Shown here: piece by piece, positions 1 to 53,970 of the stretch | Numbering within the stretch: position 1 is the first letter of the stretch | Layout: each line of letters starts with the position of its first letter | Origin: an uncultured virus (IMG/VR IMGVR_UViG_3300032038_000026) | Lineage: Duplodnaviria; Heunggongvirae; Uroviricota; Caudoviricetes | Virus record (IMG/VR): IMGVR_UViG_3300032038_000026 | Reading direction: 5' to 3' (one strand) | Length of the DNA: 53,970 bases | Notes under the pieces: model-generated | Seen by the model: only the letters and a program-made list of their open reading frames with translations | What the model was told of the DNA's origin: nothing | The model's database searches: none | Program-made: the position numbers and the translations under genes

Positions 1-865
1 GCCGCAGATTCATGACTTTATGGAGAGTTTGCCGAATGGAACTGTTTTACTTTCCGAGTGTTATTTACCTGGTAATGAGGGAAGTCAGAAGATCACCGGA
101 CTTCTTGGATGTTTGAAGGATAGATGTATAGAACGTCAAGAGAAAGGTCAGAAGCTTCATTTTTATATTTTTGATGTGATGGCTTGGGCCGGAAGCGATT
201 TCACAAAGGTTCCTTTTGAGCAAAGAGTTAATTTTCTTAGCGATATTGAATATGGTTATTCTACAAGTGAATATATTGAATGGGCTACATATTATGAAGG
301 TAAAGAACTTTGGAATCATCTTCAAGATTATCTTGCATCTGGCCGCGAAGGTATGGTAATCATGCGCAAAGATGCCCCAGTATATTTTAAACGTACGCCC
401 GCGCGCGTAAGTCTTAAAATTAAGAAAGAACTTCGAGAGTCAATTGATTGTTTCTTTACTGGTAAGGCGGCCGCGCCTACAAAGTATTATACTGGTAAAG
501 AAATCGAATCGTGGAAGTATTGGATTAATGAAACGACTGGAGAAACTCTTCAAGAAGGGAATCACTATTATGAGTCCTCTATTGAAGGAAAGCCATATTC
601 TGCGGTGACGAAGCCTTTTTACTATCACTGGGCTGGTAGTTTGGAAATTGGTGTGATGGATGGCGATAAAGAAGTGGGTATTGGTTATCTTAGTGGACTT
701 ACTGATGAAGTCAAAGCTAATTATAAAGATTATACCCATTATGTAATTGAAGTTGGAGCTATGCAGTTGACACCAGACGGCGCGCTGCGGCATGGGAAAA
801 TGCTTGGGTGGCGGCCGGATAAACCTTGGCGCGAATGTAGTATTGAACAAATTAAGAATATGTAA
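1..865 (+). CDS. ATP-dependent DNA ligase, 5'-truncated by the window edge
   Basis: Nucleotidyltransferase motifs FYIFDVM (IIIa), EGMVIMR (IV), SLKIKK (V) and OB-domain motif VI LRHGKMLGWRPDK. Confidence 0.8.
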   Translation, partial: PQIHDFMESLPNGTVLLSECYLPGNEGSQKITGLLGCLKDRCIERQEKGQKLHFYIFDVMAWAGSDFTKVPFEQRVNFLSDIEYGYSTSEYIEWATYYEGKELWNHLQDYLASGREGMVIMRKDAPVYFKRTPARVSLKIKKELRESIDCFFTGKAAAPTKYYTGKEIESWKYWINETTGETLQEGNHYYESSIEGKPYSAVTKPFYYHWAGSLEIGVMDGDKEVGIGYLSGLTDEVKANYKDYTHYVIEVGAMQLTPDGALRHGKMLGWRPDKPWRECSIEQIKNM

Positions 866-884
866 TTATTAGATTTTGTTTATT

Positions 885-910
885 TTATCCTCACTTCATA
901 GTGAGGATAA
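885..910 (+). terminator. Hairpin, probable intrinsic terminator
   Basis: ttatcctcact/agtgaggataa inverted repeat after the ligase stop. Confidence 0.5.
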
Positions 911-933
911 TTCTAATATAAAGGAGGATAAAG

Positions 934-1338
934 ATGCCTAAAAATATTTTAAAATCTATTTTTAACATTAATGCTAAAAATAATAATGATTCCTATTGTA
1001 GAGTAAAATTTACTCGTACAGATAATGGTTGGGAAACCGATAAGACTTATGAAGAAGTTATGAGGGCCTATTATGCGAATTCTTATATTGAGGCAGAAAT
1101 ACCAAATGAGGGTGTATTAGATGAAGTGCTTCTTATCCCTCTTCGTTTTGTAAATACACATGGCTGGCTTACAAGTATTACTTTTTATTGGGAACGTACT
1201 TTCGTACCACCTGGTGGTTATGGTGATGTTACAGTTTATTCTGTTGAAGCAATAATGCAACATGGGAATAGTATGGTGGATTTTAATGAAAAAAAATTCC
1301 CAGCTTGTACTTGCGGGCGAGACCCAGTTCCTGTATAA
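934..1338 (+). CDS. Hypothetical protein
   Basis: AAGGAGG SD; DKTYEEV motif resembles NKTFQEI of the genes at 2367 and 2845. Confidence 0.7.
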   Translation: MPKNILKSIFNINAKNNNDSYCRVKFTRTDNGWETDKTYEEVMRAYYANSYIEAEIPNEGVLDEVLLIPLRFVNTHGWLTSITFYWERTFVPPGGYGDVTVYSVEAIMQHGNSMVDFNEKKFPACTCGRDPVPV

Positions 1339-1425
1339 GTAAGATTTAAAAAGTAAAATACTTATGTAATTTTATTTGAATATTTCTTTTTATATAGTCT
1401 ACATCGTAAAATTCCACTTTTAAAT

Positions 1426-1821
1426 ATGAGTAAAGTAGAAGATAGATTTTCCCAAATTTTTGTATCTGCTAATATCCCATATATTCGAGAGAAAACCTTT
1501 CCTGAATTAAAAAATGGAATTTTACGATATGACTTTTATCTCCCAACTTTTAACATATTAGTTGAAATAGATTCGATGCTTCATTTTAAACCGATTCCTA
1601 AATTTCATAAGTCTAAAACTGATTTTACACATGCTTAGTAGAATGACCGTTTAAAAAATAGCTTCGCGCTTTCACATAATATAAAATTATATCGTATTCC
1701 AGAATGGGAATTTTAGAATATAAAAACATTTACAGATATATTACAACCAAAATTTTTAGTAAAAGATAAATGGCATAACGACCGTATATATCGTGAATAT
1801 TTAAAGGGCAATTAGCCCTAA
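1426..1821 (+). CDS. DUF559/Vsr-like endonuclease (TAG=Gln readthrough)
   Basis: LRYDFYLP..LVEIDS..HF continues through TAG TAG into NDRLKNSFALSHNIKLYRIP, the usual C-terminus of this family; TAA at 1819. Confidence 0.75.
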
Positions 1822-1843
1822 TTTTTATGTGGAGGCCATAAAA

Positions 1844-2344
1844 ATGTTTGAAAATATAAATTTATAGGAGGTCTGCAATATAATAATTCTTGTAAGTGCA
1901 GTTATTATTGCAGTAAAAAACATTTATGGGTTTTTGAAAAAACCAGTAGATGACCTCCATGGTCGTGCTCAATCAGCAGAAGAAAAACATATAGAAGAAG
2001 TTTTAGAAAAAAAATTGCCGGAAATGGTAAATGATAGTCATGAGAATATTATTGATTCTCTTGAGGAAATAAAAGGTTTAGTTCTTGATTAGTAGCATAG
2101 TTTTGATAAAATTCAAAAATCAGTTGATTTATTAAATGTTTCTCAAATGGATTTAATGCGGTATAATATGAATAGACTTTATTATAAATATCGTCCTTTT
2201 AAAAAAATTCTTGATTGTGATAAAAAAGCTTTTATAAAATTATACAAAGATTATCATGATATGGGTGGTAATACATGGATTGATAGTTTACATAATGAAG
2301 TTATGCATTGGGAAATAGTTGAAGATGAAGCTGAATTAAATTAA
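1844..2344 (+). CDS. Membrane-anchored hypothetical protein (TAG readthrough)
   Basis: GGAGG SD, N-terminal hydrophobic helix, 3 in-frame TAG joining the supplied 2147 ORF. Confidence 0.7.
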
Positions 2345-2366
2345 AATTGTAGGAGGCAATAAAAAA

Positions 2367-2747
2367 ATGGAAGAACTTATTAATAATATTATGAATACTC
2401 CAGAAAATACAAATCCAAATGTACTTAGAGGATAGTTAGAGACTATAGGGAATAATAGTAATGGTGGTATATTTGTTGTTGAAGATAATGATGGAACACT
2501 AAATAAAACTTTTCAAGAAATATATGATGCTTTAGATAATGACCAGTTTGTTATGGTTAAAGCAACTTACCCTATTGAAGAAAATATACCTGCATATGCA
2601 CTTAATTATGTTGAAAGTGCAGGTCCGAGCTCTGATTTAGGTCATGATGGATATATAATTCATATTTCCGGTATTCATGAGTCTCCGTATTACGCAGATA
2701 CTATGGATGATTATCCGTCGTCCGGTGAGACAGAAGTCTTTAGATAA
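2367..2747 (+). CDS. Hypothetical protein with PENTNPNV motif (TAG readthrough)
   Basis: AGGAGG SD, one TAG, in frame with the 2553 ORF; paralogous to 2845 and 29917-30414. Confidence 0.7.
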
Positions 2748-2844
2748 TGACGGCGAGCACAGCGTTAAATGATGGAACCAATCAACTGATATACGCTTTC
2801 TTATCATCTTAACTTTAACTCAAAGTTAAATAGGAGGATTAGAA

Positions 2845-3135
2845 ATGAAAGAAAACATTAATTCGAATATACTTATTATTGAAGATAATGATGGAATATT
2901 AAATAAAACTTTTCAAGAAATATATAATGCTGTAAGTAATGGACAGGTTGTTGTAGTTAAAAAGACAACAGGTATAATTGGATATGCAATAGCACTTATT
3001 ACATATATAGGTCCAAGTGAATTTGGATAGAGTAAATATTTTGTTGCAGTAGATATGAATGAATACCATGCAGATTCATTAACTGACTATCCTGGGCCAC
3101 TAAAGGAAGAAGAAGAAAACTTGACAATTAAATAA
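2845..3135 (+). CDS. Hypothetical protein, paralog of 2367 (TAG readthrough)
   Basis: EDNDGxLNKTFQEIY shared; past the TAG, YHADSLTDYP matches YYADTMDDYP of the paralog. Confidence 0.7.
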
Positions 3136-3200
3136 ATATATGATATAATATACATAGAATAGAAATCTATGTATATTTTTTTATTGGAGCGAAAGGAGTA

Positions 3201-4211
3201 ATGGATTTTTCAATTAATTATATATTTTGTTTTATAAGTTTACTATTATTTGTTGTTGGAATTATTTTTCTTATTAAAGGTTTTAAAGAAAGTAATCTTA
3301 CAATTTAGAAGGCCGCGGCTGAACATATAGAATATATAAAGTAGTTAACAAAAGAATAGGAAGAAGAATACAATCATCTACTTCATTGTCGAAGCGAATT
3401 AGAAGATGATATAGGTGAGTTAAAAAAATAGCGCGAGCTTGAGTAGGAACGCGCGCGGGAAGCAAAAGAAAATACAGATAGATTATTGAAGTCAGAAGAA
3501 GGGCGATTAAATGCTGAACTTCAACGTAAAAAAGAGTTTGAAGAAATTAAATTTGAATAGGAAAAAGAAAAAAGACAAGAAGCTATCAATCTTTATTTTA
3601 ATAGATTAAATGTATAGGCAGAAACTATCTATAAACAAAAGAAAGAAGAATTATAGACAGAAATTGCATTATTATAGTCTTAGTTTAATGATTTTAAAAT
3701 TCGTCAAGATTCAATAAATGAAGCTATACTTCGTGAAAAAGAATTGAAAGAAAAAGAAGATTTTTATTCTATTCAAGTATCTGAAAATGATAAAGAAGAT
3801 ATAAAAGTTTTGTAGTCAATGGATTTAAAACTCCATAATAGAGATGTAATTCCAAAACTAATTTGGGAATTATACATACGGCGGCCATGTCAAGAAATGA
3901 TTAAACGAATAACGGGTGGCCGAAAAGTTAGTGGCATTTATAAAATCACAAATAAAGAAACTGGTGAAGCCTATATCGGTAAAACCACTGATATATCTAC
4001 TCGTTGGCAAAATCATTGTAAGACTACAATTGGTCTTGAAGGTGCCGCGCGAGCAACATTACATAATCGCTTGGCGCAAGATGGGCTTTGGAATTATACT
4101 TTTGAAATAATAGAAGAAGTAGATAAAGAAAATTTATCTTCAAGAGAAGCATTTTATATAGACCTTTATGGGACAAAACAATAGTTAAATATGAAAGACG
4201 GGAGTAAATAA
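3201..4211 (+). CDS. Transmembrane plus coiled-coil protein with C-terminal GIY-YIG domain (many TAG)
   Basis: AAAGGAG SD; open from 3201 when TAG=Gln; SGIYKIT..YIGKT..RWQNH motif; TAA abuts the helicase ATG. Confidence 0.75.
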
Positions 4212-5249
4212 ATGAAACTTAGTAAATTACAAGAAAAAATTGTTAATGCACCAGAACCGTGTATTGTAGTTCATGCGGCAGCCGCGGCAGGTAAGACGGC
4301 GGTACTTACTGAACGTGTTCGTAAAATGTTGCGTGATGGTATAAATCCATCAGATATAGCTGTTATTACTTTTACCAATTTAGCTGCGCAGGAGCTTCGA
4401 GACCGTCTTGCTAGCGATTATAAAAATGGAATTTATATTGGTACGATTCATGGACTTGCAAATTATTTTCTACTTTCAAATGGAATTGATACAAGTGATT
4501 TAATCGAAGATAAAGAATTTGATATGTTTTTTGAACGTATCGAAGACAATCCATTTTGCGTTAAACATATAAAACATATTTTGCTTGATGAGGCTCAAGA
4601 TACATCCCCAGCCGAATGTAAATTTATTTTTGAAATGATTCAGCCAGAGACTTTTTTTATTGTAGGTGATTTGCGGCAAAGTATTTATTCTTTTAAAGGA
4701 TGTGACCCAGATCTTTTTGAAAATTTAATGAGAGATTCAAATGTAAAGGTATATAGCCTTAATGAAAATTATCGTAATGGTGAAAATATTCTTAGATATG
4801 CTAAAAAAATCCTTCAAAAAAGTTGTATGACTGATGACTCTATTGCTATACGGCATGGCGGCATGGTATGGGAAGGAGATGCTACTTTTGATAATTTAAA
4901 AGGCTGGATACAACGTAAGGGAGAATTTAGAGATTGGGCAGTTTTATGTACAACAAATGGTACTATTGCTGAATTACAAGGTAAGTTTGAAAAAATTGGT
5001 ATCCCATCTGTAACTTTTAAACAGGGAGAAGTTGATAAATCAAAGCTTGAAGAATTAATGAACTCAAATGCTGTAAAAGTTTTGACTTATTGGAGTGCAA
5101 AGGGATTAGAGTTTCCTTATGTCGCTGCATGGGAACCAAAGAATTGGGGTGGCGATGAAACATGTAGAGTAAATTATGTTGGAGCCACGCGCGCGAAAGA
5201 TATTTTACTTTGGATGGAAGCAAAAAAGAAAAAGGATAAGTGGTTTTAA
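4212..5249 (+). CDS. Compact UvrD/Rep-family SF1 helicase
   Basis: AAAGKT, ITFTNLAA, LDEAQD, VGDLRQSIY, ENYR, SAKGLEF, YVGATRAK. Confidence 0.9.
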   Translation: MKLSKLQEKIVNAPEPCIVVHAAAAAGKTAVLTERVRKMLRDGINPSDIAVITFTNLAAQELRDRLASDYKNGIYIGTIHGLANYFLLSNGIDTSDLIEDKEFDMFFERIEDNPFCVKHIKHILLDEAQDTSPAECKFIFEMIQPETFFIVGDLRQSIYSFKGCDPDLFENLMRDSNVKVYSLNENYRNGENILRYAKKILQKSCMTDDSIAIRHGGMVWEGDATFDNLKGWIQRKGEFRDWAVLCTTNGTIAELQGKFEKIGIPSVTFKQGEVDKSKLEELMNSNAVKVLTYWSAKGLEFPYVAAWEPKNWGGDETCRVNYVGATRAKDILLWMEAKKKKDKWF

Positions 5250-5261
5250 TCACTTATCCTT
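5232..5261. terminator. Bidirectional terminator between convergent helicase and endolysin
   Basis: aaggataagtg/cacttatcctt inverted repeat. Confidence 0.65.
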
Positions 5262-5264
5262 TCA

Positions 5265-6077
5265 TTATGAATAATTCCATAAAGCAGTAAAAGCTTCTTG
5301 ACCAAATTCACCGTCTATTTCTATGCCGGCTTTTGTTTGAAAATCTTTTAATGCTTTAAATGTATTATCCTCAAATTTACCATCAACTTTACATTTAAAA
5401 CCTTTTGCATTTAATAAAGACTACATACTACTAACTTGTGGGCCATAATCTCCTTTTTTAAGGAGATTTATTTTTATGTTATAAGTATATGGTTGATATT
5501 TTTTGGGTGTTGTTTGTATAGTTGTAGTGGTTGATTTTTTTTGTTGAATTGGAGTGTTTTGAATGAAATTACCTTGTGCGACTAAACTCCATTTTGGTCT
5601 ACCAAAACCAGCAACTTTATTATTTCCACGGTTATATGTCCTGCGCGCAACCTAGTCACTTGAATTACCTTCAATAGTAGTAAAACTAGTCCAACTTGCA
5701 CCAGAGCCAACTACGCTTTCAACTAAACCTGTATGATTTATAGCTCCATTATTAAAGAAGAAAACTTGGTCACCAGGCTATGGATAATTATAGAAAGAAT
5801 TATTCTTTTCGTAGAATGAAGCACTTGTGCTACATAAAGCTGAGCCGCTGCCAATAGTTTGATATGTCATGGCCGCGCCAATTTGTAAACCAAATGTTTC
5901 ACAGAAGCACCAGTCAACAAATACATCGCACCATGGTTGATTTTGTAATTCCCAACCATAAAATTGGTTATCCCAACTTCCTTGTGCGTACTTTATGTAA
6001 TTGTTATAGCCTTCATGATAATTCATTTCGGTACGTGCGGTATCTAATAGTTTATTTACTGCTTCTTGTAAGGTCAT
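5265..6077 (-). CDS. Endolysin: CHAP domain plus peptidoglycan-binding domain (3 in-frame TAG)
   Basis: QPWCDVFV, then past TAG PGDQVFF..HTGLVE..TIEGNS; C-terminal LLKKGDYG..VDGKF..FQ..IDGEFG. Confidence 0.88.
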
Positions 6078-6086
6078 AATATCACC

Positions 6087-6407
6087 TTATTTTACATTGA
6101 TTTCTTTTGAGACATCACAAATTTTATCAATCATGTCACTTACAACATCCCAATCAATGTCATAATTTAGAGTGTTGGCCATAGCTTTTAATTCACCCAT
6201 AACCCACTCTTTTTTATCTGCGCCGTTGTCGAATTTATCTTCGGCTTCAGCCATTAGATTCATGACAAGTTTTAACATTTGATTCCAATTCTTTTCTTTT
6301 GTACTCTTTTTAACGTAATCAATTAATTTGACCATTAAAGGAACGAGTACAGCAATACCGCTAAGAATGGAGATAATAGCTTGAATCCAAAAATTAAAGT
6401 GTTCCAT
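6087..6407 (-). CDS. Probable holin
   Basis: N-terminal TM helix, AEDKF..GADKKEWV pattern, directly upstream of the endolysin. Confidence 0.7.
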   Translation of the reverse strand: MEHFNFWIQAIISILSGIAVLVPLMVKLIDYVKKSTKEKNWNQMLKLVMNLMAEAEDKFDNGADKKEWVMGELKAMANTLNYDIDWDVVSDMIDKICDVSKEINVK

Positions 6408-6417
6408 AAGAGCCTCC

Positions 6418-6699
6418 TTATATATTATTCATTTCTTCCATTTCTTTCATTAATTCTCTTTGCCGCGCTTCATCTTCTAATTGTTGAGCGCGTCTTTTAT
6501 TGTTTTCTTTTACTGTTTTAATCCAACCCATAAAACCGCACTCACCAGTAAAAGCACCAAAAAAAGAAATAATTAAAGTATCGGGTGTTCCACCTGTAAA
6601 AATATATAATAATATCATTGTGATAGTAAATACTATTAGTGTCCAAAACATTATGATAAGAATTTTATCCATTGTTTTTTCACTATTTAAATTTAGCAT
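6418..6699 (-). CDS. Two-TM membrane protein of the lysis cassette
   Basis: Two hydrophobic helices, charged tail, SD-like GAAGGTGA before ATG at 6699. Confidence 0.65.
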   Translation of the reverse strand: MLNLNSEKTMDKILIIMFWTLIVFTITMILLYIFTGGTPDTLIISFFGAFTGECGFMGWIKTVKENNKRRAQQLEDEARQRELMKEMEEMNNI

Positions 6700-6849
6700 A
6701 GAATCACCTTCTTGTAATAATAAGTAGTTAATAATTTTATTTACTATATAAAAATAATGTAACCTATTAATAATTTGCATTTATATAGTATCTTATCTAC
6801 TTAATTATGTCAAAAATTTTGATAAATAAAATTAGGAGGTACATTTATT

Positions 6850-7473
6850 ATGAATGATACCGAATTTGTATTTGATTTGCCAGAAGATCTATTTGATACA
6901 AAACTTCCAAATACTTATAGTATTAAATATTATAGAGATTTAAAAAATCGTATTATTTGGATTAATGATGAAATCACTGGTGAACTTACTTATGAAATTG
7001 TACATTATATTATGAAATGGAATAGAGAAGATAAAGATATTCCAGAAATGGAACGTAAACCAATTCGTTTAATGTTTGATAGTCCTGGCGGCGATTTAGA
7101 TGCATAGGCCGCGATTTGTAGTGTTATTGAGTTATCTAAAACTCCTGTAATTGGTATTGCTATTGGTCTTGTAGCAAGTGCAGCTTCTCTTATTTATTTA
7201 AGTTGCCATATGCGTTTGGCATTAAAGTCAAGCTATTTTATTTTGCACAAAGGAAGCGCTGCGCTTAGTGGCGATTTTGAAAATATAATGAACTCTATTG
7301 ACGATTATAGAAAAGAAGTTGAAAAGATGGTAAACTTTATTATTGAACGCTCTAATTATACTAAAGAAGAAGTTGAAGAGCATATTAAGAAGGATTGGTA
7401 TGTACGCGCACCTCAAGCATTAGAAAAAGGTTTGGTTGATGAAATTATAACTGATATTAATGCTTTACTATGA
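6850..7473 (+). CDS. clpP: ClpP-like protease (one TAG readthrough)
   Basis: PIRLMFDSPGGDL, then VASAASLIYL (catalytic Ser region) and FILH; joins supplied ORFs 6850 and 7210 in frame. Confidence 0.85.
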
Positions 7474-7476
7474 GGG

Positions 7477-8310
7477 GTGGAAATTGTGTATACTGGATAT
7501 AAAGAATTTATTTATACAGATAATGATTTATCAAATTTTTATACAGATCCAAATTCTTTAGCTGGGAAGTTTATTGAGAATGAATATTTACTTATAAGTG
7601 ATATGGATGGGAAGGTAGTTGATAAATATTGCTATCAAGATGGAAAATTTAGGAAAGTTTTATTTCCAACTATTAATAATAAATATTCAAAATCAATAAA
7701 ACCAAGAAATGACCAATAGGTTTTAGCCTTAGATTTACTTCAAAATCGTATTTCAAAAGTAAAATTAGTGCGTGGGGTATATGGTTCTGGTAAAGATTTT
7801 CTTATGTTAAATTAGGCACTTGAATATATTGAAAGCGGAATGTTTAATAAAATTGTATATGTGCGCCCTAATGTAACTGTGGCTAATGTGCCTGACATTG
7901 GATATTTAAAAGGGAGCCTTGAAGAGAAACTTGAATGGACTTTGGCGCCGTTATATGATAAAGTAGGTGGCCGCGAAGGTGTAGATAGATTAATTGAGGA
8001 AGGACTAATTGAAATGGTTCCTTTACTCCATATTCGCGGGCGTAGCTTTGAAAATAGTTTGATTTATGTTTGTGAAGCACAAAATATTACTACTGAAATT
8101 GCAAAACTAATTATTAGCCGTGTCGGTGAAGGGAGTGAATTGTGGCTTAACTCTGATACTCATCAAGTAGACCATAAAGTATATGAGAAAGACAACGGTA
8201 TAATTAAAATGATAGACAAATTAAGTGGTAATAAATTATTTGGATATGTATATTTACCAAAAACAGAACGTGGCGAAGTTGCTGAGTTAGCCACATTATT
8301 AGATGATTAA
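7477..8310 (+). CDS. phoH: PhoH-family ATPase (TAG readthrough)
   Basis: KPRNDQ, Walker A GVYGSGKD lies between the two supplied ORFs, IGYLKG, IRGRSF, EAQN, SDTHQVD. Confidence 0.88.
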
Positions 8311-8529
8311 AGGAGAGGGCAACCTCTCCTTTAAATTTGAAATAAAAGAAAAATTTTGATATAATATAAATAGAAATGAAAGGAGAAAGATTATGACATA
8401 TATACAAACTTTGCATCTTACGGGTGATAGAGAAATTTATCGCGTGTATGTAGTTACAGATAATTATGCACATTTTAAGTATTGTACATTTGATGAAGTA
8501 ATGTATATTCTTTCTACAAAGGAGTAAAA

Positions 8530-9372
8530 ATGATTAAAAATTGGTTAGTGCGTGGAGATACGCATGGAAATTTTGACTGGATGAATAATGGTTGTCTGAA
8601 TGATTATGTACCTAAAGAGACAGCAATTATAATTCTCGGCGATGCTGGATTTTTGTTCTGGTTAAATAAAAATGAACATCGTCATAATATTGAGATTAGT
8701 AATAAAGGTTATACTATTTATGCCCTACGTGGAAATCACGAAAGTCGAGTAACTAATTTGGATGGCTGGGAACTGGTATATGATTATAATGTAGAAAATA
8801 ATGTATATATATTTCCAGATATGCCTAATATTCGTTTTCTTTTAGATTATGGTGCATATAACTTCGGTGGCTATTATTGCTATGTAATTGGTGGTGCATA
8901 TTCTGTTGATAAGTGGTATCGTCTTGGGCGCTTAAATATGACACCAGAGACTAATATTCCTACTAAATCCGGTTGGTTTGCAGACGAGCAACTTACTGCA
9001 AAAGAAATGGAAGAAGCGGAAAATGAAATAAATTATATTAAATATAATGATGGTAAACAGTTTGATTTTATTCTTTCCCATACTTGTCCTTATTCTTTAC
9101 GGCCCATAGACATGTTCTTGTCTGGAATAGATCAATCAAAAGTAGATAATAGTATGGAATTTTGGATGGATAAAATTTATCAAAAAAATCGTGGTAAAAC
9201 TATTTGGCTTTGGGGGCATTATCATAACGATCGTGTTGAAGCGCCACGTTGTGAAATGTTTTTTAATGATATAGAGAAGCTTGATGATGTGGCCGCGCGC
9301 TGGAAGCGTTATGACGAAACGGGAGAACTCGATTGGTGGATAAAAAAGAGTCCTAATTTTGACTTTTCATAA
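8530..9372 (+). CDS. Calcineurin-like metallophosphoesterase
   Basis: GDTHG, LGDAG, LRGNHE, LSHTCP, WGHYH. Confidence 0.88.
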   Translation: MIKNWLVRGDTHGNFDWMNNGCLNDYVPKETAIIILGDAGFLFWLNKNEHRHNIEISNKGYTIYALRGNHESRVTNLDGWELVYDYNVENNVYIFPDMPNIRFLLDYGAYNFGGYYCYVIGGAYSVDKWYRLGRLNMTPETNIPTKSGWFADEQLTAKEMEEAENEINYIKYNDGKQFDFILSHTCPYSLRPIDMFLSGIDQSKVDNSMEFWMDKIYQKNRGKTIWLWGHYHNDRVEAPRCEMFFNDIEKLDDVAARWKRYDETGELDWWIKKSPNFDFS

Positions 9373-9418
9373 AATTTATTGTATAATATATATAGAAAGT
9401 TGAAAAGGAAATAACAAA

Positions 9419-9619
9419 ATGAGAGATAAGAAATATATTACACGAGTTCTAAATGAGCTTGGGCGTATGTGGGAATCATATCCAGATAAAAGCTTTGGGG
9501 AACTACTAACGGCTTTTGCGCCCAATCTGTTTTATGATGATGATGAACTTATTAGTATTATGAAAACAAATATTTATCTTAATCTTGTAAAGGAGTATAA
9601 AAATGGCGAAGCGAGATAA
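9419..9619 (+). CDS. Hypothetical protein
   Basis: ORF after a sigmaA-like promoter and SD. Confidence 0.6.
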   Translation: MRDKKYITRVLNELGRMWESYPDKSFGELLTAFAPNLFYDDDELISIMKTNIYLNLVKEYKNGEAR

Positions 9620-9760
9620 AAATCGTTCATATATGGAATGGGAATATGAGTGGCAAGAAAGCGCCCGTGAGGAAGAGGATCGCAAAAATCGTGAAAAGGA
9701 GCGGCGTGCGAAGAAACTCCAGAGTCATAAATATACTACTGACGATTGGGACGATGTTGA

Positions 9761-10042
9761 ATGAAACGAGTAACTCAAGATGATATAATTGCAATGAATG
9801 AAGCATATCTGGCCTGTGGCACATATAGTGGCGCGGCCAAGGCTACAGGCTGGAGTGCTTCTACTGTAAAGAAGTATATTATTGATGGCTATAAAAGTGA
9901 GCAAAAAGTTGAAGCCGTTGATATTGAACTTCCACCTATTGAAGAAATTGCAGATAGATTGCCGCCTTGGTATGATATTACTTGTTTGACTCCGGAAGAG
10001 GAAAAAGAAATTAAGCAACTTTGGGGAGAAATGCTTATATGA
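9761..10042 (+). CDS. Small HTH-like protein
   Basis: TYSGAAKATGWSASTVKKY helix-turn-helix pattern. Confidence 0.6.
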   Translation: MKRVTQDDIIAMNEAYLACGTYSGAAKATGWSASTVKKYIIDGYKSEQKVEAVDIELPPIEEIADRLPPWYDITCLTPEEEKEIKQLWGEMLI

Positions 10043-10353
10043 AGTCTTATTTTGTATTTCGTGAGAGCAGTAATAATGGATGGACGATTTGTCCTGTCCA
10101 TAAAGAATGGCTTGGCGCAGATATGGATAAGTCTATTAATGGAAGTTTTGCGCTTCTTGCATGTAGGGTCAGTGGACTTAGTTGGCTTCAGTGGTTAAGA
10201 TATTGTAGACAGAATGGGGCTACTCTATATGGCAAGGGGCATAAGTACCCTGTTGCTATTTGGAAAGAACCGAATAAAGAGTTTCTTAATAAACTTAACG
10301 CGCGAGCGAATGAACTTGCAAAAGTAATAAATTTTGAGGAGTTGCATCTTTAA
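10039..10353 (+). CDS. Hypothetical protein
   Basis: ATGA overlap with the previous stop. Confidence 0.6.
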   Translation: MKSYFVFRESSNNGWTICPVHKEWLGADMDKSINGSFALLACRVSGLSWLQWLRYCRQNGATLYGKGHKYPVAIWKEPNKEFLNKLNARANELAKVINFEELHL

Positions 10354-10495
10354 TGAGCAAAGAAATCTTTAAAAAGACTGGTGAAGAGCTTCAAGAATTT
10401 TTGGCTTTTCGTAAGCGTGGCTCACGAATAAAAAATAAGAAGGGTAAAGGGTCTTATAATAGGCAAGACTTTAAGAAAGTGAGGTGATGTGGTCC

Positions 10496-10961
10496 ATGAA
10501 AGTTATTTTCTTGGACGTTTAGCGTTGATGGAGTATTAAATTGCCGGCACACCCGTACAAGAACATCTGATGGCTGGTGCTTTGTAGATGATTATCTTGT
10601 TCGGCGACTCAGAGAATTGGTTGTACGTAGTGGCGCGCGAGTGGTGTTGAGTTCTACTTGGCGCGAAGGATGGAATCAAGAAGATGAAACTAAGAATGAT
10701 ATATCTTTTATTGAGCTTCGTAATAAGCTCAATGAATTTGGTATTGAAATTTTTGACCGCACTGGTGAACATCGAATTGATAGGTGGCGTGCGATTAAGG
10801 AATATATGGAGCGGCCGCGCGAAGACCCAATTGAGCATTATGTTATTATAGATGACTGGGATGATATGGGTGAATATATTAGTCATCTTGTGTGGACAAA
10901 TCCATCTACTGGTCTGACTGATGAAGATGTTGAAGAAGCTTTAAGAATTTTAGAGATTTAA
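10496..10961 (+). pseudogene. HAD-family phosphatase (Swiss Army Knife RNA-repair type) frameshifted by 7 extra nt
   Basis: MKVIFLDV in one frame and DGVLN..VVLSSTWR..YVIIDD..GLT in another; removing TAGCGTT at 10520-10526 restores FLDVDGVLN. Confidence 0.7.
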
Positions 10962-11154
10962 AATTTGATTTTTCTTTAAATTTATTATATAATATATATG
11001 TAAGATGAAGAAAGGAGATAAATCAAAATGTTCGATGATTTTGACACTCAGATTCAGGTTGAGGAAATTATTCCAGAAGAGTATGAGGATTGGCTTCGTT
11101 TCTGCGCGGGAGCGTATGAAGCAAGTGAAGAAGAAGGTAAAAGTGATATTTAAT

Positions 11155-11229
11155 GGTTCTGTAGTGCAGTTGGTCTAACACGTCGCCCTGTCACGGCGAA
11201 GAACACGGGTTCAAGTCCCGTCAGAGCCG
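11155..11229 (+). tRNA. tRNA-Asp(GTC)
   Basis: Cloverleaf, anticodon loop ctGTCac, GTTCAAG T loop. Confidence 0.92.
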
Positions 11230-11281
11230 CAGGCCCGCCGCGATAATGCGGGTAGCGCAAAAGATAGTCGTGCGCTTAAAA

Positions 11282-11545
11282 AGTTGAAATGCTTCGGTGG
11301 TGATTCTGTGCCGCCACCTTAACTGAGAGCACCGGCCATTAGCGTGTGGATATACGTACATATTGCCAATTCTATTCTTTGCCGAGAATAGTGAGGAAGC
11401 GGCAACTTCCAAAAAGCGAGCAACGGCTTACAGAGAGCGCTGGACTCCGCGCCCATCGAGGCGGGAAGTGCTGGTAGAGCAGGGGACACCAGACGCCAGA
11501 ACACAAGGGCATGTGGAATGGCAACATAGTTCCTGCATTTCGGTT
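11282..11545 (+). ncRNA. Unidentified structured RNA
   Basis: GC-rich spacer between tRNAs closed by agttgaaatgc/gcatttcggtt, with internal stems. Confidence 0.45.
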
Positions 11546-11554
11546 AATTTAATC

Positions 11555-11645
11555 GTCCCATAAGTCCGGAAAAACGTTCGCCGGCACCTGGAGATTGCGT
11601 CAAAAAGGTATAATGAATGAGTTGAGCGTCATTCATGGGACACCA
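11555..11645 (+). ncRNA. Aberrant tRNA-like element ending in CCA
   Basis: 7-bp acceptor gtcccat/atgggac plus ACCA; three internal hairpins with non-canonical loops. Confidence 0.55.
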
Positions 11646-11648
11646 TAT

Positions 11649-11725
11649 GGTGTCGTAGTGGAATTGGCGAACACGCTACCCCTTCAAGGTGGAGATTCCG
11701 GGTTCAATCCCCGGCGGCATCACCA
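11649..11725 (+). tRNA. tRNA-Glu(TTC)
   Basis: Cloverleaf, loop ctTTCaa, encoded CCA. Confidence 0.92.
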
Positions 11726-12002
11726 CTTTGTCCAAGCAAAGTAAAATATCTTGGTAGAGTGCGGAAAGGATGGATTTTTCGGTTAAACTACTACTGGCAT
11801 AGATTCCCGATGATAATTCCGATGTTCTATGATATGTAGCATAGTCATTTAGCAGCACTCTATAATAAAAAGACAACGAAAGCAAACCGAAAATTATTTC
11901 TTTGGAGGATTGATAGTTATGAAAGTATTAAAGAATCTCCAAAGCGAGGACATGCCAATTGGCTAATCCTCAACCTGGGTAAGTTGTAAAACTGCCCGAT
12001 AC

Positions 12003-12076
12003 TGCGGTGGTGGAGCAATGGTAGCTCACCAGTCTCATAAACTGGAGACGACGTTCAAATCGTCCGACCGCAACCA
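12003..12076 (+). tRNA. tRNA with CAT anticodon (Met, or Ile2 if modified)
   Basis: Loop ctCATaa, GTTCAAA T loop, CCA. Confidence 0.85.
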
Positions 12077-12199
12077 CGTATTTCGTCCTCCTTTCTTTAA
12101 AATTTAGACTCACTTAAGGGAACTATTTCACTAGTAGAGACTAAAATCTACTGGCGGTGGAAATAGCTGTGAGAATATACACTACCTATTATATAATTT

Positions 12200-12278
12200 G
12201 GGCCATGGGACTGCACAGAGTGGTCGCCTCCCTTGCAAGGAGGATATCAGCGGGGAGCGTTACCCCGATGGTCCACCA
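12200..12278 (+). tRNA. tRNA-Ala(TGC), atypical T loop
   Basis: G3:U70 pair, loop ctTGCaa, ACCA. Confidence 0.8.
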
Positions 12279-12397
12279 TCAAGCTGGCCAGTGTGGCGCT
12301 GCAGAAAGCTTGTAAAACACGGGGCTGCCGCATGCCCTCCTCAAGGTATATTTTAGCGGTGCTGGGCATCACCTAAAACTGCCCAATGCCCTCCTAT

Positions 12398-12474
12398 GGT
12401 CTCTTCTTCTAAATGGATAGGAAACTAGCCTCTCAAGCTGGTAATCGTGAGTTCAAATCTCCGAGAGATCACCA
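12398..12474 (+). tRNA. tRNA-Glu(CTC)
   Basis: Stem ctagc/gctgg, loop ctCTCaa, ACCA. Confidence 0.85.
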
Positions 12475-12476
12475 TA

Positions 12477-12568
12477 AAGATATATACAGCAAATTTTAAA
12501 AGTGTTTTGGTTACACAACTTGTCTGAATAACAGGTCGAAGCGGTTCGAATCCGTATTTATGTATCTT
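12477..12568 (+). ncRNA. ACAGCAA stem RNA copy 1 (D, anticodon GAA and T arms, no acceptor stem)
   Basis: aagatata/tgtatctt stem, TACAGCAAA, gtgt/acac arm, acttgt-ctGAAta-acaggt, gcgg-TTCGAAT-ccgt. Confidence 0.7.
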
Positions 12569-12574
12569 GTATAT

Positions 12575-13116
12575 GCGAGGTTAGCGCAGCTGGTGAACGC
12601 ACATGCTTTACTCGACAAATTCTCAAATTAAAAAAAAATATATGAACACGAAAGAAATTGGAAATCTTACAGAATTACAATGTATTACAGGCTTATATAA
12701 AATAGGATGTGATGTAAGTATTCCATTTGGAAATAGTCAAAAATATGATTTAATTATTGATTATAAAAATACATTGTATAAAATTCAAGTAAAACATGCT
12801 AACGATCATAATGGAGAATATTTTACATTTAAAACTCGTTGGCAAGGACATAATATGTCTGGGTATACTCAAAATAGATACACAAAAGACGATATTGATT
12901 TTTTCGCTACTTACTATAATGGAGATGTATATTTAATTCCTGTTGAAGAGTGTAGTGGATCAGATAAAACAATTCGTATAGCTCCTCCTAAAAAAAATCA
13001 AATTAAAGGTATTAATTTTGCTGAAAATTATTTAGCAGAGGAGGTTTTAAAAAAATTATGAGAACATTGTTAAGTAAAGCATGGGACTCCGAGTTCAAGT
13101 CTCGGGCTTCGCACCA
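12575..13116 (+). tRNA. tRNA-Val(TAC) interrupted by a 465-nt insertion (about 12612-13076)
   Basis: 5' half 12575-12611 and 3' half 13077-13116 join to catgc-ttTACaa-gcatg with normal acceptor, T arm and ACCA; exact junction inferred. Confidence 0.8.
12642..13061 (+). CDS. PD-(D/E)XK endonuclease of the intron-associated type, inside tRNA-Val
   Basis: IGNLTE..VSIPFG..YDLIID..KIQVK..YTKDDIDFF..YLIPVE. Confidence 0.8.
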   Translation: MNTKEIGNLTELQCITGLYKIGCDVSIPFGNSQKYDLIIDYKNTLYKIQVKHANDHNGEYFTFKTRWQGHNMSGYTQNRYTKDDIDFFATYYNGDVYLIPVEECSGSDKTIRIAPPKKNQIKGINFAENYLAEEVLKKL

Positions 13117-13262
13117 ATTAGCGAATGGTCAACGCTAATGGATAAGTCCTCTTTTCAAGGGATAACACTCTCTAATGAGAGTGTTATTTTTTTTATTAAA
13201 CTTGATTTTTTTATAAATTTAGAGTATAATATATATGTAAGATAAAGAAAGGGGTAAATAAA

Positions 13263-13577
13263 ATGAAGCTTTGGGTAGATGATGTGCGCCAGCCGCCCTC
13301 TGATGATTGGCTTTGGGCTAAGACTGTATATGAAGCAATTACTGCCATTAGAATGTATGAGCATCAGTGGTTTGATGATACTATTACTATTTCGCTCGAT
13401 CATGACGCTGGTGATTACGCTAAAAACGGCGGTGATTATATTAAAATTCTGAACTGGCTTGAGCGCGAAGGCATTGTTGATACCGGTTACTTCTTTCATA
13501 TTCATTCTATGAATCCCGTTGGTGTTCAGAATATGCGTGCAATTATTGAGCATAATAGATGGAGGGAAATCAGATGA
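13263..13577 (+). CDS. Cyclic-phosphate-processing receiver-domain protein
   Basis: LWVDDVR, ISLDHDAG, IHSMNPVG motifs. Confidence 0.8.
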   Translation: MKLWVDDVRQPPSDDWLWAKTVYEAITAIRMYEHQWFDDTITISLDHDAGDYAKNGGDYIKILNWLEREGIVDTGYFFHIHSMNPVGVQNMRAIIEHNRWREIR

Positions 13578-13765
13578 TTGAACCTTGGATTGCTATGGGC
13601 CATCTTATTGAAATGAATTATGGACAAAAAGTTCATTGGCGAGATGGATATTTTTATTGTCCTAAATGTGGTAGAGCAATTTATCAGATTAGTTGGAATA
13701 AAATGGATTTGATGAATGGGGATAATGGGTTTATATGTCCATTTTGTGAAAATATTATTAATTAA
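13574..13765 (+). CDS. Small zinc-ribbon protein
   Basis: CPKC and CPFC. Confidence 0.6.
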   Translation: MIEPWIAMGHLIEMNYGQKVHWRDGYFYCPKCGRAIYQISWNKMDLMNGDNGFICPFCENIIN

Positions 13766-13779
13766 AAAGGGTGATATAA

Positions 13780-14148
13780 ATGTCCAGAAGTTATAAAAAA
13801 CATCCATATTATACTGATGGCCGGCGGCGCACAACCAAAGAGATAAAGCAAATTGCGAATCGTTGTGTGCGGCGGCGCAATAAACGCATAATTTCTGGGT
13901 ATTTATATCGGGAGTCTAATTATCGAGATATACTTTGTCTTGATGGAATGTCATATAAGAGATTTTATAACTCATATGATATTCATGATTGGGTTAGCAG
14001 ATGGACTAAAGCCCAAGCAATCCATCAATGGGAGCATCCTCATTGGCATTATTTTGAGCGTACTGATACGTGGTGGCATATTTGGGAAGAATACAAGACA
14101 AGAGAAGAAATGGAACAGTATTGGGCGAAGTATTATAGGAGAAAATAA
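13780..14148 (+). CDS. Basic hypothetical protein
   Basis: SD, MSRSYKKHP start, tight packing. Confidence 0.7.
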   Translation: MSRSYKKHPYYTDGRRRTTKEIKQIANRCVRRRNKRIISGYLYRESNYRDILCLDGMSYKRFYNSYDIHDWVSRWTKAQAIHQWEHPHWHYFERTDTWWHIWEEYKTREEMEQYWAKYYRRK

Positions 14149-14298
14149 AAATGAAGTTTTTGTTATATATTAGTTTATTGCTTAGCCTATTTTTAATTGT
14201 GATGGGTACTGTTTTAGCAATATATAATCATTCTATTTTTGCAATTTATGTTGTTTTTGGTTTAATACTTTTTATTTTTATATTAATGGTGATTATAA

Positions 14299-14859
14299 AT
14301 GATTGAAGGGCTTTATAAATGTTTTGAACATTGGCATAGAGAGGGTACGGTTTGGCTTTATAGTGACACCCATTTTAACGAAGATAGTGATATCCGTGTG
14401 GCATTTCCAAATCGCCCTTCTGCCGAGGAACAAATCAAACTAATTAACTCTAAGGTTGGCCGCAAAGATCACCTAATTCTTCTTGGCGACGTTGGCGATA
14501 TTGAATGCGCGCGGAAGCTTAGGGGGCATAAAATTCTTATTAAAGGGAACCATGATGGTGGTTTGTCAAATTATGAGGATGTCTTTGAGGAAGTTTATGG
14601 CGGTCCGCTCATGATTGGAGAAAGAATAATTTTGTCTCATGAGCCTCTTGCTATTAGTTGGGCTTTTAATATTCATGGCCATACACATTTGAGTTCGTTT
14701 GACCGTCCTGGCCATATGTGTGTATGTAGTGATGTAATTAATTATACGCCCGTGAACTTTAATCAGTTTGTTAAAAGCGGCCGCCTCAAAGAGGTTACGC
14801 CGCTGCATCGTTCTACGATTGATAAAGCAACTCAAAGAAAAAATTTGAAAAATAAGTAA
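14299..14859 (+). CDS. Metallophosphoesterase
   Basis: SDTHF, LGDVG, KGNHD, LSHEP, IHGHTH. Confidence 0.88.
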   Translation: MIEGLYKCFEHWHREGTVWLYSDTHFNEDSDIRVAFPNRPSAEEQIKLINSKVGRKDHLILLGDVGDIECARKLRGHKILIKGNHDGGLSNYEDVFEEVYGGPLMIGERIILSHEPLAISWAFNIHGHTHLSSFDRPGHMCVCSDVINYTPVNFNQFVKSGRLKEVTPLHRSTIDKATQRKNLKNK

Positions 14860-14975
14860 TTTTATAGTATAATATATATAGAAAGAAAGAACGCGAACTT
14901 GCGTAAAATATTATTTTAATGTACTCTTATCTTAAATATTCTACTTTATTATAGAAGGTAATAGGAGGAATAGAT

Positions 14976-15731
14976 ATGGGTAAAGCATTAAATTTAGTTG
15001 GATAGCGATTTACTCGTTTAGTGGTTTTAGAATATGCAGAAGAAGATAAATAGAAATATTATAATGGAAAACATAAAGTTACTTGGAAATGTAAATGTGA
15101 TTGCGGTAATATTTGCTATGTTACTACTGAAAATTTAAGACGTGGAGATACTCCATCTTGTGGTTGTATAACAAAAGAAAATCGTCGAAAACAATTAAAA
15201 GATTTAACAGGCCAAAGATTCGGTCATTTAGAAGTGATTAAGTATCTTGGCACGGTAAATAGAAATTCAAAATATTGGGTACGATGTGATTGTGGGAAGG
15301 AATATGAAATTTATGCTTCAAATCTTACTCAAGGATGTACAACAAGCTGTGGTTGTACTAAAGAATCTCATGGTGAATAGAAAATACGAGAAATACTAAT
15401 TAAAAATAATATTAATTTTATTAGTTAGAAAACTTTTAATAATTTTTATTATCCAGATACACATGGTAAACCAAGGTTTGATTTTTTCTTACCAGATTAT
15501 AATATTTTAATTGAATACGATGGAGAGCAGCATTTTAAACCAGTTTTTAATTGGGATACGGATGAAAAATATAAACAAAGACTATTACATGATAAAATTA
15601 AAAATGAATATGCTTGGGATAATAATTTTATAATCATTCGTATTCCATATATTCATTATAATAATTTGACTCTTGATGATTTATTATTAAATAGTAATTT
15701 TATAAGAAAGGATGATAGAAATGCTGGATAA
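14976..15731 (+). CDS. Free-standing homing-type endonuclease (CxCDCG/SCGC repeats plus DUF559-like domain), absent from the ORF track because of TAGs
   Basis: AGGAGG SD; NLVG(TAG)RF repeat matches DLTG(CAA)RF; RFDFFLP..LIEYDGEQHF..IIRIPY. Confidence 0.82.
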
Positions 15732-16968
15732 AAATGGAATTCGTCAGTTAGCCTACGTCGTGATTGTAGATGGAATTGAAGAGCTTCCTGGGTATGACCG
15801 TGTTGAAAGTGCGTGCATCGGCGGATGGCGTTGTATTGTCCCTAAGGGGCAGTTTCATGTGGGTAGTCCTGGTATTTACTTTGAGATTGATAGTCGTGTA
15901 CCTTCTGATAATCCTGCTTTTGCTTTTCTTGAGAAGCGAAATTATAAGATTAAGACTCAGAAGATGTGTAAAAGCATTTCTCAGGGACTTCTTATGCATG
16001 CGGATGATTTTGGATGGAAAATTATCTTTGATGGAACTAAAACTCCTTATGTTTATGATGGAGAGAAAGTTCATTATGCAGATGATGAAACTCGTTTTCT
16101 TACCAAAATTCTTGGTGTAACTTATGCTGACGATGAAGATAATGCTCGTAAAGCTCCTTCTGCTGATAAGTATAAGAAAATGGCTCAGCGGCATCCTAAT
16201 ATCTTTAAGAAGCCTTGGGCGCGCTGGATGATGAAGCGCGAATGGGGTCGTAAGCTTATGTTTATGTTCTTCGGCAAGAAGAAAGACAAGAAGAATGGCT
16301 GGCCGGCTTGGGTTTCAAAAACTGATGAAGAGCGTATTCAGAATATGCCTTGGATTCTTAACGATACTGGTAGCTGGGTTATTACTGAAAAAATTGATGG
16401 TTCTAGCACTACTTTTACTATGAAGCGCGGTAAACGTGGTAAGAAGGAATTCTATGTTTGTTCTCGAAATATATGTTTTGATAGTGTAGATAAACCTTGC
16501 TATTATGATACCAATATTTATTGGGAAATGGCGCAGAAGTATGATATGTACAATGTACTTTCTAAGTTTCTTGATGAACATCCTTCGACTGAATGGGTAA
16601 CTATTCAGGGCGAGACTTTCGGTAATGGAGTTCAGAAGAGAGATTATTCTATGAGTGGGCATGATTTCCGTGCATTTAACCTTATTACTTCTGATAAAGG
16701 CCGTTATGGGACTTTAGAGATGGACGCTATTCTTTATAAATATGGAGTACTTTGTGTGCCTATTATTCATAAAGATTTCCATTTTGATTTTCTTGATAAG
16801 GTAAAACTTGAAGGTGAAAATAATAGAGTAGATACCCTTCTTAATATGGCTACTGGTAAATCAGAAATTGATATGCTCCCTCGTGAAGGATATGTTCTTC
16901 GTTCTGCTGATGGTACTAAATCCTTTAAGGCAGTAAGCAATAGTTTTCTTCTTAAATATCATGGATAA
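15721..16968 (+). CDS. ATP-dependent RNA ligase (Rnl2/DRB0094-like) with N-terminal extra domain
   Basis: KTDEERIQN, TEKIDGSS (I), QGE (III), FRAFNL (IIIa), REGYV (IV), SFKAVS (V). Confidence 0.88.
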   Translation: MLDKNGIRQLAYVVIVDGIEELPGYDRVESACIGGWRCIVPKGQFHVGSPGIYFEIDSRVPSDNPAFAFLEKRNYKIKTQKMCKSISQGLLMHADDFGWKIIFDGTKTPYVYDGEKVHYADDETRFLTKILGVTYADDEDNARKAPSADKYKKMAQRHPNIFKKPWARWMMKREWGRKLMFMFFGKKKDKKNGWPAWVSKTDEERIQNMPWILNDTGSWVITEKIDGSSTTFTMKRGKRGKKEFYVCSRNICFDSVDKPCYYDTNIYWEMAQKYDMYNVLSKFLDEHPSTEWVTIQGETFGNGVQKRDYSMSGHDFRAFNLITSDKGRYGTLEMDAILYKYGVLCVPIIHKDFHFDFLDKVKLEGENNRVDTLLNMATGKSEIDMLPREGYVLRSADGTKSFKAVSNSFLLKYHG

Positions 16969-16978
16969 GGAGTAAGTT

Positions 16979-17245
16979 ATGACTGATAAAGAAGAATATA
17001 AAAAGACTTTAGCTTTATACCTTCAAACTTGCCAGGAAGAGTATAGGTCTACGCATAAAAACTGTATAACATGCGAACTCTGTAAAGATAGAGAGTATAC
17101 TTGGCCAACATGTAAAGTCACTGGGAAAGAAATAGGTGATTTTAATTGGATTCGTGCAATTAGAGCTGCTATGTGTAAATATTATACTCCACATATAGAT
17201 GAGACAAAACAAGAAGAAAAGTATTGGGTTTATGAAAGAAGATAA
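16979..17245 (+). CDS. Cys-rich hypothetical protein
   Basis: AAGGAG SD, CITCELC. Confidence 0.6.
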   Translation: MTDKEEYKKTLALYLQTCQEEYRSTHKNCITCELCKDREYTWPTCKVTGKEIGDFNWIRAIRAAMCKYYTPHIDETKQEEKYWVYERR

Positions 17246-17330
17246 ATATTAATACACGATAGAGAAAAGTATTTTGACTTTTCTCTATTTTTATGTTATA
17301 ATATATATAGAAAATGAAAGGAGTAATAAA

Positions 17331-17678
17331 ATGTTTGATAAACGCATTATCTGGTATGCAGAACAAATCTATGATACAAAAATTTCTATTGCATACTCAA
17401 AAGATAAAACAGTAATGTTTATTAAAACTCCTGAAAACTATTTTAAAATTTATTTACTGGATTTTGAGCGGTTCGGATATTATAGTGTGATGCATGAAAA
17501 TCGTTATGGTGAAAAAGGTTGGCACAAACAATTGCGGGCGCGCAGTCTAAATTATGCAATTTATATGTGTTGTGTGCATGACTTTAATAAAGAAAACAGT
17601 ATTTGGTCTTATAATTTTGATTATAAGCGATTTATGGACGATGCGTATAAAGCATATAATTGGGAGGAGAAGAAATGA
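17331..17678 (+). CDS. Hypothetical protein
   Basis: Promoter and AAAGGAG SD before ATG 17331. Confidence 0.65.
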   Translation: MFDKRIIWYAEQIYDTKISIAYSKDKTVMFIKTPENYFKIYLLDFERFGYYSVMHENRYGEKGWHKQLRARSLNYAIYMCCVHDFNKENSIWSYNFDYKRFMDDAYKAYNWEEKK

Positions 17679-17899
17679 CCGTTTACGAAAAGATTGATCG
17701 CGTACTTAAACAGCACGAAAATCATAAGTATTGTGAGCGCTCTTTGGGTTCGATTGCAGATTATATAAACTGGGCATGGAAATGGAAGAAGATTAGTAGA
17801 GAAGAAATGGAGAGTGCGGCCGATCGAGTTTGTAGATTGTTTGACGCTGAGTTGGAGAAAACTATAGATAGGAGTTATGACCATGTTCGAGACATTTGA
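17675..17899 (+). CDS. Hypothetical protein
   Basis: GGAGG SD, ATGA overlap. Confidence 0.6.
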   Translation: MTVYEKIDRVLKQHENHKYCERSLGSIADYINWAWKWKKISREEMESAADRVCRLFDAELEKTIDRSYDHVRDI

Positions 17900-18030
17900 A
17901 GAATTTAAGCAATGGTTAGACGCCATTCCAGATGAAGAGAAAGAGCCATTTTGTCCTTTTGAGTGTGGATATTGTGATGTAGCATACAGTGGTGAATGCT
18001 TTAAATGTCAGGGAAAGGATTTAAGATTTG

Positions 18031-18513
18031 ATGAATAAAACTCTGTGGTTGATGTGTGGCGCGCCTGGTTCAGGGAAAACGTGGTTTGCAAAAAATAAGT
18101 TGATGAAAGGTTATGGCTGGGACTATATTTCTCGTGATGAAGTGCGCTTTTCTATGATTAAAGATGGAGAAGAATATTTTAGTCATGAAACCGCTGTTTT
18201 TAATGAGTTTGTTGAGAAAATTGCGATTGCACTTGATTGGGGTCATGATAACGTAATTGCTGATGCGACACATTTAAATTGGGGTTCTCGTCGTAAGCTC
18301 TTGAAGGCTCTTAGTAAGAATTGTGTGCTGGAAGATGTAGATGTAATTCCTGTAGTTATAGATGTAAAACTGGAAGATATTCTCGAACGTAATAAACTTC
18401 GTGATGACCGCGCGCGAGTGCCAGAAGAGACAATTCGTAGAATGTACAGTAGTATAAGTGACCCAGCGAAAGACCCATATAAGTATACTGCTATTATGAG
18501 GGTGAGGAATTAA
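18031..18513 (+). CDS. Polynucleotide-kinase-like P-loop kinase
   Basis: CGAPGSGKT, ISRDEVR, IADATHL..R, ERNKLR..VPEETIRRM. Confidence 0.85.
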   Translation: MNKTLWLMCGAPGSGKTWFAKNKLMKGYGWDYISRDEVRFSMIKDGEEYFSHETAVFNEFVEKIAIALDWGHDNVIADATHLNWGSRRKLLKALSKNCVLEDVDVIPVVIDVKLEDILERNKLRDDRARVPEETIRRMYSSISDPAKDPYKYTAIMRVRN

Positions 18514-18514
18514 A

Positions 18515-19084
18515 ATGATATATCTAACATCAGACCTCCATTTTAATCATGACAGGGAGTTCATCTATAAGCCGCGCGGTTTTAACTCGGTTGAAGAAAT
18601 GAATAATAAAATAATTGCCAATTTTAATGAGATTGTGACTCCTGATGATGATGTATATGTTCTTGGAGATCTTATGCTCGGCGGCCCTGATAAGCTTGAT
18701 GAAGGACTTAATTCAATTAGTGAATTAAATGGTAAGCTTCATCTTGTGCGAGGGAATCATGATACTGATAAACGCTGGGAAGCATATAAAGGACTTCATA
18801 ATGTTGTAGAAGTAGATAATGCAATTTATCTAAAATATAATGGTTTTCATTTTTATATGTCTCATTTTCCTACTATTACTAGTAATAATGATTATGATAA
18901 GCCTTTAAATGCGCGTCTTTTGAATTTGTGCGGGCATAGTCATTGTAAAAATAAGTATGCTGATATGGATAAGGGATATATTTATCATGTAGAATTAGAT
19001 TGTCAAGACAATATGCCCGTAGAAATTAATCAAATAATTAGAGATTTTAAGAGTTTTATTTACTTACCATTAGAAGAAAAATGA
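18515..19084 (+). CDS. Metallophosphoesterase
   Basis: TSDLHFNH, LGDL, RGNHD, SHFP, CGHSH. Confidence 0.88.
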   Translation: MIYLTSDLHFNHDREFIYKPRGFNSVEEMNNKIIANFNEIVTPDDDVYVLGDLMLGGPDKLDEGLNSISELNGKLHLVRGNHDTDKRWEAYKGLHNVVEVDNAIYLKYNGFHFYMSHFPTITSNNDYDKPLNARLLNLCGHSHCKNKYADMDKGYIYHVELDCQDNMPVEINQIIRDFKSFIYLPLEEK

Positions 19085-19110
19085 AATTACTTCTATGGAG
19101 GTATATAAAA

Positions 19111-19902
19111 ATGAATAAAATAGATATGACTGGATGGAAGATGTCTGAGCATGGTGTGCCAGATAGTAAATTGACAGTTTTATATGAGGTAGAGCCGCAT
19201 ATAACTTCTGGCGGTAATAGACAAGTACAATATTTATGTCGCTGTGAATGTGGAAAAGAAATTAAAGTTCTTGGCGCGCGTTTAAGAAATGGAAATACGA
19301 AATCATGTGGCTGTATTCATTCTAATCAATTAATAAATAGAAATATTTAGCATGGCCGCTAGATAAAAATAAATGATTGTTTTGGAAAATTAACAGTAAT
19401 AGCCGATTTAGGTATGAGAAAATAGAAATCTCGTAATAAAAATTGGCGTTGGTCATTATGTTAGTGTGATTGCGGGAGCGAACCTATAGAAGTTCCTAAT
19501 AATTTATTAATTAATGGGCACAAAACTTCTTGCGGATGTATAGGATCTATTGGTGAATTAAAAATTGAATAGCTTTTAAAAGAAAATCATTTACAATATA
19601 TAAAAGAATATAAATTTAATGATTTATATAATAGTAAAACACATTATTAGTATCGTTTTGATTTTGCGGTATTTCAAAATGATGAAATAATTTTTTTAAT
19701 TGAATTTGATGGTAGATAGCATTTTACTGGACCAGAATCAACTTGGAAAAATACTCGCTCATTAGAACAAATTAAATGGGCAGATCAAGAAAAAAATAAT
19801 TATTGTAAAGAACACAATTTAATTTTAAAACGTATACCATATTTTAATTTGAATCAAATTACTATAGATAATATTTTGTCTAATAAATGGGATATAATAT
19901 AA
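19111..19902 (+). CDS. Free-standing endonuclease, paralog of 14976 (several TAG)
   Basis: CRCECG/SCGC repeats, YRFDFAVF..LIEFDGR(TAG)HF where the paralog has GEQHF, LKRIPY. Confidence 0.8.
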
Positions 19903-19991
19903 TATGTTACATTTTAAAGTAAGATTTGATTTTTCTTTAATTTTATAGTATAATATATACATAAGATGAAAGAGAAGGAGGGTGTGTTATC

Positions 19992-20381
19992 ATCGGCTTA
20001 GACAATGGAATTTTAATAAAAGATGTAATACGTGAGCAGCTACCTCGATGGATTCATTACCCTTTTAATATGGATTATGATTACGTTGATATATGCTATT
20101 GGCGTAAATGGTGGGGTATGCGCAATAAGTTTCTGCGTACGGCTTATCCGAATTATAAGGATGATAATTGTGAATTTGATATGAGCGCCCGCGAAATAAG
20201 AATTATGAGAAGTATTCTTATTGATTATCTGGTGCATCTAAGTCATTGGGATAATGATTATTGGGAGTATGATAAATACACAAGAAAAGGGCTTATTGGT
20301 CAAATTTGGTCTCTATATTTACTGGAATTTTGGTATAAGTGGCATCCAGATGCAAAAATTATCTTTTATGATTCTTATTAA
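19992..20381 (+). CDS. Hypothetical protein, start uncertain (possible ATC)
   Basis: Frame of the 20070 ORF stays open back to an AGGAGG SD; no ATG at the expected spacing. Confidence 0.55.
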   Translation: MGLDNGILIKDVIREQLPRWIHYPFNMDYDYVDICYWRKWWGMRNKFLRTAYPNYKDDNCEFDMSAREIRIMRSILIDYLVHLSHWDNDYWEYDKYTRKGLIGQIWSLYLLEFWYKWHPDAKIIFYDSY

Positions 20382-20389
20382 AGGGGATA

Positions 20390-21307
20390 ATGATGTTTGG
20401 AATTATATTTAGAATTGCTCTCGGTATAGGTAGTTCATACATTGGATGGAAGCTAGGTAAGGAAGTAGCTAAATGGCTTACAAAAAAGCATAATAAAAAG
20501 ATATGGGATGCGAAAAGAGCAAAACTTCTCGATAGGTCAATACGAATACAGGGTAATTATACTGATGTAAAGAAAGTACCTCAAGTTTCTTTTGAAAGAT
20601 TCCTAAAACTTTATGAAGTAAGTCCTGAAAATTGGCTAATTACTGAAGAGGATACTCACGGTTATGATGATTATTTTCCTGTTTATGTAAAATATGATAC
20701 TCAAATTCCTCTTTTTTGGGAAACTGGTGAAGATTTTCAAAAATATAGAGAATGGGTAGAAGAAAAATTCTCCAAAGGCGAGGCCGTACTATATCAACAG
20801 GTGCGCGATGAAAGCATGAAACTTCTTACGAAGTTCATTAAAGAAGATCTTGAAAAGAAACGTAAGCATGCGGAAGAAGAGATAGCAGAACTGGAAGCAC
20901 AGGTTAAGAAAGAATGCGAGCAGACTAAAGAAAGGCAGAAAGAAATTCAACTTACTTTAGAGCCGCAGACTTCAGCTTCGGCTTGGTCAGATACTCCCGA
21001 AGAAGCGATGAAAAAAATAAGAAAATTAGAAATAAATTCTTCTGGAGATGTTGTCATAGAAGAAGAAGTAAAACCTTCTAAAGAGACATCTGTTTCTTAG
21101 AGCGCGGTTGAGCTTTTATCTACTTGTATCCAACCAAATCAATTAGATTATATGCACATATGTAGTGTAAGGGATGAACTTAATCGAATACAAGCTATGA
21201 ATATGCAAGCAGCGCAGGATTATTGGCTCAGTCAATGCCAAAATTCTATTATGAGTCAAGTTCAATATAATAATATTATGCAATCTATTCATCCATTTCA
21301 TTTTTAA
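20390..21307 (+). CDS. Membrane-anchored coiled-coil protein (TAG readthrough at 21098)
   Basis: Frame stays open about 68 codons past the TAG to a TAA just before the next promoter. Confidence 0.65.
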
Positions 21308-21361
21308 AATATTATAGATAAGAAATTTGATTTTTCTTAAAATCTATAGTATAATATATAT

Positions 21362-22090
21362 AGAAAATGAGAAAGAAAACAATATAGTTGGCCACTAGTG
21401 GAAACTTTCTCTTTCATGCGTCCGCACTATCAAGTTCAAATCGACGATAAAAACCAGGAACTTGTGACTTTCGAGATGGTTGTATAGCCCTCATTGGTTT
21501 CAAAAGGCAAACCAAAGATGCCCTATATTGTTGTCGTTTAGGCGTGGTTAGTCCCTACATTAAAAGGAGGAAAACCAGCAACTTTGCAAAGCGGTTTCGC
21601 TTAACCGCCCTGCGGGGAAATAAGCAATTTATTGGTGTAGGATTTATAGACCTACGGTCGGCCAAGAGACGATAAACCCTGGAGAGTTGCCACCTCTCTA
21701 AAAGTTTGGACATGGTGGAAATCCTTATATCTGTGCTGGTAAGCCATGGAGACATCCTAAAGAGTCCCGTTCTTAGACCGGCTACAAGGTCTTTGTCGAA
21801 ATATAGAATAAGATGTAGTTAAAGAGGAGTTTGCGTGAGACGTGAGGGGATGCCCGAAGTAGACGAAACGCAGAGGGTTAGTGGCCTCCAAAGAAGTTGA
21901 CGGACCAAGACTTCTATTTTAAGTAAAGTTGATTGATTGTTTGGGTAACGTACTGAAGAGCGGCGAGAAATCGACAATGTATAGGGGACGTTACTGTTGG
22001 TGAAACCCCAACTCATTATAAGACCTGCTCCAAGGAATGTCTTATAAGTAGCGGTCGTTGATGCCGGTAGATTAAGGGCGGACGTGGGAA
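21362..22090 (+). ncRNA. Large highly structured RNA (about 730 nt), GOLLD/ROOL-like in size and context
   Basis: Own promoter, no credible ORF, long-range pairings tgcgtccgc/gcggacgtg, ccctata..ttgtcg/cgacaa..tataggg, ggccactag/ttagtggcc. Confidence 0.65.
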
Positions 22091-22111
22091 CTACGACAGT
22101 GCCATTTCATA

Positions 22112-22274
22112 AAGACAGTCTAACAGCAAACTTTTTTGCAGGTTTTACCTGCGCTTGATATTAAAAGTAACAAGATGATGACAGAGGTATATTTGTCGTT
22201 CCAAAAATGGTTGAGTTTATTAATTCTAATTTGTAAGACCAGCCGGTAGGTGGATTAAAAGGAATGACTGTCTT
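22112..22274 (+). ncRNA. ACAGCAA stem RNA copy 2
   Basis: aagacagtc/gactgtctt 9-bp stem followed by TAACAGCAAA. Confidence 0.65.
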
Positions 22275-22429
22275 GAAAATTTATTATGAAGCGATATGTG
22301 ACTCAAAGAAGAGCAACAACGCTTTGAAGAGTAAGTTTAAGGTTAGGTGATAAGCTTAACATTAGGGAGTTGTCCACACCAAGCTCTTTATGTTTCTCAC
22401 AGGTGAAAGTTGAAATGAGAATTATATTC

Positions 22430-22506
22430 GCCGCTCTAGCTTAATTGGTCAAAGCCCGTGACTTATAATCGCGAGAGTCTGTGTTCGATTCACAGGGGCG
22501 GCACCA
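22430..22506 (+). tRNA. tRNA-Ile(TAT)
   Basis: Loop ctTATaa, GTTCGAT T loop, ACCA. Confidence 0.88.
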
Positions 22507-22508
22507 TT

Positions 22509-22567
22509 AAGACTTATACAGCAATTTTATTGAAATAGTCTGCTATACTATAATTCAAAAGAGTCTT
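22509..22567 (+). ncRNA. ACAGCAA stem RNA copy 3
   Basis: aagactt/gagtctt stem, ATACAGCAA, internal hairpin atagt-ctGCTat-actat. Confidence 0.65.
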
Positions 22568-22594
22568 GTGAAAAAAATATTAAAGGAGTATTTT

Positions 22595-23788
22595 ATGAGA
22601 CGTTTTATTTCACTAGTTTTATGTTTTCTAATGGTATTTAGTCTATGCGCATGTAGTAAGAGTAGTTAGCCAGAGGTAGTTGAAGTAGAAACACCTATGA
22701 AGGTTGGTTTTATTTATCTCCATAGTGAAACTTCTACTTATGATTTAAACTTTATTAATGCAGCAAAGGAAGCTTGTGAAGCAGCTGGTGTTGAATGTAT
22801 TAATAAACTTAATATCGCCGAAAGTCAAGATTGTTATGAAGCTGCAATTCAGTTGGTGGATATGGGTTGCTCAATTATTTTTGCAGATTCATTTGGACAT
22901 GAAGACTATATGATTCAAGCCGCGAAAGAAAATCCAGAAGTTCAGTTTTGCCATGCAACAGGGACAAAAGCGCACACTGAAAATCTTCCTAATTATCATA
23001 ATGCTTTTGCTTCTATTTATGAAGGCCGTTATCTTGCAGGAATTGCGGCAGGTATGAAGTTAAATGAAATGATTAACGCTGGGGAGTTTGATGCTAATGA
23101 TGCTGTAATTGGTTATGTTGGCGCGCATCCTTATGCTGAAGTTATTTCTGGATATACTTCATTTTTCCTTGGCGCTCGTTCTGTATGTCCAACAGCAACA
23201 ATGAAAGTTGTTTTTACTGGTTCTTGGTATGATGAAGGACTTGAGAAAGAAGCAGCTAATATGTTGATTAATAATGGATGTAAATTAATTAGTCAACATG
23301 CAGATTCGATGGGGGCACCAAGTGCATGTGAAGATGCCGGTGTACCTAATGTGACTTATAATGGTAGTACTGCCAGTATATGCCCAAATACTTATATTAT
23401 TTCTTCTCGTATTAATTGGGTTCCTTATATGACTTATATTATTAATTGTATGAAGAATAATGAACCTATTGATATAGATTGGACAGGTACTATTGCTAAT
23501 GGGGCTGTTGAATTAGCAGAAGTTGGTAAAAATGCCGCTGCAGGTACTGAAGAAGCAATTAAAGCAGCAGAAACTGATATGTTAAATGGGACTTTATTTG
23601 TTTTTGACACAAATAATTGGACTGTTAATGGAGAACATTTAACAGAGTATATGGCAAATGTAGATGATGACCCAAATTTTAAACCTGACACTAATGTAAT
23701 TGAAAATGGTGTATTTTATGAATCAAAATATAGGTCTGCTCCATATTTCGATATAAATATTGATGGTATTGAAATTCTTGGGCAATAA
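22595..23788 (+). CDS. BMP-family ABC transporter substrate-binding lipoprotein
   Basis: Signal peptide with lipobox LCAC joined through one TAG; KVGFIY, FADSFG, YEGRYLAGIAAG, IGYVGA, ISQHADS. Confidence 0.88.
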
Positions 23789-23877
23789 AAACTTGAAAAT
23801 TCCAGAAATATTTGATATAATATATATGTAAGATGAAAAAGACGGTTAAATATAATATAATATTTTAGCTGTCTTAT

Positions 23878-23954
23878 GGCCTTGTAGCTCAGTTGGTTAG
23901 AGCGCATGACTGTTAATCATGATGTCGTGAGTTCGAGTCTCACCGGGGCCTCCA
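23878..23954 (+). tRNA. tRNA-Asn(GTT)
   Basis: Canonical cloverleaf, ctGTTaa. Confidence 0.93.
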
Positions 23955-23957
23955 TAT

Positions 23958-24040
23958 GTCGATGTGGTGGAATGGTAGACACGCGACACTTAGGATGTCG
24001 TGTCTATGACGTGCAGGTTCAAGTCCTGTCATCGACACCA
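23958..24040 (+). tRNA. tRNA-Leu(TAG)
   Basis: Long variable arm, ctTAGga. Confidence 0.92.
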
Positions 24041-24081
24041 ATTAAATATTGAATATTTAAATAAATAGGAGCGATTTAATT

Positions 24082-24699
24082 ATGGCATACATTTATTGTA
24101 TTACTAATGATATAAATAATAAGTAGTATATAGGGAAAACAGAAAAAAGTATTGAAGAGCGTTTTAGAGAACATTGTTCTGATTCTTAGAGACCTCGATG
24201 CGAAAAACGTCCGTTATATGATGCTATGAATAAATACGGAATAGAGCATTTTCATATTAGCCAAATAGAAGAAACAAACGATCCAGATGAAAGAGAAAAA
24301 TATTGGATAGAATATTATGGAACTTTTAAGAATGGATATAATGCTACTATTGGTGGAGATGGAAAGAGATATTTAGATTATGATTTAATTATTGCTTTAT
24401 ATAAAGAATTACATAATACCATTTTAGTTGCAAATTATATTGGTTGTTGCCCTGACTCAGTTAGAAATGTTTTAAGAAATAATAATATAGATATAATTTC
24501 ATTTTAGGAAGTAATTCGTAAAAAATCTAGTAAGATAGTTAAACAATATACAAAAGACACTCATGAACTTGTTAATATATTTCCAAGTATGACAGAAGCT
24601 AGCAATTCATTAAACATTCAAGATGCAAGAAGGCATATAAGTGAATGTTGTAATGGTAAGCGTAAATCTGCATACGGTTATTGTTGGGAATTTGCGTAA
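24082..24699 (+). CDS. GIY-YIG homing endonuclease with C-terminal NUMOD1-like domain (4 TAG)
   Basis: MAYIYCITNDINNK(TAG)YIGKT..; C-terminal FPSMTEA..ISECCNGKRKSAYGYCW. Confidence 0.85.
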
Positions 24700-24703
24700 A
24701 TAT

Positions 24704-24790
24704 CGGCGGGTGGCAGAACTGGTATATGCAGTGGACTTAAAATCCACCGCCCGTGAGGGATTGGGGGTTCGATTCCCCTCCCGCCGACCA
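24704..24790 (+). tRNA. tRNA-Leu(TAA)
   Basis: Long variable arm, ctTAAaa, ACCA. Confidence 0.92.
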
Positions 24791-24897
24791 TCGGCAGTAT
24801 TTTTCTTTTATACATTATAATCATCTTAAACTGCGGCAGCTCAGTTTGAAATAGACGGTCTATATGGCTTTCTATTGTTTACAACTGTCAATTATAT

Positions 24898-24989
24898 GCC
24901 CGTGTACCCAATGTTGGCAAAGGGGACGGTTTGCTAAACCGTTAGGAGCAGTAATGCTTGAGCGTGGTCGGCACACGCCGCGGGCGCCA
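24898..24989 (+). tRNA. tRNA-Ser(GCT), atypical T loop
   Basis: ttGCTaa loop, long variable arm, GCCA. Confidence 0.85.
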
Positions 24990-25072
24990 TACAAACTGTA
25001 ACGGCTCAGTTCCAATCTACCAGTCAAATGGTTAAAGTTTTACAACCGTTAATTTTATGTGAGGTGAGAAAT

Positions 25073-25576
25073 ATGGCAACTCATTTATCCCCTCCATGGG
25101 TAACACTATACCATATGATTTCTAAACTTTTTGAGTATGACCCAGAAGTAAAAGTTGAGCAAGATGAAGAGACATATGCAATTAATTTGTATGTCGAAGA
25201 TCAGCGCAAAGCAGATGCATTAACTAAACTTCTGCCAGCTTCAAAAGAATATGGAAATATTACTGTGGCTATAAATGTTATTCCAGCAAATATAGAGGAA
25301 CCAAGTAAGATTTTGTTATTTCAAGATGCGTTTGAAGGAAATGAAGCAATCTCTTGTTTTTACACTGGATGTGGCCCTACTAAGGACATTAATTATATTG
25401 CCTTCGATCCGATCGTGGTTCAATTCTTTAATGACCAATTAGACGACATCAACGGATTAAAAACTACTCTTTATGCAGATATTGCTAAAGAAGTTTTTGG
25501 TCAGCAAGATGGTATTTATTTCTGCACAGACCCAGCAGATGAATCACTTGAAATTCCTCTAGGAGAGTGGCCTTAA
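25073..25576 (+). CDS. Hypothetical acidic protein
   Basis: GAGGTG SD before MATHLSPPW. Confidence 0.75.
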   Translation: MATHLSPPWVTLYHMISKLFEYDPEVKVEQDEETYAINLYVEDQRKADALTKLLPASKEYGNITVAINVIPANIEEPSKILLFQDAFEGNEAISCFYTGCGPTKDINYIAFDPIVVQFFNDQLDDINGLKTTLYADIAKEVFGQQDGIYFCTDPADESLEIPLGEWP

Positions 25577-25592
25577 TGGTCACTTTCTAAAT

Positions 25593-25682
25593 GCCGCCGT
25601 ACTGTAATGGTAACAGCCTGGTCTTGAAAACCATGAGTAGGTCGAGAGGTCTATGGGGGTTCGAATCCTCCCGGCGGCGCCA
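25593..25682 (+). tRNA. tRNA-Ser(TGA)
   Basis: ctTGAaa loop, long variable arm, GCCA. Confidence 0.9.
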
Positions 25683-25685
25683 CCT

Positions 25686-25761
25686 GCCGGCGTGGCGCAA
25701 TTGGCAGCGCAACGCACTTGTAATGCGTAGGTTCTCGGTTCGAGTCCGAGCGCCGGCTCCA
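25686..25761 (+). tRNA. tRNA-Thr(TGT)
   Basis: acgca-ctTGTaa-tgcgt, CCA. Confidence 0.92.
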
Positions 25762-25872
25762 TCTCCTGGCTGACAAAACTGGTAAAAAGAACCTCTATAT
25801 AAATGCGGTTATTGGGAGATAGTAGAGAATAAAGCAGGGAATATCTACTTATAAAATAAAAGAGGTTATGTT

Positions 25873-26118
25873 ATGAAACTTAAAAATGAAATTGAGATTA
25901 ACGATTTTCTTAATGCAGTAAATAGAGCAAAGCGCCCTGTTTATTTAGTGTCTGTTGAAGGAGACCGTTATAATCTAAAATCTACTCTTTCTCGTTATGT
26001 TGCTATTGCAGAACTTATTAAAGATTATGGGACAGAACTTGAACTCTTTTGTGATGACAAAAATGATGAAAAATACTTTTTTGGATTTTTCTTAAGTCAT
26101 CCAGAGGTTCTTGAATGA
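25873..26118 (+). CDS. Small protein, possibly HPr-like fold
   Basis: FLNAVN..VYLVS.EGDRYNLKS pattern. Confidence 0.55.
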   Translation: MKLKNEIEINDFLNAVNRAKRPVYLVSVEGDRYNLKSTLSRYVAIAELIKDYGTELELFCDDKNDEKYFFGFFLSHPEVLE

Positions 26119-26594
26119 GAATTTTAGTTTTATTTATTGTTATTTCTGCTGTTAATGTTATTTTGTCTACAACACGACAATTATTAACAGTTAATGGTAG
26201 TAAATGGGTAGCCGCGCTATCTTGTGCAATTTATAATGCCTTTAATAATATTTTAGTTATCTATACAGTAGCTGATTTTCCTCTTTGGGAGAAGTGTTTA
26301 ATTACTTTTACATGTAATTTACTTTGTGTTGCTATTGTAAAAAGTGTAGAAGCAAAATATAAACCAATATCTATGTGGAAGATAGAAATGGCATTACCTA
26401 AGATATATTATGTTCAACCAGATAGAATTAGAGATATGATTAAAGAAAAAGATATTGACTGTTTATTTGGAACAGTTGGTAAAAAAGTAATTTTTAATTG
26501 TTATTGTGATACAAAAGAACAAGTTAAGTATTTAAAGAAGATTTGTAAATGGTATAACGGAAAGATGTCTGCCTATGAAAGCGCGCCTCTTTAA
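26115..26594 (+). CDS. Membrane protein
   Basis: Three hydrophobic segments then a soluble domain. Confidence 0.7.
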   Translation: MRILVLFIVISAVNVILSTTRQLLTVNGSKWVAALSCAIYNAFNNILVIYTVADFPLWEKCLITFTCNLLCVAIVKSVEAKYKPISMWKIEMALPKIYYVQPDRIRDMIKEKDIDCLFGTVGKKVIFNCYCDTKEQVKYLKKICKWYNGKMSAYESAPL

Positions 26595-26623
26595 GAGGTT
26601 GCGTTAGGTAGAGAAATAGAAAT

Positions 26624-26700
26624 GTGGGATTGGTGTCTAGCGGCTAGCACGACGGCCTTCCAAGCCGTAAGGGCCAGTTCGAATCTGGTATCTCACTCCA
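26624..26700 (+). tRNA. tRNA-Gly(TCC)
   Basis: ctTCCaa loop, TCCA end. Confidence 0.92.
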
Positions 26701-26704
26701 ATAT

Positions 26705-26780
26705 GCGCTCGTAGCTCAGTTGGCAGAGCACTTGACTTTTAATCAAGGAGTCCGCGGTTCAAGCCCGCGCGGGCGCACCA
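26705..26780 (+). tRNA. tRNA-Lys(TTT)
   Basis: ctTTTaa loop, ACCA. Confidence 0.93.
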
Positions 26781-26835
26781 CTTAAAATTTGAAATCTTTC
26801 AGATTTTATGTTATAATATATATAGAAAGTTGAGA

Positions 26836-26905
26836 GAGACACATACAGCAAATCTTAAAACATATTAGAAACTTTTACTTTCTGCTTGATGTTTTTACGT
26901 GTCTC
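26836..26905 (+). ncRNA. ACAGCAA stem RNA copy 4
   Basis: gagacac/gtgtctc stem, ATACAGCAAA, hairpin agaaa-ctTTTac-tttct; directly after a promoter. Confidence 0.65.
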
Positions 26906-26911
26906 GTATAT

Positions 26912-26987
26912 CCGGGTGTACGCCAACTGGTAGACGGCCACATTTGGGATGTGGAGGCTGGGCGTTCGAACCGCCCCACTCGGACCA
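26912..26987 (+). tRNA. tRNA-Pro(TGG)
   Basis: ttTGGga loop, ACCA. Confidence 0.92.
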
Positions 26988-26990
26988 TTA

Positions 26991-27079
26991 AAGATGCATA
27001 CAGCAAATATTTATGGATATTTATGAATTGAAAATAGACTGTTATGATTTTTGTTTATAAAAATTTATTTTTGCATCTT
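26991..27079 (+). ncRNA. ACAGCAA stem RNA copy 5
   Basis: aagatgca/tgcatctt stem, TACAGCAAA. Confidence 0.65.
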
Positions 27080-27109
27080 GTAATTATTGACAACATTAGA
27101 AAAAAAGAA

Positions 27110-27225
27110 TGGGCACATACAGCAAATCTAAAGATATAATCTTTATGTTACTGGTTCAAGTCCAGTTATGCAAGCATTTTGCGTATTGTTCAATTGGTAG
27201 AACGAAAGAATTTATTATGTGCCTA
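27110..27225 (+). ncRNA. ACAGCAA stem RNA copy 6, YrlA-like permuted tRNA mimic
   Basis: tgggcacat/atgtgccta stem; T arm ctgg-TTCAAGT-ccag, loop-closed stem tatgcaa/ttgcgta, D arm gttc-aattggta-gaac in that order. Confidence 0.75.
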
Positions 27226-27231
27226 GCATAT

Positions 27232-27380
27232 AGGGCCGTAGTGTAATGGTAACACACCGGACTTGGGGCGATGGTGTAAAGAGCACGCAAGGAAAGCAAG
27301 GGCCTTGAAGCATTAGGGCGGTACTAAAGCGCTCCACCATGACTCCGTCGTTGAAGGTTCGAATCCTTCCGGCCCTGCCA
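27232..27380 (+). tRNA. tRNA-Gln(TTG) interrupted by a 75-nt tRNA-like insert (27265-27339)
   Basis: Removing the insert gives cgga-ctTTGac-tccg, the usual Firmicutes tRNA-Gln arm; acceptor agggccg/cggccct, GCCA. Confidence 0.78.
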
Positions 27381-27449
27381 TCGCGGTGCTTACTCTGGGT
27401 TTGACCGCGATAACTCGAACCCATAGAACTAAAAGATTGGAGAATTAAA

Positions 27450-27725
27450 ATGACAAGAACTAAGATTAGACTTGAAACTAACAAGGAAGTTACAGCTTTT
27501 GTCCAGAAACTCAATACAGATGGTAGTATTGATAAGTATATTGTAGAAGATGGCGAAGGTCGTCATCGTGTAGATGCTCGTTCTTATCTCGGTATGCTTT
27601 ATGCTTCTGCAGAATTTGCTGACAACATGTTCCTTGTGAATGAAACTGAAGATGGTAAGTTCCCTTCATTCATTTATAATTTTATGCCGTTGAGTGAAAA
27701 CGACGGTATATCTATTCATAATTAA
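27450..27725 (+). CDS. HPr-like small protein
   Basis: RVDARSYLGML resembles the HPr Ser46 motif VDAKSILG; no clear His15 motif. Confidence 0.6.
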   Translation: MTRTKIRLETNKEVTAFVQKLNTDGSIDKYIVEDGEGRHRVDARSYLGMLYASAEFADNMFLVNETEDGKFPSFIYNFMPLSENDGISIHN

Positions 27726-27726
27726 T

Positions 27727-27912
27727 ATGGATTTTAATAAAAAGTATAACGGTAATAAAAATGCCGCACTTCGAGACGGGCTTCTAATTAGTAAAGAAAT
27801 CGGGCTTTGTATCTGCGGTAAGCCAACAAGATATATCGACATTAATTATGAAGGATATGTATGTTCTGATGAATGTATGTATAAATTAGATACCCAAACT
27901 TTGAATAAATAA
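27727..27912 (+). CDS. Small Cys-containing protein
   Basis: CICG and CSDEC. Confidence 0.5.
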   Translation: MDFNKKYNGNKNAALRDGLLISKEIGLCICGKPTRYIDINYEGYVCSDECMYKLDTQTLNK

Positions 27913-27916
27913 AAAA

Positions 27917-28330
27917 TAGTCGGAGTTGCGCGAGACGGATTTCGGCTTTGTAGAGGAACAAAGTTAACAAAACTCTACCGATCAATTTCAAAATGCTAGG
28001 ATATGAAATTGTGGGATTATATATGTTATGACGACGTGTATGAAAATAGATTGAAAGTAGTTACGTCAAAGGTGATTGTTCCGCCCAGATGATTGTGATA
28101 GGGGTACGATCAACAGCAGAACTAGCGCTGGGGAATGAATGAATACTATATCAATCTTACTAGTAAACTTCGAGGGTGAAAAGTACTTAATACTGGAGGG
28201 TGTCTCAAATTACAGTTACATTTTGAGCGGTTCAAGTAGCGCAAGCGGAGCTTGGAAAGTAGAAGTTTATTAGGACATTTTAGGAGTTTAAAGGATTTTA
28301 CCTCTTGCCTAAGAGGATTCATAATGAGAA
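27917..28330 (+). ncRNA. Unidentified structured RNA (about 410 nt) directly upstream of the DUF2828-like gene
   Basis: ctagtaaacttc/gaagtttattag long-range stem, caatttca/tgaaattg, ctcaaa/tttgag, cctctt/aagagg hairpins; no credible ORF. Confidence 0.55.
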
Positions 28331-28344
28331 AAAGGAGAAATAAA

Positions 28345-29880
28345 ATGAATAAGATGCTTAATGGAATAAAGAAGACCTCTAACTTTACCTATACCGAGAA
28401 TGGTGCGCTGACGCATAAGACTTCTCTGTCTGGTCTGTTGGATCTGTTTGGTATGGGTGCGGCATACCGCACTCGTAGCGATGCAGATTGCATCGTTCTG
28501 TTTCAAAAGGCTTTTGTCGAAGACCCTATTCATGCGCTGAAGTGTCTGTTTTATCTGCGTGACATTCGCGGTGGCCAGGGCGAGCGCAGATTTTTCCGTG
28601 TTGTAATCAAGTGGCTGGCCGCGCATGAAACTGAGGCGATGCGGCGTAATCTTAAGTATGTTCCTGAGTTTGGTCGTTGGGATGACCTGTATGTATTTAC
28701 CGGCACTAAGCTTGAGCGCGAAGCTTTCCAGATGATGGAAGAGCAGATTAAGCTTGACTTGACCTGCAAGACTCCTTCTCTGCTTGCTAAGTGGCTTAAG
28801 TCTGAGAATACTTCTAGTGAAGATTCTCGTATGCTGGCGAATAAGACTCGTGCGGCTTTTGGCCTGAATCATCGTCAGTACCGTAAGATGTTGTCTGCTC
28901 TGCGCGCTCGCATCAATGTGGTTGAGCGTCTTATGAGCGCCGGCAAGTGGGATGAAATTGAGTTCGATAAGATTCCTTCTAAGGCTGGTTTCATCTATCG
29001 TAATGCGTTCGCGCGGCACGACATCGAGCGCATGAAGGCTAAGGTTGAAGTTCAGTCTTATGCTGACTTCGTGAGAGACGATACCAAGAAGGTTAATGCT
29101 AAGGACCTCTATCCTTATGAGGTTGTCGCTAAGGCTTATAACCTTACTCACAACAGCCACTCCTACTCTTACTACTCTCATAGGTTTGAGTTTAAGGATG
29201 ATGTTGACTCTACGGAGCGTGCCGCCATTAATAAGTATTGGGATAATCTGAAGGATTATTTCGATGGTTGTACCCTTGATGCTCTTTGCATGATTGATAC
29301 CTCTGGTTCCATGTGGGGAGCTGAGGCAAGTGCACCTATTAATGTGGCTATCTCCCTGGGTCTCTATGCCGCAGAGCGTGCGCGTGGTCCTTTCGCTGGA
29401 CACTACATTAGCTTCAGCTCTCGTCCCCAGTTGATTGAGACTGCTGGTGTAGATTTTGTAGATAAGGTGCGCCGCATCTATTCTACTAATCTTTGCGACA
29501 ACACCAATATTGAGGCTGCATTTGATATGCTTCTCAATACAGCTCGTAAGACCCACTGTACTCAGGATGAGCTTCCTAAGTCCATTGTCATTATCAGTGA
29601 TATGGAGTTTGACTCTCAGCGTGGGTACTATGGACAGAGAGAAAATACGCTGATGGAGAATATTGCGGCAAAGTGGGCGCAGACTGGTTATCAGATGCCT
29701 CATCTGGTGTACTGGAATGTGGACGCGCGCCATGATAATATTCCGATGAGTGTTAAGGAAGGCGTGACGCTGGTGAGTGGTTTTAGTCCGGTAATTTTCG
29801 AACAGATTATGAAGGGCAAGACCGCTTATGATCTGATGTTTGATAAGCTGGATAGCGAGCGATATGCTTGCATCAAGTAA
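28345..29880 (+). CDS. DUF2828-like protein (TROVE/Ro60-like helical domain plus vWA)
   Basis: TENGA, LFYLRDIRGGQGER, FGRWDDL, LAKW, vWA MIDAS DTSGSM, ISDMEFD, VYWNV, LVSGFS; AAAGGAG SD. Confidence 0.85.
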   Translation: MNKMLNGIKKTSNFTYTENGALTHKTSLSGLLDLFGMGAAYRTRSDADCIVLFQKAFVEDPIHALKCLFYLRDIRGGQGERRFFRVVIKWLAAHETEAMRRNLKYVPEFGRWDDLYVFTGTKLEREAFQMMEEQIKLDLTCKTPSLLAKWLKSENTSSEDSRMLANKTRAAFGLNHRQYRKMLSALRARINVVERLMSAGKWDEIEFDKIPSKAGFIYRNAFARHDIERMKAKVEVQSYADFVRDDTKKVNAKDLYPYEVVAKAYNLTHNSHSYSYYSHRFEFKDDVDSTERAAINKYWDNLKDYFDGCTLDALCMIDTSGSMWGAEASAPINVAISLGLYAAERARGPFAGHYISFSSRPQLIETAGVDFVDKVRRIYSTNLCDNTNIEAAFDMLLNTARKTHCTQDELPKSIVIISDMEFDSQRGYYGQRENTLMENIAAKWAQTGYQMPHLVYWNVDARHDNIPMSVKEGVTLVSGFSPVIFEQIMKGKTAYDLMFDKLDSERYACIK

Positions 29881-29885
29881 AAAGA

Positions 29886-29917
29886 AAAAGAGAAGGCATT
29901 AAATGCCTTCTCTTTTT
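29886..29917. terminator. Bidirectional terminator
   Basis: aaaagagaaggcatt/aatgccttctctttt between convergent genes. Confidence 0.75.
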
Positions 29918-30414
29918 TATAATAAGCCGTCTGTCTTTTTAATAAAAGTAAGGTCATTATTAATTTGATCTCGGGTAAGATAGACTCGACCTCCTATTTC
30001 ATCAAATAATACTGACACCTATTTATTAAATGTGTAAAAATAACCGGACCAACCTGAAGTATCAAGTGTATCGATCTATTCAGTAGTAAGTGGATACATC
30101 GTTTCTAAATCTGCTGGACTAAGTACACTACCATCACCAAAAGGTACTGTAACATATATTATTTTTCCTAAAAGGTTACTAATAGTTCCTTTTTTAATAT
30201 TTTCAATTGAATAAATTGAAAGAAATTCTATGTCTTTTTTTGCTGGAAGTGCAATCCATGTGGACATAGCTTCTTTAGAATATTGGATACCTTCAAAAAT
30301 TTCTATATTCGGCTCCTCACTACTTGAACCACTTATATTTTGTAACATATCCCTAATTACATTAGGATTTGTATTTTCGGGGTTGTGCATTAAATGATTA
30401 ATTAATTCATCCAT
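29917..30414 (-). CDS. Hypothetical protein with PENTNPNV motif (2 TAG)
   Basis: AAGGAGG SD; readthrough ends at a TAA exactly at the terminator. Confidence 0.7.
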
Positions 30415-30523
30415 AATAAAATCCTCCTTTATTTGGTCTAACTATAAGTAATAAAAATTTGAAAAAGATCTAATTTTATGATATAATATATATATATAGA
30501 AAGTGAGAAAGGGGTTATTTATT

Positions 30524-31182
30524 ATGCAGAATGAATTTTATGAAGTAGTTTTTGACTGGGGCGATACTTATTATTTTCATAATAAAGATAAGGCTTTTGA
30601 ATTTGCAAAACAGTCTTATCTTAATGATGCGGCTTATGCTAATGAAGAAGAAATGAATAAAGATCTGAATAATCTTAATGAATACTATTTCATTGATGGT
30701 TTTGTTTATATTAATGTAAAAGGCTTTGAGGATTAAAGGAGGCTTGAAAAATGAATTACAAATCTTTTAAAATTTCTAAGAACGCTACCCTTCGTGTGCG
30801 GGCTGACCGCATTGTTGCAACCGTAAGTTCAAATGATACTTCTCATATCGAACTTTATGTTGCGGGCGTTGCAAATCCTTGGCATCTTTCTGTAGCTGAA
30901 GGTCACTCGGCCGCTGAAATCGTTGATTCTATTTGGAGTAAAAAGGAGGAAAATTGAATGTATTATGCAAAGGTAAATTGGTTTGATACTTATAAGGAAG
31001 AAGATTCTATAAGTCATCTGCTTATCCCAGCCACGAATTGGAATGATGCAATGCAGAAGATTTCTGGTGAGTTTGAGTTCATTAATTCGGTTGAAATGAA
31101 AGAAGTGAATTTTGAGAAGTGTGACGTGATTTATCTTCCAGAAGATTCAGTTGTATCAGTTATTGAGGAAAATACTTATTAA
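30524..31182 (+). CDS. Three small hypothetical genes (30524-30736, 30751-30957, 30958-31182)
   Basis: Promoter, SD sites, tight packing, hairpin at about 31184-31208. Confidence 0.65.
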
Positions 31183-31271
31183 TTAAAGGGAGAGAAATCT
31201 CCCTTTTAAATTTGCAATTTTTAGGATTTTATGGTATAATATATATAGAAAATGAAAGAAGGGATAAAATA

Positions 31272-31982
31272 ATGTTTAAATTTAAGTCTGAAGATCTGTT
31301 GAAGGCGCGCGGTATAGTTTCTCAGCTTAAGCTGCCCGCGCAGTTTGGCATGGATGAAGATTTAGAAGTTCCTATTCTGTATGACCAGCTCGAAAATATT
31401 CTTGATGAAGATTTTCATGTGGCCTGCGGCATTTCTAAGGCAGTTATCATTATTGATTCTCTTCCTTTCGTAATCAAGATTCCTTTTACCGGCCGCTGGA
31501 TTCATGAGTATAATTCGTGGGATGATGATGAGGGTTGGGTTGAGTTCACTCCTTTTGAAAAGGCGAATGAATTTGTAGCTTATGACTATTGCTATGATGA
31601 ACTTTGCAATATAAGTAATGCACAGGTAAATGGCTTTGGTCGATTTGTTCCTGATATGAAGTGGCTTATGACTATTAACTGTGATAGTGACCAGCCTTAT
31701 GATGTCTATGTTCAGGAGAAGGTAGTTCCCGAGATTGAGAGAAAGCAGCCGATTAATCCGAGTAAGAATTCTATGAGCATCGCGGCAGATCGTGGTTATA
31801 GTGTTGACCTTCGCTGGGCCGCCTACGCCATTGATATGTATGGTGCAGATTATTTTGAGACTTTTATGGAGTGGGTCGAAGTTAATTGTAGTGATGTCCT
31901 CTGCGATTTCCATGATGGGAACTTTGGGTATAGTATGAGCGGCGCACCTATAATTCTTGATGTAAGTGGGTTTAGAGATTAA
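31272..31982 (+). CDS. Protein-kinase-like fold protein
   Basis: VIKIP, YVQEKV, DFHDGNFG, ILDVS. Confidence 0.65.
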   Translation: MFKFKSEDLLKARGIVSQLKLPAQFGMDEDLEVPILYDQLENILDEDFHVACGISKAVIIIDSLPFVIKIPFTGRWIHEYNSWDDDEGWVEFTPFEKANEFVAYDYCYDELCNISNAQVNGFGRFVPDMKWLMTINCDSDQPYDVYVQEKVVPEIERKQPINPSKNSMSIAADRGYSVDLRWAAYAIDMYGADYFETFMEWVEVNCSDVLCDFHDGNFGYSMSGAPIILDVSGFRD

Positions 31983-32657
31983 TGAAATTAATATTAATTG
32001 TAATGATTATAATTTTGATTGGTTCATTATATGGGCCAGATGATGGGATATTTTAAATGGTAAGAGTAAAGAGGTAGTTTAAAGAGAATTTGTTAAAGCC
32101 GTGTCCGTATTGTGGTGATACAGTAATTGTTATGGTTGATGTAGACTTTGAAGATGGGTTAAAAGAAGCCATGCGGACATTATGTAAATGCGGCTGGTCA
32201 AAGAAAACATTTAATACATGGTATACAAGTAAAGCGCAGTTAATTGAAGATTATAATGATATGATTCAAGAAGGAGAAATAGAGGAATGGAAGTAAGTAT
32301 TTATAGTATTCTTGCAATTGCACTTTCGAGTTTGTCGTTAGGTATTACTATTGGGAGAATGTTGAAGTAAAAATTTGAAAAGTTTCAAATTTTATGTTAT
32401 ACTATTTATATAAACTAAGAGAGGTAGAAAGGAGTGGAATATTGGTATGATTGGCCGATGCAATGCCGTTATTTAAGCGGTGATAAATATAAAGAAGGTA
32501 TAGTTTACTAGGACTTTGTAATTGATTTATTTAGCGGCGCGCCGTGTAAGTTGAGCTGGATATATGCGGAAGCAAAAATAAATGGCGTTGACGAAGATGA
32601 TGCGTTAATTGAGTGGGCTGATTGGCAAGACCTCGCTTAGGTTTGATATTTATATAT

Positions 32658-32732
32658 TGCGGATTGGTGCAGAAGTCAACACGCCGGTCTCTAAAACCGG
32701 AGAACAGGGGGCGGTACCCTGATCCGCTGCCA
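32658..32732 (+). tRNA. Amber suppressor tRNA (CTA), probably Gln-charged
   Basis: ccggt-ctCTAaa-accgg; unpaired U1:U72, G73, CCA. Confidence 0.9.
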
Positions 32733-32748
32733 ATCGAAAGGAGTAAAT

Positions 32749-33084
32749 ATGGCTAGAACACGAGCTTGGCGGCGATATAAAAATTATACAAAAGCTAAGC
32801 GCAAAAGAGATATAGACATAGCAGTTTCTTGGTATCCAAGTTTTTGGCCTGGTTTTAGTGATGGAGAATATGTTTTTCCTAAACGTGGAATGTATAAAAA
32901 TCTCCACCAGTACAGCAAAAATAAAATCCATTGTAGTTGTCCTTGGTGCTCTCCACGTACTTGTAATAAAGGGCGGCATAGAGATACAAAGAATTATGCG
33001 CCGTCTATTAATTATGGGATGATGGACAAGCGGCGGCAAATGGCGATGGATTATGATGAAAAATTTTTTGAAAATGAAATTTAG
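32749..33084 (+). CDS. Basic hypothetical protein ending in TAG
   Basis: AAAGGAG SD, HCSCPWC; in frame with the next gene. Confidence 0.7.
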   Translation: MARTRAWRRYKNYTKAKRKRDIDIAVSWYPSFWPGFSDGEYVFPKRGMYKNLHQYSKNKIHCSCPWCSPRTCNKGRHRDTKNYAPSINYGMMDKRRQMAMDYDEKFFENEI

Positions 33085-33102
33085 AATAAAGGAGTAAAAC
33101 AA

Positions 33103-33438
33103 ATGTATAACAACTATAAATATATCGAGACCCCGAATAAGGTGATTGCACTTTCTACCTACGCTGGTAAGACGGTGCGCGGCATAGCTAAGTGCCATCC
33201 GAATGATACTTTTGATGTAGAGTTCGGGCGTAAGCTCGCGGCGGCTCGGTGTAATGCGAAGATTGCGGCAAAGAGAGTAGTTAATGCGAAGAATAAGTAT
33301 TGGGAAACTTATAATAAACTTATTGAAGCAACTAAAGCGCATGATAAGTATAGTACATATTATATTGATGCAGCTGAGCATTTGAAAGAAGCAGAGGCTT
33401 ACCTTGATGAAGTGAGGTCTAGCGTTTATGACGCTTAA
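33103..33438 (+). CDS. Hypothetical phage protein
   Basis: SD; GIAKCHPNDTFDVEFGRKLAAAR. Confidence 0.75.
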   Translation: MYNNYKYIETPNKVIALSTYAGKTVRGIAKCHPNDTFDVEFGRKLAAARCNAKIAAKRVVNAKNKYWETYNKLIEATKAHDKYSTYYIDAAEHLKEAEAYLDEVRSSVYDA

Positions 33439-33616
33439 AGAACTCAAGACAATCATTAATACTTACCCTGAAACTGATGACAGCGCGCGAATATACATGG
33501 AAATACAGCTGGGAGAAAATACATATATTCAACAATCAGTTGATATGGTAAGACGAGAAGAGAGCGATGTAGCTATTTATTATATAATGGGAACTAATGG
33601 CGGCGAGTTAAACTAA
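33428..33616 (+). CDS. Hypothetical protein
   Basis: GAGGT SD; last plus-strand gene before the junction. Confidence 0.55.
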   Translation: MTLKELKTIINTYPETDDSARIYMEIQLGENTYIQQSVDMVRREESDVAIYYIMGTNGGELN

Positions 33617-33729
33617 TGGCTCGGCCGCCTTCAATATTTTCTGAAAATTTCAGTTGCAAAATTTCTCCAAAAATTTATAGTGGCTATATAGTAAGTTCTA
33701 CATATAAACAAAAAGATAAGGAAAATATT

Positions 33730-34040
33730 CAATAATAAATTAAACGTATAAGTATATGTATATATTAAACGTATATATAATACTTATACGTTTTACTTAT
33801 AAGTATAACGTATATATAATTGAAGTAGAAAACGGGTAGGACAGGGAACGTATAAGTAAAACGTATATATAATATATATATGTAATACGTGTAAGTATAA
33901 CTTATATATAAATGGGATAACGGGGGTAGGGTAAAAGGGTACTACCAAAAGGGCACACAAAAAATCCTAAAAATTTACGTATAAGTATACGTATAAGTAT
34001 TCGTAAAAATAATCGTATACATAATATGTATACGACGATA
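33730..34040. repeat. Cluster of short ACGTATA/TAAGTATA repeats in a non-coding AT-rich junction
   Basis: Repeated cgtata, tatacg and aagtata units between convergent gene blocks. Confidence 0.6.
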
Positions 34041-34396
34041 GGGGCATTTTGTCGGGGACATGGAGGGGACGTGGCGCGGACACTATGGGGTATAAAAATA
34101 GGGGTCATTTAATGTTAATTGTCCCTGGCCACAACCTTCATCATTTTGCAAATTTTTATTTTGGGTAAAATTTTATATATAAATATATATATTATATATA
34201 TGGGAAGAGATTTTCCAGAAATTTTTGCAGCTGAAACTTGACGCTAAGATTTTCCAAAAATTTATCTTCTATATATATTATAACATATAAATATATGAGT
34301 TGTCAAATTTTCATTTTGAAAATTTCAAAAAAATATAAAAATATAGAGGTTAGACTTTGAAGTCTAACCTCTAAGTATTACGTATACGTAAGGGCT

Positions 34397-34783
34397 TTAC
34401 GCCTTGATGTAGCCGCGCTGGGTGCCCTTGCCAGTCACCTTCACGTCCACCTTCAGCACCAGACCAGCTTCGACGAGCGGGCGCAGAAGAGAAGGAACAC
34501 TTGCGGGCTTCACAGTATCGCCCAGCCCAGCTTCCTCAATCAGCATAGAAGCGGTCTTCGGCTCATCAGCATCACCCATGACCTCAAGCAGAGCATCACG
34601 GAGCGGGGCCTTCTCAGCCTGCTTCTCAGCAGCCTTCTCAGCCTGCTTAGCGCGCCGCGCGGTAGCCTGAGCATCCATCTTGGACAGGTTGGCCTCAATA
34701 GCCTCGGCCAGCTCATCCCAACCATCGGTCTTGGTGCCATTCAGAACGTTCAGCATCTCATTGTACATCTCACGAGTAGTCAT
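34397..34783 (-). CDS. MTTRE-family protein A (C-terminal winged-HTH-like)
   Basis: Paralog of 40114 and 41024; own promoter and SD. Confidence 0.75.
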   Translation of the reverse strand: MTTREMYNEMLNVLNGTKTDGWDELAEAIEANLSKMDAQATARRAKQAEKAAEKQAEKAPLRDALLEVMGDADEPKTASMLIEEAGLGDTVKPASVPSLLRPLVEAGLVLKVDVKVTGKGTQRGYIKA

Positions 34784-34950
34784 AATTTTTCTCCTTTTCT
34801 TGCGGTAGGCCGCAACCCGAAATTAAATTTTTTATTTTTGAGAGACTTTATGTTCTTTATCTCTCACTTTCTATATATATTATACACTAAAATTAAGGAA
34901 AAGTCAAAATTTAAAATGCGTTTTTTTCAAAAGTAGAATTTATTTTGTAT

Positions 34951-35271
34951 TTACTCTGCATTTTTGCTGTTTTCCTTGGCCTTTGCTGACTTTTCAGCTG
35001 CCTTCTGCTTGCGGGCGGCCGCAGCTTCCAGCTTCAGCTGATACTCACGCGCGAGTGCGTAGCCGTCAGTGCCTTCCTCTTCGCTAGCTTCCTTGGGGAT
35101 GATGATGCTGAACTTGACCCAGCGGTCTTCGCCTTCGGAGTCGACGGTGGGAATCATGAGCGTGCCAGCAGCGGTCTGGCAAACATCCACGTCGTATTTC
35201 TCGCTGAGAAAATTTGACAAAGCCTTTGTGAAGTCGGCGCGCAGCTGGTCTGTGACGTTTTTCTTAGTCAT
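34951..35271 (-). CDS. Hypothetical protein with Lys/Ala-rich tail
   Basis: Paralog of 38384 (EYQLKL versus DYQMKL). Confidence 0.7.
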   Translation of the reverse strand: MTKKNVTDQLRADFTKALSNFLSEKYDVDVCQTAAGTLMIPTVDSEGEDRWVKFSIIIPKEASEEEGTDGYALAREYQLKLEAAAARKQKAAEKSAKAKENSKNAE

Positions 35272-35678
35272 AATTTTTATCTCCTTTATCTTTTATTCTA
35301 TAAATATTATATCATAAATTTTTAATTTTGTCAAGAGTTTTTACGTATGGCAAAATACTAAAATTTTAGGTCCCAGCTCATGGATTTTTTGTGTAAAATG
35401 CCAGCTGCGCAGCTCGACACAGCTCCTGGAAAATTTTGGAAATCGCAGCTCTTTTGCAGCTTATTCGCAGCTCAAGTGAAAATTTGACACGGGCGCGGAG
35501 CGCATACTGCCGACTGGAAAATTTTGGAAACATTGGAAAAATTTGGGTAAATGGAAAAATTTGGAAGTTGGAAAGAATTGGAAATGAATAAAAATTTGAT
35601 AAAAATGGAATTTAGACGTACAACGTCTAAATTTTCCAATAAAAAGTAACGGAGTGGTTACACTCCGTTACAACTTAT

Positions 35679-36347
35679 TTATTTTTCAAATGCTCCCTTC
35701 CTCATTTTCTTATGCTGTTTTATACACCGCACGAAAATATCTTTTTCGATAAGTACATCCTCAAGTCCGGTATGGTCTTCGATGAAGTCCACATTATTTG
35801 TGATGTACCTATAAAGTATCTCGGCGGTTGCTCGTGGTGCTCCATTTTGCTTTGTATATCCGTATTTGGTACAAAAACGAATATACGTCGGTTGTTTGCA
35901 AATTGTATCCTGCGCCATTTTTAAAGTGTCCCACATTGGGATACCATATGGGAGAAAATAGCGGTTTTTGGACTTGGTAACATACCGCAAAGTATAATTA
36001 GTAGAACGATAGTCAAAGCGCGCGTTATGGGCAATAATTGCCTTGACGTTGTACTTCTTACAAAGATAAGCTACATAGTTTCTTGCGGTATAGATAGAAA
36101 CGATTTTGCGCAGGCCGGAAGAGATTTGCGCTTCATACATCGGGCGCTTTTCAGCATAATATGCTGTATCAAAAAGCTTGCGATCAGCGCAAAACACGTC
36201 ATAGATAACGAAGCTGAAAGTCTCATAGACTTTGCCCTGCTTATCATGGACACAACCGCCTAAATCGTACATCATAGGGTCTTCAAGGCTATTAGCGGTT
36301 TCTGTGTCAATGGTCAGATAGTAGTTGCGGCGCTTGTCAATACTCAT
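35679..36347 (-). CDS. DEDDh 3'-5' exonuclease
   Basis: IDTETA, AHNARFD, DHTGLEDV. Confidence 0.85.
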   Translation of the reverse strand: MSIDKRRNYYLTIDTETANSLEDPMMYDLGGCVHDKQGKVYETFSFVIYDVFCADRKLFDTAYYAEKRPMYEAQISSGLRKIVSIYTARNYVAYLCKKYNVKAIIAHNARFDYRSTNYTLRYVTKSKNRYFLPYGIPMWDTLKMAQDTICKQPTYIRFCTKYGYTKQNGAPRATAEILYRYITNNVDFIEDHTGLEDVLIEKDIFVRCIKQHKKMRKGAFEK

Positions 36348-36664
36348 AATAAAACCTCACTATACAATGTCAATCAGATCGGCGTCCCTTTCTTGATTGC
36401 GTATATATAATAACATAAAAAACGGAAAAAGTCAACGAGAGAAATTAGACGTTACACGTCTAAATTAAATTTTATAAAAATTTCACCACTTTATTGTGGT
36501 GAAATAATTTTTATTTATTCCATTGATTAATTTCATCCTCCCATTCCTCATACCATTCATCAAAATCTTGATGTTTTTTTACATCATCATTTGCAGTGAA
36601 TGCAGAGAGAAAAGTATCAAAATCGTTATTATTAGTAATTTCTATTATAAAACTATCAATCATT

Positions 36665-36907
36665 TTACCACCCCTTTATAAAATTTTCTAAATCCCAAAA
36701 CTCAAGGTTGGGATGCTCATTGATGAAAGTTTTTGCCTGCTCATAGCCTTCAAACTGAGAAATACAGTCCTCAGCGTCTTTGAGAGCATAACACAGTAAG
36801 TCAAAAGCATTTCTATATGCGATGGCGGCGCCGTATGCTTTGGCATTATCTGCGACCTGTTCACGCTGAAGAAACATTACTGCAAGAATTCTCATAATTT
36901 CATTCAT
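36665..36907 (-). CDS. Hypothetical protein
   Basis: Own promoter, AAGGAGG SD. Confidence 0.7.
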   Translation of the reverse strand: MNEIMRILAVMFLQREQVADNAKAYGAAIAYRNAFDLLCYALKDAEDCISQFEGYEQAKTFINEHPNLEFWDLENFIKGW

Positions 36908-37039
36908 TTTTTTGTTCCTCCTTTTCTTTTGTGACTATAATATATCAAAAATTCTATAAAAAGTCAATAACTGAACTTAGACGTATGACGTCTAAATCCC
37001 CGTATAAAAAACACTTCACCGAAGTGAAGTGTTAAATCG

Positions 37040-37882
37040 TTACATTGTCGCATAACCGAGAATCCTGAAGGGGAAGTAAACAATTCCCATTGTAAGATTA
37101 CTTGCTTTAGTTTTCATAATCCGCGCCAGCAATTCGGACTCAATCGCGGCGTCATCAAGGGCGGTGTGCGCTTCATCAAAGTCGAGATTTCGGGAGATAA
37201 ACCGAAAAGCAGTTTCAGCGGAGGTTTTGTAATACTTGCCGCTTTCGGTAATCCATCCGTTTTCCTGACACATGGTCTTGTACTCGTCATTGTTCAGGAT
37301 ATGCTCACAAGACAAACCCCACAGGTCAAACAGTTTGTAATCTTTGCCGCGAAACTTGAAAATTTCGGGGTCAAATTCTTTTGTACTGGAAAAACGGTTA
37401 TCACTTGCGATATTTTTGCAGATTCTTTCCTGCATCTTGTCCCAGTCGTAGAAGTCGGGGGAATACAGCATATTGATATAAAGCTCAGTGAAGGGAATTG
37501 CCTTCTTAAAGTCAAACATGGAATTGTACGCGCCCACGGCCTCGACTTCGGCCATGTCCTCCTCCAGTGCGGCCACGGCCGTTCTCCAGTCGGTCAGGGT
37601 AATTTCGCCCTTCGCCAGCTTTTCGAGGTAGATAGGACGCTTGCAGGCGTAGTATGCAGTATTGAAGATAGAAGGAACAGAGAAAATTTCGCTGATGAGG
37701 AAATTGCGGCGAGCGTATACGCGGCCCTTGCGGTCAACTACCTGCCAACCGAGGTCATAAATCAGCGGTTTTGCAATCGCAATTTTTTTGCGGGCGGGCG
37801 CGTCATAATCGGCGGCACAGGGGAGGGTGGCGGTCTCACAATCGAGGACGAGGTAATACTTACGGCGCTTGTCAAATTTCAT
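37040..37882 (-). CDS. DEDDh 3'-5' exonuclease, paralog of 35679
   Basis: LDCETA, AYNSMFD, AHTALDDA. Confidence 0.85.
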   Translation of the reverse strand: MKFDKRRKYYLVLDCETATLPCAADYDAPARKKIAIAKPLIYDLGWQVVDRKGRVYARRNFLISEIFSVPSIFNTAYYACKRPIYLEKLAKGEITLTDWRTAVAALEEDMAEVEAVGAYNSMFDFKKAIPFTELYINMLYSPDFYDWDKMQERICKNIASDNRFSSTKEFDPEIFKFRGKDYKLFDLWGLSCEHILNNDEYKTMCQENGWITESGKYYKTSAETAFRFISRNLDFDEAHTALDDAAIESELLARIMKTKASNLTMGIVYFPFRILGYATM

Positions 37883-38044
37883 AGAAGTCAACCTTCTTTC
37901 ATAGTGTCAATCGGGTATCGGCTTCCCTTCCCGATTGCAATATTATAATATCATAGACCGCGCGAAATGTCAACACCAAATCAGCGGGAGATTTAGACGT
38001 AAGACGTCTAAAGGTAAAATAATAGAAGAATAAACTCCTATTAT

Positions 38045-39078
38045 TTAGAGAAATACAATATAAAGACCTATTACAATACAGAGAGGGTAAACTCCATATT
38101 TAAGGGTTTGTATAATTATAAAAATGGGATAAAAAATCCACCCAGGCCAAAAATCGCCCCACCTGCACGCGATAAGATTGTCTTCATAATTATGAATAAC
38201 TCTAGATGCCGTCCACACAATGCACATAATAATTAGTAAATAAATTTTATTCATTCGCGGGTCTCCTTTCTTTAGTGTCTATATATTACCATAATTTTCA
38301 GAAAAAGTCAACAACTCTATTTAGACGTTTCACGTCTAATTCAAATTTATTACAAAAGGGTAACATTTCTGTTACCCTTTTGTTTACTCTTCCTCGGTCT
38401 TCGCCTTGGCCTCTTCCTTTTCCTTCTTCTTTGCTTCGGCTTTGGCCTTCTTTTCGGCGGCGGCCTTCTCACGCTCGGCCTTCTTTTCGGCCTGCTCCCG
38501 GAGTTTCATCTGGTAGTCCTCGCGCTCCTGATAGCACTCGTCAGAATCCTTCTTGACGACCTTGGCGACCACCTCAACGAAGCACTCCTCGCCCTCGTAG
38601 ACCATGGGAAAATTGAGCGTATTGGAGTTGACCAGGGCCACATCTTCGCCACCATCGGCGAAGTAGGACAGAAGGCGGTTGATAACCTCGGCGCGAACGG
38701 CATTTGCAAGTGCAAGTTTCATTTTTTGCTCTCCTTTCTTTGGAACTCTTTGTTCCCTTCAGTGTCTATAATATACCATAGAAACACGGTTTTGTCAATG
38801 GGAAAATGAAAGTTTATTTAGACGTCTTACGTCTAAATATAAAACTGTGGAACTTAAAATTCCACAGTCAATTCCGCTTCACCTTTTTTGACCCATTTGT
38901 CATCTGGAAAAGAACAACATAACCCATTATTGAGGCAAACTGCATTAACTGGGTCGCTTTCCTGTGTGTTAACTTCGTCAGTTTTAATAAAAAAGGAATT
39001 GTCGCACAAAAAAATATCTCCCGGTTTAAGTGCTGCAAAAAGATCTTTTTTATTATTATGCTTTTTAGTAATTTTCAT
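38045..39078 (-). CDS. Three small cassette genes (38045-38254 membrane, 38384-38722, 38854-39078)
   Basis: Each has SD, promoter and upstream palindrome. Confidence 0.7.
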
Positions 39079-39185
39079 TTTCTTACCTCCTTTAGTGTCT
39101 ATAATATATCATATTTTCCGGAAAAATGCAAGAGTTACTTTTAGACGCATTACGTCTAAATCCTATTTTTGTAAAAAGGGACTTT

Positions 39186-39614
39186 TTACAGTCCCTTTAA
39201 TACTTTAAAAATTTCTTTTTCTGTATATGCTCCCTCGCCCCATGCTTCCCTGTTGTGCGTTTCATCATCAAACAGGATTCCGTGGCCGTAAAGCTGCTTC
39301 GGCGTTCCATAGGGCAGAATCTGAATACTTGTGAAGTAAACAGAGCCGAGATGCTTTTCAAGCCACTTGATTTTGACCTGCCGCACAGCTTCGTTATACT
39401 CAGGGGAACCGCTGCGGCTTGTCCAGCTAATCACGTTAATCGTGTAGCCTTCGCGGGTGAGGCGGTTGAGGATGCGCGCCAGCGCCTGGAGATTTACCAG
39501 CGGGCGCGCGATTGCATAGGGCCGCACGTCCTCATTAATCAAGTCCTCCAACCAATTCGGGACACCGTAAAGGTCGGCGATAGTGCCGTCCATGTCGAAG
39601 TAAATATTTTTCAT
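39186..39614 (-). CDS. HAD-family 5'(3')-nucleotidase-like protein
   Basis: YFDMDGTIADL, ISWTS, ILFDD. Confidence 0.8.
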   Translation of the reverse strand: MKNIYFDMDGTIADLYGVPNWLEDLINEDVRPYAIARPLVNLQALARILNRLTREGYTINVISWTSRSGSPEYNEAVRQVKIKWLEKHLGSVYFTSIQILPYGTPKQLYGHGILFDDETHNREAWGEGAYTEKEIFKVLKGL

Positions 39615-39732
39615 TGGGTTTCCTCCTTCTTTATTGTGACTAAAGTATATCATAGAAAAGGGATTTTGTCAATCGGGAGATTTAGACGTAAGACGTCTAA
39701 ATTAGATTTTCGGAGAAAATCTCCGAAAATTT

Positions 39733-39978
39733 TTATTTAATTTTATTTCGCCTACCTTTACTAGAAATATATAATGGTGAAAGTTCAATTTCTTTTTTAT
39801 TATTGTATCCACCAATATATACGTATTTATCATATTCTTTTATTGCTTCCCATGCTTCCCAAAAATTTTCTGCAAGTGCAGAAAAGATTGCATCATCTCG
39901 TTTGTTAAGTTCATCATCCACAATTTTTTTGATTTCTTTTAGTCCTTCGGTTGGGAACTCATCAATTTCTACAAACAT
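39733..39978 (-). CDS. Hypothetical protein
   Basis: AAAGGAG SD, promoter, palindrome. Confidence 0.6.
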   Translation of the reverse strand: MFVEIDEFPTEGLKEIKKIVDDELNKRDDAIFSALAENFWEAWEAIKEYDKYVYIGGYNNKKEIELSPLYISSKGRRNKIK

Positions 39979-40113
39979 TGTTTTATCTCCTTTCTTATTG
40001 TGGTTATATATTATCATAAATTTTCGGATTTGTCAACTATATATTTAGACGTAGTACGTCTAAATTCTAAAAATTACGAAACGGTAACATTTCTGTTACC
40101 GTTTCGATTTGGT

Positions 40114-40497
40114 TTACGCTTCGATTTCGTGGTTGAGATGCTGCGCGCCCTCGGGGACGGAGTACACCACGCGGCGAGCTTTGCCGATCTTCGCCTCGCC
40201 CTTCATCACCTTTCCGGTGGTAATGAGAGCCTTACAGGCGGCGGTAGCCTCGGCGGGCTTCATACCAGTGGCGGCGGCAATATCGTCGCGGGTGAAGAAC
40301 TCGTCAGGGTTGTGCTTCTCAAAGAAGCCTTTGACAAGCAGAACACGCTGGGCGGCTTCACGCTGTTCCTTCGTGGGAGTAGCCTTGCGCTTTGCGTTCT
40401 TCTCATCCAGCTTCTGGATAAACTGGCGGCTGACCTCGTCCATAGAGTCGGAGATATGAGCGTCAAGAACGGCCTGGAAATACTCACGAGTAGTCAT
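40114..40497 (-). CDS. MTTRE-family protein B
   Basis: TRDDIAAATGMKPAEATAACKAL HTH-like segment. Confidence 0.75.
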   Translation of the reverse strand: MTTREYFQAVLDAHISDSMDEVSRQFIQKLDEKNAKRKATPTKEQREAAQRVLLVKGFFEKHNPDEFFTRDDIAAATGMKPAEATAACKALITTGKVMKGEAKIGKARRVVYSVPEGAQHLNHEIEA

Positions 40498-41023
40498 AGT
40501 GGTTTCCTTTCTGCGCTTCATGCGCTGGCGGTAGGTCGCTACCCTTATTTATTGCTTGGGTTCTTTCCCCCTTGCAAGTATAAGATACCACATCTTTAGG
40601 GAAATTGCAAGACCCTGTTTTAGACGTTTTACGTCTAAATCTAATTTTTAAGAAAAAGAAAAGCCTTGCGGCTTTCTTTTGTTAGTTGTCCTCATCTATG
40701 ATATATTTTTCTTCTAACAGAGTTGTTTCATCCCATAGAATAACATGGTCGCGATTACATAGCTCAGCACTTTCAATAGTCGCATCATATAACTTTTTGG
40801 CTTCCTCATAAGTATCACAATACTCATAATAGCCACCTTCATACTGATGATGATAATAAACACTATACATTATTTTTTTCTTCCTTTTCAGTATATTGAG
40901 TTTTCCTTTCTTCTTGGTGATTATAATATAACACACTTTTAGGAAGATTGCAAGAAGGAGAATTAGACGTTATACGTCTAAAAATGAATTTTTTGAAAAG
41001 GGGAGAATTTTCTCCCCTTTCAT

Positions 41024-41359
41024 TTATGCGATGGAATACGCCACCTTGCGCGCCTTGTCCACCTTGATTTCCGTCTTGGTGACGGCCTCACCGAGTGCCT
41101 TGCACGCGGCGGACGCCTGAGCGGGCGACATACCGAGGACTCCCGCGATGGTATCACGGGTCACAGGCTCAGTCTGCTCCTTGAGGAAAGCCAGCACAGC
41201 CGCGGCACGGGCGGCAGCTTCCTTCTGCTCCTTGGTCTCCGTATTCTTGCGCTTTTCGTTCTTGGCATCAAGTGCTGCAATCAGCTCCTGTGCCTTCGTG
41301 GTCAGCTCCTCATTGACATTGGCCTCAACAACAGCAGTATAGAATTCGCGAGTGGTCAT
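41024..41359 (-). CDS. MTTRE-family protein C
   Basis: TRDTIAGVLGMSPAQASAACKAL. Confidence 0.75.
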   Translation of the reverse strand: MTTREFYTAVVEANVNEELTTKAQELIAALDAKNEKRKNTETKEQKEAAARAAAVLAFLKEQTEPVTRDTIAGVLGMSPAQASAACKALGEAVTKTEIKVDKARKVAYSIA

Positions 41360-41794
41360 GGTGTTTCCTTTCTGCACTTATCAGTGCCTGTGGTGTCGGT
41401 CACCGCCCTATTTTATTCTGTCGGGTTATCTCCCCTTCAGTGTCTATATATTACCATAGAAACCCGTTTTTGTCAACGGGATGTTTTAGACGTTCTACGT
41501 CTAAATTTACCATGCACAAGAGGCGCGGAGTGATCGGTTCCGCGCCCCTGTGCCCATATTCAACCCAGCTGGCTTTGGATACCAGCTTTCGGACGCCTCT
41601 TTTTTGGCGGGCGTGCGTCTTTTTCCACGTTAGTAACTCATATGAGAATCTTTTCCTTACCTTTTTATTCTCTTTTGGGAGTTATGGCCACTCACTTCCC
41701 TTGGAGTGATTATATATTACTATATTTTTGGGAAAAAGTCAAGAGCATGAGTTAGACGTATGACGTCTAAATATAAAAAAGTGAGAATAAAATC

Positions 41795-43423
41795 TCACTT
41801 TTCTGTTTTTACGGTGGTCTTAAAAATCCCACGTAACAGTGCAGATATAATCCAGATTGCCAACACAAGCGGCCAGCTGAAAGTTACTGCTACGCCGCAG
41901 ATAGTGGTGATTCCGATTGCGTTAAGCGCCCAGCAAAGAATCCAGATAAAACCTGCTTCCATTAAGAAACTGAAAGCACCGCCGAGGATAATGATAAGAA
42001 TTGTAATAATCATTTTTTTTGTTCTCCTTTCCTTTTGTGATTATAATATATCAGATTTTCGGCAAAAAGTCAATCCCCCAATTTAGACGTACCACGTCTA
42101 AATACTTTTTCTAAAAATGACGGCCACATCCGGAGGTAGATGCAGCCGTCCCGTAGTATCAATTATTTTGAAGGTCTACGTGGTTCTCCATGAAGTGGAG
42201 GAGAGCGTCGAGGCCGTCAAACAGGCAACCCTCTTTGACATTATAATCATTTTGTTCCTCGCTTACCTGCTCACCCAGCTCTTGATAATCGTAATCATCC
42301 ATATCCTGCAACATTTCCCAGACCGCACGCACATGTGCGATTTCTTCCTCAGTGAAGATGAACTTTATAGAATGAATAGATACCATTTTTATTATCTCCT
42401 TCCCTTTTGTGATTATATATTACCACAAAGACTTATATTTGTCAACGACCACTTTTAGACGTTCCACGTCTAACTTTAACTGCGGGAGAATTAATCCTCT
42501 CCCGCGCATGAACTGCAATAGCATTGATAATCATCATCAATCAGTGCCGATGGCGCCGCCATTGTCATGCCGCAACAAGTGCAAGCAACAATCATTGGGA
42601 AACCGTTCTGAGAAAACCACGTTCCGGGAATGGAATCGTGCGGCATTTCCAGACCATACTCATCTTTTACAAAATTTCTGAAAGTTTTCATTTTAGGAAC
42701 CTCCATATATTATTTTCCTTTCGGTGAGTATATATTACTATATTTTCGGAAAATTGTCAAGAGTTTTATTAGACGTATCACGTCTAAATCTAATTTTGGG
42801 AGAAATTTTCTCCCAATTTTAGGCAATGAATTGAACATAAAAATGTTTCAGAAGTTCACCGGTTTCGTGGTCGATTTCGGCATATACAACGCCATTACAA
42901 ACAAATTCCTGTGTATGTAGTTCGTTTCTGAAACCGAGATGAGCTGCGCACAGCTCACGTGCCTCATCGTAGCTCTGACACGGGGAACCGATATAACGAT
43001 CCCGAAAGTCAGGGTTTGCAACAGAATAGTCTCTTTCAATAACGGCGATAATCATTTTTAAGTCCTCCTATATTTTGTTTGTTCCCTTGGAACGATTATA
43101 TATTACCATATATATATTTATTTGTCAACGGGATGATTTAGACGTAACACGTCTAAATAGGGAAGATCTCACTCAACGAGTGAGAACTCATTCCCTTTTA
43201 ACTGCAAAGTTGCAAAGTCAATGTCGTGATAACTGAACACGACCGGTTCGCCATTGAGAAGCCGCTGTGCAAGACTCCAGCTTGTCATGCGTGCGGCTGG
43301 TTCCATTTCCCATGCCACGTACACAGCTTCCTCGACGGAAAAACCGAAATTCCGGAGATCGGAGTCGTCCGCATGAAAAATCCAAGATTCGCCCCAAGAA
43401 GCAGAAATAGTGTAAGTTTTCAT
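41795..43423 (-). CDS. Five small cassette genes (41795-42013 membrane, 42159-42386, 42491-42706 Cys-rich, 42819-43055, 43169-43423)
   Basis: One gene per palindrome-promoter unit, each with an SD. Confidence 0.7.
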
Positions 43424-44403
43424 TGAATTTTACCTCCCCTTTGATGGTACCAATATACCACATTTTGGGGGAAATGTCAACTGGATGAATTAGACGTATC
43501 ACGTCTAAAAAGACTTTCTAAAAATGACGGGACCGTTGAGGAGGTAACGGCCCCGCCCCGAAGTAGCAAAATTAAGGGAGAAGAAAGCTAATGCTTTTCT
43601 GGCGAGAAGGTCTTATGGTTGCCTTTTGGATTCCATTTCTTCCCCCCTTGACAATTATGATTATACCAGAATTTCCGGAAAAGTCAATACTCAACTTTAG
43701 ACGCAACACGTCTAAATATAGAATTGGGAGAAACTCCCAATTACTTCCAGTAATCATCATCATCCTTTTCATATTTCGCGGAAAGTTCGTCATTAATTTT
43801 CCAAACAAACCACCCCGCACCGATAATTCCGAGAATTGTGAGAATTGCCCAAGAAATAACAGAATCCATTTTTATTCCCTCCTTTATTTTCTATAAATAG
43901 TTTAACATAAAAATATATTTATGTCAACTTTTTAATTTAGACGACACACGTCTAAGCTAGCTTTCAGCTTCCAGCTTGCAGCTTTCGCAGCTGCTAAAAA
44001 TTGTATAATTTAGACGTGCGCGTAAAAGAAAATGGGAGAAAATGTGGTGAGATTTGAATCGGGTGGCCTTAACTTGATAGTTTTGGGGAAAAGCTCATGA
44101 TATTAACAAAACATCAAACCATCAAACCCTTATCCGTCCCTACATTTGATAGTATACCACAATTTTGGGCGTGCTGCAAGGCCCTGATTTAGACGCCATG
44201 CGTCTAAATGAATATTTATACAAAATTTAGACGCAACGCGTCTAAATCGGGATTCGGTTAGCAGTCGCTAACTGGACACGTCTAAATTGGGAGAAAATGG
44301 GAGCAGTTAGTTATTGCTAACTCGACACGTCTAAATTTCCCCTATACCAGTTAGCACATGCTAACTCACAGTAAAAAATAAAGGAAGGCCTTCCGGCCTC
44401 CCC

Positions 44404-44900
44404 TTACGGTGCTACATGCAGTTCGTAGTCTATGCGCTCGCACAGCCTTTTAATCTCTTCGAGGCTCCTCGTTCCTCCGAGGCGCTTGTAAATCTGACAA
44501 GCGCCGAGGCCTCCGGCTCTAAACAGCTCGGTAACTGTTCTCTTGCCGCCTCCGACACACGGCCGCCTGAGCAAATCCTCAGCGGCCTCGATGCATCCGG
44601 CCTGAGTGGTCAGGTTATAACCACGCTTGCGGCCTACCCAATAGGCTCTGACTGATACGGAAAACTTATACATGTTTATATCCTCCTCTTTGTAGTGGTG
44701 GGGGATTACATCCCCCACCTGCTCAGCTCTTCATCATTTGCGGCGTCGTGGGCAATTACTGTATAGATTTCGCTGATTCGTGCAATTACATTACCTGCCC
44801 TGCGCCCTGCCTCATCGAGGTTTTCAACTATGAAATCATTACTCCAGCCCGTGATACCTGTGTATTTATTGCGATATTCAAAGTAGATTTTCATTTTCAT
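44404..44900 (-). CDS. Two small hypothetical genes (44404-44673, 44706-44900)
   Basis: GAGGAGG and AAGGAGG SD sites; hairpin after the stop at 44404. Confidence 0.6.
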
Positions 44901-44928
44901 TCCCTCCTTAGCTTATTAGCAGGGGCGC

Positions 44929-45402
44929 TTAGAAGCGCCCCTCGCAATCGAAATACTCCTCAAGAGTCATGAGGCAAGAATCATACAAGCTGTCAAGCAG
45001 CTTGTAATATTTCGCCCCGTGAGGCTTGCCCTTAGCGTTATTCCAGAAGGTCTGGATTGTAACCTTGTGCTGACCGGAGGAGCTAACCTTCTCACGAATC
45101 AAGCCGCAGGATTCAAGGCACTCAAGAAAAGCCTCACGCTCAAGAATAAAACCTTCCTGAGCAGTAACTTTCAGCTTTGCCTGAACCACAGGCACATAAA
45201 CAACATACTTGACTTTGCTGTGCAGGAGCTGGTCAAGTTCGCCTGCGCAGGTCTTGACCTCATAGCACTTGTTATCACGTCTGAAGTCAATCTTGCCCTG
45301 CTTTGCAACAACAGCCTTCTGATTAAACATAGCCTTCAAGTCACGCTCGAAGGTCTTGCCGTTAGCGCCGGAATCCGTAACTTTATAACCGTAATCGTTC
45401 AT
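44929..45402 (-). CDS. Possible PD-(D/E)XK nuclease-fold protein, first gene of the minus-strand block
   Basis: GKTFE..IDF..YEVKT pattern; GAGGAGG SD. Confidence 0.5.
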   Translation of the reverse strand: MNDYGYKVTDSGANGKTFERDLKAMFNQKAVVAKQGKIDFRRDNKCYEVKTCAGELDQLLHSKVKYVVYVPVVQAKLKVTAQEGFILEREAFLECLESCGLIREKVSSSGQHKVTIQTFWNNAKGKPHGAKYYKLLDSLYDSCLMTLEEYFDCEGRF

Positions 45403-45815
45403 TTTTATATCCTCCTCAAAATTATTTGTAGCTTTGAGCGTTCCCTTGTTGCAAGTTTGCCGCCGACTAACTCGACAGAGGGCAGGGGCCTGTTAACAAC
45501 GCCTCATTCAATTCTGACCGCCTCGGAAGGACTCGCTTTGACTTATGTCCTTCACTGTCTGTATACTATCACAGGCGCGTCTAAATTGCAAGCCCTATTT
45601 TTCACTTTGTAGACTTGCACAAAAACCGATCCGGGGTACTTCTGGGATTTGTGCAATTTGACGGCGGCTCTGCGCGGGACCCCTGGTTACAATTCCCACC
45701 GAAATAAAAATTTCAATTCACTAAAATAAAAATCCCATCTCTATATTTTTCTCCCAATCCCCCTACTTTAAAATAGAAAATAAATAAATAAATTTATCTT
45801 TATAGGAGGTATTCT

Positions 45816-47546
45816 ATGTCTCGTTCATACTATGATTGGATGCGGGCGAAACGCAACTTTTTCTCTTCCCAAGCCACTCGCATTACATCTATTCCAAAAC
45901 CAGACGACGCAGTCGTATACGAACGCGAATCAACTAATCCATATTGGCAACGATATCGCGAATCCTATCTAGATCGAATTCCGACTGCCCTAAACCTAAA
46001 TTTCCCCGCCGAGCGCATACAACAATTCATAACCCAAGCCGCGCAATTCGAATATAATAAAGAAGAAGAATTTTTATCAAAGTTTTATAAATCCAATAAC
46101 ACAAATGAATCCCATATAGAAAAATTCAACAATTTATTCTAGTCACGCGAGATGTACACCAAATTTAATGACCGAATACAAAATATTTTAAATAATAAAT
46201 AGTATTAGAAGAATAAAGATTAGAGCGCGAACGAATACTATACCGGTATGGCGCCAAACCTAAGCTCAGTTTTTATTACATACTTTGACAAACATTTTCA
46301 AACTCAATTATATGAGTTTTATAAAAACTTTAGTGTTGAGACACCTGATACAAAATTATTAGACGACTTTGATAATATTATACGTAAAGCTATTTTAGAA
46401 GCCTCGCGCGAAATGGCGCAAATTTCACTTGAAAGAGCAAATGAATACGGTTCAGGTGATGAGTGGGCGCCAATCTACGATATGCTACAAAATAATGATC
46501 GTTCAATGGAATTATTTTTAAATACTTTAAAAGAAGCAATAGGCCCAACAAATTTTAATGATTTATTAGAAGAATTAAAGTCGTAGAAACATACAGCGAA
46601 ACGAGTTTCAAAAAAACGTATTTCAGATGCAACTTTTTAGAAGCTTGCAAATATAAAAGGTCGTAAAGCTTCAATTGGCGGTTCTATATTAGAGCCAGTT
46701 ATTGCAATGATGGCGAATTATTTTAATGGAAGTAATAGTAATGGAGATTCAAAGTTAAGTTATAAAATGTTGGCTGAAAATTTTGGCGGCAATAAAGTTA
46801 TGAGTGACGTGGTTTAGATGTGGACTACAAATGTAGATGTAGACTTATAGCCTTTAATAGATGAGCTGCGCGAAGCCATGAATGCGGCAGATAGCGCGCA
46901 TATTCGCGAAGTTTATAAAAAGATTAGTGATTATTATCTATGGAATGATTTAGAAGGTAAATTAGATGACCTTTATACTGTATTTGTAAACGCTAAGAAC
47001 TATGGCATTGGCGCAAATGGACGTGATTATACAAAATCTTACAAAGGCTAGCTTGAAGAATTACCTTCTTTTTTATAGGCTAACGGAATTGAAGTAGGTC
47101 GCGCTAGTGATTTTTTAGCTTTTGCTTATAATACTGGTGAAGGTGCAGTACGGGCGGGTTATCGTTAGGATTTCATGGAAGAATGCAGTAATGCACTTAA
47201 AGCTATGGCAGCGAATATAATGTTTGATGATTATGAGTCTGTTGGACATGGGGGTACTACTCAAATTCACATGTATTATTTAAGTGGTAAATATATACCA
47301 GCATCAGTTGTATTTTAGTCTATGGCTGACTCTATGAATGATGCAAAAGCTACAATAACATTACCGCCAGCAATTAAAGATGATGGGCCAGGATGGGGTG
47401 ATATAAAACGAACTTCAACCAATGATGCAGATTTTAAAGAAAAACTTTGGGAACACTGGAGGCAAGAATATAACGATGCTAAAGTTGCATCTACATGGAG
47501 CGTTTCATTTACTTTAAGAATTAAGAAATTAGTTGGATTAATATAA
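45816..47546 (+). CDS. 576-aa hypothetical protein with 12 in-frame TAG
   Basis: Supplied ORFs 45816, 46248 and 47322 share one frame with only TAG between them; AGGAGG SD. Confidence 0.8.
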
Positions 47547-47661
47547 AATTTGACATTTCTCCCAACCTATGCTATAATATATTTGTAAGGGGGAAAAACT
47601 AAGGAGTGGCGCCCGTATTACCTAACCCCTGGCACTATCGTACGCGCGCCGTCAACGTAAA

Positions 47662-49005
47662 TTGGCAAATAACAGACTAAGATTAGATTTTTCTTTATAG
47701 ACCGCAGAAGAACGTCTAAACTTTTTAAATTCATATCTCCCCACTATCAACTTTAAACCAAATGAGCATGAAATGGAAACACTTTCTGATTATGTGCTTT
47801 GGGGCAAAAATAAAAGTGGCCTCAACGCACAACAAGAAGGTGACGTCACCTTAAAAGAATGGGCCGCCTCCAAAGTCGAATCAATAGACGGCCTCATAGA
47901 AAATCCTGGCTTTCAAGAATAGCGTTTTCAAAAACTCGGCGGCACACATTATAAGACAGCGCGCGTCGTATTCGATAGAGACGAAGTTTTAAAGAAAGCG
48001 CCGCAAAATCTCAAACAAATTTTTGAAGACTTATTTGCGCAAATTGACTATATGGAACTGGTCATAAATTATTATGACTTATAGAATGGAAAGCGCAAAA
48101 CTCCGCCGCGCGAAGCCTTACTGAAGCGTTTTAGTGAAGAAAAACAACAAAAATGTATGAAGAGGGCGGCCGAGCTAACGCAAAGACAATACCTCAAGAT
48201 GCGGCACCACCTAGTAGAGCTTAGAACAGAACAATACACTTATCGTGATTGCGTCTGTAATACTATACTGCCGCATACAGAAATATATCCTATTGAATCT
48301 GAAGAACCATTTAGATTTGATGCAGACATGGAAATACTGCCGTTTGGCCTTCATGATGGGTCTCAATGGGCCACAAAAGTATTCCAAATGGCGCCAGAAC
48401 CACTTTCTTTTACAGAAGAAGATTTGAAAAAAGTTAGTAGTTAGATTTGGAAAAAACCAGAACATAATTAGTTTTTTAGTTTTGAAAATCCAGAACATTT
48501 ACTTGCTCTTTATAAATCATATAAAGATATAAAATTTGAAGCTGACCAGGACCCAGAACAAATTTATAGCGCGGCCGCTTCATTACTTAGAACTCTTCAC
48601 TTTTATGAAGAAAATGCGAAACTAAATGACTTATAGAGAGAAATACTACATATGAAAATTGATTAGGTGCCGAATTTAGATATTTCTTTATATATAAACA
48701 AAAAATATGGTACGACTTATAATGATAATTATATTTCTACTATCTTTAGAAAGAAAATTCTTTCAACTATAGCTGAAGCGGCGTCTTATCATAAAATGAT
48801 TATGGAGAATATTTTTTATCCCGAAAACTTTAAGCGCTGTAAAGATTGCGGCCGGATGCTCCTGCGCTCCCCTGAGTTCTTTATGCGTCAGCACAAAGCG
48901 CCAGATGGGTTTTCTCCAAGATGTAAGGAGTGCTAGAAAATTAAAAGAGAAAAGGAGAAAAATAAATATGAAATTAGGTATGTAGCTAATAGAGCAGATC
49001 TCTAA
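47662..49005 (+). CDS. Hypothetical DNA-binding protein with C-terminal CxxC..CxxC finger (TAG readthrough; TTG start uncertain)
   Basis: Single frame through supplied ORFs 48157 and 48667; CKDC..CKEC. Confidence 0.7.
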
Positions 49006-49252
49006 GATGGAACCAGTTGAATTTCTTGGTTTGGCTAGGCTTTTAGGTGTACAAGTCTTAGAAGAAAATAAAGAAGCAACTGAAGATAAAGATAAATTTA
49101 AACCACGTAGTTTTGCGGACGTATTAGAAGATGTATTGGCAAAATATGAAAAACAAAATCGTAGCCGCAAACGCGAAATTATTAAGTTAGTAAAAAAATC
49201 TAATGCTGTGCGTAGAGGTGACCCTGATGCCAGTAATGCCGCAGATTCCTAA
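48968..49252 (+). CDS. Hypothetical protein
   Basis: AAGGAG SD, one TAG upstream of the 49007 ORF. Confidence 0.6.
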
Positions 49253-50222
49253 GAGGGCGGCCGGTTCATCAAAACGATGTGAAAAATGCGGCCGGTCACT
49301 ACCTCTTTCTTAGTTTTCTATCACTCATAGTAAATTCTATAGTGATGGTTATTTACCTTTATGTAATGAATGTATTTCTAACATGATTAATGAAGATGAT
49401 AATAACTGGAAGACTATAGATAAAATATGCCAATGGGCAGATATTCCATTCGTAGTAAAAGAATGGGAACGAATTTCACAAATAACTCTACCAACTGAAA
49501 CCTGGGCGACATATGCTAAAGTTTTCTCTACACAAGACTATGAAGATCTTGGATGGGGGGACTATTATAGGCAGTACAAAAAGTTAAAAGAGGTTGGTCT
49601 TATTGAAGAGGAAATACCAGAAGTGCGCGAGAAGCGTTATATAGAGCTTCGCCGCAAATGGGGCGAAAATTATGATGATGAAGAATTAAATCGTTTAGAA
49701 GACCTCTACAAAGGTCTCATGAACACTCAAAATATAAGCGGCGCGCTTCAAATAGATCAAGCCCAAAAACTTTGTAAGCTTTCTCTTGAGATAGATAATC
49801 GTATTCGTGCTGGAGACAAAGAAGTAGATAAATTTATGTCGGCATATAGTAAAATTATCAAAGATGCTGAATTTACACCGAAGAATGCGAAAAATGCAAC
49901 TGATTTTGATTCCTTCGCTGAAGTTGCATATTGGCTTGAAAAACATGGGAAAATTAATAAATTCTACGATAATGTTACGCGCGATGTTATAGACGAAGCG
50001 CTTAAAAACATTGAAAATTATAATCAACGACTTTATGTAAACGAAGGCGGTATTGGAGAAGAAATTACTCAGCGTTTACATGCTTTAAATATGGCGAATA
50101 GTATGGAGCAAAATGATGGAATTTATGATATACAACCCGACTTTGATTCAGATGAATATGATAATGAAGCATATATTATAGATGGTGAAGAGGACGAATT
50201 TGACCCAGGTGGTGAAGAATAA
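49227..50222 (+). CDS. Zinc-finger protein, candidate terminase small subunit
   Basis: CEKC..CNEC joined via TAG; stop overlaps the terminase start; function inferred from position. Confidence 0.55.
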
Positions 50223-52021
50223 TGGCAGCAATTGAGTTGCTTAATCCAAATTCTTTATAGTTTAATACTCAAGAGAAAATATATCATGGGGGTATAGAAT
50301 TAGAGAAAGGAGTTGTAATTACCCCCTACTTTTTAGAGAAGAATTAGGATTTTCTTTAGGAGTGCTTTTAGATTTTTAGTGTTTATCCTGACGTTTTTCT
50401 TGATTTAATCACTCCAGGAAATTCTAATTTTACTCTATTCCCTTATCAACGTATATTTCTGCGCGCATGCATGAGATATACTTCAATATATATTACCGCG
50501 GCCCGTGCCACATCGAAAACTTTTCTTTCGATACTTGCAAAATACCTTCAATGTGTATTCCTACCAAACCATGTTGGTTCTATTGTTGCACCGAACAAAG
50601 GCCAGGCCGCGAAAATCAGTAAACAAAAGATTCAAGAAATTTGGCGCATTTGGCCTTTACTTAAAAATGAGTTAGAACCAGGTATGACGGATGGAGTTCA
50701 TGCTAACTTTGGTAAAGACTACGTTGAGCTATTCTTCAAGAACGGCGCACGACTAACAGTCGTCGGCGCTCTTGATAGTGACCGTGGTATTCGTACTCAC
50801 GCAACTCTTATAGATGAGGCGCGCGACCAAGATGGCGATGCTATTGCAGAAATCGTTCTGCCGCAAATGAACGTATCTCGAAGAATGGATAATGGATTAG
50901 TTAACCCGTATGAAAAAATAAATACGTAGGTTATTTATGCTACTTCTGCGGGGACTAAAGCATCATATGCATACGAAGCTCTTATTGATACTTTTGAGAA
51001 AGCTATAATTGACCCAAAAACAAGTTTTTGTATTGGACTTGATTATAGAATACCTGCCGCGCATGGGCTTATTGACCCGACATATGTTCGTAATCTAAAA
51101 CTTTCTCCATCATATAACGAAACTACATTCGCGGCCGAGTATCTTGGCGTCTGGCTTGGTGGTAGTGATGAATCTTGGTTTGATTATTCTAAACTTACAA
51201 AATATCGAAAAATTAAAAATCCAGAGTGGATTCAAAAATTTAGAGAAGAAAAAAATGTATTCTACTTAATATCAGTAGACGTAGGTAGGCTCCACGACTA
51301 GACTGTCGCATGTATATGGCGCGTTAATATTCGTGATAATAAATACTATGCAACTCTTGTAAATTTATTTGTCCTTGGCCGCCAAGCCGAAACAAAAACA
51401 TTTACATAGCAGGCCGCAGATTTAAAATAGCTTATTGCAATTTATAGACCACGAGAAGTAGTTATAGACTGTAATGGCTTGGGTGTTGGTCTTGCTGATG
51501 AAATGATTCGGACCTAGTTAGATGAAAATGGTAACGAACTTCCAGCTTATGGTTTTTTTAATAATGATGATTATAAAAAAATCCAGCCGAAAGACGCACC
51601 ACAAATTCTCTATTCTTTGAAGGCCAATGGCCCTTTAAATTCAAAAATTCATGGTAATGCTTACTCTCGTATTAATAGTGGTATGGTTCGTTTTCTAATT
51701 AGTGAGCAAGAAGCACGAACCGCGCTACTTGCAACTAAAACTGGTTAGAAAATGAAAACAGAAGAACGTATAAAACGTCTTATGCCACATGAGCTTACTA
51801 CAAAATTATTTGAAGAAATGTCTAACTTGCGGCTTAAGAAAAGTGGACTTGACATTGTACTTGAATAGATTAATCCTCGGTTCCCTAAAGATAAATATTC
51901 TGCTTTTGCCTATGGGTTATGGAGAATAAAGGAACTTGAAGAGGAAAACTATAAGAAAGTCGTTCGTCGAGGAAACGGATAGAAGCGATAGTTAATTTTC
52001 TTTACTGGAGGACAAACTTAA
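50222..52021 (+). CDS. terL: Terminase large subunit (many TAG)
   Basis: LFPYQR, AARATSKT, LIDEAR, YATSAG, nuclease ISVDVGR, VIDCNGLGVG, KDKYSA in one frame when TAG=Gln. Confidence 0.9.
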
Positions 52022-53520
52022 TGGAAGAGACTAAACGAATTGATGATTTAAGCACTTTTAAAGCGAGCATTAAGGAAATGGTCGCAAAAAGTGAATAGTC
52101 TTGGAACGAGTCTTTAGGCTACTCTTTCCATTCTCAAAGAATAAGAGAATATACAAAGGAAGAAGTAGATAATATCATTAATAGTAGTTCTTTACAGCAA
52201 CAACAAGAGCTTTCTAGGAATTTCTTTTTTAAAGATGGTTTTTATAAACGTATTATTTTTTATTATGCTACGCTTTTGAAATACATAGGTATATTAATCC
52301 CTAATCCAAGTGCGGGTAATGAACTCTCCACCCCCTATGTACAAAAGCGGTATAATAATGCCCTTGATTATCTTGATAAGATAAATTTACCAGAATTATT
52401 AACAAGAATTTCAATGAAAGCACTTATAGATGGTTGCTACTATGGTGTGCTCCAGAATGTAAGTAGAAGCGATTTCGTAATTTTTGATTTACCAGCTAAA
52501 TATTGTCGTTCTAATTTTCGTGACTTTCATGGTAATGATGTAATAGAATTTAATGTATTATATTTTAATACAATTACAGATGAAAAAATAAGACAACAAG
52601 CTTTGAAGATTTATCCAAAAGTTTTAGCAGACCATTATCGTAGATATAAAAAGTCTTAGGTAAAAACTCCTTGGGTAAAAGTACCAACTGATATTGGTTT
52701 TTGTTTCTCTTTCTCAGATGATAACAGACCATTATTTTTAGATGTAATTCCAGCTACGATGGATTACGATGAAGCAGTAGATATTAATAGAGAACGTGAC
52801 TTAGAAGAAATTCGGAAGATTATTGTTCAAAAGATACCACATTTACAAGACGGCGCGTTGTTATTTGAGCCAAATGAAGCTCAAGTAATGCATGACGGTG
52901 CAGTTGGTATGATGCGCGGCAACAAAAATATAAGCGTTTTAACTACTTATGCTGATGTTGACTCTGTTGTATCAAATACTTCATCAGAAGCATCTACAAA
53001 TGCGTTGGAAAAGAGTCTACAAAATATTTATTCTAATATTGGTGCTAGTGGGCAACTTTTTGCGCCAACTGGTAGCCAAGCTTTAATGATTTCTATTAAG
53101 AATGATATCGCGTTAATGATGGTATTAGGGAATAAATATTCTCGTTTCTTTACTTTTATTATTAATTCTCTTTTTGCAAATTCTAATGTAACATTTAAAT
53201 ACACATTATTACCAATTTCGTATTATGATAGTAGTGATTATATTACTGATGCGTTTAAATTAGCGCAAAGTGGTTATTCACTTTTATTACCATGTTTGGC
53301 TTTAGGTATTACACAAAAAGATTTGCTGAATTTGAAAGATTTAGAGAATAACGCTTTGAAACTAATTGATAAACTAATACCACCTGCTTCTGCATATACT
53401 GCGGGCGCCGGCGCTGGAACTGGTAAAGTTGGGCGTCCAGAATTACCAGCAGACCAAAAGTCACAAAAGACCATTTAGAACGAATAGGCTTTAGATAATA
53501 ATGGAGGCTCAAATGAATAA
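52021..53520 (+). CDS. Probable portal protein (TAG readthrough)
   Basis: About 499 aa directly after terL, C-terminal GRP motif. Confidence 0.7.
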
Positions 53521-53970
53521 ACCATTATGCGAATTTACTGTACAAGTATATGGAGAATTAAATAAGTATAATGAAGTTTTGAGCAAGGCAAGATGCAGAA
53601 TCTTTTATAAGTATGAAAATCGCAATGGTACTTATATTACTGATGAATTTGCAGAGAAGTTAATAAGTTCTCTTCCATATGTTCCAGTCAAAGGAATTTA
53701 TTCCGATGAAGATTATACAGACCATGGCGTGCGGCGTGATCAGGGGCGTATTTATGGTATTGTCCCTGAAAACCCAAACGTAGCTTGGGAAGAATTTACT
53801 GACGACGATGGAATTACGAGAACTTATGCTTGCACAGATGTTTTGATTTTTACTGCTATATATGAAGAAGCAAATGATATTATTGGTAAAAGTCAATCTA
53901 TGGAATTGTATCCACCTTCTTTAAAATATCATGAAGCTATTGTCCATAATAAGCGTTATATTGTTTTTGA
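53513..53970 (+). CDS. Probable prohead protease, 3'-truncated
   Basis: GGAGG SD; NRNGTYI..SLPYVPVKG..DHG..YGIVPE..QSMEL; position after portal. Confidence 0.65.
   Translation, partial: MNKPLCEFTVQVYGELNKYNEVLSKARCRIFYKYENRNGTYITDEFAEKLISSLPYVPVKGIYSDEDYTDHGVRRDQGRIYGIVPENPNVAWEEFTDDDGITRTYACTDVLIFTAIYEEANDIIGKSQSMELYPPSLKYHEAIVHNKRYIVF

What the first reader, a model, noticed from the sequence alone, without database searches (positions are those of the whole stretch)
12575..13116. tRNA-Val interrupted by an endonuclease ORF with no ribozyme core
Seen: the 465-nt insert is almost all ORF (30 nt before the ATG, 15 nt after the stop), leaving no room outside the ORF for group I P3-P9. The flanks extend the anticodon stem (catgctttac/gtaaagcatg, acaa/ttgt, ttctca/tgagaa) and can alternatively form a 4-bp helix between two 4-nt bulges, loosely like an archaeal bulge-helix-bulge. 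Known: this nuclease type is usually found in group I introns. Inference: a protein-spliced homing intron in a bacteriophage.
Basis: partly seen in the sequence, partly recalled or inferred. Interest (0 to 1): 0.8.

Follow-up and report, generated by a model that had tools for sequence, protein, structure and literature searches.

The report
Ribozyme-free nuclease intron in phage tRNA
A phage valine-tRNA gene is split right after its anticodon by a compact gene for a DNA-cutting enzyme whose two ends fold back onto the anticodon and bring a ribosome-binding signal from the gene's tail round to its start, which points to a kind of protein-spliced tRNA intron not found in the papers searched, although splicing itself has not been shown.

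Summary
A 465-nt insert (12612-13076) splits tRNA-Val(UAC) at 36/37 and is almost wholly an I-Ssp6803I-type (PF11645) nuclease ORF, with no group I core. The bulge-helix-bulge reading fails.

The insert belongs to a family: 135 split tRNA loci including the window, with 15 anticodons. The last three insert bases pair with the anticodon in 67 of 71 distinct junctions, half with G·U at position 35. Cultured Enterococcus phage EFP01 carries one; relatives with the empty allele fix the site exactly.

Not in the scan notes I retrieved: the nuclease's Shine-Dalgarno lies at the 3' end of the insert in 95 of 113 distinct inserts, before the ATG in 5, and at both in none. The terminal helix brings it about 15 unpaired nt from the AUG.

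Intact same-anticodon spares occur in 4 of 18 complete carriers (about 12 expected).

Best reading (about 0.6): a protein-cut, ligase-sealed homing intron, translated from the circular or pseudo-circular intron. Against: no spliced RNA was seen, and the helix survives where the tRNA is dead. The scan noted this family before on other DNA (e1-7841939).

The parts
12575..12611 (+). tRNA-Val 5' exon, positions 1-36; anticodon TAC at 12609-12611
   Evidence: site fixed by family analysis and the EFP01 filled/empty alignment
12612..13076 (+). 465-nt insert (putative intron) at tRNA position 36/37, no target duplication, 26% GC
12612..12629 (+). 5' arm of the terminal helix: 7-nt proximal segment, single A of the A/CA internal loop (12619), distal segment
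   Evidence: pair probabilities; covariation over 71 junctions
12642..13061 (+). 139-aa PD-(D/E)XK nuclease (PF11645), I-Ssp6803I fold, E11/D36/Q49/K51 invariant; no SD before its ATG
13039..13045 (+). strong Shine-Dalgarno-like motif (AGGAGGT) inside the end of the ORF, upstream of the 3' helix arm
   Evidence: function inferred
13053..13076 (+). 3' arm of the terminal helix, holding the stop codon, the CA of the internal loop and the terminal GTA (13074-13076) that pairs with the anticodon
13077..13116 (+). tRNA-Val 3' exon, positions 37-76 with encoded CCA
15712..16968 (+). phage ATP-dependent RNA ligase, DRB0094/Rnl5-like; candidate sealing enzyme (link inferred)
   Evidence: PF09414 + PF21189; TIGR02306 below its cut-off
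18028..19084 (+). adjacent kinase-like and metallophosphoesterase genes; candidate end-healing enzymes (link inferred)

Best explanation
A mobile tRNA intron that is removed by protein enzymes, not by a ribozyme or EndA. (1) Shown: it sits exactly at 36/37 and encodes an intact I-Ssp6803I-like nuclease. (2) Inferred from I-Ssp6803I: the nuclease cuts intron-less alleles in the anticodon arm and the element homes. (3) Shown by covariation: in RNA, anticodon bases 34-36 pair with the insert's last three bases and extend the anticodon stem by about 10 bp, an A/YA loop and a distal helix. (4) Inferred: a nuclease makes a 3-nt staggered cut in this duplex (36|i1 and n|37), and an RNA ligase joins the exons and circularises the intron. 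Given splicing, my odds for the cutter are: the intron's own protein about 40%, a host double-strand RNase plus trimming about 40%, an unseen phage enzyme about 20%. (5) Strongly suggested: the nuclease is translated with an SD at the insert's 3' end that the terminal helix brings to the AUG, in the excised circle or in the helix-closed precursor.
For: Anticodon pairs 3/3 in 67 of 71 distinct junctions across 15 anticodons. On the 46-junction subset, slid controls gave 0-2 of 46 and shuffles 2.0 vs 12.6 of 13 classes. Pairing is strictest at the junction (mismatches 1, 2, 1, 4 of 71 at 34-36 and i1) and looser further out (5-23 of 71). G·U at 35 in 34 of 71 points to RNA rather than DNA palindrome repair. 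The tree needs at least 17 anticodon changes (quick tree). EFP01's exons are identical to the empty alleles. An intact same-anticodon tRNA is present in 4 of 18 complete carriers against 11.8 expected. Four of 6 lineages with decayed exons have an intact duplicate next door. All 21 loci found by the DNA junction motif alone carry a full nuclease ORF. The SD is at the 3' end in 95 of 113, at the 5' end in 5, at both in 0. 25 of 27 near-complete carriers have some RNA-ligase hit. The same phages carry other anticodon-loop inserts.
Against: No spliced or circular RNA was seen (the runs laid did not cover the junction). The helix, A/CA loop and 3' SD persist in L181/L182 and L049, where the tRNA is dead, and L098 keeps a different helix plus SD, so the helix is selected for nuclease expression whether or not tRNA is made. 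The lack of spares is also what a tRNA-killing insertion would leave, and intact exons could reflect recent homing. The decay/spare link is weak (Fisher p 0.13). No shared trans-acting nuclease was found between EFP01 and the other 17 genomes. Ligase types differ (Rnl2/5-like, Rnl1, RtcB) and need different end chemistry; 14 of the 36 records with a PF09414 hit are below cut-off and may be DNA ligases; G009 and G048 have none. A bridged spacer of about 15 nt is longer than a canonical one. I know of no RNA cleavage by this nuclease family.
Confidence: 0.6

Rival explanations
1. A selfish homing-nuclease gene that kills the tRNA. It is never spliced. The terminal helix, extended into the anticodon arm for stability, only builds a long-range ribosome-binding site (3' SD bridged to the AUG), perhaps inside a stable tRNA-shaped scaffold.
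For: Helix and SD survive without a tRNA (L181/182, L049, L098). Geometry alone lets the SD work in the unspliced precursor. Distant homologs are free-standing beside intact tRNAs. Earlier scan notes e1-5753657 and e1-5747833 reached this reading for related loci (unchecked here).
Against: It does not explain why pairing is strictest exactly at 34-36/i1 rather than near the SD/AUG end, nor the fixed 7-bp distance to the A/YA loop (40 of 71). It also leaves open why exons are intact in 127 of the 158 viral and metagenome loci kept, with only 11 decayed, mostly beside an intact duplicate.
Confidence: 0.23
2. The insert is cut out, and probably circularised, for the nuclease's own expression, but the exons are rarely rejoined. 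The tRNA is then effectively lost and phages re-acquire intact copies.
For: In tRNA-less L181/L182 the bases equivalent to 36 and n-2 have changed together and still pair. Anticodon-arm-only elements keep the junction (L049, L200, L234). Two near-complete carriers have no ligase hit.
Against: Exons score as well as neighbouring tRNAs (116 of 117 called by ARAGORN; biased by my selection), and 14 of 18 carriers have no spare.
Confidence: 0.11
3. RNA-catalysed removal: a hidden or trans-acting group I core, or an unknown small ribozyme overlapping the ORF.
For: A relative (L097, 35% identity) lies in a group I-like intron in tRNA-Asn, and I-Ssp6803I is group I-encoded (PMC1995217, passages).
Against: The median leader is 27 nt and the median trailer 13 nt. 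U36 plus terminal G is found in 1 of 71 junctions. No Rfam signal in the window or at gathering level in L053, L060, L167.
Confidence: 0.04
4. An archaeal-type BHB intron cut by an EndA-like enzyme.
For: A 4-bp helix between two 4-nt bulges can be drawn here and in 17 of 71 junctions.
Against: It costs about 15 kcal/mol. The canonical register is found in 0 of 71. PF01974 is found in 0 of 50 carrier records while the four archaeal controls ring.
Confidence: 0.02

Closest known systems
I-Ssp6803I and the group I intron of Synechocystis tRNA-fMet (PDB 2OST; PMC3384342 and PMC1995217, passages)
   Same: Same nuclease family and fold (phmmer E 3e-7; Foldseek E 4e-10, TM 0.74); tRNA anticodon-loop host site.
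   Different: No ribozyme. The site is 36/37 in 15 anticodons of phage tRNAs. The terminal helix pairs with the anticodon, and the SD is at the 3' end of the ORF.
Archaeal BHB introns carrying homing endonucleases (PMC4496867, passages)
   Same: Works like them under the best reading: an ORF-only intron closed by an exon-intron helix, cut and ligated by proteins.
   Different: No BHB and no EndA. PD-(D/E)XK rather than LAGLIDADG. Found in bacteriophages. No ORF-less hairpin version was found, whereas archaea have many.
Lak megaphage tRNA introns (PMC6784885, passages and Table S6 part 4)
   Same: Unexplained non-Rfam inserts in phage tRNA anticodon loops.
   Different: The Lak inserts listed in the part read are about 80-115 nt, ORF-less, and one is tRNA-like. 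They resemble this window's tRNA-Gln insert, not the nuclease element.
Free-standing homing endonucleases in phage tRNA clusters (PF11645 homologs in My1, SM5, SelmaRatti, Sf-FR1, HSTV-4)
   Same: Same family, tRNA-cluster location, and a likely end state of this element (L181/182, L200, L234).
   Different: They lie beside intact tRNA genes instead of inside one.
Hairpin-bridged ribosome-binding sites, T4 genes 25 and 38 (recalled, from no call)
   Same: A helix shortens the distance from a remote SD to the AUG.
   Different: Here the SD lies about 400 nt downstream of the AUG in the linear gene and becomes upstream only across the intron's terminal helix or in a circle.

Membership tests
PF11645 / I-Ssp6803I-type nuclease | Profile match above cut-off, and PD-(D/E)XK fold with catalytic E/D/Q/K | tested here: met
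   99 bits vs cut-off 26; E11, D36, Q49, K51 invariant in 17 sequences; best fold match 2OST
PF11645 / I-Ssp6803I-type nuclease | Cleaves the intron-less tRNA gene as a tetramer | not testable with these tools
   needs a DNA cleavage assay
Group I intron | P3-P9 catalytic core | tested here: not met
   no RF00028 match at E<=10, positive control L097 E 0.0032; 45 nt outside the ORF
Group I intron | U before the 5' splice site and terminal omega-G | tested here: not met
   window has C36 and terminal A; both features in 1 of 71 junctions
Archaeal/eukaryal BHB tRNA intron | 3-nt bulge, 4-bp helix, 3-nt bulge at the splice sites | tested here: not met
   0 of 71; 4-4-4 alternative about 15 kcal/mol above the best fold
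Archaeal/eukaryal BHB tRNA intron | EndA/TSEN splicing endonuclease available | tested here: not met
   PF01974 in 0 of 50 carrier records and not among the 40 window ORFs scanned; host genomes not examined
Intron (general) | Precise insertion whose removal restores the host gene | tested here: met
   EFP01 vs two empty alleles; 116 of 117 distinct exon pairs called as tRNA, all with the expected anticodon
Intron (general) | Removed at the RNA level | tested here: inconclusive
   contigs only, junction not covered
Mobile (homing) element | Patchy presence among close relatives, and the same element in different alleles | tested here: met
   2 of 35 matching Enterococcus phage records (both EFP01) cover the insert; near-identical nucleases in different exons, L035 vs L037
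Transposon / IS element | Target-site duplication and a transposase | tested here: not met
   no duplication; the only ORF is PF11645

The most novel reading that the evidence does not exclude
A self-contained protein-spliced mobile tRNA intron. The encoded homing endonuclease cuts both the DNA of empty alleles and its own RNA duplex with the same 3-nt stagger around the anticodon; that DNA cut geometry for I-Ssp6803I (3' overhangs flanking the anticodon) is recalled and could not be confirmed in held papers. A phage ligase seals tRNA and intron. The nuclease is then made from the circular intron through an SD that the linear gene carries at its tail, tying homing to successful splicing.
Probability: 0.25. 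Interest if true: 0.92.

Novelty: categorically new. Interest (0 to 1): 0.8.

Why it matters
Bacterial tRNA introns described in the papers read are self-splicing group I. A 2014 review says phage group I introns were seen only in protein genes (PMC3984707, passage), and Lak phage tRNA introns remain unexplained (PMC6784885).

A family at a fixed site, adapted to 15 anticodons through anticodon pairing, would be a new splicing route. It would also offer a natural case of prokaryotic translation from a circular or helix-closed RNA. Even if it is never spliced, the tail-to-head Shine-Dalgarno is an unusual, testable expression mechanism. Annotation pipelines miss these tRNAs: the EFP01 record lists only a hypothetical protein there. 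A cultured carrier and many empty-allele relatives exist, so the question can be tested directly.

Tried and rejected
- RNA evidence: 16 runs held small shares of the stretch. Four were laid as contigs. No joint across 12611/13077 appears in the listed rows (45 rows not shown), and one 151-nt RNA-run contig covers part of the ORF. Uninformative either way.
- Empty allele of this exact Val gene: a 19-nt 5'-exon pattern found only the filled copy in viral contigs. The window has no intact tRNA-Val but is a genome fragment.
- Other splice positions: 35/36 or 34/35 give stop or wrong-body anticodons in most isotypes; ARAGORN's automatic calls of that kind were rejected. 37/38 fails because base i1 is rarely A.
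- ORF-less versions: none among all loci held (six chance hits) or among 21 motif hits. The apparently broken ORFs in L100 and L214 carry TGA at Trp-like positions, consistent with another code.
- A shared trans-acting phage nuclease: BLASTP of EFP01 and window proteins against 18 genomes found only the element itself in all 18; remote homologs would be missed.
- RNase III 2-nt geometry does not give a 7-nt loop without trimming (reasoning).
- I-Ssp6803I cut geometry was not found in the passages read; the two primary papers are not held.
- The 53 distant genome-contig homologs (L113-L165, 36% identity or less) gave no ARAGORN intron call where a match was located and were not studied further.
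- The careful tree did not finish; the quick tree was used.
- No complex prediction or large protein search was run.

Full report
**Observation.** The window is a tRNA-rich phage segment. Removing 12612-13076 restores tRNA-Val(TAC), 12575-13116. The insert holds a 139-aa ORF, 12642-13061, with 30 nt before and 15 nt after. It is PF11645, matches I-Ssp6803I by sequence and by predicted fold (pLDDT 91; Foldseek E 4e-10), and keeps E11, D36, Q49 and K51. Rfam finds no group I core. The BHB-like alternative costs about 15 kcal/mol.

**Family.** Searches with an alignment gave 78 viral loci (best 80 of 121 kept), 80 metagenome loci (best 80 of 411) and 61 genome-contig loci. The sets overlap.
- Both tRNA halves flank the ORF at 36/37 in 56 of 78 viral loci, 71 of 80 metagenome loci and 7 of the top 8 genome loci. 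Nine of these were placed by hand. Two more metagenome loci look intact but were not counted.
- The other viral loci are 4 decayed, 1 group I-like (L097) and 17 free-standing or in other contexts, by eye. Seven metagenome loci are decayed.
- With the window this makes 135 split loci, 15 anticodons and 71 distinct junctions. The window's Val group (16 proteins) is one clade in a quick tree of 115 proteins that needs at least 17 anticodon changes (20 short or duplicate rows were left out).

**Insertion site.** Cultured Enterococcus phage EFP01 has the element in tRNA-Asn. Against the empty alleles of EfV12-phi1 and phiSHEF16 the exons are identical and the boundaries fall exactly at 36/37 with no duplication. 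This is read from the sequences; the aligner misplaced the gap.

**Junction helix.** Bases 34-36 pair with the last three insert bases in 67 of 71 junctions.
- Per position (Watson-Crick / G·U / mismatch): 34:n 60/10/1; 35:n-1 35/34/2; 36:n-2 70/0/1; i1:n-3 65/2/4. Further out there are 5-23 mismatches.
- An A/YA internal loop follows 7 bp after the splice site in 40 of 71, then a distal helix of 3-16 bp.
- On the first 46 junctions, slid partners gave 0-2 of 46, and shuffling among 13 anticodon classes gave 2.0 against 12.6.
- Neither a canonical BHB (0 of 71) nor group I splice-site bases (1 of 71) fit.
- Removal at 36/37 needs two cuts staggered by 3 nt around the paired anticodon. I recall that I-Ssp6803I cuts DNA with 3-nt 3' overhangs flanking the anticodon; this comes from no call.

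**Translation signal.** The window's ATG has no SD, while many neighbouring genes do, and AGGAGGT lies at 13039-13045.
- Among 113 distinct inserts, a strong SD (-6 kcal/mol or lower) lies in the last 60 nt in 95, before the ATG in 5, at both in 0 and at neither in 13. The background is 13% of 819 ORF-body windows.
- Glu is GAG in 143 of 281 tail codons against 127 of 1005 body codons.
- The five 5'-SD cases lie on four separate branches.
- In 82 inserts the raw SD-to-AUG path across the helix has medians of 47, 60 and 66 nt in the Thr, Val and Asn groups, while the unpaired spacer is 15, 14 and 16 nt; in the window it is 21.
- Caveats: relatives are not independent, some automatic start picks were off, and 15 nt is long for a spacer.
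- The arrangement works in an excised circle, but also in the unspliced precursor, so it does not prove splicing.

**Is the tRNA made?** For:
- An intact same-anticodon gene occurs in 4 of 18 complete carriers against 11.8 expected from the non-carriers (P about 1e-4, genomes not independent).
- Spliced exons score as well as neighbours (116 of 117 at the default threshold; 90 of 117 vs 587 of 1081 at 115%; biased by my selection).
- Four of 6 decayed lineages sit beside an intact duplicate.
- All 21 loci found by DNA motif alone keep a full ORF.
- 25 of 27 near-complete carriers have an RNA-ligase hit (PF09414 in 36 of 50 records, 22 over cut-off; RtcB 3; Rnl1 10), and the window has one 2.6 kb away.

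Against:
- No junction read was seen (one search was uninformative).
- The helix and SD persist where the tRNA is dead (L181/182, L049).
- No EndA (0 of 50) and no shared phage nuclease were found.
- Ligase chemistries differ; EFP01 shows only RtcB.

**Mechanism.** Best reading (0.6): a homing intron cut by a protein at the anticodon duplex and sealed by an RNA ligase, with the nuclease translated through the helix-bridged SD. Position, helix, SD placement and mobility pattern are shown. DNA cleavage, RNA cleavage, ligation and circularisation are inferred. Rivals: never spliced (0.23), excised but rarely rejoined (0.11), ribozyme (0.04), BHB (0.02).

**Literature.** Ten searches listed no paper whose title or abstract describes this element; the library lacks most subscription papers.
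- Read as passages only: PMC3943268, PMC3239194, PMC3017599, PMC1995217, PMC3384342, PMC3984707, PMC4496867, PMC4238349, PMC8651126.
- PMC6784885: passages, plus supplement 3 part 4 of 8.
- PMC7162821: term search only, no 'intron' in the main text; its supplements were not read and may bear on phage tRNA introns.
- The scan's own notes recorded the family on other DNA (e1-7841939) and a dead-gene reading for other loci. A word search for the SD feature found no note.

**Verdict.** Real, conserved and outside the tested intron classes; splicing is unproven but directly testable in a cultured phage.

Noticed in passing
window 27232-27380: tRNA-Gln(UUG) carries a 75-nt tRNA-shaped insert (27265-27339) at 34/35 that starts like a tRNA 5' end and ends in ACCA; removal gives a tRNA-Gln call. 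Similar nested inserts occur in L028, L030, L039 (two), L042, L051, L080, L083, L086, L095, L102 and others. It resembles the Lak tRNA-in-tRNA intron, and could be removed by RNase P plus 3' processing and ligation (inference).
   Followed up: partly
window 32658-32732 and 45816-53520: A CUA-anticodon tRNA, and late genes that join into 447-599-aa frames when TAG is read through, suggest TAG-to-Gln recoding (table 15). Many relatives look the same; L100 and L214 look like TGA=Trp.
   Followed up: partly
window 21300-22200: A long non-coding stretch with the deepest RNA-run contig cover outside tRNAs in two runs and no Rfam match at E<=1; possibly an undescribed large phage RNA. ROOL and GOLLD occur in L053, L060 and L088.
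   Followed up: partly
window 11246-11553 and 11735-11950: Intergenic stretches between tRNAs are covered by RNA-run contigs from three studies, with no Rfam family.
   Followed up: no
window 8530-19084: RNA repair cluster: HAD_SAK_2 (10617), cREC_REC (13263), three metallophosphoesterases, a kinase (18028) and an RNA ligase (15712); DUF2828/DUF7788 at 28252.
   Followed up: partly
window 12200-12278, 12398-12474, 12493-12564: Low-scoring or atypical tRNA-like genes (Ala, Glu and a 'Phe' call) just upstream of the split tRNA-Val.
   Followed up: no
L181 1864-2530, L182, L200, L234, L041: Apparent transition from intron-embedded to free-standing: an intact same-anticodon tRNA sits beside the element, whose own exons have decayed while the helix persists.
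   Followed up: partly
L060, L063, L066, L071, L072, L074: Long inserts (770-850 nt) whose nucleases carry a C-terminal Cys-rich and helix-turn-helix-like extension (read by eye); their 3' SD is weak or replaced by a 5' SD.
   Followed up: no
L255, L319, L332, L384: Four of 18 complete carriers hold a second element of this family at another tRNA gene; IMG/VR record 3300024270_001991 also holds two (L404, L417).
   Followed up: partly
L097 690-1330: A family member inside a group I-like intron in tRNA-Asn with an ordinary 5' SD: a possible link between the group I and ribozyme-free forms.
   Followed up: partly
window 14919-15731, 19081-19902, 24082-24699, 3201-4211: Further nuclease-like ORFs (one GIY-YIG hit) that become continuous with TAG read-through.
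   Followed up: no

What the first reader, a model, noticed from the sequence alone, without database searches (positions are those of the whole stretch)
27232..27380. A tRNA nested inside a tRNA: CCA-ending element within the tRNA-Gln anticodon
Seen: the 75-nt insert (27265-27339) runs exactly from GGGGCG to CGCTCC-A-CCA, with G3:U70 and A73 (alanine identity), a D stem gtgt/gcac, stem caagg/ccttg with a 10-nt loop, and a T-like arm ttag-GGCGGTA-ctaa. Removing precisely this unit restores the anticodon loop ctTTGac. Inference: an intron that is itself a tRNA mimic, cut out by tRNA-maturation nucleases (RNase P at its 5' end, an endonuclease after CCA), with halves joined by the phage ligase. 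It is notable that the host tRNA is Gln, the recoded amino acid.
Basis: partly seen in the sequence, partly recalled or inferred. Interest (0 to 1): 0.9.

Follow-up and report, generated by a model that had tools for sequence, protein, structure and literature searches.

The report
tRNA-shaped gene nested inside phage tRNA
A rumen phage's glutamine tRNA gene is split, in the middle of its anticodon, by a complete 75-base tRNA-shaped RNA gene that in related phages stands alone or sits inside other tRNAs, which points to an undescribed way of interrupting and probably re-joining tRNAs in bacterial viruses.

Summary
Window 27232-27380 is a tRNA-Gln(UUG) gene carrying a 75-nt insert (27265-27339) exactly between U34 and U35. 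Five related phage contigs have the same tRNA uninterrupted, with a 75-column gap at precisely those bounds.

The insert belongs to a conserved family. I found 29 distinct contexts, all in rumen-type phage or metagenome contigs. It occurred once per genome in 10 of 10 records searched. Three of its four helices are supported by covariation.

- In 17 contexts it is a free-standing gene in a tRNA array.
- In 12 contexts it lies inside the anticodon of tRNA-Gln, Ile(UAU), Lys(UUU), Trp(CCA) or the amber suppressor (CUA).

Removing it in silico restores a standard tRNA in 12 of 12 nested cases. In one complete TAG-recoded relative, the only CUA tRNA found is the nested one, so excision and re-joining are probably required there.

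The proposed route is RNase P at the 5' end, an unknown cut after CCA, and sealing by the phage's kinase, phosphoesterase and RNA ligase. This is chemically coherent but not shown: the three RNA runs examined did not cover the locus. The link to glutamine recoding is not supported. Six literature searches found no description of this arrangement.

The parts
27232..27264 (+). 5' exon of tRNA-Gln(UUG): acceptor 5' strand, D arm, anticodon stem 5' strand and loop bases C32 U33 U34
   Evidence: Rfam tRNA model, 54 bits. Aligned to five uninterrupted orthologues.
27265..27339 (+). Nested 75-nt tRNA-shaped RNA gene. It has a 6-bp acceptor helix with G3:U70, a D-like arm (GUGU/GCAC, loop AAAGA), a 5-bp arm with a 10-nt loop AAAGCAAGGG, a T-like arm (UUAG-GGCGGUA-CUAA), then A73 and CCA.
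   Evidence: Model R1 scores 89.7 bits, E 3.3e-23, and this is the only strong copy in the window. Covariation. Exact bounds from empty sites.
27340..27380 (+). 3' exon of tRNA-Gln(UUG): U35 G36 A37 C38, anticodon stem 3' strand, T arm, acceptor 3' strand, G73 and CCA
   Evidence: ARAGORN calls tRNA-Gln(ttg) once the 75 nt are removed in silico.
32658..32732 (+). Uninterrupted amber-suppressor tRNA(CUA) of this phage, with loop CTCTAAA and the same unusual T-loop GGCGGTA as the insert. Its orthologue in a close relative (L001/G001) carries the 75-nt element at CTCT|AAA.
   Evidence: Rfam tRNA 38.6 bits. R1 31.7 bits. Stem-loop scan. Alignment A4.
12200..12278 (+). tRNA-Ala(UGC) with G3:U70, A73 and an unusual T-loop AGCGTTA. 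It is the nearest ordinary tRNA to the insert in this window and a possible ancestral type.
   Evidence: R1 26 bits, E 4.8e-5, with the printed alignment. Sequence. Missed by ARAGORN.
15712..16968 (+). ATP-dependent RNA ligase (N-terminal OB fold plus nucleotidyltransferase domain). Candidate sealing enzyme; this role is inferred.
   Evidence: Pfam RNA_ligase 1.5e-18 and PHA02142 OB fold 2.4e-17. Naegleria gruberi RNA ligase 5cot, E 2.7e-30. phrog_968 RNA ligase 1.3e-55.
18028..18513 (+). Polynucleotide kinase-like P-loop protein. Candidate 5'-end healing enzyme; this role is inferred.
   Evidence: phrog_505 polynucleotide kinase, 1.4e-19.
18515..19084 (+). Metallophosphoesterase directly downstream of the kinase. 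Candidate 3'-end healing enzyme; this role is inferred.
   Evidence: phrog_547 phosphoesterase, 2.4e-39.
14299..14859 (+). Second phosphoesterase of the same family, upstream of the ligase
   Evidence: phrog_547, 6.7e-26.

Best explanation
**What it is.** The 75-nt insert is this phage's single copy of a conserved, phage-restricted RNA gene. The RNA is tRNA-Ala-like in its acceptor end (GGGGC.../...GCUCCACCA, usually with G3:U70). It cannot decode, because it has an invariant 10-nt loop AAAGCAAGGN and no U33 or T-psi-C. In this phage the gene lies exactly between U34 and U35 of tRNA-Gln(UUG). These points are shown.

**How it most likely works.** All steps below are inferred.
1. The precursor folds as one cloverleaf inside another.
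2. Host RNase P cuts at U(-1)|G(+1) of the inner acceptor helix. This leaves a 3'-OH on the 5' half of tRNA-Gln.
3. An unidentified endonuclease cuts right after the inner CCA. This frees the 75-mer.
4. The two tRNA-Gln halves stay held together by their own acceptor, D and anticodon stems.
5. The phage's RNA-repair enzymes re-seal the anticodon loop, as they would a tRNA nicked by a host anticodon nuclease. The kinase and phosphoesterase act if the ends need healing, and the Rnl5-like ligase seals the nick.

One transcript would therefore give two RNAs: the free 75-mer, whose function is unknown, and tRNA-Gln(UUG).

**Origin.** The insert equals a mature RNA from +1 to CCA. I therefore think the nesting arose at the RNA level, when a mature 75-mer was ligated into a broken anticodon loop and the product was copied back into DNA. 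This last point is speculation.
For: **Exact excision restores a standard tRNA.**
- Five relatives have the empty site at the same bounds.
- A second filled/empty comparison exists for the CUA suppressor: L001 against five uninterrupted orthologues.
- ARAGORN calls a standard tRNA after in-silico removal in 12 of 12 nested contexts.

**The element is a constrained gene, not debris.**
- 36 of 75 columns are invariant over 26 distinct sequences.
- Helices 1-3 are 99-100% paired, and all 5 pairs of helix 3 show double changes.
- RNAalifold recovers helices 1-3 on its own.
- There is exactly one strong copy in each of 10 of 10 phage records, whether nested or free.

**The host tRNAs stay intact while nested.**
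- The window and L100 share the filled Gln site with 65 of 75 identical insert positions, and three pairs of helix 3 are replaced by compensatory changes.
- The six Trp/CUA host tRNAs are 53-87% identical yet keep 126 of 132 pair cells. Twelve of their 22 pairs show compensatory changes.

**Functional need in a relative.** G001 is a complete 124-kb genome whose terminase is 561/598 identical to the window's.
- It has ORFs with 77, 31 and 13 in-frame TAG codons.
- The only CUA tRNA found in it is the nested one. This rests on ARAGORN with introns, the Rfam tRNA model with 21 hits and none CUA, and stem-loop scans.

**Ends fit tRNA-end processing.**
- The base at -1 is U in 24 of 29 contexts and C in 5 of 29.
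- The element starts with G(+1) and ends with NCCA in every member.
- Unrelated inserts in relatives also run from a terminal helix to exactly CCA: L035 (71 nt), L002/L004 and G003 (49 nt), and G001 (71 nt).

**A healing and sealing set lies in the window**. A PF09414 RNA ligase is present in 5 of 5 near-complete genomes.
Against: **No RNA evidence.** Three RNA runs gave zero depth over 27210-27392.

**Energetics do not favour the fold.**
- The double cloverleaf is 8.4 kcal/mol above the predicted minimum (-41.4 against -49.8).
- Fold z-scores are unremarkable.

**The RNase P substrate is imperfect.** The T-like arm, which RNase P normally reads, pairs in only 54.8% of cells.

**The 3' cut has no candidate enzyme.**
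- No RNase Z-like protein (PF12706) is found in 0 of 5 phage genomes, and no RtcB in 0 of 5.
- Ordinary bacterial 3' trimming by exonucleases would destroy the 3' exon (recalled knowledge).

**Ligase presence does not discriminate.**
- PF09414 is present in genomes with free and with nested copies alike.
- G003 has nested copies but no homologue of the window's ligase or kinase by protein search. It does have PF09414 and PF09511 ligases.

**No selective need in this window.** The host can presumably supply tRNA-Gln, so nothing here forces splicing.

**The G001 argument is incomplete.** An odd suppressor that escaped all three detection methods cannot be excluded.
Confidence: 0.5

Rival explanations
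1. Dead-end insertion. The 75-nt gene landed in tRNA-Gln and uses its promoter and processing. The 75-mer is released but the tRNA halves are never re-joined, so the outer tRNA is a disabled gene that the phage can spare.
For: - There is no RNA evidence for a joined product.
- No enzyme is identified for a precise cut after CCA.
- Three contexts (L092, L105, L093) keep only a tRNA-Phe-like 3' half behind the element, which shows that outer tRNAs can be lost.
- The host probably supplies tRNA-Gln.
Against: - 12 of 12 outer tRNAs are intact after in-silico removal.
- The outer Trp/CUA exons keep 126 of 132 pair cells, with 12 compensatory pairs.
- The nested anticodon stem in L001 differs from its empty orthologue by a compensatory change, GCGGT/ACCGC against GTGGT/ACCAC.
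- In complete, heavily TAG-recoded G001 the nested gene is the only CUA tRNA found.
Confidence: 0.22
2. A new small self-splicing or self-cleaving RNA. The conserved core of the 75-mer would catalyse its own removal without RNase P.
For: - 36 invariant positions are more than an RNase P substrate needs.
- Group I introns occupy the same loop in relatives, judging by the look of L043 3283-3626 and L035 2101-2396.
Against: - The same invariant core is kept in the 17 of 29 contexts where the element is free-standing and there is nothing to splice.
- No ribozyme or intron family matched at E up to 10.
- The insert ends in A, not G, and is far below group I size.
- Unrelated CCA-ended inserts share only the tRNA-like ends.
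Confidence: 0.05
3. The composite RNA is never cut and acts as one two-bodied molecule. For example, it could be a decoy that offers a tRNA-Gln body without a usable anticodon to a host nuclease or enzyme.
For: - Phages of this group carry several odd tRNA-like RNAs, including a YrlA-like RNA next door.
- The minimum-energy fold extends the anticodon stem into the insert.
Against: - The extended exon-insert helices are not kept in other hosts of the element (flanks).
- The element is interchangeable between five host tRNAs and free sites, with the same core.
- G001 needs a working CUA tRNA.
Confidence: 0.08
4. Assembly artefact or chimera.
For: The window is a metagenome-type sequence, and no whole genome is held for it.
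Against: - The same filled site occurs in an independent record, L100, with diverged sequence.
- A DNA contig of run X1 spans 27129-27502.
- Eleven further nested contexts lie in other contigs.
Confidence: 0.01

Closest known systems
Group I introns in bacterial and phage tRNA anticodon loops (e.g. cyanobacterial tRNA-Leu(UAA)). The listing abstract of bioRxiv 10.1101/2020.01.27.920355 says bacterial tRNAs are interrupted at various anticodon-loop positions by group I introns; the rest is recalled.
   Same: An intervening sequence inside the anticodon loop of a bacterial-type tRNA. It follows a U and is variably present among close relatives.
   Different: The insert is 75 nt rather than 200 nt or more. 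It ends in A rather than G and matched no intron family at E up to 10. It is itself a conserved gene that also exists free-standing.
Archaeal bulge-helix-bulge tRNA introns, including introns that carry a box C/D guide RNA and the transposed introns of Thermoproteales (recalled; listing of PMC4090602 seen)
   Same: Protein-dependent removal would be needed. An intron can carry a functional small RNA, and introns sit at several positions and appear to move between tRNAs.
   Different: This is a bacterial-type phage, with a sigma factor, an endolysin and encoded CCA. The conserved pairing is inside the insert, not between exon and intron. The position is 34/35 or 35/36, not 37/38.
Phage T4 tRNA repair: the host anticodon nuclease PrrC cuts tRNA-Lys in the anticodon loop, and T4 Pnkp and Rnl1 heal and seal it (recalled)
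   Same: The proposed last step is the same reaction, re-sealing a tRNA broken in its anticodon loop. The window encodes a kinase, phosphoesterases and an RNA ligase.
   Different: Here the break would be programmed by the gene's own structure rather than made by a host defence nuclease. The ligase is of the Naegleria/Deinococcus nick-sealing type, not Rnl1.
tRNA-like modules released by tRNA-end nucleases: tRNA punctuation of mitochondrial transcripts, and mascRNA cut from MALAT1 by RNase P and RNase Z (recalled)
   Same: A tRNA-shaped fold inside a longer transcript would serve as the signal for both cuts.
   Different: In those cases the flanks are not re-joined. Here the flanks are the two halves of another tRNA.
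tRNA-Ala and the tRNA-like domain of tmRNA (recalled)
   Same: The 5' GGGGC... and ...GCUCCACCA 3' ends, with G3:U70 in 24 of 29 contexts.
   Different: No tmRNA call by ARAGORN or Rfam. There is no reading frame and the loop is 10 nt. Five of 29 contexts have G3:C70.

Membership tests
Group I intron | Catalytic core P3-P9, recognised by the Rfam Intron_gpI model, with a size of about 200 nt or more | tested here: not met
   A cmscan of 26950-27480 at E up to 10 lists no intron family over the insert. The insert is 75 nt.
Group I intron | 5' splice site after U and a terminal G at the 3' end of the intron | tested here: not met
   The 5' flank ends in U, but the insert ends ...CCA.
Archaeal/eukaryal BHB tRNA intron | Bulge-helix-bulge formed between exon and intron at both splice sites | tested here: inconclusive
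   No formal BHB search was run. The conserved helices are all inside the insert. The exon-insert helices of the minimum-energy fold are not kept with other host tRNAs.
Archaeal/eukaryal BHB tRNA intron | Host with a splicing endonuclease (archaeon or eukaryote) | tested here: not met
   The phage has bacterial-type features: a sigma factor, an endolysin, a PnrA-like lipoprotein and encoded CCA. The host itself is unknown.
Canonical elongator tRNA (for the insert itself) | 7-nt anticodon loop with U33, a T-psi-C loop, and detection by tRNA finders | tested here: not met
   ARAGORN finds nothing in the 75 nt, even at a lowered threshold. The loop is 10 nt (AAAGCAAGGG) and the T-like loop is GGCGGTA.
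tRNA-Ala-type acceptor (AlaRS substrate) | G3:U70 wobble pair, with A73 as a minor element (recalled) | tested here: met
   The window has G3:U70 and A73. Family-wide, G3:U70 holds in 24 of 29 contexts and A73 in 21 of 29. Charging itself cannot be tested here.
tmRNA | tRNA-like domain plus a tag reading frame, detected by ARAGORN or the Rfam tmRNA models | tested here: not met
   No tmRNA was called.
Bacterial RNase P substrate | Acceptor helix stacked on a T arm, U at -1 and a 3' RCCA (recalled) | tested here: inconclusive
   The acceptor helix is 99.4% paired, NCCA is invariant, and U(-1) occurs in 24 of 29 contexts. The T-like arm is paired in only 54.8% of cells. Cleavage cannot be tested here.
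   89.7 bits, E 3.3e-23, model positions 1-75. The window sequence was one of the 12 used to build R1, so it matches by construction. Independent members score 91-96 bits.

The most novel reading that the evidence does not exclude
Phages of rumen bacteria have a third kind of tRNA intron, besides self-splicing group I introns and BHB introns. It is a CCA-ended, tRNA-shaped RNA gene that the cell's own tRNA-end nucleases cut out, RNase P first. The exon halves are then re-sealed by phage RNA-repair enzymes. The intron moves between anticodon loops by the reverse route: a mature tRNA-like RNA is ligated into a nuclease-broken anticodon loop and the product is copied back into DNA. In at least one phage this gates the amber-suppressor tRNA on which its recoded late genes depend.
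Probability: 0.3. Interest if true: 0.95.

Novelty: categorically new. Interest (0 to 1): 0.85.

Why it matters
If the outer tRNAs are re-joined, this would be the first protein-dependent tRNA splicing route in the bacterial world. It would be built from enzymes already known for other jobs: RNase P, an end nuclease, and the phage kinase and ligase thought to serve only against anticodon nucleases.

It would show that a gene can be delimited purely by the ends of a mature RNA. It would give RNA-repair ligases a constructive role. It would also add a possible timing switch for stop-codon recoding, because one phage carries the insert in its suppressor tRNA.

On the practical side, standard tRNA finders miss or mis-name these genes. 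ARAGORN called Met, Leu, Gln or Pro for genes that are Gln, Trp, Lys or Ile, so phage tRNA inventories in recoded phages are being misread.

Even if the halves are never re-joined, a single-copy, strongly conserved, non-decoding tRNA-Ala look-alike restricted to phages is a new small RNA that needs a function.

Tried and rejected
**Searches that found nothing or too little**
- GenBank phages: blastn of 27124-27420 gave no match.
- An exact exon pattern with a 60-90-nt gap in viral contigs gave 0 hits.
- My first motif scan gave 0 hits because I mistyped the spacing. The corrected scan is.
- No whole genome is held for this window.
- Two pattern scans of 185,579 cellular genomes gave 0 and 3 hits. 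The 3 hits are partial matches of 11-12.6 bits, which I take as chance.
- R1 over the 43 Ro-neighbourhood loci found the element only in L001, plus two weak tRNA-like hits.

**RNA reads**
- Runs X15, X16 and X17 had no depth over 27210-27392, so they say nothing about splicing either way.

**Parses rejected**
- ARAGORN's intron parses are Met(CAT) with 73 nt in the window, and position-37/38 parses giving Gln(ctg), Gln(ttg), Pro(tgg) and Leu(caa) elsewhere.
- I rejected these in favour of the bounds fixed by the empty-site alignments and by 7-nt loops.

**Enzyme correlations that did not discriminate**
- A homologue of the window's ligase occurs in 3 of 5 nested-type and 1 of 5 free-type records.
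- By Pfam, PF09414 is present in 5 of 5 genomes and PF09511 in 3 of 5.
- RtcB is in 0 of 5 and RNase Z-like PF12706 in 0 of 5.
- A kinase homologue is in 3 of 5.

**Other ideas set aside**
- tmRNA or a known ribozyme: no Rfam or ARAGORN support.
- The tree of 26 elements is poorly resolved, with 1 starred branch out of 23. It only hints that host contexts are interleaved.
- The alternative exon-insert helices of the minimum-energy fold are not conserved in other hosts.

**Literature**
- Six searches and the 'intron' passages of two papers gave no description of such an insert.
- Papers outside the held library, and supplements, were not seen.

Full report
**1. What is there**

Window 27232-27380 (+) reads as a tRNA with a foreign block in its anticodon loop.
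- The Rfam tRNA model spans 27232-27377 at 54 bits with a 78-nt insertion.
- ARAGORN misses the gene without intron search. With intron search it offers Met(CAT) with a 73-nt intron.
- The body is Gln-like: A1:U72, G2:C71, G3:C70, G73 and anticodon stem CCGGA/UCCGU. This comparison with known Gln identity elements is recalled.
- Removing 27265-27339 gives the loop CUUUGAC, anticodon UUG.

The window belongs to a TAG-recoded phage.
- Late genes are open only if TAG is read. The terminase 50222-52021 has 13 TAG codons.
- Where TAG is not shared with a close relative, it lies opposite Q in 3 of 4 places in each direction.
- Runs that hold the sequence are bovine gut metagenomes.

**2. The bounds are exact**

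I used the neighbouring 542-aa RNA-binding protein (28252-29880) to fetch 43 related loci.
- Five relatives (L007, L001, L041, L002, L004) have an uninterrupted tRNA-Gln(UUG) behind the same upstream sequence. In the alignment the window's extra block is a clean 75-column gap, 27265-27339.
- A sixth record, L100, has the same filled site.
- There is no target duplication and no ambiguity, since the block starts with G and ends with A between T and T.
- A DNA contig of run X1 covers 27129-27502 without a break.

**3. The insert is a member of a conserved family**

Motif scans gave the following (an earlier scan failed through my own typing error):
- 13 and 14 loci in IMG/VR;
- 28 loci in metagenome contigs.

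Together with the window these are 43 records, 29 distinct contexts and 26 distinct element sequences.

Structure, over the 26 sequences:
- 36 of 75 columns are invariant. They include G1-G4, U8, the D-like arm GUGU-AAAGA-(A/G)CAC, the loop AAAGCAAG, G52, G54, C55, U58, A59 and the CCA end.
- On a tRNA-like structure, 90.3% of cells pair, against 80.5% in shuffles and 34-54% in slid controls. The covariation score is 0.297 against 0.124, reached by 0 of 500 shuffles.
- Helices 1-3 are 99-100% paired, and all five pairs of the third helix show double changes.
- RNAalifold recovers these three helices unaided.
- The T-like arm is real in the window and some others but pairs in only 54.8% of cells.

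Identity and distribution:
- G3:U70 holds in 24 of 29 contexts and A73 in 21 of 29.
- The element is not a canonical tRNA, and no Rfam family other than tRNA matches the region.
- No copy was found in 185,579 cellular genomes or in GenBank phages.

**4. Where it sits**

| Context | Count | Records | Split of the loop |
|---|---|---|---|
| Free-standing in tRNA arrays | 17 of 29 | flanks such as ...AT\|GGGG...CCA\|AT | not nested |
| tRNA-Gln(UUG) | 2 | window, L100 | CUU\|UGAC |
| tRNA-Ile(UAU) | 2 | L050, L091 | CUU\|AUAA |
| tRNA-Lys(UUU) | 2 | L046, L112 | CUUU\|UAA |
| tRNA-Trp(CCA) | 5 | L045, L055, L097, L113, L119 | CUCC\|AAA |
| Amber suppressor (CUA) | 1 | L052 = L001 | CUCU\|AAA |

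- The split is always inside the anticodon, at 34/35 or 35/36.
- Each of 10 of 10 phage records searched with the model has exactly one strong copy, nested or free.
- The window has one strong copy, plus two weak hits that are ordinary though odd tRNAs. These are the suppressor tRNA at 32658-32732, with the same T-loop GGCGGUA, and a tRNA-Ala(UGC) at 12200-12278.
- A poorly resolved tree hints that host contexts are interleaved.

The window and G001 are close relatives, with terminases 561/598 identical, yet they carry the element in different tRNAs about 5 kb apart. Each has the other's site empty.

**5. Are the outer tRNAs alive?**

- Removing the 75 nt in silico gives a standard tRNA call in 12 of 12 nested contexts.
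- The six Trp/CUA hosts are only 53-87% identical yet keep 126 of 132 pair cells. Twelve of their 22 pairs show compensatory changes. Independent insertion into already diverged genes would give the same picture.
- Between L001 (filled) and L002 (empty), the anticodon stem differs by a compensatory change.

The strongest argument comes from G001, a complete 124-kb genome with terminal repeats.
- It has ORFs with 77, 31 and 13 in-frame TAG codons.
- Three methods find no CUA tRNA other than the nested one at 117825-117974. The methods were ARAGORN with introns (25 genes), the Rfam tRNA model (21 hits) and stem-loop scans at 5/5 and 4/5 pairs.
- Unless a suppressor escaped all three, this phage must recover a working tRNA from the nested gene.

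**6. How it probably works**

Shown: the insert equals a mature tRNA-like RNA from +1 to CCA, and the flanks equal the two halves of a tRNA.

Inferred:
1. RNase P cuts at the 5' end. This rests on U(-1) in 24 of 29 contexts, G(+1), the acceptor helix and NCCA.
2. An endonuclease cuts right after CCA.
3. The halves are re-sealed.

RNase P leaves a 3'-OH on the leader and a 5'-phosphate on the product (recalled). If the second cut has the same chemistry, the halves are direct substrates for an ATP-dependent ligase. If not, a kinase and a phosphoesterase are needed.

The window encodes all three activities within 5 kb:
- phosphoesterase 14299-14859;
- ligase 15712-16968, related to the Naegleria nick-sealing RNA ligase (E 2.7e-30);
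- kinase 18028-18513;
- phosphoesterase 18515-19084.

Weak points:
- No enzyme is identified for the 3' cut. RNase Z-like proteins are in 0 of 5 phage genomes and RtcB in 0 of 5.
- Ligases occur in phages with free copies as well.
- The double cloverleaf lies 8.4 kcal/mol above the predicted minimum.
- The RNA runs I could examine do not cover the locus.

**7. A wider pattern**

Relatives carry other, unrelated small inserts that also run from a terminal helix to exactly CCA at the exon junction:
- a 71-nt insert with a canonical T-loop in tRNA-Lys (L035 3053-3198);
- a 49-nt minihelix in tRNA-Leu(UAA) (L002, L004, G003);
- a 71-nt insert in tRNA-Ile(UAU) of G001.

One 69-nt insert in tRNA-Gln of G003 ends in CAA instead. 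The same genomes also have what look like group I introns in tRNAs (judged by eye only).

That several unrelated inserts equal mature tRNA-like molecules suggests an RNA-level origin, by ligation of a mature RNA into a broken anticodon loop. Alternatively, it may reflect strong selection for removal by tRNA-end nucleases. I cannot tell these apart here.

**8.

- Right: the anatomy and the exact unit.
- Coherent but unshown: the RNase P and ligase route.
- Frequent but not universal: alanine identity.
- Not supported as stated: the special link to Gln. However, one relative has the insert in the suppressor tRNA.

**9. Known or new**

Six full-text searches and the intron passages of two papers on recoded and crAss-like phages gave no description of this arrangement. 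Papers outside the held library and supplements were not seen.

I found the Ile, Lys, Trp and free contexts independently. That note is not independent evidence.

- the Gln and suppressor hosts;
- the two filled/empty site alignments;
- the sole-suppressor argument;
- the exon covariation;
- the repair-gene inventory.

**10. Verdict**

This is a real, conserved nesting of one RNA gene inside the anticodon of another. It is not filed under any known intron family, because the defining features I tested were not met. My confidence is 0.5 that the halves are re-joined by the route described, and about 0.65 that they are re-joined by some route. Interest is 0.85.

Noticed in passing
window 27124-27233 (+) and 28252-29880 (+): A Y RNA-like element lies directly upstream of the tRNA-Gln. 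It scores 30.5 bits on Rfam YrlA, below the gathering score of 69, with E 1e-4 in a 531-base search. It has a permuted tRNA-like T-arm/D-arm module. A 542-aa protein lies 0.9 kb downstream (DUF2828 plus DUF7788; phrog_850 'RNA-binding protein', 1.1e-132). I take this to be a phage Ro/Y-RNA pair. The cluster is conserved in at least 8 related loci.
   Followed up: partly
window 12200-12278, 32658-32732 and 27265-27339: Three RNAs of this phage share a non-canonical T-loop of the form N-G-C-N-N-U-A (AGCGUUA, GGCGGUA, GGCGGUA) in place of T-psi-C. ARAGORN misses all three, so a tRNA-Ala(UGC) and the amber suppressor would be absent from a routine annotation.
   Followed up: partly
window 38265-44250: There are 18 copies of a palindrome, TTAGACG-N5-CGTCTAA, spaced 200-900 bases apart. 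Most lie next to TTGACA / TATAAT-like boxes when read on the minus strand, in a region of reversed GC skew and small ORFs. This looks like an array of early promoters sharing one operator.
   Followed up: no
L092, L105 and L093 (element at 201-275 in the element's orientation; 3' half directly behind it): In three contigs the free-looking element follows a complete tRNA-Phe(GAA) and is itself followed at once by a conserved tRNA-Phe-like 3' half (AAA, anticodon-stem 3' strand, T arm, acceptor 3' strand, ACCA). No matching 5' half is in view. This could be a half-nested remnant or part of a split tRNA.
   Followed up: no
L067:7854-8001 (G001), L071:10760-10901, L072:815-932 and L072:2100-2233 (G003); L035:3053-3198; L002:305-440: Other small structured inserts lie in anticodon loops of related phages. 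Several are unrelated tRNA-like or minihelix RNAs that end exactly in CCA (71, 71 and 49 nt). One ends in CAA (69 nt). A further class of 25-50 nt carries a TGCAAT motif and has uncertain bounds.
   Followed up: partly
L043:3283-3626 and L035:2101-2396: Inserts of 268 and 220 nt in tRNA anticodon loops of relatives look like group I introns. They lie after a U and end in G. This was judged by eye and not scored against Rfam.
   Followed up: no
window 1426-1821, 3201-4211, 14919-15731, 19081-19902, 24082-24699: Five HNH or GIY-YIG homing-endonuclease-like genes lie in 25 kb, one of them inside the tRNA array. Several carry in-frame TAG codons.
   Followed up: no
window 22568-23788 (+): A PnrA/Bmp-type lipoprotein, the substrate-binding protein of a nucleoside ABC transporter, is encoded within the tRNA array and has a lipobox-like N-terminus. 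It is probably a host-derived auxiliary gene.
   Followed up: no
window 35679-36347 (-) and 37040-37891 (-): Two paralogous genes of phrog_20187 (unknown function; 3.1e-39 and 9.1e-34) lie in the minus-strand early region.
   Followed up: no
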